From: a virus | Taxonomy: Duplodnaviria > Heunggongvirae > Uroviricota > Caudoviricetes | DNA length: 21,173 nt | IMG/VR virus record: IMGVR_UViG_2660238548_000014 | Span: 1 to 21,173 of that record | Direction: 5' to 3' (one strand) | Shown: one piece after another, positions 1 to 21,173 of the stretch | Numbering within the stretch: the stretch's first letter is position 1 | Layout of the letters: each line of letters opens with the position of its first letter | Notes under the pieces: model-generated | What the model was told of the DNA's origin: nothing | The model's database searches: none | The model's input: only the letters and a program-made list of their open reading frames with translations | Translations under genes and position numbers: made by a program

Positions 1-139
1 ACAGGTGAGCCGTGTAGTTGAAGGTTTTTACGTCAGATTCTTTTGGGATTGGCTTGCGTTTATTTCTGGAGCGTTTCGTTGGAAGGTATTTGCAGTTTTC
101 GCAGATGATGTCGGTGAAACTTCGTCGCTGTCGTCTCAT
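1..139 (-). CDS. ninE: NinE-like protein (partial; C-terminus lies beyond window start)
   Basis: ATG at 139..137 overlaps the stop of the upstream methylase gene (ATGA). Translation [46 protein letters not shown] matches my recollection of lambda NinE. Not in the ORF track because it is cut by the window edge. Confidence 0.6.
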
Positions 140-663
140 GCCGCCCTCCTGACGCCCTGCCCGATCGCCATCAATGCCGCTTTGGATACAGTAGTAAACA
201 TTCGTCGAGGACTGATGAACGGTCGCCAAATCAGCAGCATGGAGCCTTTGCTGTTTCCCTTCTTCTCCAGCCCTGTCGATGGTTCGATAAAATTAATCCG
301 TCCATCAGTGATGATGCGAACTTCGTCGACACTCTCCAGAGCCTTGCTGAACCATCCGACTGACATATCCTCTGGCACAAGCATCACTACCGTCTGTCGC
401 TGTTGTATGCACTGCTCAGCGGCTTTTTCCACCCACGGCCTGATATTGCTGTACGGTGGGTTATTCCAGATTGCACCGTGGCTTACCCACTCAGAATTGA
501 GCGCGTCGTCGACCTCAGTTAGCCAGTGAGCGCACAGAGCGTTTTTGTCGCTCGCAGCTGAATCCAGCCAGAATCCAAACTCAATATCCAGTGCATCAAA
601 AAGCCAAAGCGGCGTTTGCCAGCAGTCCTTGTCGTGTGCTGGCGTATTTGATTTGATAGTCAT
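136..663 (-). CDS. phage Dam-type DNA N6-adenine methyltransferase
   Basis: 175-aa ORF with the NPPY catalytic motif ([10 protein letters not shown]) and a CWQTP..LF..LD N-terminal pattern typical of phage Dam-family methylases. Start overlaps the ninB stop (ATGA). Confidence 0.75.
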
Positions 664-1106
664 GCAGCCCTACCTTTTCGTTGTGACCATTCATACTCTC
701 GCCGGGAGTCATCACTCCACCGCACGTTGCGCTCTGAGCCGAACCAGAACATGATTTCGATAAGCTCAGTCATGTTGGCCTTTCGCATTTTGCTGGTACG
801 CACGCCAAGCATGACAACGCCACCGTCGATACCAGGCGCACTTCTTTGCTCCAGTTTTTTGGTCTTAAGCCACAGGGCAGTGAACAGGTCTTTCCAGCCT
901 TCCGGCGCCAGCCGTTGACCATGCCATAGCACCTGACGCGAAACATCGTTCAGCATCGGCCACATGCGGTCATTCTGCGCTTTGCTGCGCTTGGGTTCTT
1001 TAACGTGGACTTCGTGGGGTGACTTGTCGTCGATGGGTAGTGAGAGAATGGCGTCTATGGCGTTATTTCTGATTGCTTCGTTGCGAAGCAGAAAGGTTTG
1101 CTTCAT
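660..1106 (-). CDS. ninB: NinB-like recombination protein
   Basis: Internal ATG at 1106 preceded by a GGAG-containing RBS. The segment QNDRMWPMLNDVSRQVLWHGQ and the C-terminal WSDDSRREYEW..RAA resemble lambda NinB as I recall it. The 182-aa track ORF is an upstream extension. Confidence 0.65.
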   Translation of the reverse strand: MKQTFLLRNEAIRNNAIDAILSLPIDDKSPHEVHVKEPKRSKAQNDRMWPMLNDVSRQVLWHGQRLAPEGWKDLFTALWLKTKKLEQRSAPGIDGGVVMLGVRTSKMRKANMTELIEIMFWFGSERNVRWSDDSRREYEWSQRKGRAA

Positions 1107-1299
1107 CTCCTGCTCTCCGGTTCCATTTTTCAGTAGCCGCAGCAACTGATGGTGCCCATGCCACCCTGGCTTCACAGAGGTCACATTCTGCATAGCCCCA
1201 CACATCAATATTTATTCCGGCCTCAACCCACAGACGAGCATTACCGCCGCAAAACGGACATTCTTTTAGCTTTGGCTGGGTTAATGATAGGTCGCTCAT
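1063..1299 (-). CDS. Lar-family restriction-alleviation-like protein (zinc-ribbon)
   Basis: ATG at 1299 with an AAGGAG RBS. 78-aa product MSDLSLTQPKLKECPFCGG...ECDLCEAR has the CPFCGG / CxxC zinc-ribbon signature of Lar-family proteins. The longer track ORF is an N-terminal extension. Confidence 0.5.
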   Translation of the reverse strand: MSDLSLTQPKLKECPFCGGNARLWVEAGINIDVWGYAECDLCEARVAWAPSVAAATEKWNRRAGDEANLSASQRSNQK

Positions 1300-1309
1300 G
1301 CTCACTCCT

Positions 1310-1525
1310 TCACTTAAAATCCAGACTCCGGATAATTCTGTTGCGCTGAAACTCATTGTTGAGTTTGAACAACCGTCGAAGAACACGGTCACGCGGATAG
1401 CGTCGTGCGGCAGGTGAATGCTCATACAACTCATCAAGCGGCAAACTGGACGATGAACGATACCGATACCAACGCACCAACTCTTCACGAAAATTAGCCC
1501 TGACAAGCTCAGCTATCGTACTCAT
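1310..1525 (-). CDS. hypothetical protein
   Basis: 71-aa ORF preceded by a strong GGAGG RBS (reverse complement of 1526..1540). No recognisable motif. Confidence 0.5.
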   Translation of the reverse strand: MSTIAELVRANFREELVRWYRYRSSSSLPLDELYEHSPAARRYPRDRVLRRLFKLNNEFQRNRIIRSLDFK

Positions 1526-1657
1526 TTCTTAAAACCTCCTCAAACGCATTCTGACGCATTTTTCATTCTCGCTGCTTATCGGTATACCTTGCACGTGCTT
1601 ACCTCACCACAGAGCGATTGTGATGCCTTAAAAGCGATTTATTGAAGTGATATTTGC

Positions 1658-1936
1658 TTAATCGAAATTCTTTTCTTTGATTCCTGCGGCCCTGATGGCT
1701 TTCATTACTGCAATTACCGTTTTGTCACGCCCATCCTCATAACCCATCGCATAAGCACCTTCTTCACCATCTTTCCAAAGGTCGTCATTCGATTCGGGCC
1801 AGTCGATATCCAGTTCAATAGCAGAGCGCGATGCCTGCCATATCACCCAGGCAAACTCTTTTAATTCATCGTCTCCCGTGAACTGGCTTTTGTCTTTTGA
1901 CCACCAGTTTTCAAACTGTCGGTAGCTATCGTTCAC
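1658..1936 (-). CDS. hypothetical protein (acidic, Trp-rich)
   Basis: ORF begins just downstream of the tR2-like hairpin. The likely start is GTG at 1936, preceded by GGGGAGAGGG; TTG at 1951 is an alternative. No recognised domain. Confidence 0.45.
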   Translation of the reverse strand: MNDSYRQFENWWSKDKSQFTGDDELKEFAWVIWQASRSAIELDIDWPESNDDLWKDGEEGAYAMGYEDGRDKTVIAVMKAIRAAGIKEKNFD

Positions 1937-1949
1937 TTCCCTCTCCCCC

Positions 1950-1981
1950 AAATAAAAAGGCCTGCGATTACCAGCAGGCCT
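1950..1981 (-). terminator. rho-independent terminator (lambda tR2-like)
   Basis: On the minus strand: AGGCCTGC-TGGTAATC-GCAGGCCT hairpin followed by TTTTTATTT. Lies between ren and the next gene, as tR2 does in lambda. Confidence 0.6.
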
Positions 1982-2006
1982 GTTATTAGCTCAGTGATGT
2001 AGATGG

Positions 2007-2297
2007 TCATCTTTTAACTCCATATACCGCCAATACCCGTTTCATCGCTGCACTCTGGCGACACTCCTTAAAAATCAGGTTCGTGCTCACCTTTCCTTCC
2101 CGTTCTTCCCTGGTAGCAAACCGGTAATACACCGTTCGCCAGACCTTACCTTCGATAACCAGAAGACCTGCCCGTGCCATTTTAGCTGCGGCCTGATTTA
2201 TGCTGGTTACTGTTGCGCCTGTTAGCGCGGCAACGTCCGGCGCACAGAAGCTATTATGCGTCCCCAGGTAATGAATAATTGCCTCTTTGCCCGTCAT
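2007..2297 (-). CDS. ren: Ren protein
   Basis: 96-aa ORF immediately after P with an ATGA start/stop overlap. Sequence MTGKEAIIHYLGTHNSFCAPDVAAL... matches my recollection of lambda Ren. Confidence 0.7.
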   Translation of the reverse strand: MTGKEAIIHYLGTHNSFCAPDVAALTGATVTSINQAAAKMARAGLLVIEGKVWRTVYYRFATREEREGKVSTNLIFKECRQSAAMKRVLAVYGVKR

Positions 2298-2995
2298 ACA
2301 CTTGCTCCTTTCAGTCCGAACTTAGCTTTAATTTCTGCGATCTTCGCCAGCGCCTGAACACGATTTAGAGGTCTGCCGCCCATGACAGGAAGTTGTTTTA
2401 CTGGTTCAGGTATCGCCTCACCACGGTTAATTCGCGCTGTCATACAGGTCAGTTCATCGGCAGCCTTGCGTCGTAATTCCGCGTCAGTCAGCGCATTGGC
2501 CCGCATGTTCTGGTACAGGTTGGTAACCAGCCAGTAGTGCGCGTTCGATTTCCACGGATAAGACTCTGCATCCGGATACAGGCCTCGCTTCCGGCAATAC
2601 TCGTAAACCATATCAACCAGCTCGCTGACGTTTGGCAGTCCGGCGATAACGGATGCTTCTTCCCGGCACCATGCAACAAACTGCCCGGGTGATGGAAGAA
2701 ATGGTCGATTCTGCCGACGGGCTACGCGCATTCCTGCGTTAACCTGTTCCATCGAGGTGATCCCGTTTTCCCGGAAAGCCAGAACCCACTGGCGGCGGAT
2801 TTCGTTCACTTCGTTCTGGTCACGGTTAGCCAGGCTCGCCGGGAAAGTTGCCAGTAACTGGCTGAACACACCGTTGATGATCTGCGCTACCTGCTGTACC
2901 TGCGGCTTTTCGTCGTACTGTTCCGGCATGTTGTTGGCGATCCGACGCATCTGCTCACGGTCAAAGTTAACCATCTGTGCGGCGATGTTTTTCAT
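2294..2995 (-). CDS. P: replication protein P (DnaB helicase loader)
   Basis: 233-aa ORF MKNIAAQMVNFDREQMRRIANNMPEQYDEKPQ... matches lambda P in length and sequence as recalled. ATGA overlap with the O stop. Confidence 0.9.
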   Translation of the reverse strand: MKNIAAQMVNFDREQMRRIANNMPEQYDEKPQVQQVAQIINGVFSQLLATFPASLANRDQNEVNEIRRQWVLAFRENGITSMEQVNAGMRVARRQNRPFLPSPGQFVAWCREEASVIAGLPNVSELVDMVYEYCRKRGLYPDAESYPWKSNAHYWLVTNLYQNMRANALTDAELRRKAADELTCMTARINRGEAIPEPVKQLPVMGGRPLNRVQALAKIAEIKAKFGLKGASV

Positions 2996-3930
2996 AGATC
3001 CACCCCGTAAATCCAGTCTGTGTTTGTCAGGTCGAGTTTTGGTTTGCTGGCTGTCACGCCTGCCTGTTGCTTGTTACGGTTGATTTCGAGTTGGGTCCAC
3101 TTATCGCGGAGTTTGGCCGGGCTCAGCACGTTACCGGACCAGAAGTTGTCCTGGCATGCCCAGCGGAACAGCACGCACATGTCGCGGTGGTTACGTCCGT
3201 CACGTTCACGCATCAGGCGGATATCGTTAGCCCACCCTGCAAAATTCGGTTTTCTGGCTGATGGCGCGATGGTCTTCACCATGTCAAACATCCACTCTGC
3301 GGCGGTCAGGTCTTCTGCTGTCCCCCACTTGCTGCCGCTCTGAATTGCAGCATCCGGTTTCACCACAGAAAGGTCGTTTTCTGGCTGGTCAGAGGATTCG
3401 CCAGAATTCTCGGACGAATAATCTTTTCTTTTTTCTTTTGTAATAGTGTCTTTTGTGTCCCCCTGTTTTGAGGGATAGCAATCCCCTAATTTGAGGGATG
3501 TTTTATCCCTCGTTTTAGGGGATTTTCCCTCGTTTTGAGGGATGTCCCTCATTTTAGGGGAACCTCCCTCGTTTTGAGGGATGCACCATTCTGAGATGTT
3601 TTTATTTGGTCCAAACATGCCGCCTTGCTGCTTGATAATATTCATTCTGACGAGTTCTAACTTGGCTTCATTGCACCGTTTGACAGGTAACTTTGTAATC
3701 TCGCTAAGTTGAGAATCGGTGATTCTGTCCATTGGTTTATTCCACCCATAGGTTTTACGCAGAATGGCAAGCAGCACTTTAAACTGTCGCTTGGTCAGAT
3801 CTGCGCCTGAATAAGCCTCAATCAGCATATTTGATAGTCTGGCGTAACCATCATCGAGATCTGCCACATTACGCTCCTGTTCGGCAAAGTTACCTCTGCC
3901 GAAGTTGAGTATTTTTGCTGTATTTGTCAT
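2992..3930 (-). CDS. O: replication initiator protein O (312 aa; contains ori)
   Basis: MTNTAKILNFGRGNFAEQERNVADLDDGYARL... matches lambda O, but is 312 aa versus the 299 aa I recall, with an extra GSPKMRDIPQNEG-type segment that coincides with extra iterons. Confidence 0.9.
   Translation of the reverse strand: MTNTAKILNFGRGNFAEQERNVADLDDGYARLSNMLIEAYSGADLTKRQFKVLLAILRKTYGWNKPMDRITDSQLSEITKLPVKRCNEAKLELVRMNIIKQQGGMFGPNKNISEWCIPQNEGGSPKMRDIPQNEGKSPKTRDKTSLKLGDCYPSKQGDTKDTITKEKRKDYSSENSGESSDQPENDLSVVKPDAAIQSGSKWGTAEDLTAAEWMFDMVKTIAPSARKPNFAGWANDIRLMRERDGRNHRDMCVLFRWACQDNFWSGNVLSPAKLRDKWTQLEINRNKQQAGVTASKPKLDLTNTDWIYGVDL
3458..3581. repeat. ori-lambda-type iteron array (six palindromic ~18-bp O-binding repeats)
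   Basis: Six tandem copies of the TCCCTCAAAACGAGGGA-type palindrome (shown reverse-complemented) inside the O reading frame. The AT-rich stretch at 3421..3457 follows on the same side as in lambda ori. Confidence 0.85.
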
Positions 3931-3940
3931 AATGACTCCT

Positions 3941-4017
3941 GTTGATAGATCCAGTAATGACCTCAGAACTCCATCTGGATTTGTTCAGAACGCTCGGTTG
4001 CCGCCGGGCGTTTTTTA
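3941..4017 (+). ncRNA. oop: oop antisense RNA (overlaps cII 3' end)
   Basis: GTTGATAGATCCAGTAATGACCTCAGAACTCCATCTGGATTTGTTCAGAACGCTCGGTTGCCGCCGGGCGTTTTTTATT matches lambda oop as recalled. It ends in a GC hairpin plus T-run and has a -10 like CATAAT at 3928..3933. Confidence 0.75.
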
Positions 4018-4256
4018 TTGGTGAGAATCGCAGCAACTTGTCGCGCCAATCGAGCCATGTCGTCGTCAACGACCCCCCATTCAAGAACAGCAAGCAGCAT
4101 TGAGAACTTTGGAATCCAGTCCCTCTTCCACCTGCTGATCTGCGACTTATCAACGCCCACAGCTTCCGCTGTCTTCTCAGTTCCAAGCATTGCGATTTTG
4201 TTAAGCAACGCACTCTCGATTCGTAGAGCCTCGTTGCGTTTGTTTGCACGAACCAT
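3963..4256 (-). CDS. cII: transcriptional activator CII
   Basis: ATG at 4256. 97-aa product MVRANKRNEALRIESALLNKIAMLGTEKTAEAVGVDKSQISRWKRDWIPKF... matches lambda CII. The track ORF has a 20-aa spurious upstream extension. Confidence 0.9.
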   Translation of the reverse strand: MVRANKRNEALRIESALLNKIAMLGTEKTAEAVGVDKSQISRWKRDWIPKFSMLLAVLEWGVVDDDMARLARQVAAILTNKKRPAATERSEQIQMEF

Positions 4257-4335
4257 ATGTAAGTATTTCCTTAGATAACAATTGATTGAATGTATGCAAA
4301 TAAATGCATACACCATAGGTGTGGTTTAATTTGAT

Positions 4336-4367
4336 GCCCTTTTTCAGGGCTGGAATGTGTAAGAGCG
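4336..4367 (-). promoter_or_regulatory. nutR (boxB hairpin 4336..4350, boxA 4351..4367)
   Basis: Minus-strand CGCTCTTACACATTCCA (boxA) followed by GCCCTGAAAAAGGGC (boxB), between cro and cII as in lambda. Confidence 0.7.
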
Positions 4368-4374
4368 GGGTTAT

Positions 4375-4584
<210 letters not shown>

Positions 4585-4599
4585 TTAGTACATGCAACC

Positions 4600-4669
4600 A
4601 TTATCACCGCCAGAGGTAAAATAGTCAACACGCACGGTGTTAGATATTTATCCCTTGCGGTGATAGATT
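4600..4669. promoter_or_regulatory. OR1-OR2-OR3 operators with divergent pR (toward cro) and pRM (toward cI)
   Basis: 17-bp operators at 4602..4618 (OR1), 4626..4642 (OR2) and 4649..4665 (OR3). pR -10 GATAAT and -35 TTGACT on the minus strand (4600..4605, 4623..4628). pRM -35 TAGATA (4641..4646) and -10 TAGATT (4664..4669) on the plus strand. cI is leaderless (ATG at 4676). Confidence 0.85.
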
Positions 4670-4672
4670 TAA

Positions 4673-5389
<717 letters not shown>

Positions 5390-5501
5390 TCGGCAAGGTG
5401 TTCTGGTCGGCGCATAGCTGATAACAATTGAGCAAGAATCTTCATCGAATTAGGGGAATTTTCACTCCCCTCAGAACATAACATAGTAAATGGATTGAAT
5501 T

Positions 5502-6341
5502 ATGAAGAATGGTTTTTATGCGACTTACCGCAGCAAAAATAAAGGGAAAGATAAGCGCTCAATAAACCTGTCTGTTTTCCTTAATTCTCTGCTGGCTGAT
5601 AATCATCACCTGCAGGTTGGCTCCAATTATTTGTATATTCATAAAATCGATGGAAAAACTTTTCTCTTTACCAAAACAAATGACAAGAGTCTGGTTCAGA
5701 AGATAAATCGCTCTAAAGCTTCAGTTGAAGATATTAAGAATAGCCTCGCAGATGACGAATCATTGGGATTCCCATCTTTTTTGTTTGTTGAAGGCGACAC
5801 CATTGGTTTTGCCAGAACTGTTTTCGGGCCGACCACATCCGATCTGACAGATTTTTTAATCGGGAAAGGAATGTCATTAAGCAGTGGAGAGCGCGTTCAG
5901 ATAGAGCCACTGATGAGGGGAACCACCAAAGACGATGTTATGCATATGCATTTCATCGGCCGAACAACGGTGAAGGTAGAAGCCAAGCTACCTGTATTTG
6001 GCGATATATTAAAGGTCTTAGGGGCAACAGATATTGAAGGGGAGCTTTTTGACTCATTGGATATAGTCATTAAGCCAAAATTTAAAAGGGATATAAAAAA
6101 GGTTGCCAAGGATATTATTTTTAACCCGTCACCTCAATTTTCAGACATTAGCCTGCGGGCAAAAGATGAGGCCGGAGATATTTTAACAGAACATTATCTA
6201 TCAGAAAAAGGCCATCTCTCAGCGCCTCTGAACAAGGTCACCAATGCTGAGATAGCTGAAGAGATGGCATATTGCTACGCAAGAATGAAAAGTGATATAC
6301 TGGAATGTTTTAAAAGGCAGGTGGGCAAAGTTAAGGATTAA
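5502..6341 (+). CDS. rexA: RexA (abortive-infection/exclusion protein)
   Basis: 279-aa ORF directly downstream of cI, as in the lambda immunity operon. Sequence matches my recollection of RexA. Confidence 0.85.
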   Translation: MKNGFYATYRSKNKGKDKRSINLSVFLNSLLADNHHLQVGSNYLYIHKIDGKTFLFTKTNDKSLVQKINRSKASVEDIKNSLADDESLGFPSFLFVEGDTIGFARTVFGPTTSDLTDFLIGKGMSLSSGERVQIEPLMRGTTKDDVMHMHFIGRTTVKVEAKLPVFGDILKVLGATDIEGELFDSLDIVIKPKFKRDIKKVAKDIIFNPSPQFSDISLRAKDEAGDILTEHYLSEKGHLSAPLNKVTNAEIAEEMAYCYARMKSDILECFKRQVGKVKD

Positions 6342-6356
6342 TTATCAGGAGTAATT

Positions 6357-6791
6357 ATGCGGAACAGAATCATGCCTGGTGTTTACATAGTAATAATTCC
6401 TTACGTTATCGTAAGCATTTGCTATCTCCTTTTCCGCCACTACATTCCTGGTGTTTCTTTTTCAGCTCATAGAGATGGTCTTGGGGCGACATTGTCATCA
6501 TATGCAGGAACCATGATTGCAATCCTGATTGCTGCCTTGACGTTTCTAATCGGAAGCAGAACGCGCCGACTGGCCAAGATTAGAGAGTATGGGTATATGA
6601 CATCGGTAGTTATTGTCTATGCCCTTAGTTTTGTTGAGCTTGGAGCTTTGTTTTTCTGCGGGTTATTGCTTCTTTCCAGCATAAGCGGCTACATGATACC
6701 CACTATCGCCATCGGCATTGCCTCTGCATCGTTCATTCATATATGCATCCTTGTTTTCCAACTATATAATTTGACCAGAGAACAAGAATAA
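6357..6791 (+). CDS. rexB: RexB (membrane ion-channel component of Rex exclusion)
   Basis: 144-aa multi-pass hydrophobic protein following rexA. Length and position match lambda RexB. Confidence 0.85.
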   Translation: MRNRIMPGVYIVIIPYVIVSICYLLFRHYIPGVSFSAHRDGLGATLSSYAGTMIAILIAALTFLIGSRTRRLAKIREYGYMTSVVIVYALSFVELGALFFCGLLLLSSISGYMIPTIAIGIASASFIHICILVFQLYNLTREQE

Positions 6792-6817
6792 CCCGGCCTC
6801 AGCGCCGGGTTTTCTTT
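6792..6817 (+). terminator. rho-independent terminator after rexB (t-imm-like)
   Basis: CCCGGC-CTCAGC-GCCGGG hairpin followed by TTTTCTTTG, immediately after the rexB stop. Confidence 0.6.
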
Positions 6818-6964
6818 GCCTCACGATCGCCCCCAAAACACATAACCAATTGTATTTATTGAAAAATAAATAGATACAACTCACTAAACATAGCAATTCA
6901 GATCTCTCACCTACCAAACAATGCCCCCCTGCAAAAAATAAATTCATATAAAAAACATACAGAT

Positions 6965-7027
6965 AACCATCTGCGGTGATAAATTATCTCTGGCGGTGTT
7001 GACATAAATACCACTGGCGGTGATACT
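6965..7027 (+). promoter_or_regulatory. OL3-OL2-OL1 operators and pL promoter
   Basis: TATCTCTGGCGGTGTTGACATAAATACCACTGGCGGTGATACTGAGC. OL3 at 6965..6981, OL2 at 6985..7001, OL1 at 7009..7025, -35 TTGACA at 6999..7004, -10 GATACT at 7022..7027. Confidence 0.85.
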
Positions 7028-7066
7028 GAGCGCATCAGCAGGACGCACTGACCACCATGAAGGTGA

Positions 7067-7097
7067 CGCTCTTAAAAATTAAGCCCTGAAGAAGGGC
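7067..7097 (+). promoter_or_regulatory. nutL (boxA 7067..7082, boxB hairpin 7083..7097)
   Basis: CGCTCTTAAAAATTAA followed by GCCCTGAAGAAGGGC, downstream of the pL start. Confidence 0.75.
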
Positions 7098-7255
7098 AGC
7101 ATTCAAAGCAGAAGGCTTTGGGGTGTGTGATACGAAACGAAGCATTGGCCGGAAGTGCGATTCCGGATTAGCTGCCAATGTGCCAATCGCGGGGGGTTTT
7201 CGTTCAGGACTACAACTGCCACACACCACCAAAGCTAACTGACAGGAGAATCCAG

Positions 7256-7579
7256 ATGGATGCACAAACACGCCGCCGCGAACGTCGCGCAGAGAAACAG
7301 GCTCAATGGAAAGCAGCAAATCCCCTGTTGGTTGGGGTAAGCGCAAAACCAGTTAACCGCCCTATTCTCTCGCTGAATCGCAAACCGAAATCACGAGTAG
7401 AAAGCGCACTAAATCCGATAGACCTTACAGTGCTGGCTGAATACCACAAACAGATTGAAAGCAACCTGCAACGTATTGAGCGCAAGAATCAGCGCACATG
7501 GTACAGCAAGCCTGGCGAATGCGGCATAACATGCAGTGGACGCCAGAAAATTAAGGGAAAATCGATTCCTCTTATCTAG
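7256..7579 (+). CDS. N: antitermination protein N
   Basis: ATG at 7256 with an AGGAG RBS at 7244..7248. 107-aa MDAQTRRRERRAEKQAQWKAANPLL... with the arginine-rich boxB-binding N-terminus. The 133-aa track ORF is the historical over-extension. Confidence 0.9.
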   Translation: MDAQTRRRERRAEKQAQWKAANPLLVGVSAKPVNRPILSLNRKPKSRVESALNPIDLTVLAEYHKQIESNLQRIERKNQRTWYSKPGECGITCSGRQKIKGKSIPLI

Positions 7580-8131
7580 TTACTTAGATATTGGCCTTGG
7601 CTTTATCTCAATATTATATGGATCATAGCTGGCAACTAATTCAGTCCAGTAAATATCCTCAATAGGGAATAATATATGCTTCCCATTCCATCGGGAAAAA
7701 GTTTTGTTCAACACACCAAGCTCAATCAACTCACTAATGTATGGGAATTGTTTTGATGTAACCACATACTTCCTGCCTTCATTAAGGGCTGCGCACAAAA
7801 CCATAGATTGCTCTTCTGTAAGGTTTTGAATTACTGATCGCACTTTATCGTTTTGCATCTTAATGCGTTTTCTTAGCTTAAATCGCTTATATCTGGCGCT
7901 GGCAATAGCTGATAATCGATGCACATTAATTGCTAGCGAAAATGCAAGAGCAAAGACGAAAACATGCCACACATGAGGAATACCGATTCTCTCATTAACA
8001 TATTCAGGCCAGTTATCTGGGCTTAAAAGCAGAAGTCCAACCCAGATAACGATCATATACATGGTTCTCTCCAGAGGTTCATTACTGAACACTCGTCCGA
8101 GAATAACGAGTGGATCCATTTCTATACTCAT
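7580..8131 (-). CDS. sieB: superinfection exclusion protein B-like membrane protein
   Basis: ORF abutting the N stop on the opposite strand, as sieB does in lambda. Hydrophobic segments (IVIWVGLLLL, VFVFALAFSLAI). The first ATG is at 8131; the track starts at an upstream TTG. Confidence 0.65.
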   Translation of the reverse strand: MSIEMDPLVILGRVFSNEPLERTMYMIVIWVGLLLLSPDNWPEYVNERIGIPHVWHVFVFALAFSLAINVHRLSAIASARYKRFKLRKRIKMQNDKVRSVIQNLTEEQSMVLCAALNEGRKYVVTSKQFPYISELIELGVLNKTFSRWNGKHILFPIEDIYWTELVASYDPYNIEIKPRPISK

Positions 8132-8368
8132 CAAACTGTAGGGGTTGTAATAGTTTATCCGATTTCTCGCTGTAGGGGTACACGAGAACCACCGAGCCTG
8201 ATGTGGTTAAAAGACAGGCATACTAATAAACACTGCACTGTGTATTCATTCCAACGAGTGAATACACTGAGCAATGTCGCTCGTAACTAAACAGGAGCCG
8301 ACTTGTTCTGATTATTGGAAATCTTCTTTGCCCTCCAGTGTGAGGGCGATTTTTTTGACGGAGGATAT

Positions 8369-9337
8369 ATGAGTGAAGTAACAGATTTAGTTGTTATTGA
8401 AAAAGCAAATGCAATGACTGTATTTCAGTCTGCCGACCAGATTGAAGAAATCCTTCAAAAGGTTGAACGTGAAGTTATGTCCTTTGTGCCTGATATCACA
8501 ACGGCAAAGGGCAGAAAGGAGATCGCTTCTCTGGCGTATAAAGTTGCGCAGACGAAAACATATCTCGATGGTCTTGGCAAAGACCTTGTTGCTGAACTGA
8601 AGGAAATTCCAAAGCTAATTGATGCCAACCGCAAGACAGTGCGCGATCGCCTTGATGAACTGAAAGCCAAGGCACGCCAGCCTCTTACTGATTATGAGGA
8701 AGAACAGGCGCGAATTAAAGCCGAAGAAGAAGCTAAGGCAGCAGCTGAAGCTCTCGCAAAGCAAATTGAGTCTGACCATGAAATAGCGATTTTGATGGAT
8801 CGCGAATTTGACCGCCAAAGAGAAGAGGCAAGACTCAAAGCGGAGCAGGAAAAGCGAGAGCATGAAGAACGCTTAAAAAGAGAAGCTGAAGAGAAAGCCA
8901 GAGCAGAAGCCGAAGCAAAGGCAAAAGCCGAAATTGAAGCAGCAGCAAGGCGAGAAGCAGAAGCTAAGGCCGCAGCGGAACGTGCAGAGCGTGAACGCAT
9001 TGAAGCCGAGCAACGAGCACAGCGCGAAGCAAAAGAGGCAGCAGAACGAGCCGAAAGAGAAAAGCAGGCGGCAATTGAAGCAGAACGTAGAAAAGCACAG
9101 GAGGAGGCTGAACGAATCCGGCGCGAGGCTGAAGCAAAAGAGCAAGCCAGAATAGCAGAAGAAAAAAGAATCAAGGACGAAGAAGAGCGTAGAGCAAAGG
9201 ATAAAGCTCACCGGAAAGAAGTAAATAACAAAATACTTGCTGACCTTATCAAGTTTGGTGCATCAGAAGATGTTGCTAAAAATATCATAACAGCCATCGT
9301 AAAAGGCGAAGTATTCGCAACAAAAATAACCTACTAA
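8369..9337 (+). CDS. hypothetical coiled-coil protein with a long Glu/Ala/Lys/Arg-rich low-complexity region
   Basis: ATG at 8369 with a GGAGGA RBS. 322 aa with about 150 residues of EAKAKAEAEA/ERAERE-type repeats (TolA-like composition). First pL-operon gene after the lambda-like block. Confidence 0.6.
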   Translation: MSEVTDLVVIEKANAMTVFQSADQIEEILQKVEREVMSFVPDITTAKGRKEIASLAYKVAQTKTYLDGLGKDLVAELKEIPKLIDANRKTVRDRLDELKAKARQPLTDYEEEQARIKAEEEAKAAAEALAKQIESDHEIAILMDREFDRQREEARLKAEQEKREHEERLKREAEEKARAEAEAKAKAEIEAAARREAEAKAAAERAERERIEAEQRAQREAKEAAERAEREKQAAIEAERRKAQEEAERIRREAEAKEQARIAEEKRIKDEEERRAKDKAHRKEVNNKILADLIKFGASEDVAKNIITAIVKGEVFATKITY

Positions 9338-9361
9338 TAAAACCAACATAAGGAACCACCC

Positions 9362-9493
9362 ATGATTTACGCAATCGCGGGAGGCGCTCGCATGGGTGCC
9401 TTCCAATTAAATGAATCTTTACTTGAACGAATCACCCGTAAATTACGTGACGGATGGAAAAGAGTTGAGGTCTTATTATGCGCAATGAAATAG
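9362..9493 (+). CDS. small hypothetical protein (43 aa)
   Basis: ATG preceded by AAGGAACC. Below the 60-aa track cut-off; called only from manual translation. Confidence 0.3.
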   Translation: MIYAIAGGARMGAFQLNESLLERITRKLRDGWKRVEVLLCAMK

Positions 9494-9630
9494 CCATTAA
9501 TCACCAGATGCTTCGTGCGGCACAAAACAAAGCAGTAATAGCCAGATTTATTGGTGATTCAAAAATGTGGCTTGAAGCAAATAAAGCAATGAAATCAGCT
9601 ATCAACCTTCCGTGGTATCGCAGGAAATGA
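9478..9630 (+). CDS. small hypothetical protein (50 aa)
   Basis: ATG at 9478. Its stop overlaps the next ATG (ATGA), suggesting translational coupling. Confidence 0.3.
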   Translation: MRNEIAINHQMLRAAQNKAVIARFIGDSKMWLEANKAMKSAINLPWYRRK

Positions 9631-9797
9631 GTTTTACAGATAACTGGTCAGACGAAGAATTCATTCGTCAGATGAAAGATTTAATCGGTAACGAAGGAGA
9701 TATTCATGTCACTTGCAACCACAGTGAAGGAGAGCAAGTTACAGAGACGCATGTACACGCAGCAGGCGTTAATGTATCGCCAGAATGGAGATCGTGA
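9627..9797 (+). CDS. small hypothetical protein (56 aa)
   Basis: ATG at 9627 with an AGGA 3 nt upstream. Sits within a GTG-initiated 61-aa track ORF. Confidence 0.4.
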   Translation: MSFTDNWSDEEFIRQMKDLIGNEGDIHVTCNHSEGEQVTETHVHAAGVNVSPEWRS

Positions 9798-9886
9798 AGG
9801 TGTTCGCGTATTTTTAAATGCGGCAAAGACTGAAGTATTAAATAAGCGTTATTTCCTTGGGCCGTGTCCATTCTGAGAACAAACAT

Positions 9887-10492
9887 ATGAGCAAAGAATT
9901 TTACGCAAAACTGGCAGCTATTCAGGAGAACTTGAATGCGCCAAAGAATCAGTACAACTCATTCGGTAAATATAAATACAGAAGCTGCGAAGACATTCTT
10001 GAAGGCGTTAAGCCGTTACTGAACGGTCTGTTTTTATCAATCAGCGATGAAGTTGTGTTGATTGGTGATCGGTATTACGTGAAAGCCACGGCAACTATTA
10101 CCGATGGCGAAAACAGTCATACGGCAACCGCTCTTGCACGAGAGGAAGAAAGCAAGAAAGGAATGGATTCTGCACAAGTTACGGGAGCCACAAGCTCTTA
10201 TGCACGCAAGTATTGCCTCAATGGTTTGTTCGGCATTGATGATGCGAAAGATGCAGATACCGACGAGCATAAACATCAGCAGAACGCAGCAGCAAAGCAA
10301 TCAAAACCATCACCTACACCTGAACAGGTTCTAAAAGCATTCACTGACGCAGCAATGCAGAAAAACACCGTAGAAGAGCTTAAACAGGCGTTCGCCAAAG
10401 CGTGGAAGATGCTCGAAGGCACACCGGAGCAGCACAAAGCGCAGGACGTTTACAACATCAGACGAGACGAATTAGAAGGAGCGGCTGCTTAA
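9887..10492 (+). CDS. erf: Erf-family single-strand annealing (recombination) protein
   Basis: The motifs FGKYKYRSCEDILEGV and ATSSYARKYCLNGLFGIDD match the conserved ERF-superfamily signatures (P22 Erf-like). ATG at 9887. Confidence 0.75.
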   Translation: MSKEFYAKLAAIQENLNAPKNQYNSFGKYKYRSCEDILEGVKPLLNGLFLSISDEVVLIGDRYYVKATATITDGENSHTATALAREEESKKGMDSAQVTGATSSYARKYCLNGLFGIDDAKDADTDEHKHQQNAAAKQSKPSPTPEQVLKAFTDAAMQKNTVEELKQAFAKAWKMLEGTPEQHKAQDVYNIRRDELEGAAA

Positions 10493-10875
10493 TGGCACAT
10501 TCGATTACAGTAAGACTAAACAAACCCGCAAGAGAGTTTCAGGCCGGGGAAAATATCGGATTCAACATCCGTGCTGGCGTTCAGTATTACGATCGCCAGA
10601 CAAAAAAGAAAGAATGGACAAACTACAGCGCCGTTGTATTTGCCAAGCCGGGAGCGCAAGCGGATTACTACCGTAGTGTTCTTGTTGAAGGTAGCATTGT
10701 AGAAATTACCGGAGAAAACATCAGGGTTGATGTTTATCAGGGGCAAAATGGTCAATCAATCACTCTTGAATTACTGAATGCAAAGATTGGATTTGCAGCT
10801 TCAGGAAATGGCCCGCAGCAGCAAAGTAGTAACCATCAGAACACTCCTGTTTACGACGATTCCATCCCATTCTGA
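10492..10875 (+). CDS. phage single-stranded DNA-binding protein (SSB-like, acidic C-terminal tail)
   Basis: ATG overlaps the erf stop (TAATG). The 127-aa product ends in DDSIPF, resembling the DDDIPF tail of SSB proteins. Position next to erf fits a recombination module. Confidence 0.65.
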   Translation: MAHSITVRLNKPAREFQAGENIGFNIRAGVQYYDRQTKKKEWTNYSAVVFAKPGAQADYYRSVLVEGSIVEITGENIRVDVYQGQNGQSITLELLNAKIGFAASGNGPQQQSSNHQNTPVYDDSIPF

Positions 10876-10898
10876 TTTAGAACAATAAGGATTTAATT

Positions 10899-11192
10899 AT
10901 GCCAGCGCCTCTGTATGGTGCGGACGACGTGCGCCGCTGTTCCGGCAATTCCGTATCGGAGGTGCTGGATAAATTCAGAAAAAACTACGCCCGGATAATG
11001 TCGCTACCGCAGGAAACGAAAGAGGAAAAGGAATTTCGCCACTGTATATGGCTTGCAGAGAAAGAAGAGCGCGAGCGAATTTACCAGACATCAATCCGAC
11101 CATTCCGCAAAGCCACATATACCCACTTCCCTGAAATTGACCCGCGCCTGCGTAATTACCGCTCACGCTATGGCGCTATCAGTAATGACTGA
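10899..11192 (+). CDS. hypothetical protein
   Basis: 97-aa ORF with an AAGGA RBS 8 nt upstream. No recognised motif. Confidence 0.55.
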
Positions 11193-11202
11193 GGAATTTA
11201 CC

Positions 11203-11370
11203 ATGAGAGGACTTGCATACAATCCCGGCATTCTTCCGGCAGAAATGATTATTCGCCAACGCGTAAAGCCAATGCCATCGAGAGAGGAATTGCTTAAGAG
11301 AAACTCTTTTCCATCAGTGAATCAAAACAAATATCTGAATGCGATGTGGCGTAAAGGAGGCAAGCAGTGA
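11203..11370 (+). CDS. small hypothetical protein (55 aa)
   Basis: ATG at 11203 with a GAGGA RBS. Its stop overlaps the GTG start of the next gene. Confidence 0.45.
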
Positions 11371-12314
11371 GCGAAATTAATTATCAGGCACTGCGTGAAA
11401 AGGCAGAGAAAGCAACTAAAGGAAGCTACATCGTAGGGCATACATCTGTTAACCAGCACGGCAATTTAACAGGAGTTTTTGTTTGTCAAAAATGGAAAGG
11501 AGAACCCGGTGGCGTGATTGCAGAATGTCATGTTAACTGCCTGGTTGAAACAGATGCTCAGGCTTACGCAAACGCTGAATTTATTGCTGCCTTTAATCCA
11601 AATGTTGCGCTGGCGCTTCTGGATGAACGGGAAAGAAACCAGCAATACATCAAACGCCGCGACCAGGAGAACGAGGATATTGCGCTTACGGTAGGGAAGC
11701 TGCGCGTTGAGCTTGAAGCAGTAAAATCAAAACTCAACGAGCAGCGTGAATATTACGAGGGAGTAATCGCGGATGGAAGTAAGCGCATAGCAGAACTGGA
11801 AAAACAATGCGCCGAATGGGAGCGAAAAGCATTAAGCAACTTTGAAGAGTGTGCTGCGATGGCTGAACGTATCGAAGAGATGCAGACAAAATCTGCACCA
11901 GATTCGTTTGGCATCATCGGTGAAAATATTCGAACACAGGACAATCGAATAACGTCAGATCCCATGTTTTGTGTGTATCAAAAGCGCGAAATTGTTGTTG
12001 ATGCTGATTATGACCATGACCGGATTGTCTGGGTTGACGAAGATGGCAATGAAGCCAATAAACGCCATAGTCGTCGTCTCGAGCTACTTCATGAAAACTT
12101 TCGAGAGCCACCAGAAAAATGGCGGCGCGTTGCTGTGAAAGATATTGATGAATTCGTTACCTGCTGTTTCACCGAACAGGGTTGTAAAGACTACCTGGCA
12201 GTCAATGGTCACAATCTTCGCTTGCCATTTATATATGTAAAAAGCGGTTTCAGGAACGCTGAATATATCGGCATAAGAAACTGGCTTGCTGGCATTCGCA
12301 TCAAAGGAGAGTGA
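11367..12314 (+). CDS. Ead/Ea22-like protein
   Basis: GTG start preceded by a strong AAGGAGG RBS. The N-terminus [19 protein letters not shown] resembles the conserved start of Ead/Ea22-family prophage proteins, with a coiled-coil middle. Confidence 0.6.
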
Positions 12315-12315
12315 T

Positions 12316-12831
12316 ATGGCGTTAACACACCGCGAACTCTGTCAGATTGCGTACAAGTTCCTTAAGCGCAACGGGTTCAAGGTTTGTTTTCATGACCGCT
12401 TTATAGCTGTAACCAGTACCGGAGAACAGCCAGATGCTATGGGATTCAGAAATTCAGCATCATGCCTGATAGAGGCGAAATGTTCTCGTGCTGACTTGTT
12501 GGCAGATAGAAAAAAGCGTTTTCGTAAAAATCCGTCTCTTGGAATGGGCGACTGGCGATTCTTTATTAGTGAGCCGGGAATTATTTCAATTGAGGATTTA
12601 CCACCTGGCTGGGGATTACTTCACGTTGTTAACGGAAGAGTACGGAAAGTACATGGGTGGCCCAAGGGTAATTGCTGTTGGGGTAATCCTGACGATAAGC
12701 CATTTACTGGAAATAAGCAGGTTGAATGCGATTACATGTTGTCTGCATTAAGGCGCATGGAGTTGAGAGGGCACCTTAATGAAATATATGACGGTGTAAT
12801 TGTTAATAAGAAAGAAGGAAACGCGGCATGA
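12316..12831 (+). CDS. hypothetical protein with a putative PD-(D/E)xK nuclease motif
   Basis: ATG at 12316 with an AAGGAGAG RBS. Contains EQPD...CLIEAKC, a D...ExK arrangement typical of the PD-(D/E)xK fold. Called from the motif only. Confidence 0.5.
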   Translation: MALTHRELCQIAYKFLKRNGFKVCFHDRFIAVTSTGEQPDAMGFRNSASCLIEAKCSRADLLADRKKRFRKNPSLGMGDWRFFISEPGIISIEDLPPGWGLLHVVNGRVRKVHGWPKGNCCWGNPDDKPFTGNKQVECDYMLSALRRMELRGHLNEIYDGVIVNKKEGNAA

Positions 12832-13184
12832 CCACTATTACCGACAAAGAACTGATTAAAGAAATCAAAGAGCGCATAGGCAGCTTGGACGTTCGAGACA
12901 ATATTGAGCGCCGTGCTTATGAAATTGCACTGGCATCGCTGGAAGCAGAACCGATAGCGTGGGAATGCGGTGAAAACATAATCCTGTTTAACCCTGACAC
13001 AGTTGAAGCATACGCAAAACGTGCGGAAATATCACCTAAACCACTATTCTCCGCGCCGCCAGCGCTGGTAGTGCCTGATAAGTTGCCGCGTGAATACAGA
13101 AACGGTTGGCCTCTTGCGTATAGTGATTATGCTGAAGGCTGGAACGACTGCCGCGAAGCCATGCTTCAGGGAGATAAATCATGA
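12828..13184 (+). CDS. hypothetical protein
   Basis: 118-aa ORF with ATGA overlap to the upstream gene and an AAGGAA RBS. Confidence 0.55.
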   Translation: MTTITDKELIKEIKERIGSLDVRDNIERRAYEIALASLEAEPIAWECGENIILFNPDTVEAYAKRAEISPKPLFSAPPALVVPDKLPREYRNGWPLAYSDYAEGWNDCREAMLQGDKS

Positions 13185-13546
13185 TTAATCGTATCAAGCT
13201 GGAGCACATCCTCGAATATGCCAGGCAGCAGAGGCATATTGGTCAGCATTGTAAAATTCCACCAGTAGATATGGTTGAAATCATGGAGATTGCCATGCGC
13301 AAGGCTGGCAACTCTCCGGTAACTCCGGATGGTTGGATAAGCTGTAGTGAGCGAATGCCGGAAAAGAATCAGAGCGTGCTTATTTCGGTGAATTTCGATA
13401 GCTCTCTGGTTGAGCCGCTAATATGCTCTGCACGCTATACCGGAAGTACATTCCGGCGTGGAGATGTAACGATTAAGCCGGGCAATGGTGTTGAGCAGGT
13501 AACACACTGGATGCAGCTACCAGAACCGCCGCAGGAGGTGAAATGA
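13181..13546 (+). CDS. DUF551-like prophage protein
   Basis: The motifs WISCSERMPE and HWMQLPEPP resemble the DUF551 signature common in enterobacterial prophages. ATGA overlap upstream. Confidence 0.55.
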   Translation: MINRIKLEHILEYARQQRHIGQHCKIPPVDMVEIMEIAMRKAGNSPVTPDGWISCSERMPEKNQSVLISVNFDSSLVEPLICSARYTGSTFRRGDVTIKPGNGVEQVTHWMQLPEPPQEVK

Positions 13547-13629
13547 TGAATTGGCCTGAAGCATTCACCGCAGTAGGAGTTGCAATAGCGGTGGCATTTA
13601 TTCTGTATTCGCTTTTCCGCTGGGGATAA
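13543..13629 (+). CDS. small hydrophobic peptide (28 aa, single predicted TM helix)
   Basis: ATGATG preceded by AGGAGGTG. Product MMNWPEAFTAVGVAIAVAFILYSLFRWG. Below the track cut-off. Confidence 0.35.
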   Translation: MMNWPEAFTAVGVAIAVAFILYSLFRWG

Positions 13630-13633
13630 AGGA

Positions 13634-13876
13634 ATGTTCGCTCTGATTCAACGTGGTCAGATATACACGGACAGAGCCGGATACCCTGTGGTGATTACTC
13701 GCAGTACTCAGCACTCAGTATTCTTTCGGCGCATGGACGGACGCTCCGGGCGGGTACACATTGGTGAGTTCAACAGCCTGTTCGAACATATTGACCGCCA
13801 GGAGTACCGCAAAATTCTGGCGGGCACTGAGCAGGAAATGCACCTGAAAAAATTACGCGCAATGCAACGGAGGTGA
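13634..13876 (+). CDS. hypothetical protein
   Basis: 80-aa ORF with an AAAGGA RBS. Confidence 0.5.
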   Translation: MFALIQRGQIYTDRAGYPVVITRSTQHSVFFRRMDGRSGRVHIGEFNSLFEHIDRQEYRKILAGTEQEMHLKKLRAMQRR

Positions 13877-13879
13877 TAC

Positions 13880-14014
13880 ATGCATACGGCTTTTGAGTTC
13901 TGGGTTCGCAAGACATTCGGCAATCGCTACGACCTGCCCCGTGATGTTGACGGCTTCTACTGCCGTGAAGTTGTGAAACGAATGTTTGACGTGTGGTGCC
14001 ACTGCCGTGGATGA
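13880..14014 (+). CDS. small Cys-rich hypothetical protein (44 aa)
   Basis: ATG preceded by GGAGGTG. Product contains FYCRE...WCHCRG. Below the track cut-off. Confidence 0.35.
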   Translation: MHTAFEFWVRKTFGNRYDLPRDVDGFYCREVVKRMFDVWCHCRG

Positions 14015-14032
14015 ACGTTTTATGAGGTAACT

Positions 14033-14248
14033 ATGGCTCTCAACATTGATTGCGTACCTATAACGACATGGTGTCGAGATATGGGAGAAACGCTGGATGC
14101 CGTTAACAAACGGTTACAACGTGGAGTATGGAAGGAAGGGGTTCAGGTTTTAAATGTGGAAGGCTCCAAAGAACGATGGATTGATTTAACTGAGGTTTCA
14201 AAATGGGCGAGAAAAAACAAATATCCTTATCACTCCCAAGAGGAATAA
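14033..14248 (+). CDS. xis: excisionase-like protein
   Basis: 71-aa basic protein immediately upstream of, and overlapping, the integrase gene, with a GAGGT RBS. The position is canonical for xis; no family assignment was possible. Confidence 0.5.
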   Translation: MALNIDCVPITTWCRDMGETLDAVNKRLQRGVWKEGVQVLNVEGSKERWIDLTEVSKWARKNKYPYHSQEE

Positions 14249-15375
14249 CAATTCGTCAATACAAGAATTGCTCTACATTAGTTGTAACCTTCACATATAA
14301 AGGGGTTCTTTGCAGAGAACCCTTACCCAGGCTGGAAGCTAACGCAAAGGGGATTAAGTATGCTGAACGGCTTCTAGGAGAAATAAAAAACCAAATCAGT
14401 GATGATTCATTCGATTTTTCAAAATACTTTCCAAACTCTAGGAAGCTGGCATTATTTGGAATGGTAAAGAAAAATAAAAGTGTGAGAGATTACCTAGATG
14501 AGTATCTGGAAATTTGCAAAAACAGAAAGTTATCACCTTCAACAATAAATGGATATGAAAAATGCGTATCTGCATTATCTGAACTACATAAGCTACATGT
14601 TGTTGACCTGACACCAGCAATATTAAAAAAATGGATCTCAAAAAGAACAACAAAACTTAAGACCATAAGAAACAATCTATCATTTTTAAGAAGTGCAGTA
14701 GATGAAGCGGTCACTGACGGACTTATAACGATAAATCCTGTAAAACTGGTTAGTGCAAGTAGATACCATGCGGTTAACCATACAGCCAATACTGATGATT
14801 ATGAAGTGGATCCATTCACACCAGCAGAGGCAACAGCTATCTACAACGCCTGTCTTTATCAGGAATGGAGAAATCTTTTTTGTTTCGCATTCAATACAGG
14901 CCTACGAAGCTCAGAATTATGTGCATTGCGTTGGTCTGATATTGATTTTATTGGGCATACCGTTCACGTACAGGTCGCTTCTGTCGTTGGTGTGATAAAA
15001 GGAACCAAAACAAAAGCTGGTACCAGAAAAGTTGAATTAAACAATGAAGCTATAATGGCATTACAGGCCCAGAAATCATTTACGATGATGAGAAGTGATT
15101 TTGTATTCAGTGATCCAAAAACACGCAAGCCGTGGGCTAATTCAGCTGCGATTCGTAAGAAAGCCTGGCTCCCGACTCTTAAAAAGGCCGGAGTTCGTTA
15201 CCGCAATCCATATCAGACTAGACATACATTCGCTACACGGCATATCAGCCAGGGGGCAAATTTATTCTGGCTTGCCGGTCAAATGGGACACAAAGGACCA
15301 GAAATGCTGTTTAGACACTATGGTTCATATTTATCAGAATATGATGGCAAGACTGCGATCTCAGAAGTAATCTAG
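14203..15375 (+). CDS. int: tyrosine-type site-specific integrase (prophage int)
   Basis: 390-aa ORF with the tyrosine-recombinase C-terminal catalytic region (..RHTFATRHISQGANLFWLAGQMGHKGPEMLFRHYGSY..). It overlaps xis and is followed by the att core. Confidence 0.85.
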   Translation: MGEKKQISLSLPRGITIRQYKNCSTLVVTFTYKGVLCREPLPRLEANAKGIKYAERLLGEIKNQISDDSFDFSKYFPNSRKLALFGMVKKNKSVRDYLDEYLEICKNRKLSPSTINGYEKCVSALSELHKLHVVDLTPAILKKWISKRTTKLKTIRNNLSFLRSAVDEAVTDGLITINPVKLVSASRYHAVNHTANTDDYEVDPFTPAEATAIYNACLYQEWRNLFCFAFNTGLRSSELCALRWSDIDFIGHTVHVQVASVVGVIKGTKTKAGTRKVELNNEAIMALQAQKSFTMMRSDFVFSDPKTRKPWANSAAIRKKAWLPTLKKAGVRYRNPYQTRHTFATRHISQGANLFWLAGQMGHKGPEMLFRHYGSYLSEYDGKTAISEVI

Positions 15376-15509
15376 CCGCTTAAATATTTCAAAATATGTA
15401 CTAAGGTAGGACAGAGAATAGACTCCAACTTACACCTGAAATACATAAAAACATCTAGAAATAATATGAAATCTTTTGTTTTTCATATCGTTATGTAACT
15501 TGGGTGTTT

Positions 15510-15535
15510 GGGTTCAACTCCCGCCAGCTCCACCA
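15510..15535 (+). other. attachment-site core: 26-nt copy of the 3' end of ssrA (tmRNA), not an intact gene
   Basis: GGGTTCAACTCCCGCCAGCTCCACCA matches the 3'-terminal T-arm and acceptor sequence of E. coli tmRNA as I recall it. Sequence immediately upstream does not match ssrA. Confidence 0.75.
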
Positions 15536-15571
15536 CTTTTTAGTTGTTTGAAGTTCAATGAAGTCTACTAA

Positions 15572-15603
15572 GCCCACACAGCACAAGCTCTGCGGGCTTT
15601 TTT
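15572..15603 (+). terminator. putative rho-independent terminator downstream of the ssrA fragment
   Basis: Imperfect GC-rich hairpin (GCCCACA...CTCTGCGGGC) followed by TTTTTT. Confidence 0.4.
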
Positions 15604-15700
15604 ACGTCTATTGTCGTCCAGTGAGAATTGCTGAGAACTACGAGTTATGGCACCCTGAATGGGACCCACTAAGAAGGGTCCAAAAACCGAGGGTCCCAAA

Positions 15701-16930
15701 ATGGCAAAAATCGCTAAGAAGCTCACTGACACTGAAATCAAAAGCACCAAGCCAGCCGATAAAGAAATCAACTTGTTTGACGGTGATGGTCTGATTCTAC
15801 GAATCGCTCCTTTGGCGAAAGGAGGCAAGAAAAATTGGTATTTCAGGTATGCAGTACCAGTGAGCAAGAAAAGAACCAAAATGAGCCTTGGGACATATCC
15901 TCACCTTACCCTTGCAAGAGCCAGAGCCTTACGTGATGAATATCTCTCCTTTCTGGCAAATGGTGTTGATCCCCAAATCCATAACAACGATAAGGCGAAG
16001 GCATTAAAGAGTGCTACTGAGCACACTCTCCAAGCCGTAGCGCGGAAATGGTTAGATGAGAAGGTAAAGACATCAGGTATCTCACAAGACCATGCAGCAG
16101 ACATCTGGCGCAGCTTAGAGAGAAATGTCTTTCCCGGTCTGGGTAATGTCCCTATCAATGAGATCCGACCTAAGCTCTTAAAACAACACCTTGATCCTAT
16201 TGAGCAACGAGGCGTATTGGAAACTCTACGCCGTATCATTTCACGTCTGAATGAAATCTTCCGGTGGGCAGCTACTGAAGAACTTATTGAGTTCAACCCG
16301 GCTGACAACCTTGGTCAAAGATTCAGTAAACCAAAAAAGCAAAATATGCCTGCCCTTCCCCCAAGCGAATTGCCAAGGTTTATGGAATCTTTGACGAATG
16401 CGTCAATCCGGTTGGAAACACGTATGCTAATTGAATGGCAATTGTTGACATGGGTTCGTCCGGGTGAAGCCGTTCGCGCAAGGTGGTCTGATATTGATAC
16501 AACCAACAGCATTTGGAACATTCCTGCTGATTTCATGAAAATGAAAAAGCTTCACAAAGTTCCTTTGAGTAAAGAAGCTTTGCGCATCCTTGAATTAATG
16601 AAATCAATAAGTGGGCATAGAGAATGGGTTTTCCCCAGCATAAAAGCGCCTCTTAATCATATGCATGAACAAACAGCCAACGCAGCTATCATCCGAATGG
16701 GGTTCGGAGGCGAGCTTGTAGCTCACGGTATGCGTTCTATTGCACGAACAGCGGCAGAGGAGTCTGGTAAATTCAGAGCTGAAGTTCTTGAGGCAGCGCT
16801 TGCCCACTCGAAAAAAGATGAAATTATCGCAGCATACAATCGTGCAGAATATCTGATAGAGCGACAGAGTTTGATGCAATGGTGGAGTGATTACGTTCAA
16901 GCTCAAAGATCAAATGCTCTGGTAGCCTAA
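15701..16930 (+). CDS. intA: P4/CP4-57-type tyrosine integrase
   Basis: The N-terminus MAKIAKKLTDTEIKSTKP...DGDGLILRIAP..WYFRY resembles the arm-binding domain of IntA-type integrases, and the C-terminus has VAHGMRSIARTA and ALAHS. It lies just downstream of the ssrA 3' end, as intA does in K-12. ATG at 15659 is an alternative start. Confidence 0.85.
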   Translation: MAKIAKKLTDTEIKSTKPADKEINLFDGDGLILRIAPLAKGGKKNWYFRYAVPVSKKRTKMSLGTYPHLTLARARALRDEYLSFLANGVDPQIHNNDKAKALKSATEHTLQAVARKWLDEKVKTSGISQDHAADIWRSLERNVFPGLGNVPINEIRPKLLKQHLDPIEQRGVLETLRRIISRLNEIFRWAATEELIEFNPADNLGQRFSKPKKQNMPALPPSELPRFMESLTNASIRLETRMLIEWQLLTWVRPGEAVRARWSDIDTTNSIWNIPADFMKMKKLHKVPLSKEALRILELMKSISGHREWVFPSIKAPLNHMHEQTANAAIIRMGFGGELVAHGMRSIARTAAEESGKFRAEVLEAALAHSKKDEIIAAYNRAEYLIERQSLMQWWSDYVQAQRSNALVA

Positions 16931-16968
16931 GTATCAGAATAGCTAATATAATCCTGAAGGTAAAGAAA

Positions 16969-17385
16969 ATGGAAACCCTATTCAAAGTTTTTGAAAAATT
17001 TAGTTCCAGACCACTTTTTTTTATTTTTTTCGGACTCTCACTTTGTGAATTTTTTCAGAAACAATCTGTTCTGATGAATCCATCAGCAGATAACATCGCG
17101 AAATTATTCGCAGCCATGATATTAGTTGTTTTTTTTACTTGGGGATTTGAATGGCTAATCTTCAAGTTCAATGTAAACCTTGAACCTCATGATCAAGGCG
17201 ATATTGGACCAACAATTGGAACGGCTACTTTAGCTGTATACTTAGTTTATGCCTTTCACTTTCTCAGTGAAAATCCTGAAGCATTAAATTTAAAGTTATT
17301 AACTAACTCTGGCTTTATATACAGCACAACTCTATTATTATTCTCATTAGAATGCATGAAGCTTAGAAGACTTAAACAAAAATAA
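16969..17385 (+). CDS. hypothetical small membrane protein
   Basis: 138-aa ORF with a GAAGG RBS, several hydrophobic helices, AT-rich codon usage. Convergent with the two-gene module. Confidence 0.55.
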   Translation: METLFKVFEKFSSRPLFFIFFGLSLCEFFQKQSVLMNPSADNIAKLFAAMILVVFFTWGFEWLIFKFNVNLEPHDQGDIGPTIGTATLAVYLVYAFHFLSENPEALNLKLLTNSGFIYSTTLLLFSLECMKLRRLKQK

Positions 17386-17456
17386 ACAACATCATTGTGA
17401 TGATAAATATAAAATAGGCATGGCGAAAAAAAATCACCACGCCTAAAATATAATAA

Positions 17457-19205
17457 TTATGGTAGCATCATTGATACATAATCCACACCAATCCTTGAGC
17501 TATACTGAGACGCTATAGCCTGATATCTTTCTGCATAACCAGTTCTCAGTTGAGATTTAAGTTTGAGTCGGACAGGAACATTTTGCACGTTGCCATCCAT
17601 ATTACTTAAAAACACGGCAGAAATAATATTTTTTTCTTCGCCATCAACTGTTGTTCCATGATTCAACACCACCATATAATCAACAACAGGAAGCGTTTTA
17701 TCCCCTTCGAAAATAGAGAGATATTTTCTTTGATTTTTATGCATTACATATATATATTTCGAATATTCAGCAAATGGCAATGCTTTACTCTGACTGGCGT
17801 TAAAAAGCTCCAGAACTTTAATGAGCCTGTGCGGACTTAATCTTACATGGTGAGGGTCGTTACCCTGAGTAGGAACCAAATCACATGCCGCAGATACACA
17901 TAAATACCATTTGTTCGACTCTGTATCAAAGAAAATAGTGCCAGTAGAAATATGACCATCTTCAAAATTCTTTGAAGACAAATTCATATTTAAAGCATGA
18001 TACATTTCGTGATAAGTATCATTATTTGATGGCAGATCCATTTTTGAAGAGCAATATTGGAGCAATGCAGCAACTCCGCTGTTAGCGTATTCATTTGAAT
18101 AGCTATCAAAAACACTTTTGATAAATTCATCCAGCGTATTATTATTTTTAAGTCTTTGATAAAGCTCTTCTGATAAATTACCAAATACAAAGTCAATATT
18201 TCTACATCTAATATCAGGCGAGTCTGATTTTAATATCTCATTTAACCACGCAGCTTGACCGTAATGATCGTTAGCCAAATGATTTACAAAAGATAAAGCC
18301 TCAGCTTCGATTGCATTCTGAATTTCAGATTTTATTAACTGATAATAAGATGGTTTCCATTCAATGAGAGAATCATTGAGAGTTTGCCAAATCCTATCTC
18401 CATCGTTTTCATGATCATCTTGAACCTTATGAAATAGGGAGACAAAGATATTACCACATTGAATCCATTTTACTCCGCTTTCATCACCCCGAATGACATT
18501 GCCAGATGTGTTGCTAGAAATAATTGCATTTCTAGACACAGCATATTCTGCAATCATTTTTGCAATGAAGTTTTTATCCTTTTGATCCTCCAACACAGCA
18601 TCATCATGTATTAATCTTTTAATTCTTCTACAAGGCTTACTGTCTTTAATATAGGCTATTGTTTCATCTCTTGTGAGAGCTTTATTACCATTATCATTTA
18701 AGTTCGGTAATACAACGTCTTCCCAATAACTTTGGACATCTTCATTATCGTAGTCAATGATCAAGCTGTTGATATCCAGAGCACCTTTGAGAGTCGATGA
18801 TATCTGCATCCAAACCGTTTCTAAATTCTCTCTAGTATATATTACAATCATATTTAAATGATCGGAGTCTTTCAAATCTTGTAATAGTTTAAGTGTTTTA
18901 TCAGGTGCATTATTATCAAGATGATAATCTACAATAATAAGATCTGATTTTCTAATCCGATCCACATCGAAATTAACAGAACCATTGTCAACATCACAAA
19001 TCATATTTTTAGATTGAAAAAAGCTCTCAAGAGTAGCGGCTCGTTTAGATGAGTCAATTTTGTTGTAGTCTAAATCAACTTCGTTATTCAACGCCCTGAT
19101 TGATTCAGAATACGTCAGAAAATCGTCATCAATCATGACAACGGAACGAATTGCATTTTCGCAGAAAGTTTTCTGGACAAGAGAATTATAATTTGCCACT
19201 GTCAT
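17457..19205 (-). CDS. receiver (REC)-like domain protein with ~430-aa C-terminal domain of unknown function
   Basis: The likely start is the ATG at 19205 (GGAG 7 nt upstream), 1 nt after the upstream stop. The N-terminus has receiver-like elements: SVVMIDDD, DLIIVDYHL (candidate phospho-acceptor Asp) and NMIVIYT. The remainder has no motif I recognise. Confidence 0.65.
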   Translation of the reverse strand: MTVANYNSLVQKTFCENAIRSVVMIDDDFLTYSESIRALNNEVDLDYNKIDSSKRAATLESFFQSKNMICDVDNGSVNFDVDRIRKSDLIIVDYHLDNNAPDKTLKLLQDLKDSDHLNMIVIYTRENLETVWMQISSTLKGALDINSLIIDYDNEDVQSYWEDVVLPNLNDNGNKALTRDETIAYIKDSKPCRRIKRLIHDDAVLEDQKDKNFIAKMIAEYAVSRNAIISSNTSGNVIRGDESGVKWIQCGNIFVSLFHKVQDDHENDGDRIWQTLNDSLIEWKPSYYQLIKSEIQNAIEAEALSFVNHLANDHYGQAAWLNEILKSDSPDIRCRNIDFVFGNLSEELYQRLKNNNTLDEFIKSVFDSYSNEYANSGVAALLQYCSSKMDLPSNNDTYHEMYHALNMNLSSKNFEDGHISTGTIFFDTESNKWYLCVSAACDLVPTQGNDPHHVRLSPHRLIKVLELFNASQSKALPFAEYSKYIYVMHKNQRKYLSIFEGDKTLPVVDYMVVLNHGTTVDGEEKNIISAVFLSNMDGNVQNVPVRLKLKSQLRTGYAERYQAIASQYSSRIGVDYVSMMLP

Positions 19206-19206
19206 A

Positions 19207-20925
19207 TTAGAACTCCACTCCATTGAACTGGATCACAAAATTAGCGCCATCTTTTATTAAATAGTTATCGCCTTCATCAGGTTCTAAATACCATATTTTA
19301 TGATGTGCAACAGCAAGGTTTTCTCGACATAGATACAGACCTACCCCATGTCCATTTGCTCTTTTGCTATAAAATAGTTCAAATAGTCGCGGGATATCAT
19401 CGGTATCAATTGCCGGACCAGAATTTGCTATGATAACCAAAGAATTCACAAAACCAATCTTTATGAGCCTATTATTTGACAGACTGACCCAATACATTGC
19501 ATTGTTGATAATATTAGTAAAAACAGGATAGATCCTTGATGGTATATCTGTTATTGCGATTTGCTTAAACTCTTCACTAAATTCAATAGTTATTCGTTGC
19601 CGTTCGAAACGCTCCCCAAAGAACTTCAGGACATAATCCATGATATTTTTTCCAGTTATTCTCTGCCTGGATTGATAACCTGATATTTTCAAAGGTGATA
19701 AGAAACGTATTTGTTGAGTAAGCGATCTGTGAGCATTTAACGCCAATGAAAAACCAGGGTGTTCTTTTACAGAAGTAGGAAGAGAGTTTAGTCCTCTGGT
19801 TACCATAGAATCCATTTCTTCAAGTTCATGAGATATTATCTCAACACTAATACCTAACTGTGCAAGCGCGTTTAAACTTTTAGCTTTTTCTTCAAAATAT
19901 GAGCGTTCTTCTTCAGATAATGAGAATGCTGAATCTAAGTTTATACCTTCAAATAATCTATCGAGACCTTTTATTATTGATTGATATTTGAAAGTTAGGG
20001 TATCAACTGACTCAACATATAAACTATCGAGCAAATTAAACACATTTTCAATTTGTGAATCATTATCTATTGAATCAACAACTGATATAGTTTTAGCATA
20101 ATAATCACTTCGATCAACCTTTATTTCATCGGCCCATTTTTTTAAAAGAGAATGTATCTTCTCCTCTATCGTGTTATTAAACTTAGTTAGTTTAGAATTA
20201 ATAATACCTTGATTTTTTTCAAGGTGATTTTTCGCTGACAATGAAGGCTCAAGTTTATTTAATTCAGAATCAAGTTTATTAATTGCTAACTTCATTTGTA
20301 GAATATACGCAGAGAACTCATTAAATTTATCTCTGTAGTCTCTATATTTCTCTTCATACATTCCAAGTTTTGGAGGTTTGATAGGCGTTTTAATTTCACT
20401 GCGCAACGCATCTAAGTTTGTAAGATCACTGTCTATAATTTTAAGATAGTTTAAATCTAACGAACCATCAGTTTTATCAAGCTTAGTTTTCAGCCTTTTA
20501 ACAGCCTCCAAGGAAGCATCAAGAACTGGTGTCTGATTCTTCAAAGCTTCTGAAAAACTTTTTTGTGTTGATTTTCGAGCTTGTTGTTGAGCAGATTTTC
20601 TTAACTCTTTTTCACGCTTAACTTGTTCTAAAAGCTCTTTACGGTCATCAGAACGTGAACCAAAAAATCTATCAGCAAGTTCAGTTAACAAATTAGATAT
20701 AATAGTTTTCAGTTCTCTTGCAGCCTGGTTTCTTATGAATCCCTCTCTCCCCGACTTATCTTTCAGCTCTTTATTACTGGATTGAGTAATTCCAATATAA
20801 CCAAAAATCCTTCTATTAGACCAATAATATCGCCCTGCATTCCATGAACGTCTTTCTTCTATCTGGAAGAAATCATTATCTACTCGACCATAAGGTAATA
20901 CTCTCAAGCTATCCCTAAAAATCAT
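19207..20925 (-). CDS. cytoplasmic histidine-kinase-like ATPase; 5' end probably truncated by IS3
   Basis: H-box-like EIISHELEE (His codon at 19828..19830), N-box RIYPVFTNIINNAMYW, G1/F-box IIANSGPAID...LFELFYS and G2-box GHGVGLYLCREN, in canonical order and spacing. No transmembrane segment. The frame stays open upstream of the first ATG as far as 21046, with no start codon. Confidence 0.7.
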   Translation of the reverse strand: MIFRDSLRVLPYGRVDNDFFQIEERRSWNAGRYYWSNRRIFGYIGITQSSNKELKDKSGREGFIRNQAARELKTIISNLLTELADRFFGSRSDDRKELLEQVKREKELRKSAQQQARKSTQKSFSEALKNQTPVLDASLEAVKRLKTKLDKTDGSLDLNYLKIIDSDLTNLDALRSEIKTPIKPPKLGMYEEKYRDYRDKFNEFSAYILQMKLAINKLDSELNKLEPSLSAKNHLEKNQGIINSKLTKFNNTIEEKIHSLLKKWADEIKVDRSDYYAKTISVVDSIDNDSQIENVFNLLDSLYVESVDTLTFKYQSIIKGLDRLFEGINLDSAFSLSEEERSYFEEKAKSLNALAQLGISVEIISHELEEMDSMVTRGLNSLPTSVKEHPGFSLALNAHRSLTQQIRFLSPLKISGYQSRQRITGKNIMDYVLKFFGERFERQRITIEFSEEFKQIAITDIPSRIYPVFTNIINNAMYWVSLSNNRLIKIGFVNSLVIIANSGPAIDTDDIPRLFELFYSKRANGHGVGLYLCRENLAVAHHKIWYLEPDEGDNYLIKDGANFVIQFNGVEF

Positions 20926-21046
20926 TAGTCCTGCATACTTTTTGGCCTTAAGATCAAAGTGGGAATGTTCACGTTCAGTATGTGATGTATTTTGTGAAAG
21001 GAATTCAAACGTTCCTATCTGAAGCTCAAATGGGCCGACCCCTGCG

Positions 21047-21173
21047 TGATCCTACCCACGTAATATGGACACAGGCCTAAGCGAGGTTCTTGTTTTCAAA
21101 TTGTTCCGGACTGAGGCCGCCACACCAACTGTGCCGCCGCCACCGATTGTAATCACATTCGATATAATTAAAC
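21047..21173 (-). mobile_element. IS3 element, right end (terminal inverted repeat plus 3' end of transposase orfB); continues beyond the window
   Basis: Plus strand from 21047 reads TGATCCTACCCACGTAATATGGACACAGGCCTAAGCGAGG..., matching the IS3 terminal repeat as recalled. The minus-strand translation ends ...[31 protein letters not shown]-stop. Confidence 0.75.
21077..21173 (-). CDS. IS3 transposase OrfB (InsF-like), C-terminal fragment
   Basis: The minus-strand frame gives ...[31 protein letters not shown] with its stop at 21079..21077. The N-terminal part is outside the window. Confidence 0.7.

Follow-up and report, generated by a model that had tools for sequence, protein, structure and literature searches.

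A six-iteron origin of the Stx-phage type in a prophage with lambda immunity

Early-right operon and surroundings

The window, by which we mean the whole analyzed stretch of 21,173 nucleotides from a Caudoviricetes record (IMGVR_UViG_2660238548_000014), covers the early-right operon of a lambdoid prophage; in the ORF list, this operon runs on the minus strand. The genes of the operon and the junction discussed below are as follows.

2007 to 2297: ren
2294 to 2995, minus strand: P, helicase loader working with O, 233 aa (Pfam Phage_lambda_P, PF06992, E = 3e-61)
2992 to 3930, minus strand: O, replication initiator, 312 aa, containing the origin (ORF list and Pfam Phage_rep_O)
About 3900 to 3960: mosaic junction in the cII-O/oop region (binned identities)
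4375 to 4575: cro (cII is also present)
4676 to 5389, plus strand: cI

Both O and P are intact ORFs. The genes rexA and rexB are likewise intact, with strong PADLOC matches at 5502 to 6791 (+), and the prophage thus pairs the lambda Rex exclusion system with a replication module of the Stx-phage type. An Rfam scan of the whole window returned no family at the gathering score and thus missed OOP RNA and the nut sites. The window extends only into the nin region and does not include the late region in which stx would be located; a phage encoding Shiga toxin is the customary, though not a strictly defining, carrier of the six-iteron origin.

Binned identities change abruptly at the junction. On its higher-coordinate side, cII, cro, cI, and rexAB are 100% identical to lambda and are not of the VT1-Sakai or 933W immunity types, while O, P, and ren on the lower-coordinate side are 100% identical to VT1-Sakai. 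By these identities, the window is a clean mosaic in which lambda immunity is combined with the replication module of VT1-Sakai. Lambda-like cI (96 to 98% identity) was found in 5 of the 55 IMG/VR six-iteron loci with enough flanking sequence, and the pairing of lambda immunity with six iterons is uncommon, not unique. This exact combination was absent from the best 40 matches in 5,426 complete E. coli genomes, all of which were ordinary lambda lysogens and 39 bp shorter. Since that search joins two pieces, coverage alone does not separate four- from six-iteron forms, and the combination may lie lower in the E. coli match list.

In the phage collection, the closest overall match was CP-1639, which covers just 40% of the window. 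Two tyrosine integrase genes with different types of arm-binding domain lie in tandem at 14203 to 15375 (+) and 15659 to 16930 (+), an arrangement that suggests that the prophage inserted beside another integrative element; the CP-1639 record labels the adjoining element a remnant integrative element. Beyond the prophage integrases, a gene at 17457 to 19223 (−) encodes a 588-aa protein with a Response_reg_2 receiver domain and overlaps a second gene, at 19207 to 20925 (−), for a 572-aa protein with HEF_HK and HATPase_c domains. PADLOC gave no match for this kinase/receiver pair at the right end of the window. The pair may be a conflict or defense-type two-gene module on the neighboring integrative element.

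Architecture of the origin

The original prediction held that the origin inside O has six iterons where lambda has four and that a duplicated pair accounts for the longer protein. A degenerate iteron pattern located six sites on the plus strand, at 3459 to 3475, 3482 to 3498, 3506 to 3522, 3526 to 3542, 3545 to 3561, and 3565 to 3581. Below, the iterons are numbered as in the GenBank record of 933W, with the names used by Kozlowska et al. (2020) in brackets.

3421 to 3458, minus strand: A/T-rich unwinding tract, 76% A+T, identical to lambda
3459 to 3476, minus strand: iteron 6, equal to lambda ITN4, adjoining the A/T-rich tract
3482 to 3499, minus strand: iteron 5, equal to lambda ITN3 with a one-base Stx-type difference (A for G)
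3506 to 3523, minus strand: iteron 4, equal to lambda ITN2
3526 to 3543, minus strand: iteron 3 (1′′), equal to lambda ITN1
3545 to 3562, minus strand: iteron 2 (1′)
3565 to 3582, minus strand: iteron 1 (1)
3545 to 3583, minus strand: 39-bp block without a lambda counterpart, encoding O residues 117 to 129, IPQNEGGSPKMRD

Chance repetition was rejected as an explanation, since the degenerate pattern matched 7 times in the window, always in the iteron block, against 0.21 expected, and none of 100 shuffles reached 7 matches. A repeat search independently recovered the iteron array and a 39-nt unit repeat at 90% identity. Read in the orientation of O, the iterons are spaced 20, 19, 20, 24, and 23 bp from center to center, and in a test for hyphenated dyad symmetry their arms were complementary at 3 to 6 of 7 positions. 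All six iterons and the A/T-rich tract lie inside the ORF at 2992 to 3930 (−), placing the origin within O. The sequence features of a lambda-type origin are present here, namely, the iteron consensus, an adjoining A/T-rich tract, a Phage_rep_O initiator, and then a P-type loader. The span first proposed for the origin, 3421 to 3581, includes the A/T-rich tract as well and ends one or two bases before the last iteron does.

Alignment with lambda (NC_001416) opened a single gap of exactly 39 bp in lambda, opposite 3545 to 3583 of the window, and the iteron block otherwise differs from lambda by one base. The lambda reference record annotates four iterons, so the count of six against four stands. 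The 39-bp block is a tandem copy of the next unit, 3506 to 3544, which it matches at 35 of 39 positions; its spacer is GGT where the next unit has AAA, and a central T replaces C. The two units begin with the same 19 nt, which makes the placement of the block ambiguous by up to 19 nt. Of the two distal iterons, iteron 1 has no lambda counterpart at its site and is identical in sequence to lambda ITN1, and iteron 2, absent from lambda, differs from lambda ITN2 at one central base and is preceded by the GGT spacer. The duplicated pair had been described as the first two iterons, which is correct in the orientation of gene O; on the plus strand they are the last two.

The protein sequences agree with this picture. 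O of the window aligns to the 299-aa O of lambda with a 13-aa insertion at residues 117 to 129 and 99% identity elsewhere, which bears out the predicted lengths of 312 and 299 aa and the in-frame nature of the insertion, and excludes that lambda itself has six iterons and a 312-aa O. In O, IPQNEGGSPKMRD is followed directly by its near-copy, IPQNEGKSPKTRD. The Phage_rep_O domain (PF04492, E = 1e-35) occupies residues 22 to 115, and the insert starts two residues past it, in a segment rich in S, K, D, P, and G. Compared with the lambda origin, then, the site inside O, the iteron consensus, the A/T-rich tract, the O and P families, and the four proximal iterons at 20/24/23-bp spacing are shared, one ITN3 base apart; the difference is the 39-bp unit, without which lambda has four iterons and a 299-aa O.

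As single-stranded DNA, the region from 3455 to 3590 (−) is predicted to form nested inter-iteron hairpins at −36 kcal/mol (z = −8.0), compared to −21 kcal/mol (z = −5.3) for the lambda array. Stronger folding is to be expected of an array with more palindromic units. It would be of consequence only if cruciforms or hairpins play a part as intermediates, a role suggested for them in the sensing of the lambda origin by the Lamassu defense system (PMC12663957), whose LmuB subunit is enriched around lambda iterons during replication (PMC12663957).

Correspondence with Stx-type phages and the proposed role of the distal iterons

By megablast, the DNA of the O gene is 100% identical to that of VT1-Sakai (AP000400) and 98.6% identical to that of 933W and many other Stx-converting phages. 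Six features, "ori iteron 1" to "ori iteron 6", are annotated on the same bases in GenBank for both 933W (AF125520) and VT1-Sakai (AP000400). The aligned origin region is identical to that of 933W, in which the additional 39 bp likewise lie promoter-proximal and supply iterons 1 and 1′. Direct checks confirmed both that the extra 39 bp are homologous to the unit of iterons 1 and 2 and that the 933W and VT1-Sakai origins agree here. The same six positions, the same 39-bp unit, and a 312-aa O are shared by the Stx-type phages VT1-Sakai/Sp15, P27, 933W, H-19B, and BP-4795, from which the origin itself shows no difference. We are highly confident that the locus is the six-iteron lambda-type origin known from Stx-type lambdoid phages, recombined with lambda immunity in a prophage. 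The six-repeat origin is real, but it is already known, annotated, and biochemically studied, and in that sense ordinary.

Kozlowska et al. (2020; PMC7466680) devoted a study to the Stx origin and described its six iterons, compared with four in lambda, and the 13 residues added to O. In P27, O further differs from that of lambda by G17E and L37I (PMC7466680); O of the window carries both of these changes, without S282G, and is thus of the P27/VT1-Sakai type. Binding by O and O/P-dependent replication were demonstrated experimentally for P27/933W sequences (PMC7466680), whose iteron region, as aligned for 933W, is identical to that of the window. In footprints, O of lambda, P27, or 933W strongly occupies only the four iterons nearest the A/T-rich tract (PMC7466680). 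Nevertheless, the distal two iterons are required for replication of a P27-derived plasmid, and mutation of distal iteron 1 or 1′ abolishes transformation by that plasmid (PMC7466680). Stx O proteins were also found to bind more weakly than lambda O, a "space barrier" role was proposed, and the dependence on DnaA and on transcriptional activation differs from that of lambda according to the authors and earlier work that they cite (PMC7466680). These experiments, done on the same sequence, agree with the expectation that O-some assembly and replication control are influenced by the number of iterons, and the plasmid assay of origin function proposed along with it has, in essence, already been published with the P27-derived plasmid (PMC7466680).

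One detail of the published mutants deserves comment. When we translated primers 29 to 32 of Table 1 (PMC7466680), the iteron 1 mutant proved truly synonymous, whereas the iteron 1′ mutant, ATGAGGGAC to ATGAGTGAC, replaces an Arg of O with Ser, contrary to the paper's statement that the protein is unchanged. Evidence for a role of iteron 1′ as DNA is therefore weaker than stated.

These experiments bear on whether it is the protein that matters, with the iterons incidental: a linker longer by 13 residues could alter the spacing of the DNA-binding and P-binding domains, the packing of the O-some, and host-factor dependence. The position of the insert directly past the Phage_rep_O domain, in its S/K/D/P/G-rich segment, is in keeping with such an effect, as are the proposed space barrier and the weaker binding of Stx O (PMC7466680). 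However, the synonymous iteron 1 mutation kills plasmid replication with the protein unchanged (PMC7466680), and weaker binding could equally be explained by G17E and L37I, which lie in or near the DNA-binding domain. We regard this explanation as decidedly improbable.

A mechanism can be outlined from lambda, in which O dimers bind the iterons through their N-terminal domain and bend the DNA into the O-some, the O-some together with negative supercoiling opens the adjacent A/T-rich tract, and the C-terminal part of O recruits P-DnaB (PMC7466680, PMC6022878). At a six-iteron origin, the core complex would comprise the four iterons adjoining the A/T-rich tract, as the occupancy published for P27/933W suggests (PMC7466680). 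The two distal iterons, weakly occupied, would serve as auxiliary sites that raise the local concentration of O or stabilize the O-some, as the authors of that study proposed (PMC7466680). A longer O linker may loosen the packing of the O-some, and the substitution of GGT for AAA, which breaks an A-tract between iterons 1 and 1′, may add to the weak occupancy. O consists of two domains joined by a flexible linker (PMC6022878). Of three small in-frame deletions in the lambda origin region, two lie in the A/T-rich tract and still permit complementation by O, and the third, which removes ITN4, yields an O that is not active in trans (PMC6022878). Tolerance of such deletions, none of which lies at the site of the insert, partly explains why gain or loss of a unit is tolerated by the coding sequence. 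Whether the extra pair is needed thus depends on context, since four iterons suffice for replication of lambda and three reportedly do as well (Moore et al. 1981, as cited in PMC7466680). By analogy with the P27-derived plasmid, we propose that the distal pair would act as auxiliary sites at the origin in the window.

The plasmid origins of R6K, pSC101, and P1 also consist of repeated initiator sites beside an A/T-rich unwinding element, and the number of sites can modulate initiation. Their initiators (Rep, pi, or RepA) are unrelated to O, and their iterons usually lie outside the initiator gene. The lambda origin is not known to be controlled by handcuffing.

Distribution and variation of iteron number

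We surveyed the six-iteron form with a 79-nt query across the junction, which only an origin with the extra unit can cover in full; for four-iteron origins, coverage is 75% and identity 93%, as predicted. The six-iteron junction was found in 361 of 5,426 complete E. coli genomes, 704 of which have any lambda-type left origin end, and in 72 of 106 matching phage records. A scan of IMG/VR for exact flanks returned intervals of 39 nt (four iterons) in at least 120 contigs, 78 nt (six iterons) in 70, and 117 nt (eight iterons) in one, every interval being an exact multiple of 39. No origin with two or three iterons (0 to 30 nt between flanks) was found in the IMG/VR scan. Overall, about 7% of complete E. 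coli genomes have a six-iteron origin, and these origins occur with more than one type of immunity. Short-read assemblies can miscount tandem 39-bp repeats, and the six repeats might in principle be an assembly or sequencing artifact. This reading is refuted by the survey: the same structure recurs in the 361 genomes, in 72 phage records, among them 933W and VT1-Sakai from the Sanger era, and in 70 IMG/VR contigs, and O has an uninterrupted reading frame, leaving practically no chance that the repeats are artifactual.

Rarer states of the array were also recovered. The complete genome of E. coli 03_3013 (L239, NZ_CP074958.1, 2183 to 3160) has eight iterons in three tandem 39-bp units, within an intact O of 325 aa (WP_111305069.1) that is followed by intact P and ren. 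Eight iterons are also present on an IMG/VR draft contig (L006, 10112 to 10258), in which O is interrupted just after the A/T-rich tract and the contig stops; the interrupting sequence is one that we take to be an IS629/IS1203-type end. In E. coli 2013C-3264 (L004, NZ_CP027544.1, about 600 to 700), a hybrid four-iteron origin lies in an O of 299 aa; its single unit combines the GGT spacer typical of the extra unit with the C found in iteron 2. From its sequence, this hybrid looks like a deletion product, such as would be left when the two units of a six-iteron origin undergo unequal crossover or slippage. Neither a mention of eight iterons in a lambdoid phage nor the hybrid deletion product was found in the literature searched. 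The series of four, six, and eight iterons corresponds to O of 299, 312, and 325 aa.

In a distant O lineage (about 53 to 61% identity), a prophage of Pantoea stewartii has six iterons (L237, 1825 to 1965) and its relative in Trabulsiella guamensis has four (L235, 1825 to 1910), the difference being a 57-nt in-frame block. The two-iteron expansion in Pantoea stewartii is independent of the 39-bp unit. Changes in iteron number have thus occurred repeatedly, each of them preserving the reading frame of O, and the 39-bp unit behaves like an in-frame copy-number repeat giving four, six, or, rarely, eight iterons.

Four iterons at 20/24/23 spacing were found in O relatives of Pantoea eucrina, Leclercia, Pseudescherichia, and Siccibacter (51 to 78% protein identity). 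Since distant true relatives of O keep four iterons, four is the ancestral number and six is derived, a polarity that comes from about ten informative true-relative loci, the species-level genome survey being largely swamped by lambda DNA in unrelated assemblies. O of lambda itself (94 to 95% identical to O of the window, mostly owing to the 13-residue gap), with the exact four iterons of lambda, occurred in assemblies of Shewanella, Neobacillus, Bradyrhizobium, Leeuwenhoekiella, and Helicobacter (L197 to L212, L218 to L223, and others), often on contigs of roughly 48.5 kb at about 1× coverage. Such matches are almost certainly contamination of public assemblies by lambda control or vector DNA.

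In our reading, the extra pair arose by tandem duplication of the 39-bp unit that holds iterons 1 and 2. The 13 residues added in this way do not harm O, since 39 is divisible by three and the unit falls within the linker past the DNA-binding domain. Nevertheless, 4 of the 39 bases differ between the two units, compared with 97 to 100% identity to lambda in the flanking parts of O, and a simple duplication in the recent past does not account for all of this. Perhaps the duplication is of long standing and deletions later gave rise to lambda-type origins again, or perhaps the rate of change was higher in the extra unit; with 10% divergence between units set against such similar flanks, the age and direction of individual events are not readable from the locus alone.

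These observations also bear on whether the extra pair is a selectively neutral in-frame tandem duplication, produced by slippage or unequal crossover and tolerated in the flexible linker with no role in replication control. In favor of neutrality, only four iterons are strongly occupied in vitro on a six-iteron template (PMC7466680), four suffice for lambda, forms with four, six, and eight iterons all occur with intact O genes, and the hybrid four-iteron origin indicates that a unit can be lost by recombination. However, the synonymous mutation of distal iteron 1 abolished replication of the P27 plasmid (PMC7466680), the iteron consensus is intact in the extra unit of almost all of the approximately 74 six-iteron loci examined, and the six-iteron form is frequent rather than sporadic, with 361 genomes carrying it. 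We therefore consider neutrality unlikely and retain the proposal that the distal iterons would act as auxiliary sites. A more speculative idea is that the promoter-proximal half of the origin is a 39-bp repeat that changes by unequal recombination or slippage and acts as an evolvable dial for initiation strength. We think it doubtful that such a dial operates; if it did, iteron number might affect the visibility of these phages to defenses such as Lamassu.

By itself, the finding of six iterons changes nothing, as it re-derives a textbook-adjacent fact about Stx-type lambdoid phages. The type of origin has practical relevance because replication of Stx phages drives toxin production and host-factor dependence differs from that of lambda. 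What we add is only mildly new: a series of four, six, and eight iterons in which the longest form has an intact O, a hybrid origin that looks like a product of deletion, and, in Pantoea, a further expansion that arose independently. The modest value of this population view is that it places the origin in the window as one state of a 4/6/8 series that moves only in whole 39-bp in-frame steps, and that series provides natural allelic material for testing the role of the extra iterons.

Follow-up and report, generated by a model that had tools for sequence, protein, structure and literature searches.

A short 3' fragment of ssrA between a lambdoid prophage integrase and a P4-type integrase islet in Escherichia coli

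The stretch of DNA analysed here (21,173 nt, hereafter the window) contains two integrase genes on the + strand, and positions 15376..15700 are exactly the intergenic space between them. The first gene (14203..15375, +) encodes a lambda-type tyrosine integrase of 390 aa that reads toward the att junction. It carries the Pfam domains Arm-DNA-bind_2, Phage_int_SAM_5 and Phage_integrase, its catalytic domain aligns to solved tyrosine recombinases, and its DNA is 100% identical in the E. coli strains 8E and 2013C-3342. Its start is overlapped by the prophage excisionase gene (14033..14248, +; 71 aa). As this ORF had no Pfam or NCBIfam match, the assignment rests on its position and on RefSeq naming: the identical sequence is called 'excisionase' (WP_071827872.1) in two RefSeq genomes. 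Both ORFs are intact in the window and we infer that the prophage may be competent for excision. The closest phage integrases were those of the PhiR12 phages (74% nucleotide identity), and matches to PhiR12 phages and phi467, at 71-74%, are confined to the integrase body. Among free phages, none was found to combine this integrase with an attP bearing the ssrA fragment, and in PhiR12_1 the vicinity of int contains no ssrA core at up to 3 mismatches.

The DNA to the left of these genes is lambdoid. Positions 1..11802 match phage lambda with 98.9% identity in pieces (nin, P, O, cI, rexAB, bet, exo) and Stx1a-converting phages with 97-98% identity, likewise in pieces. The early gene order that defines a lambdoid prophage is present, namely nin, P, O, cII, cro, cI, rex, N, recombination genes, xis and int toward att, and the pL-side genes run to xis, int and att as they do in lambda. 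The left end of the window is located inside the prophage; the ssrA-proximal junction and the late region lie beyond it. The immunity region (approximately 4025..8135; cI, rexA, rexB, N) is about 98.9% identical to lambda and the backbone flanking it is more than 99% identical to the Stx1a prophage of strain 2013C-3342. Judged from these identities, the lambda-type immunity region is a module swap relative to the 2013C-3342 prophage. When the whole window was compared by megablast with 5,426 complete E. coli genomes, none covered at least 80% of it; the prophage of the source strain is a different mosaic, whose exact combination occurs in no complete E. coli genome of this collection.

Inspection of the window without database searches (the sequence-only reading) had proposed that an exact copy of the tmRNA 3' end lies between the two integrases. 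Alignment bears this out: positions 15510..15535 (GGGTTCAACTCCCGCCAGCTCCACCA) are the exact last 26 nt of the 363-nt ssrA gene as annotated in E. coli O111:H8 8E, and similarity to the 8E gene has a sharp boundary, being gone upstream of 15510. The match is unique in the window with up to 3 mismatches allowed, and it was found in 0 of 100 dinucleotide-preserving shuffles. The 26 nt span the last three bases of the 5' T-stem strand, the T loop TTCAACT, the 3' T-stem strand, the 3' acceptor strand and CCA. They begin 134 nt past the stop codon of the phage integrase and end 165 nt ahead of the start of the P4-type integrase. This position agrees with the Islander definition of an integrative element, in which a tyrosine integrase lies inside the element beside one att junction, as does the presence of Phage_integrase and an arm-binding domain in the phage enzyme. 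The reading of the 26 nt as a fragment and not as the gene was equally confirmed, since neither ARAGORN nor Rfam at gathering score detected a tmRNA or tRNA gene in the window, and a permissive Rfam scan returned a sole tmRNA trace of 7.9 bits that is 5'-truncated and ends at 15535.

Upstream of the fragment lies the phage arm of the int-side att site (15376..15509, +), which is A+T-rich, has no ssrA similarity and contains one GGACA at 15409 as well as an inverted repeat (ATATGAAA/TTTCATAT). The arm diverges among three integrase variants, with short blocks kept. An attP rebuilt from both junctions contains five copies of GGAC[A/T] that all point the same way, where 0.4 would be expected; the motif was picked after looking. 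Such GGACA-like motifs are candidate arm-type sites, and the motif and inverted repeat of the phage arm may act as arm-type or accessory-protein sites.

The second integrase (15701..16930, +; 409 aa, start as annotated by RefSeq) had been described as unrelated to the first and as a P4-type enzyme of the kind that normally follows ssrA, a description that stands on every point. The two proteins share 20% amino-acid identity in a global alignment. The enzyme carries the domain set by which P4-type integrases are recognised, i.e. Arm-DNA-bind_3 (= DUF4102), Phage_int_M and the tyrosine recombinase catalytic domain (Phage_integrase), all three above the Pfam cut-off, and it scores 440.6 bits with NCBIfam NF007246 (cut-off 434). 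Its amino-acid sequence is 47% identical to that of IntA, the CP4-57 integrase found after ssrA in K-12, and in 962 of the 5,426 complete genomes whole ssrA is directly joined to this island integrase or a relative.

The P4-type islet, as opposed to core chromosome, begins at 15540. Its left end (15540..15700, +) contains an intrinsic terminator, recognised by terminator scan and fold, with a stem at 15570..15599 followed by a T run; the terminator (15570..15604) and the sequence around it have their homologue in the spacer between ssrA and intA within K-12 CP4-57. In strain 503025 and others, 15540..15700 joins intact ssrA directly with 100% identity, and in prophage-free strains the islet terminator serves ssrA. 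Downstream of the integrase, within 16969..20925, the islet carries a 138-aa hypothetical gene (+) and, identified by Pfam, genes for a Response_reg_2 (PF19192) protein (17457..19223, -) and a HEF_HK (PF19191) plus HATPase_c protein (19207..20925, -). Response_reg_2/HEF_HK pairs are two-component-like, paraMORC-related and associated with restriction-modification loci (PMC8011034); no PADLOC defence-system model matched the islet cargo. The kinase-like cargo gene is intact in the window and has an internal stop in 8E.

Just beyond the cargo, at about 21047..21173, lies terminal sequence of IS3. A total of 484 complete E. coli genomes, the prophage-free strain 503025 among them, share this junction of islet and IS3 with 100% identity; in 2013C-3342 and 8E, the islet abuts a truncated ygaQ-like pseudogene and not IS3. 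Local alignment of the ssrA tail on the correct strand found no distal att repeat of the islet between the cargo and glaH, and a 13-nt near-match inside glaH is on the wrong strand and was taken as chance. Because it is without a distal att repeat, the islet is probably an old, immobilised remnant. The strict definition of a tandem array gives each member its own integrase and its own displaced fragment; here, both integrases are present and the islet fragment is absent. Since no distal repeat is detectable, the phrase 'tandem integrative elements' describes the history of the islet and not two mobile units, one member of the array having decayed.

The terminator behind the fragment allows for another reading of the space between the integrases, according to which fragment and terminator would together form a functional gene for a small RNA akin to Salmonella IsrM instead of an inert att scar. 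The Rfam IsrM model (RF02763) aligns to 15470..15603 (+) with E = 6e-14 and near-identity in its last ~90 positions, a weak promoter-like site (15436..15465) precedes the terminator at 15570..15604, and IsrM sits between STM2762 and STM2763 in Salmonella LT2. However, the score of 53.1 bits compares with a gathering score of 376, about 208 of the 329 model positions are deleted, the shared part is no more than a (degenerate) remnant of the ssrA 3' end together with the terminator carried by the island, and the fold of the terminator is not unusual (z = -1.0). A functional RNA gene thus appears very unlikely, and membership in the IsrM family was rejected given that score and the alignment of only the 3' quarter of the model. 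The likeness suggests that Salmonella IsrM may be transcribed across an equivalent att junction ahead of an island integrase.

The same junction occurs in other genomes. Four complete genomes share the region 14000..17500, with 100% identity in O111:H8 8E and 2013C-3342, 99.9% in EH031 and 98.4% in FHI_NMBU_11. The full locus layout was inspected in 8E and 2013C-3342. The left part comprises in both smpB, intact ssrA, a DinI-like gene, tail and head genes, stx1a and Q, and the right part the early region, xis, int, the 26-nt fragment, the P4-type integrase, the hypothetical gene, the Response_reg_2 protein, the ATP-binding protein, the truncated ygaQ-like pseudogene and glaH. The two prophage ends share a repeat of 30 bp corresponding to 15510..15539, i.e. 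the 26 nt followed by CTTT, with the copies separated by 35.7 kb in 8E and by 45.2 kb in 2013C-3342 and intact ssrA beside smpB at the far end. Positions 15510..15539 (+) are designated the att identity block of the prophage. The duplication of an att core, claimed from the window at 26 nt, is seen in both genomes; its length is 30 bp, not 26. The expected intact ssrA and second att copy at the distal prophage end were also present in 8E and 2013C-3342. For the window, an intact ssrA at its own prophage end is inferred from these relatives, because that end is outside the window. Taken across window and genomes, the combination by which Islander recognises an integration, an intact target and a 3' fragment in the same orientation, is found here, with the fragment in the window and intact ssrA plus the 30-bp repeat in the two genomes of identical junction. 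An observation on one of these elements concerns IS activity: at positions 12033..13246 of the 8E locus L001, in an ssrA prophage that is otherwise identical, IS1203 stands in place of the entire early, immunity and replication region, and int, xis and stx1a remain; this prophage is probably defective.

Two further phage lineages form the same junction before the same islet, one in strain A8 (87.6% identity to window positions 14000..17500) and one in STEC306-308 and STECUZB006 (approximately 75%). The 26 nt are invariant across the three divergent lineages and the phage arm has diverged, which is the pattern that would be expected of an integrase family dedicated to the ssrA target. In principle, the 26 nt could instead be the remnant of an ssrA gene cut by deletion or illegitimate rearrangement, since a gene fragment is all that the window contains and IS elements have been active here, namely IS1203 in the prophage of 8E and IS3 where the window ends. 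Against this, the boundary of the fragment does not vary among the three diverged phage lineages, the other prophage end bears whole ssrA with a perfect direct repeat of 30 bp, and int and xis immediately adjoin. We therefore give this explanation hardly any credence.

Drawing on sequence identity, gene families, the architecture of near-identical genomes and the population distribution, we conclude that the 26 nt are very probably the displaced ssrA 3' fragment at the int-proximal junction of a lambdoid prophage, which integrated site-specifically into the 3' end of the tmRNA gene and lies in tandem with the islet, as the member nearer to ssrA and the probable later arrival. In the proposed mechanism, the phage attP would carry the last 26 nt of ssrA plus CTTT, and recombination within the 30-bp block would rebuild a complete ssrA at the far (tail-fibre/DinI) end, leaving the original ssrA 3' fragment beside int. 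The crossover most likely occurs at the 7-nt T loop TTCAACT, between the GGG and CCC halves of the T stem. We place strand exchange there because integration at this T-loop sublocation of tRNA-like genes was reportedly established by Williams in 2002 (cited in PMC4383910). The former ssrA neighbour now found 3' of the fragment would be the small P4-type islet with its own terminator for ssrA, and as the fragment now precedes the islet, a two-member tandem array at ssrA results. The model predicts an attB in which the ssrA 3' end is joined to the window from 15540 onward, and an attP that consists of the window up to 15509, the core and AAGAAGGACTACAACCGG. At the ssrA end, a phage-supplied hairpin followed by a T run is found ~145 nt past CCA and plausibly replaces the displaced terminator.

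Serial insertion, with the prophage entering between ssrA and a pre-existing island, had been proposed from the window. The tandem arrangement itself is present in 8E and 2013C-3342; that the island came first is favoured by distribution only. The sequence does not reveal the order of arrival, as both orders lead to an identical product. In the reverse sequence of events, the prophage would have entered ssrA first, and the islet would later have used the att copy displaced to the int end as its insertion site. For P4-type ssrA integrases, the psaA fragment of K-12 CP4-57 indicates a likely core made up of the final 14-15 nt of ssrA. This core is nested within the 26-nt fragment, and the displaced copy could therefore act as a target; a second element can indeed enter either regenerated core (PMC7192596). 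The distribution speaks against this order. The islet or its relatives abut ssrA directly in the 962 genomes mentioned above and the islet integrase region occurs in ~1,186, whereas the prophage junction was found in only 9 genomes. Moreover, the islet with its IS3-flanked far end is invariant in the 484 genomes that include prophage-free 503025, and its lack of a distal repeat and its position next to truncated ygaQ suggest an old, immobilised element. In prophage-free genomes, the stretch similar to the window starts precisely at 15510 and continues without a gap from the complete ssrA, a state that precise prophage excision would yield as well. The reverse order is thus unlikely. With an islet that is widespread and uniform and a rare junction occupied by mosaic prophages, it is likely that the islet came first and the prophage later. 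Probably some two hundred genomes carry an insertion between ssrA and the islet, a rough figure derived from two counts made with different queries.

The nested cores lead to a more speculative proposal. The P4-type integrase probably recognises the final ~15 nt of ssrA. As this core is now present at both prophage ends, the islet integrase could act on the prophage. That the two integrases interact in this way, the islet enzyme excising, inverting or mobilising the prophage without phage Int/Xis, or that fragment and terminator are expressed as an IsrM-like, junction-born sRNA, is in our view highly improbable.

That tRNA and tmRNA genes harbour tandem arrays is textbook knowledge, and such arrays of integrative elements are reportedly the subject of 'Traffic at the tmRNA gene' (Williams, 2003, cited in PMC4383910). 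No integration target is more enriched than the tmRNA gene; tandem arrays have been catalogued and their mechanism described (PMC4383910, PMC7192596). Like the arrays in Islander and TIGER, the locus has one intact target followed by elements with own integrases, separated by displaced 3' fragments; unlike in the strict Islander definition, which requires an own fragment for each member, only the prophage has one. The gene was already recognised in 2007 as the integration site of Stx phages in O111 strains (Ogura et al. 2007, PMC2323221); later work lists ssrA as a Stx-phage site and notes a non-Stx phage at ssrA in O111:H8. The ssrA lambdoid prophages of O111/STEC (NZ_CP077465, NZ_CP027766) are alike in integrase, excisionase, att fragment and islet, with 100% identity over 14000..17500, as well as in target gene, orientation and 30-bp repeat. 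The window differs in having the lambda-type immunity region (about 4025..8135) where 2013C-3342 has its own. CP4-57 of K-12 resembles the islet in its P4-type integrase (47% amino-acid identity), which follows ssrA at a distance of ~200 nt and in the same orientation, and in the homologous spacer terminator. In contrast to the islet of ~5.4 kb with its Response_reg_2/HEF_HK pair, CP4-57 has a size of 22 kb and different cargo, and it carries the 14-nt psaA pseudo-ssrA fragment at its far end, a counterpart of which was not found for the islet. Furthermore, the islet in the window is separated from ssrA by a prophage.

The arrangement is already known, and the exact junction is present and annotated in RefSeq; it is the ordinary scar of a lambda-like prophage insertion at the end of E. 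coli ssrA, beside a probably older integrase-bearing island. The analysis fixes the prophage boundary at 15510..15539 and the integration site as ssrA, and it sets apart a separate, probably older islet from 15540 onward. This is of use for prophage delimitation and for typing of Stx-phage insertion sites, with little beyond correct annotation and no new biological question.

A side observation concerns the lambda-like part of the window. A lambda-internal 50-mer (8113..8162) matches assemblies of 22 unrelated species (loci L008-L029), among them Nocardioides, Shewanella, Pseudomonas, Paenibacillus and Bradyrhizobium, and some of the matching contigs have lengths of ~48.4-48.5 kb. These matches are almost certainly contamination with lambda control DNA.

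Follow-up and report, generated by a model that had tools for sequence, protein, structure and literature searches.

An IS3-truncated histidine kinase gene and its receiver partner on an ssrA island as a probable remnant of a three-gene methylase-kinase-receiver module

The window analysed here is a stretch of 21,173 nucleotides, positions 1 to 21,173 of the IMG/VR virus record IMGVR_UViG_2660238548_000014 (Caudoviricetes). When the window was aligned by blastn with an intact island of the same kind (locus L002), the two were 98.99% identical, but the match was confined to 15510-21047. In the window, this island part (15510-21046) contained an integrase gene, an ORF of 138 aa, a receiver gene and a kinase remnant only, and no methylase, HNH or XRE-type domain was found in it. 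The features of the locus are as follows.

15511..15536, plus strand: att repeat, a 26-nt copy of the ssrA 3' end (GGGTTCAACTCCCGCCAGCTCCACCA), at the left edge of the P4-integrase island
15659..16930, plus strand: P4-type tyrosine integrase of the island, with Arm-DNA-bind_3, Phage_int_M and Phage_integrase domains
16969..17385, plus strand: 138-aa hydrophobic protein that travels with the island, outside the kinase-receiver operon
17415..17445, minus strand: terminator-like hairpin and T-run just past the receiver gene stop codon (consensus match only)
17457..19205, minus strand: receiver-domain protein, 582 aa, intact; ATG at 19205, with an earlier ATG at 19223 in the ORF list
17460..18422, minus strand: family-specific C-terminal module of the receiver protein (residues 262-582), in which a beta-rich subdomain comes after a helical bundle
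18681..19151, minus strand: Response_reg_2 receiver domain (PF19192, above its cut-off), residues 19-175
19207..21046, minus strand: 5'-truncated kinase gene, equivalent to residues 377-988 of a 988-aa MORC-like histidine kinase by comparison with the relative P0036
19270..19542, minus strand: HATPase_c catalytic ATP-binding domain (PF02518) with N, G1, F and G2 boxes
19684..19860, minus strand: HEF_HK dimerisation and phosphotransfer helices (PF19191) with the SHELEE His-Glu pair
21047..21173, minus strand: right end of IS3, the truncation point (annotated as an IS3-like transposase in locus L001)

Direct reading and alignment matched the 26-nt repeat to the 3' end of the tmRNA gene in L002, where the integrase adjoins tmRNA and smpB. 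Neither ARAGORN nor Rfam found a full tmRNA/ssrA gene in the window, and only the last 26 nt are present. The initial annotation was right to place the pair on an ssrA island next to a P4-type integrase. Its remark on base composition was also borne out (GC of 0.342 in 17457-21046 vs 0.456 in 1-15509). The kinase-receiver pair is carried on a horizontally acquired island. The 138-aa protein occupied the same position in loci L002, L009 and L005; it reached a Kyte-Doolittle maximum of 2.06 and matched phrog_6556, a PHROG of unknown function, with no family in Pfam, PADLOC or NCBIfam. The terminator-like hairpin has a 12-pair stem including 6 GC pairs.

The first usable start of the kinase gene is the ATG at 20925 (Met417), which gives a minus-strand ORF of 572 aa (19207..20925), the product annotated in RefSeq as 'ATP-binding protein'. 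Its stop codon (TAA, 19207-19209) is separated by one base from the receiver ATG at 19205, and the identical 1-nt spacing was seen in relatives. No 19-residue hydrophobic window above 1.6 was found in either protein, in agreement with the original description of the kinase-like product as soluble; its gene and that of the receiver-domain protein are translationally coupled. Profile searches placed three domains (HEF_HK, HATPase_c and Response_reg_2) above their cut-offs. HEF_HK scored 26.1 bits (cut-off 24.1) at kinase residues 356-414, which contain SHELEE, and HATPase_c scored 42.5 bits (cut-off 26.4; E 9.8e-11) at residues 462-552; both regions aligned to 3a0r, the structure of a sensor kinase from Thermotoga. 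In full-length numbering, the SHELEE His-Glu pair is H785/E786 (H785 being H369 of the 572-aa ORF); it was invariant across 14 full-length relatives, as were N890/N893/N894, G922, D929, F934/F937 and G944xGxG948. The N, F and G2 boxes were accordingly invariant, whereas in the G1 box this held for Gly922 alone, and the G1 box of the window reads NSGP where the canonical box begins with Asp. These results bear out the kinase core that had been seen in the letters.

The receiver protein is intact and differs from its copy in the intact island at 2 of 582 residues. Its Response_reg_2 domain has the acidic pocket (D26/D27), the predicted phospho-acceptor D93 and T124 that had been noticed from the letters, and these phosphorelay residues are conserved. 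Homologues of 570-640 aa had the same architecture. For the C-terminal part, in which the first reading recognised no motif, no Pfam family was found in residues 262-582 even at E 10, and no NCBIfam family was found for the protein. A profile of the module gave one chance match to PDB sequences (E 0.33), and the structural search that had been proposed, Foldseek against the PDB, returned nothing at E <= 0.001. Its conserved residues include H403, N406, C436, C441, D442, Q552, R554, Y557, R571 and D575. Lack of conservation at K463 led us to reject a PD-(D/E)xK interpretation of D442...K463. Shuffling of the module among other proteins was likewise rejected, since a query of 1.84 billion representatives with this module by itself yielded only the receiver-plus-module architecture or fragments of it. 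Comparison of the C-terminal subdomain with the MazF/CcdB/Kid toxin fold gave weak scores at 7-12% identity, with no sequence signal, and is at most a lead. Two invariant cysteines lie in this subdomain.

The upstream gene is incomplete and is interrupted at 21047. Homology to the 988-aa protein P0036 begins at residue 377, there is no in-frame start before Met417, and the blastn match to L002 ends at the same point. Beyond it, junction query bases 148-274 (window 21047-21173) matched IS3 copies in thousands of genomes, and the exact IS3-kinase junction was common to 484 complete genomes. The kinase reading frame stays open back to a stop at 21052-21054, inside the IS3 end. Comparison with the intact island shows that an IS3-associated deletion took the methylase, the rest of the island and kinase residues 1-376, including the whole MORC-like ATPase. 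It left an intact receiver gene and a piece of the kinase gene that has neither its native start nor a promoter of its own. The 572-aa length is an artefact of gene disruption. The N-terminal ~360 residues of the remnant, previously regarded as unassignable, are the central linker of a longer protein that has lost its N-terminal GHKL ATPase. Proteins of 572 aa in other genera had suggested a natural short isoform; this was rejected, and the one such entry checked (Klebsiella, L005) proved to come from a 994-aa gene with one frameshift.

The transposase gene of IS3 is oriented toward the kinase remnant and ends at about 21077. IS3 is reported to promote the expression of flanking genes, and with the transposase gene in this orientation both the receiver protein and the 572-aa fragment may be produced. 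No consensus-like promoter was found between the IS3 end and the ATG at 20925. An AGGA lies a few bases 5' of this ATG.

Relatives 99% identical to the kinase are 988 aa long and carry an N-terminal MORC-like GHKL ATPase (PF13589); intact loci with an allele 99% identical to the remnant are represented by Klebsiella, Serratia or Salmonella. Full-length kinases of 988-997 aa (99-62% identity) combined PF13589 with PF02518 and, in part, PF19191, and the GHKL Bergerat motifs (E35/N39, D64xGxG and GxKGIG) were invariant in full-length relatives. By its domain content, the ~988-aa kinase is a fusion of an N-terminal MORC-like GHKL ATPase to a C-terminal HEF_HK and HATPase_c core. In L002, a cytosine methylase gene (MTase; PF00145, E 7e-59), the kinase gene and the receiver gene run in one direction with overlapping or 1-nt junctions. 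The three genes were also adjacent in all 13 other, distant loci that had enough flanking sequence for the count, from Enterobacterales to Acidobacteriota. The proposed check on conservation of the gene pair found it beside the methylase in each of these loci. By gene order, the conserved unit is one of three genes (C5-MTase, MORC-like kinase of ~980 aa and receiver protein) and not of two. Nuclease genes stand beside the triad in some relatives (HNH_2 in L014; AspBHI_N plus Mrr_cat in L016), and Vsr adjoins some triads; in most loci a separate nuclease is missing, and the triad alone is conserved. The triad is absent from PADLOC-DB v2, and the intact 988-aa kinase matched no defence family in PADLOC and no specific family in NCBIfam. 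PHROGs offered for the pair only families of unknown function, built from these same sequences.

The pair had been put forward as a possibly distinct or undescribed variant of a signalling system. The family was in fact described in 2021, when both Pfam models, PF19191 and PF19192, were built for it (Bellieny-Rabelo, Pretorius & Moleleki 2021, PMC8011034). That study, which included E. coli members, linked the family to C5 methylases, Vsr, HNH_2 and paraMORC ATPases/R-M systems; the HEF_HK and Response_reg_2 genes were linked in 91.6%, and most members had an N-terminal HATPase_c_3 domain (PMC8011034). It contained no analysis of the receiver C-terminal module and no functional test (PMC8011034), and we found no phage-protection or other experiments on the family in the literature. 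The window pair shares with the published one both Pfam domains above cut-off, adjacent genes, a soluble kinase, the conserved His-Glu of the kinase and the conserved Asp/Asp/Asp/Thr of the receiver, and its intact relatives also share the N-terminal HATPase_c_3 domain and the neighbouring C5 methylase. Unlike a typical member, the window copy is cut by IS3 and lacks both the HATPase_c_3 domain and the methylase. By these domain matches, the pair is assigned to the already published HEF_HK / Response_reg_2 family and is present as a degraded remnant.

Intact relatives resemble the paraMORC GHKL ATPases of restriction-modification operons (Iyer, Abhiman & Aravind 2008, PMC2292703) in having an N-terminal GHKL ATPase with Bergerat motifs next to a cytosine methylase, but they differ from those systems in that no helicase or recognised nuclease is fused to the family or fixed beside it. 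The 2008 text mentions no receiver domain and names histidine kinase only in spelling out GHKL (PMC2292703). In the window, the paraMORC part is wholly absent, having been deleted. The nearest validated system, with a different gene set, is Ambrosia, an experimentally anti-phage cluster in which a DNA methylase is encoded along with a HATPase histidine kinase and a receiver protein (bioRxiv 10.1101/2025.09.30.679545). Its five genes encode an XRE regulator, an N6-adenine methylase, the kinase, the receiver and a type IV HNH nuclease; the receiver is said to contain a winged helix and to act at the level of transcription, infection induces the genes, and defence requires the receiver aspartate and is lost in a D60A mutant (bioRxiv 10.1101/2025.09.30.679545). 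Intact relatives of the window pair likewise bring a DNA methylase, a HATPase-type kinase and a receiver protein together, whereas, going by the description of Ambrosia, they differ in their C5 methylase, their three conserved genes and their output module. The island part of the window lacks the five-gene set of Ambrosia, and the methylase of the parent island is C5, not N6.

Detocs consists of the kinase DtcA, the Hpt protein DtcB and the receiver-PNP protein DtcC, and we know of no methylase association for it. The logic of a soluble kinase signalling to a receiver-domain protein that carries an effector is common to both, but the present family is methylase-associated and has no Hpt protein and no PNP domain. 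No Hpt gene was found as a third operon ORF in the window or in intact relatives, and the Detocs models in the PADLOC-DB scan gave no match, so the Pfam and PADLOC scans upheld the initial view that the pair is not Detocs. The suggested PADLOC check produced no match at E <= 0.001, with only weak, unrelated hits to PD-T4-6 (E 0.026) and C3a59 (E 0.0028). A paper on WASA in Vibrio mentions paraMORC only for a Shedu variant. In DefensePredictor, the HATPase/REC abbreviations come from a figure showing eight predicted but unvalidated systems, and they tell nothing about this family.

Among 5,426 complete E. coli genomes, 560 carried the remnant and none carried the methylase and the 5' part of the kinase gene (of this allele). 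Both remnant ORFs were intact in 548 of the 560 carrier genomes at the site tested. In some strains a second IS interrupts the receiver gene, and in another strain the IS3 and 60 more bases are deleted. Relative to the intact island, the kinase remnant had 6 non-synonymous and 4 synonymous changes, whereas the receiver gene had 2 and 12, respectively (Fisher p 0.03). Both remaining ORFs are intact, and the pN/pS of the receiver gene against the intact-island copy was 0.04, which does not point to decay of that gene. E. coli copies were 99.9-100% identical and hence too alike for measuring selection within E. coli, so that their conservation reflects recency and is not proof of selection.

These data bear on several explanations. 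It is highly improbable that the present two genes amount by themselves to a complete kinase-to-receiver defence system of a novel type. Their tight coupling, the kinase and receiver domains with key residues in place, and the AT-rich DNA of an integrase island had made this attractive, and, as PADLOC gave no match, such a module would be unlisted. However, the IS3-cut kinase lacks 376 residues held by all full-length relatives, the methylase that stands beside the pair in every one of the countable loci is gone, the family has been on record since 2021, and some strains have suffered further IS damage; the truncation largely refutes this reading. The RefSeq names 'ATP-binding protein' (572 aa) and 'response regulator receiver domain' suggest a neat two-gene module in the same way, and what they label is really the stump of a larger system. 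That the pair is orthologous to some ordinary housekeeping two-component system was named at the outset as a possible refutation of a defence role and has a negligible probability. In NCBIfam, the ATP-binding domain weakly resembles sensor kinases such as AtoS and PhoR (best score 35.4 bits, where the cut-off is 646), but scores of about 35 bits or less stand against cut-offs of 240-1550, the pair occurs in only the 560 carrier genomes, it is island-borne and AT-rich, and its receiver protein has no NCBIfam family. This reading is already refuted.

Two further explanations grant the pair, or its family, a different activity. It is quite unlikely that the remnant has changed its function, such that a sensor-less fragment transcribed from IS3 would keep the receiver constitutively or conditionally phosphorylated for a methylase-independent role, e.g. 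in abortive infection or regulation. The intact ORFs in most carriers, the low pN/pS of the receiver gene, the transposase gene reading into the remnant and the AGGA before the ATG are consistent with this idea, whereas near-identity across strains speaks of recency, no consensus-like promoter precedes the ATG, independent IS and deletion damage is tolerated, and the kinase fragment is relatively richer in amino-acid changes. The bolder form of the idea, in which the IS3-transcribed Met417-988 fragment phosphorylates the receiver and a module of new, possibly MazF/CcdB-like fold serves to arrest growth or stop phage independently of the methylase, being kept for this by about a tenth of E. coli genomes, seems to us very doubtful. 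At the level of the family, the pair might be a transcriptional switch and not an enzyme-activating relay, the receiver C-terminal part binding DNA and, once infection occurs, turning on the methylase and nuclease genes beside it, in the manner suggested for Ambrosia; we regard this as unlikely. The winged-helix receiver, infection-induced genes and D60A phenotype of Ambrosia, and the modification-dependent-type nucleases beside the triad in L014 and L016, point in this direction, but most loci conserve the triad alone, Vsr beside some of them is in keeping with constitutive activity of the methylase on host DNA, and the comparison with Ambrosia is one of described gene content. If it held, nothing would remain in the window for the receiver to regulate.

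On balance, the region is probably what remains of the downstream end of a three-gene module (C5-MTase, ~988-aa kinase and receiver) that a P4-integrase island carried at ssrA. From their domains and gene neighbours, a way in which intact relatives might work can be suggested: the methylase would mark host DNA, the MORC-like ATPase would read DNA status and control autophosphorylation at His785, and phosphotransfer to Asp93 of the receiver would switch on the C-terminal module as output. The whole would amount to a restriction-modification-like defence acting through a His-Asp relay, and the HEF_HK / Response_reg_2 family is plausibly a conflict or defence system. The initial proposal of a signalling-based defence module may thus hold for the family, but the window copy has lost the methylase and kinase residues 1-376. 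With neither self-mark nor sensor left, the pair is most likely a non-functional relic and is unlikely to work as a sensing module; as the broken tail end of a known three-gene module, it is probably inactive and not a new defence system. Against this reading stand the two intact ORFs, the possible expression from IS3 and the ability that a DHp+CA fragment may in principle retain to autophosphorylate. It may persist because the deletion was recent and an un-triggered receiver protein would be harmless.

For the window itself, the significance of these results is mainly one of correction. The parent triad, which is kept together from Enterobacterales to Acidobacteriota and whose receiver carries an output module found only in the HEF_HK / Response_reg_2 family, is of more interest than the window copy. 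If it is indeed a restriction-like system that signals via a His-Asp relay, phosphorelay immunity would in this case be tied to epigenetic self-marking.

The two genes of the pair lie on the minus strand in a region (17457-21046) with a GC content of 0.342, compared with 0.456 across the window's prophage portion. The ORF listing, the Pfam domains and the comparisons below gave the following features.

1-15400: lambdoid prophage, with a separate integrase of its own at 14203-15375
15511-15536: att repeat, the 3'-terminal 26 nt of E. coli ssrA
15659-16930: P4-type integrase (assigned from Pfam domains)
16969-17385, plus strand: 138-aa hydrophobic ORF, convergent with the receiver gene
17457..19205, minus strand: receiver-protein ORF, 582 aa
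19207..20925, minus strand: kinase-like ORF, 572 aa
21047-21173: right end of IS3

The kinase ORF ends in TAA and is followed, after one base, by the ATG of the receiver gene. The single-nucleotide separation and the AT-richness described in the initial annotation are both confirmed. A Pfam search matched the kinase ORF to HEF_HK (PF19191) over the SHELEE segment (26.1 bits, cut-off 24.1) and to HATPase_c (42.5 bits), and the receiver ORF to Response_reg_2 (PF19192; 109 bits, E 3.7e-31). In an alignment of 50 homologues, receiver residues D26, D27, D93 and T124 were invariant, and hydropathy analysis detected no hydrophobic segment in the kinase ORF or the receiver protein. The kinase and receiver domains described from the sequence are therefore real, as is the lack of a membrane-spanning segment in the kinase.

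The kinase gene is cut by IS3, which the initial annotation had missed. The frame 5' of the ATG at 20925 was open only back to a stop at 21052-21054, and no in-frame ATG, GTG or TTG occurred from the IS3 end to Met417 (numbering of the 988-aa protein). The segment 21047-21173 is annotated as IS3 in an identical E. coli locus, and IS3 copies matching it were present in thousands of genomes. Proteins of 988 aa from Klebsiella, Serratia and Salmonella were 99% identical to the 572-aa ORF and had an additional N-terminal HATPase_c_3 domain (PF13589). The alignment of the window kinase with these relatives started at their residue 377, and the DNA match to an intact ssrA island (L002; 98.99% identity) ran from 15510 to 21047 and ended there. 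Since homology begins at residue 377 beside IS3 and the relatives are 988 aa long, the N-terminal ~360 residues that had seemed unassignable are the middle linker from a longer protein that has lost its MORC-like ATPase. Entries of 572 aa occur in several further genera, and therefore independent disruptions or sequencing errors have probably led to calls of the same internal Met. In the single example checked, Klebsiella pneumoniae CP141543.1 (L005 6734-9719), the gene was also broken; one frameshift near residue 309 splits a 994-aa kinase gene into pieces annotated as 314-aa and 572-aa proteins.

The remnant (the 5'-cut kinase gene with the receiver gene) was present in 560 of 5,426 complete E. 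coli genomes, and the methylase and kinase 5' part of the window allele in none of the 5,426. The kinase-IS3 junction was identical in 484 of the 560 carriers, indicating one ancestral truncation event. Past IS3, a truncated ygaQ is followed by glaH-gabDTP; the deletion thus also took the rest of the island. Some strains show additional damage. In a number of STEC strains the receiver gene is interrupted by a second element of the IS3 family (12/560 at that site; e.g., L006 3947-5255), and in E. coli 2013C-3342 (L024, about 28430-28500) IS3 and 60 further kinase-remnant bases have been lost, so that the stump abuts ygaQ'. Compared with L002, the receiver gene showed 12 synonymous and 2 non-synonymous differences, and the kinase remnant 4 and 6, respectively (Fisher p 0.03 between the genes, on small numbers). 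The E. coli copies of the remnant were mutually 99.9-100% identical, and their persistence therefore tells little about selection.

Two database records touch on this distribution. Contig DYWT01000267.1, binned as Sporosarcina psychrophila, was 99.9% identical to window 15510-20139 (4,630 bases) and almost certainly represents E. coli DNA wrongly binned into a Firmicute MAG. The assembly NZ_CM135829.1, labelled E. coli DH5alpha, has the island's receiver gene; this gene would not be expected in a K-12 derivative, so the label looks doubtful.

The P4-type integrase reported beside the pair was confirmed. The assignment to an ssrA island held through the 26-nt ssrA 3' end that forms the att repeat; no tmRNA gene was found anywhere in the window. 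The lambdoid prophage is located between the window start and the att repeat, and its insertion separates ssrA from the older P4-integrase island. It encodes replication O/P, cII, a LexA-family (cI-type) repressor, sieB, an erf recombinase and the integrase. It is probably an Stx1 phage, because the near-identical strain 2013C-3342 has stx1a just upstream of the part matching the window start. The 138-aa ORF accompanies the island in Enterobacterales (L002, L009 and L005), and matched no family besides one PHROG of unknown function.

In L002, the order is smpB, tmRNA, P4-type integrase, 138-aa ORF, receiver protein (582 aa), kinase (988 aa) and a C5 cytosine methyltransferase (C5 methylase; PF00145, E 7e-59) that overlaps the kinase start, followed by a relaxase and more recombinases. 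A locus scan with the receiver-protein alignment as query, taking one genome per species, returned 17 loci. The C5 methylase, a 971-1005-aa kinase and the receiver protein were adjacent in all 13 loci with enough flanking DNA, from Enterobacterales, Acinetobacter, Aeromonas, Shewanella, Alphaproteobacteria, a deltaproteobacterium and an acidobacterium. The pair is thus conserved elsewhere, as part of a three-gene unit rather than a unit of just two. The remaining neighbours differed between loci, and in some included nucleases: HNH_2 (L014 11254-12078), AspBHI_N with Mrr_cat (L016 9987-11294) and Vsr (L019 9809-10252). In the alignment of full-length kinases, motifs were kept in both ATP-binding modules: E35/N39, D64xGxG68 and G107-K-G-I-G112 in the N-terminal ATPase, and H785-E786 with the N, F and G2 boxes in the kinase core, where the G1 box was invariant at G922 only. 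In enterobacterial islands the methylase is immediately preceded by a conserved ORF of ~207 aa (L002 8098-8721, L009 28-654, L005 4830-5456); this ORF had no Pfam or PADLOC match and could be a fourth component of the enterobacterial subfamily.

Receiver-protein residues 262-582 were conserved over their full length across the family, including H403, N406, C436, C441, D442, Q552, R554, Y557, R571 and D575. Modelled separately (pLDDT 84.8, pTM 0.83), this output module is predicted to consist of a helical bundle and a beta-rich subdomain, in that order. It matched no Pfam family even at E 10, a profile search of PDB sequences returned nothing meaningful, and Foldseek gave no PDB match at E <= 0.001. 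Searched alone against 1.84 billion representatives, it hit 341 clusters, all either with the same receiver-plus-module architecture or fragmentary.

The suggestion of an undescribed variant did not survive comparison with the literature. HEF_HK and Response_reg_2 were defined from this kinase/receiver family by Bellieny-Rabelo et al. in 2021, with E. coli genomes in the set; the genes were linked in 91.6%, the kinases were soluble, HATPase_c_3 was frequent, C5 methylases, Vsr and HNH_2 were over-represented nearby, and a link was drawn to paraMORC ATPases (PMC8011034), which were described in R-M operons in 2008 (PMC2292703). In Ambrosia, a system from a 2025 preprint, an XRE regulator and an N6 methylase are combined with a HATPase kinase, a winged-helix receiver protein and an HNH nuclease; each of the five genes is required, and the system's genes are induced on infection (bioRxiv 10.1101/2025.09.30.679545). 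Ambrosia is the nearest validated system we found, as compared by description only. PADLOC-DB v2 contained no model for the kinase or receiver protein, full-length forms included, and our literature search found no experiments on the C5-methylase triad. AspBHI-type enzymes are 5mC-dependent, and the presence of such a nuclease beside a C5 methylase is reminiscent of the idea, raised with Ambrosia, that a system may target its own modification.

Beyond the domain content, phosphorelay residues, three-gene conservation and truncation observed directly, we propose that in intact systems the methylase would mark host DNA, which fits Vsr beside some triads (constitutive 5mC). The MORC-like ATPase would read DNA status and gate autophosphorylation at H785, and phosphotransfer to D93 would switch on the C-terminal module. 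In the window, a single deletion would have removed self-mark and sensor together, a loss tolerable for the cell if the system attacks unmarked DNA. The remnant is most likely an inert relic; it is less probable, though conceivable, that IS3 read-through expresses it or that the kinase fragment retains residual activity. Overall, the original observation is confirmed in part and the signalling-defence interpretation supported in part. Because the family had been described before and the window copy is degraded, the locus itself is of little interest, and the object worth testing is the intact triad of other Enterobacterales.

Follow-up and report, generated by a model that had tools for sequence, protein, structure and literature searches.

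A Histidine-Kinase-like Gene Truncated at an IS3 End in the Remnant of an ssrA-Associated Island of Escherichia coli

Features at the Right-Hand Edge of the Window

The stretch of DNA analyzed in this work (hereafter, the window) is 21,173 nt long. From position 15510 onwards it corresponds to what is left of a genomic island, and it ends inside an insertion sequence (IS3) that lies next to a kinase-like gene. The features to which we refer below are as follows.

15510..15535, plus strand: point at which homology to the intact island starts; these ~26 nt repeat the end of the tmRNA gene (attachment-site core) and bound the island remnant on its left
15659..16930, plus strand: P4-type tyrosine integrase of the ssrA-associated island (Pfam Arm-DNA-bind_3, Phage_int_M and Phage_integrase), which adjoins the tmRNA gene in the intact locus L002
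16969..17385, plus strand: 138-aa open reading frame (ORF), conserved in the island, with no family assignment and convergent with the partner gene
17457..19205, minus strand: partner gene of 582 aa, with an N-terminal Response_reg_2 receiver (PF19192) and ~400 aa without a fold match
19207..20925, minus strand: 572-codon ORF, called 'ATP-binding protein' in RefSeq and equivalent to residues 417-988 of the full-length protein
20929..20932, minus strand: AGGA, the sole Shine-Dalgarno-like motif near the ATG at 20925, with a spacing of 3 nt, which is too short
21045..20926 (plus the junction base 21046), minus strand: 40 sense codons without a start codon, equivalent to residues 377-416 of the 988-aa protein
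Last 31 codons, with the stop at 21079-21077, minus strand: OrfB C-terminus of IS3, from translation
21047..21173, minus strand: right end of IS3 (127 bp), with an imperfect terminal inverted repeat from 21047; the window stops within the element

IS3 of Escherichia coli is a member of the IS3 family with a length of 1258 bp, two genes (orfA and orfB) and a programmed -1 frameshift. In the window, the plus strand reads TGATCCTACCCACGTAATATGGACAC... from position 21047 up to 21173, the last position. The terminal repeat begins with TGATCC, so that window 21047-21173 holds both marks by which IS3 was judged, namely, a terminal repeat beginning with TGATC and the C-terminus of an OrfB DDE transposase at the right end. 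Further, a 774-bp query that included these 127 bp matched 4325 E. coli records at 13070 places, where the annotation reads 'IS3-like element IS3 family transposase'. Sequence, translation and database matches agree with the original prediction, which had assigned the last ~127 bp to the right end of IS3, with the OrfB C-terminus and the terminal repeat at 21047.

The kinase frame, on the minus strand, contains a TAG at 21054-21052, within the IS3 repeat, and after it reads D H A G V G P F E L Q I G T F E F L S Q N T S H T E R E H S H F D L K A K K Y A G L M. From the IS3 end to the ATG at 20925, in-frame ATG, GTG and TTG codons are all absent, and our translation thus reproduced the frame of about 40 sense codons without a start that had been described from the letters. 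The same was true of the AGGA motif, described as weak and closely spaced and measured here at 3 nt from the ATG, and of the common direction of the transposase and the kinase-like gene, both of which are encoded on the minus strand. A 40-codon open stretch would arise by chance with p of about 0.037 at a composition of 34% G+C and, empirically, 8 of 265 open stretches in wrong frames reached this length. The earlier wording that such a stretch is only moderately improbable was therefore fair, and it is the homology evidence that decides instead.

The Kinase-like Gene Has Lost Its 5' Part

The translatable remnant of the kinase-like gene comprises 612 aa (window 19207-21045, minus strand). A protein search with this translation retrieved homologues of 988-991 aa in Salmonella, Klebsiella and Serratia, with 99% identity over 100% of the query. 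The alignment to the 988-aa proteins opens at A377, and the 40 codons that precede the ATG reproduce residues 377-416 exactly. In the nucleotide comparison, window 15510-21047 showed 99.0% identity to the intact locus (L002 16663-11127), and homology to the intact gene stops at the IS3 terminus, which locates the breakpoint at 21046/21047 with an ambiguity of 1 bp. Since homology to the 988-aa gene starts at A377 and ends at IS3, 376 codons are missing (residues 1-376; 1128 bp, or 38% of the gene). These results support that IS3 abuts the kinase-like gene and that the true 5' part of the gene is gone, in line with what had been proposed.

With regard to domain content, the 612-aa translation scored above the Pfam cut-offs for HEF_HK (PF19191; 26.3 bits vs. 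24.1) and HATPase_c (PF02518; 42.3 bits vs. 26.4). It lacks the HATPase_c_3 domain (MORC-type GHKL) that the 99%-identical full-length protein has at residues 28-137. The 572-codon ORF contains what is left of a truncated alpha/beta domain, long helices, HEF_HK (DHp-like, with the H-box ISHELEE) and HATPase_c. Residues H782-E783, invariant in 35 homologues, are present in the window as part of ISHELEE, and the N and G boxes are also intact. AlphaFold modelled the full-length protein poorly (mean pLDDT 62, with the N-terminus below 50), so only the secondary structure around the breakpoint was used. With low confidence, the model places Met417 in a beta-strand of an alpha/beta domain (~residues 300-470) that would be missing its first strands, with the breakpoint falling inside this domain too.

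A hypervariable patch in the remnant was considered and rejected. Changes in 32 singleton 572-aa E. coli variants cluster at residues 303-318 of the 612 aa (window 20092-20139); this proved to be an artefact of k-mer-based clustering, as the main cluster of 2075 sequences varies elsewhere and never in the patch, and complete genomes had no marked excess of mismatches at 20092-20139.

The Partner Gene Encodes a Receiver-Domain Protein

The partner gene starts 1 nt past the stop codon of the kinase-like gene, and the adjacent Response_reg_2 gene expected of group 1 HEF_HK kinases is therefore present. The acidic residues of the receiver are conserved. Of the autophosphorylation on His and phosphotransfer to the receiver Asp that define a classical two-component system, the sequences show the conserved residues. 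The other ~400 residues of the partner comprise helices and, at the C-terminus, a beta-rich domain; C436, C441 and R571 are invariant and D442 nearly so. The C-terminal region, residues ~230-582 (window 17457-18500), was confidently modelled. Neither Pfam, nor a PDB sequence search, nor Foldseek returned any match to the ~400-aa region, and the C-terminal part is treated here as a putative output domain. In PADLOC-DB 2.0.0, the kinase remnant had no match and the partner only a chance-level one (E 0.0028).

The Intact Cassette Resides in a Mobilisable Island at ssrA

In the intact loci L002 and L003, the order of genes is smpB, the tmRNA gene (L002 16638-17001), a P4-type integrase, the 138-aa ORF, the receiver gene, the 988-aa gene, a C5 DNA methylase gene, a relaxase gene and further recombinase genes. 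The end of the methylase gene overlaps the start of the kinase gene by 20 nt. The intact locus is thus a mobilisable island at ssrA. No complete tmRNA gene was found in the window. An allele with 72% identity is also present in E. coli, in an integrative and conjugative element (ICE) that carries the same methylase, kinase and receiver trio. The C5 methylase gene was present in all of L002, L003, L005, L011, L014 and L015, and is absent from the window.

The cassette, which occupies L002 8812-14717 and L011 6817-12720, has overlapping or 1-nt-spaced gene junctions, and it is found on two kinds of mobile element, the ssrA island with a relaxase and the ICE with TraI_2/TraG/TraU. A further restriction-related neighbour, a gene for a ScoMcrA-like protein with DNA-binding and HNH parts, is located just past the cassette in Salmonella (L005 9775-10650) and Morganella (L015 6574-7446); in Salmonella, the 138-aa ORF lies between this gene and the cassette. 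The 138-aa ORF is possibly membrane-associated, given a weak match to a transmembrane family, and its place beside the receiver gene is conserved in the Salmonella and Klebsiella loci as well as in the ssrA islands.

The remainder of the window (1-15375) corresponds to the early region of a lambdoid prophage (replication, recombination and immunity) with its integrase at 14203-15375. This prophage sits between ssrA and the island remnant, and the two elements are thus arranged in tandem. No complete genome contained the whole window in one place; the best was 2013C-3342, with 78% coverage, in which stx1a is located outside the matched window, ~2-3 kb beyond its start.

Synonymous divergence from the Serratia-type island (window 15659-21045 vs. 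L002) was 0.082 for the integrase, 0.034 for the receiver gene and 0.010 for the kinase remnant. This fall along the locus suggests a recombination mosaic instead of uniform descent.

The Remnant Is Found in About a Tenth of E. coli Genomes and Has Probably Lost IS3 More Than Once

The remnant was detected in 561 of 5426 complete E. coli genomes (about a tenth), always on the chromosome and with at least 99% identity in the segments searched. Carriers included O26, O103 and O111 strains and KO11FL, a derivative of E. coli W. Both ORFs were uninterrupted at the sites checked in ~98% of the 561 carriers; damage in some of the others consisted of IS1 in the remnant or, in 12 genomes, an IS in the partner gene.

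By means of a balanced 254-bp junction query, IS3 was found at the junction in 484 of the 561 carriers, while 77 were without it. Four IS3-less genomes were examined (one from an O111:H8 strain, one that carries stx1a and two of cattle or veal origin), with the junction sites at about L013 17850, L007 3645, L009 24223 and L008 4290. Their scars differ. The O111:H8 strain reads ...CCCCTGCG-CG-CATCTC and UTAK-14 reads ...CCCCTG-AATGGG, whereas 2013C-3342 is without IS3 and also lacks 59 bp of the remnant, and C3 has suffered a larger loss and the remnant is split. Two of the scars have short matching bases at the joint. Because small scars of different kinds were present in the four genomes, the losses of IS3 look like independent excisions. 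The IS-excision enhancer (IEE), a microhomology end-joining polymerase that Shiga-toxin-producing E. coli of O26, O103 and O111 possess (PMC9943667), is suggested here as a plausible candidate cause of these scars.

The Junction Points to an IS3-Bounded Deletion

Because IS3 continues past the end of the window, what lies beyond the element in the window's own strain is read from genomes with an identical junction. In one of these, the O26 strain E2865, the junction IS3 is 1258 bp long (L001 12648-13905), has imperfect terminal repeats that match at 28 of 40 positions, and contains orfA and orfB. Beyond it lie a 5'-truncated alpha-amylase-like pseudogene, ygaQ, and then glaH, lhgO and gabDTP. 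In K-12, ygaQ is continuous across the breakpoint, which falls ~1145 bp into the pseudogene. In E2865, the triplet next to IS3 is GCG toward the kinase gene but AGA toward ygaQ, which means that a 3-bp target duplication is absent; such flanks argue against a simple insertion and not against the identity of the element as IS3. Neither the 5' part of the kinase gene (1128 bp) nor the methylase gene that belongs to the allele of the remnant matched any of the 5426 complete E. coli genomes.

Half of ygaQ beyond IS3, no duplication and no 5' part of the gene together indicate a deletion bounded by IS3. The deletion starts at codon 376 of the kinase gene, takes in the remaining island and neighbouring chromosomal DNA, and ends in the middle of ygaQ. 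Searches of the genomes with a chimeric ygaQ-IS3 query detected no simple IS3 insertion in ygaQ. As neither this precursor nor an E. coli copy of the 5' kinase part was found, the mechanism and the order of events are those that we infer. The ancestor would have carried a mobilisable island inserted at ssrA, the tmRNA gene, with a cargo composed of a C5 DNA methylase, a receiver-domain protein and, between them, a 988-aa soluble protein (N-terminal MORC-like GHKL ATPase plus histidine-kinase-like core). A rearrangement associated with IS3 would then have removed the DNA from codon 376 of the kinase-like gene to mid-ygaQ, and with it the methylase gene and all other parts of the island on that side. 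Either a single IS3 copy generated an adjacent deletion, or two copies recombined. What would be left is a 3' portion with neither a promoter nor its own start, whose first usable ATG (20925) is the internal Met417, together with the intact partner gene. This remnant would have a single origin and would have been inherited vertically in one E. coli clade.

Two other accounts of the junction were weighed. In one of them, left open by the original prediction, the ATG at 20925 is the native start of a short HEF_HK plus HATPase_c protein of the 'group 2' type and IS3 merely lies upstream. It is in its favour that 34 of 222 family members are without the N-terminal HATPase_c_3 domain (Bellieny-Rabelo et al. 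2021, PMC8011034) and that proteins are annotated from the equivalent Met in several species, with lengths of 572 aa (Salmonella, Klebsiella) and 564 aa (Morganella), and also in Pectobacterium, Yersinia and Shigella. However, the 572-aa entries that we checked belong to full-length genes: an intact 994-codon ORF lies behind the Salmonella entry (L005 3993-6983), the K. pneumoniae gene has a frameshift near residue 309 (L014 1734-4719), and the Morganella locus (L015 1714-4695) is colinear over residues 1-994 in one frame and called as two ORFs. In the cases inspected, the short entries are hence best read as annotation choices or split genes and not as native short forms; wherever we inspected it, the DNA upstream of the equivalent Met was the related 5' part, and not the unrelated sequence by which the original prediction would have recognized a native start. 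Together with the identity of the 40 upstream codons to residues 377-416 and a homology break that lies at the IS3 end rather than at the ATG, this leaves a native start at 20925 with next to no chance.

The second account is a simple insertion of IS3, in which the missing start of the gene, with a 3-bp target duplication, lies on the far side of the element just outside the window. IS3 normally generates 3-bp target duplications, and the window stops within the element with its own far side outside, both of which favour it. Nevertheless, the only junction-bearing genome read across IS3, E2865, has half of ygaQ and the non-matching GCG and AGA flanks at this place, the remnant directly abuts the same ygaQ region in the four IS3-less carriers examined, and the 5' 1128 bp and the methylase gene are unmatched in the complete E. 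coli genomes. Thus, from the proposal that the IS had interrupted the gene, the 5' truncation at IS3 stands and the simple insertion does not, and looking on the far side of IS3 for the duplication and the missing gene part, as had been advised, yielded neither in E2865. We consider a simple insertion very improbable, and the IS3-bounded deletion is the reading retained in the following.

Expression and Function of the Remnant

A scan of positions 20700-21173 revealed neither a consensus promoter nor a terminator. The promoter-like hexamers published for the right end of IS3 (PMC12095673) were all found in the window, directed outward, toward the kinase remnant.

21172-21167 and 21151-21146, minus strand: TTTAAT and TACAAT
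21128-21123 and 21103-21098, minus strand: TTGGTG and CAATTT

The latter pair is that of Charlier 1982, and IS3 is reported as a mobile promoter in what PMC12095673 cites of that work. However, Fuqua and Wagner chose the 150-bp wild-type right end of IS3 for its lack of detectable promoter activity in a reporter assay, and removal of its last 50 bp increased expression ~1.9-fold, probably because of a pause or Rho site (PMC12095673). The idea of a hybrid promoter or of read-through from IS3, put forward in the original prediction, gains no support from this silence or from the junction, where no consensus promoter was detected, and expression of a shortened product is doubtful on the available sequence.

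Compared to the intact Serratia-type allele, the kinase remnant has 6 nonsynonymous (N) and 4 synonymous (S) differences, and its neighbours have 2N:12S (receiver gene) and 2N:23S (integrase), with Fisher p values of 0.03 and 0.002, respectively, against the remnant. Since 5 of the 6 nonsynonymous changes are at positions variable in the family, this raised N/S ratio is weak evidence of decay. The numbers of distinct protein variants were similar (2075 for the remnant and 1966 for the partner). In addition, the copies are nearly identical, so their intact ORFs may reflect a recent origin.

A remnant that works, rather than one that is inert, would require transcription that exits IS3, translation from the ATG at 20925, and a sensor-less kinase core able to phosphorylate the adjacent receiver, with the pair kept by selection. 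The intact H-box, N and G boxes, the conserved acidic residues of the receiver and the 1-nt spacing between the kinase stop and the partner start are what such a product would need, but Met417 falls, according to the model, within a partly deleted domain. As for expression, the mobile promoter attributed to IS3 is opposed by the poor Shine-Dalgarno spacing, the missing consensus promoter and the silent wild-type right end with its repressive last 50 bp; further, UTAK-14, 2013C-3342 and the O111:H8 strain, that is, three of the four IS3-less genomes examined, keep the 572-codon ORF annotated as intact, which argues against dependence on a signal carried by IS3. Selection on the pair could be read from the unbroken ORFs in nearly all carriers and from the 2N:12S of the partner gene, yet with copies at least 99% identical in the segments searched, intactness may be a matter of youth. 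We regard a working product as unlikely. A related proposal, in which the remnant is a natural version, without sensor and methylase, of a cassette linked to restriction-modification, appears to us quite unlikely. There, weak transcription out of IS3 would supply a Met417 core that constitutively drives the receiver protein, with its ~400-aa output domain, for a benefit such as phage or plasmid exclusion. Most likely, the remnant left by the IS3-bounded deletion is inert or barely expressed.

Discussion

Taken as a whole, our account is that an IS3-bounded deletion of an ssrA-island cassette left behind a remnant that is most likely inert or poorly expressed, and we assign to it a probability of roughly 80%. 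The finding is an ordinary IS-associated gene truncation in a decayed genomic island and not a new system, and it is already annotated piecemeal in RefSeq. There, hundreds of genomes list the remnant as an 'ATP-binding protein' of 572 aa, as if it were intact, and a truncated-gene flag is warranted. The abundance of this E. coli entry, a cluster of 2075 distinct sequences, may have encouraged the choice of the internal start elsewhere. Since the internal Met is annotated in species with a full-length gene, counts of short architectures, that is, HEF_HK plus HATPase_c without the MORC-like ATPase, are probably inflated.

The junction also provides a clean marker of one E. coli clade, and the later losses of IS3 constitute a small natural series of excision scars. 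The intact three-gene cassette, which in the window is not in working form, is the more interesting object, because it is carried on at least two kinds of mobile element and has no reported experimental function: the literature searched contained no experimental or biochemical function for either the HEF_HK family or the cassette.

The HEF_HK/Response_reg_2 family was described by sequence analysis, together with its link to C5 methylases, by Bellieny-Rabelo, Pretorius and Moleleki (2021, PMC8011034), and its dominant architecture (group 1) consists of HATPase_c_3, HEF_HK and HATPase_c. The remnant resembles group 1 pairs in its residues 377-988, which are 99% identical, in HEF_HK and HATPase_c domains above the Pfam cut-offs, and in its Response_reg_2 neighbour; it differs from them in that the window is without the N-terminal 376 residues, HATPase_c_3 and the upstream methylase gene. 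The 572-aa protein has exactly the domain content of 'group 2' in the same study (HEF_HK plus HATPase_c without HATPase_c_3), but in the window this architecture arose by truncation and not by native design, and some 'group 2' entries may thus be artefacts.

Similarity was also observed between residues 13-138 of the full-length protein and the BbrUII/HgiDII GHKL restriction enzymes (NF050001; E 1.5e-13), which share with it a C5 methylase partner. Nonetheless, the score of 50.2 bits against a cut-off of 550 concerns the N-terminal 120 residues only, and the protein is not a member of that family. The BbrUII/HgiDII-like part of the full-length protein is exactly the one that is deleted in the window.

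The element at the junction corresponds to IS3: its 127 bp in the window match annotated IS3 copies and include all of the published right-end hexamers, and the copy at the same junction in E2865 has the full length, typical terminal repeats and both genes. It departs from IS3 in two points read in E2865, the absence of a 3-bp target duplication around it and an internal stop in OrfB (AVVIDL*SRAVIGW; L001 12648-13905). Because of this stop, the E2865 copy encodes a defective transposase and probably cannot move by itself.

Finally, the locus shares features with the IS-bounded deletions and excisions described in Shiga-toxin-producing E. coli for IS629 and other IS3-family elements (PMC9943667). 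Here as there, one IS lies between unrelated truncated genes without a duplication, and the later IS losses, with their differing small scars, resemble the IS excision described in those strains.
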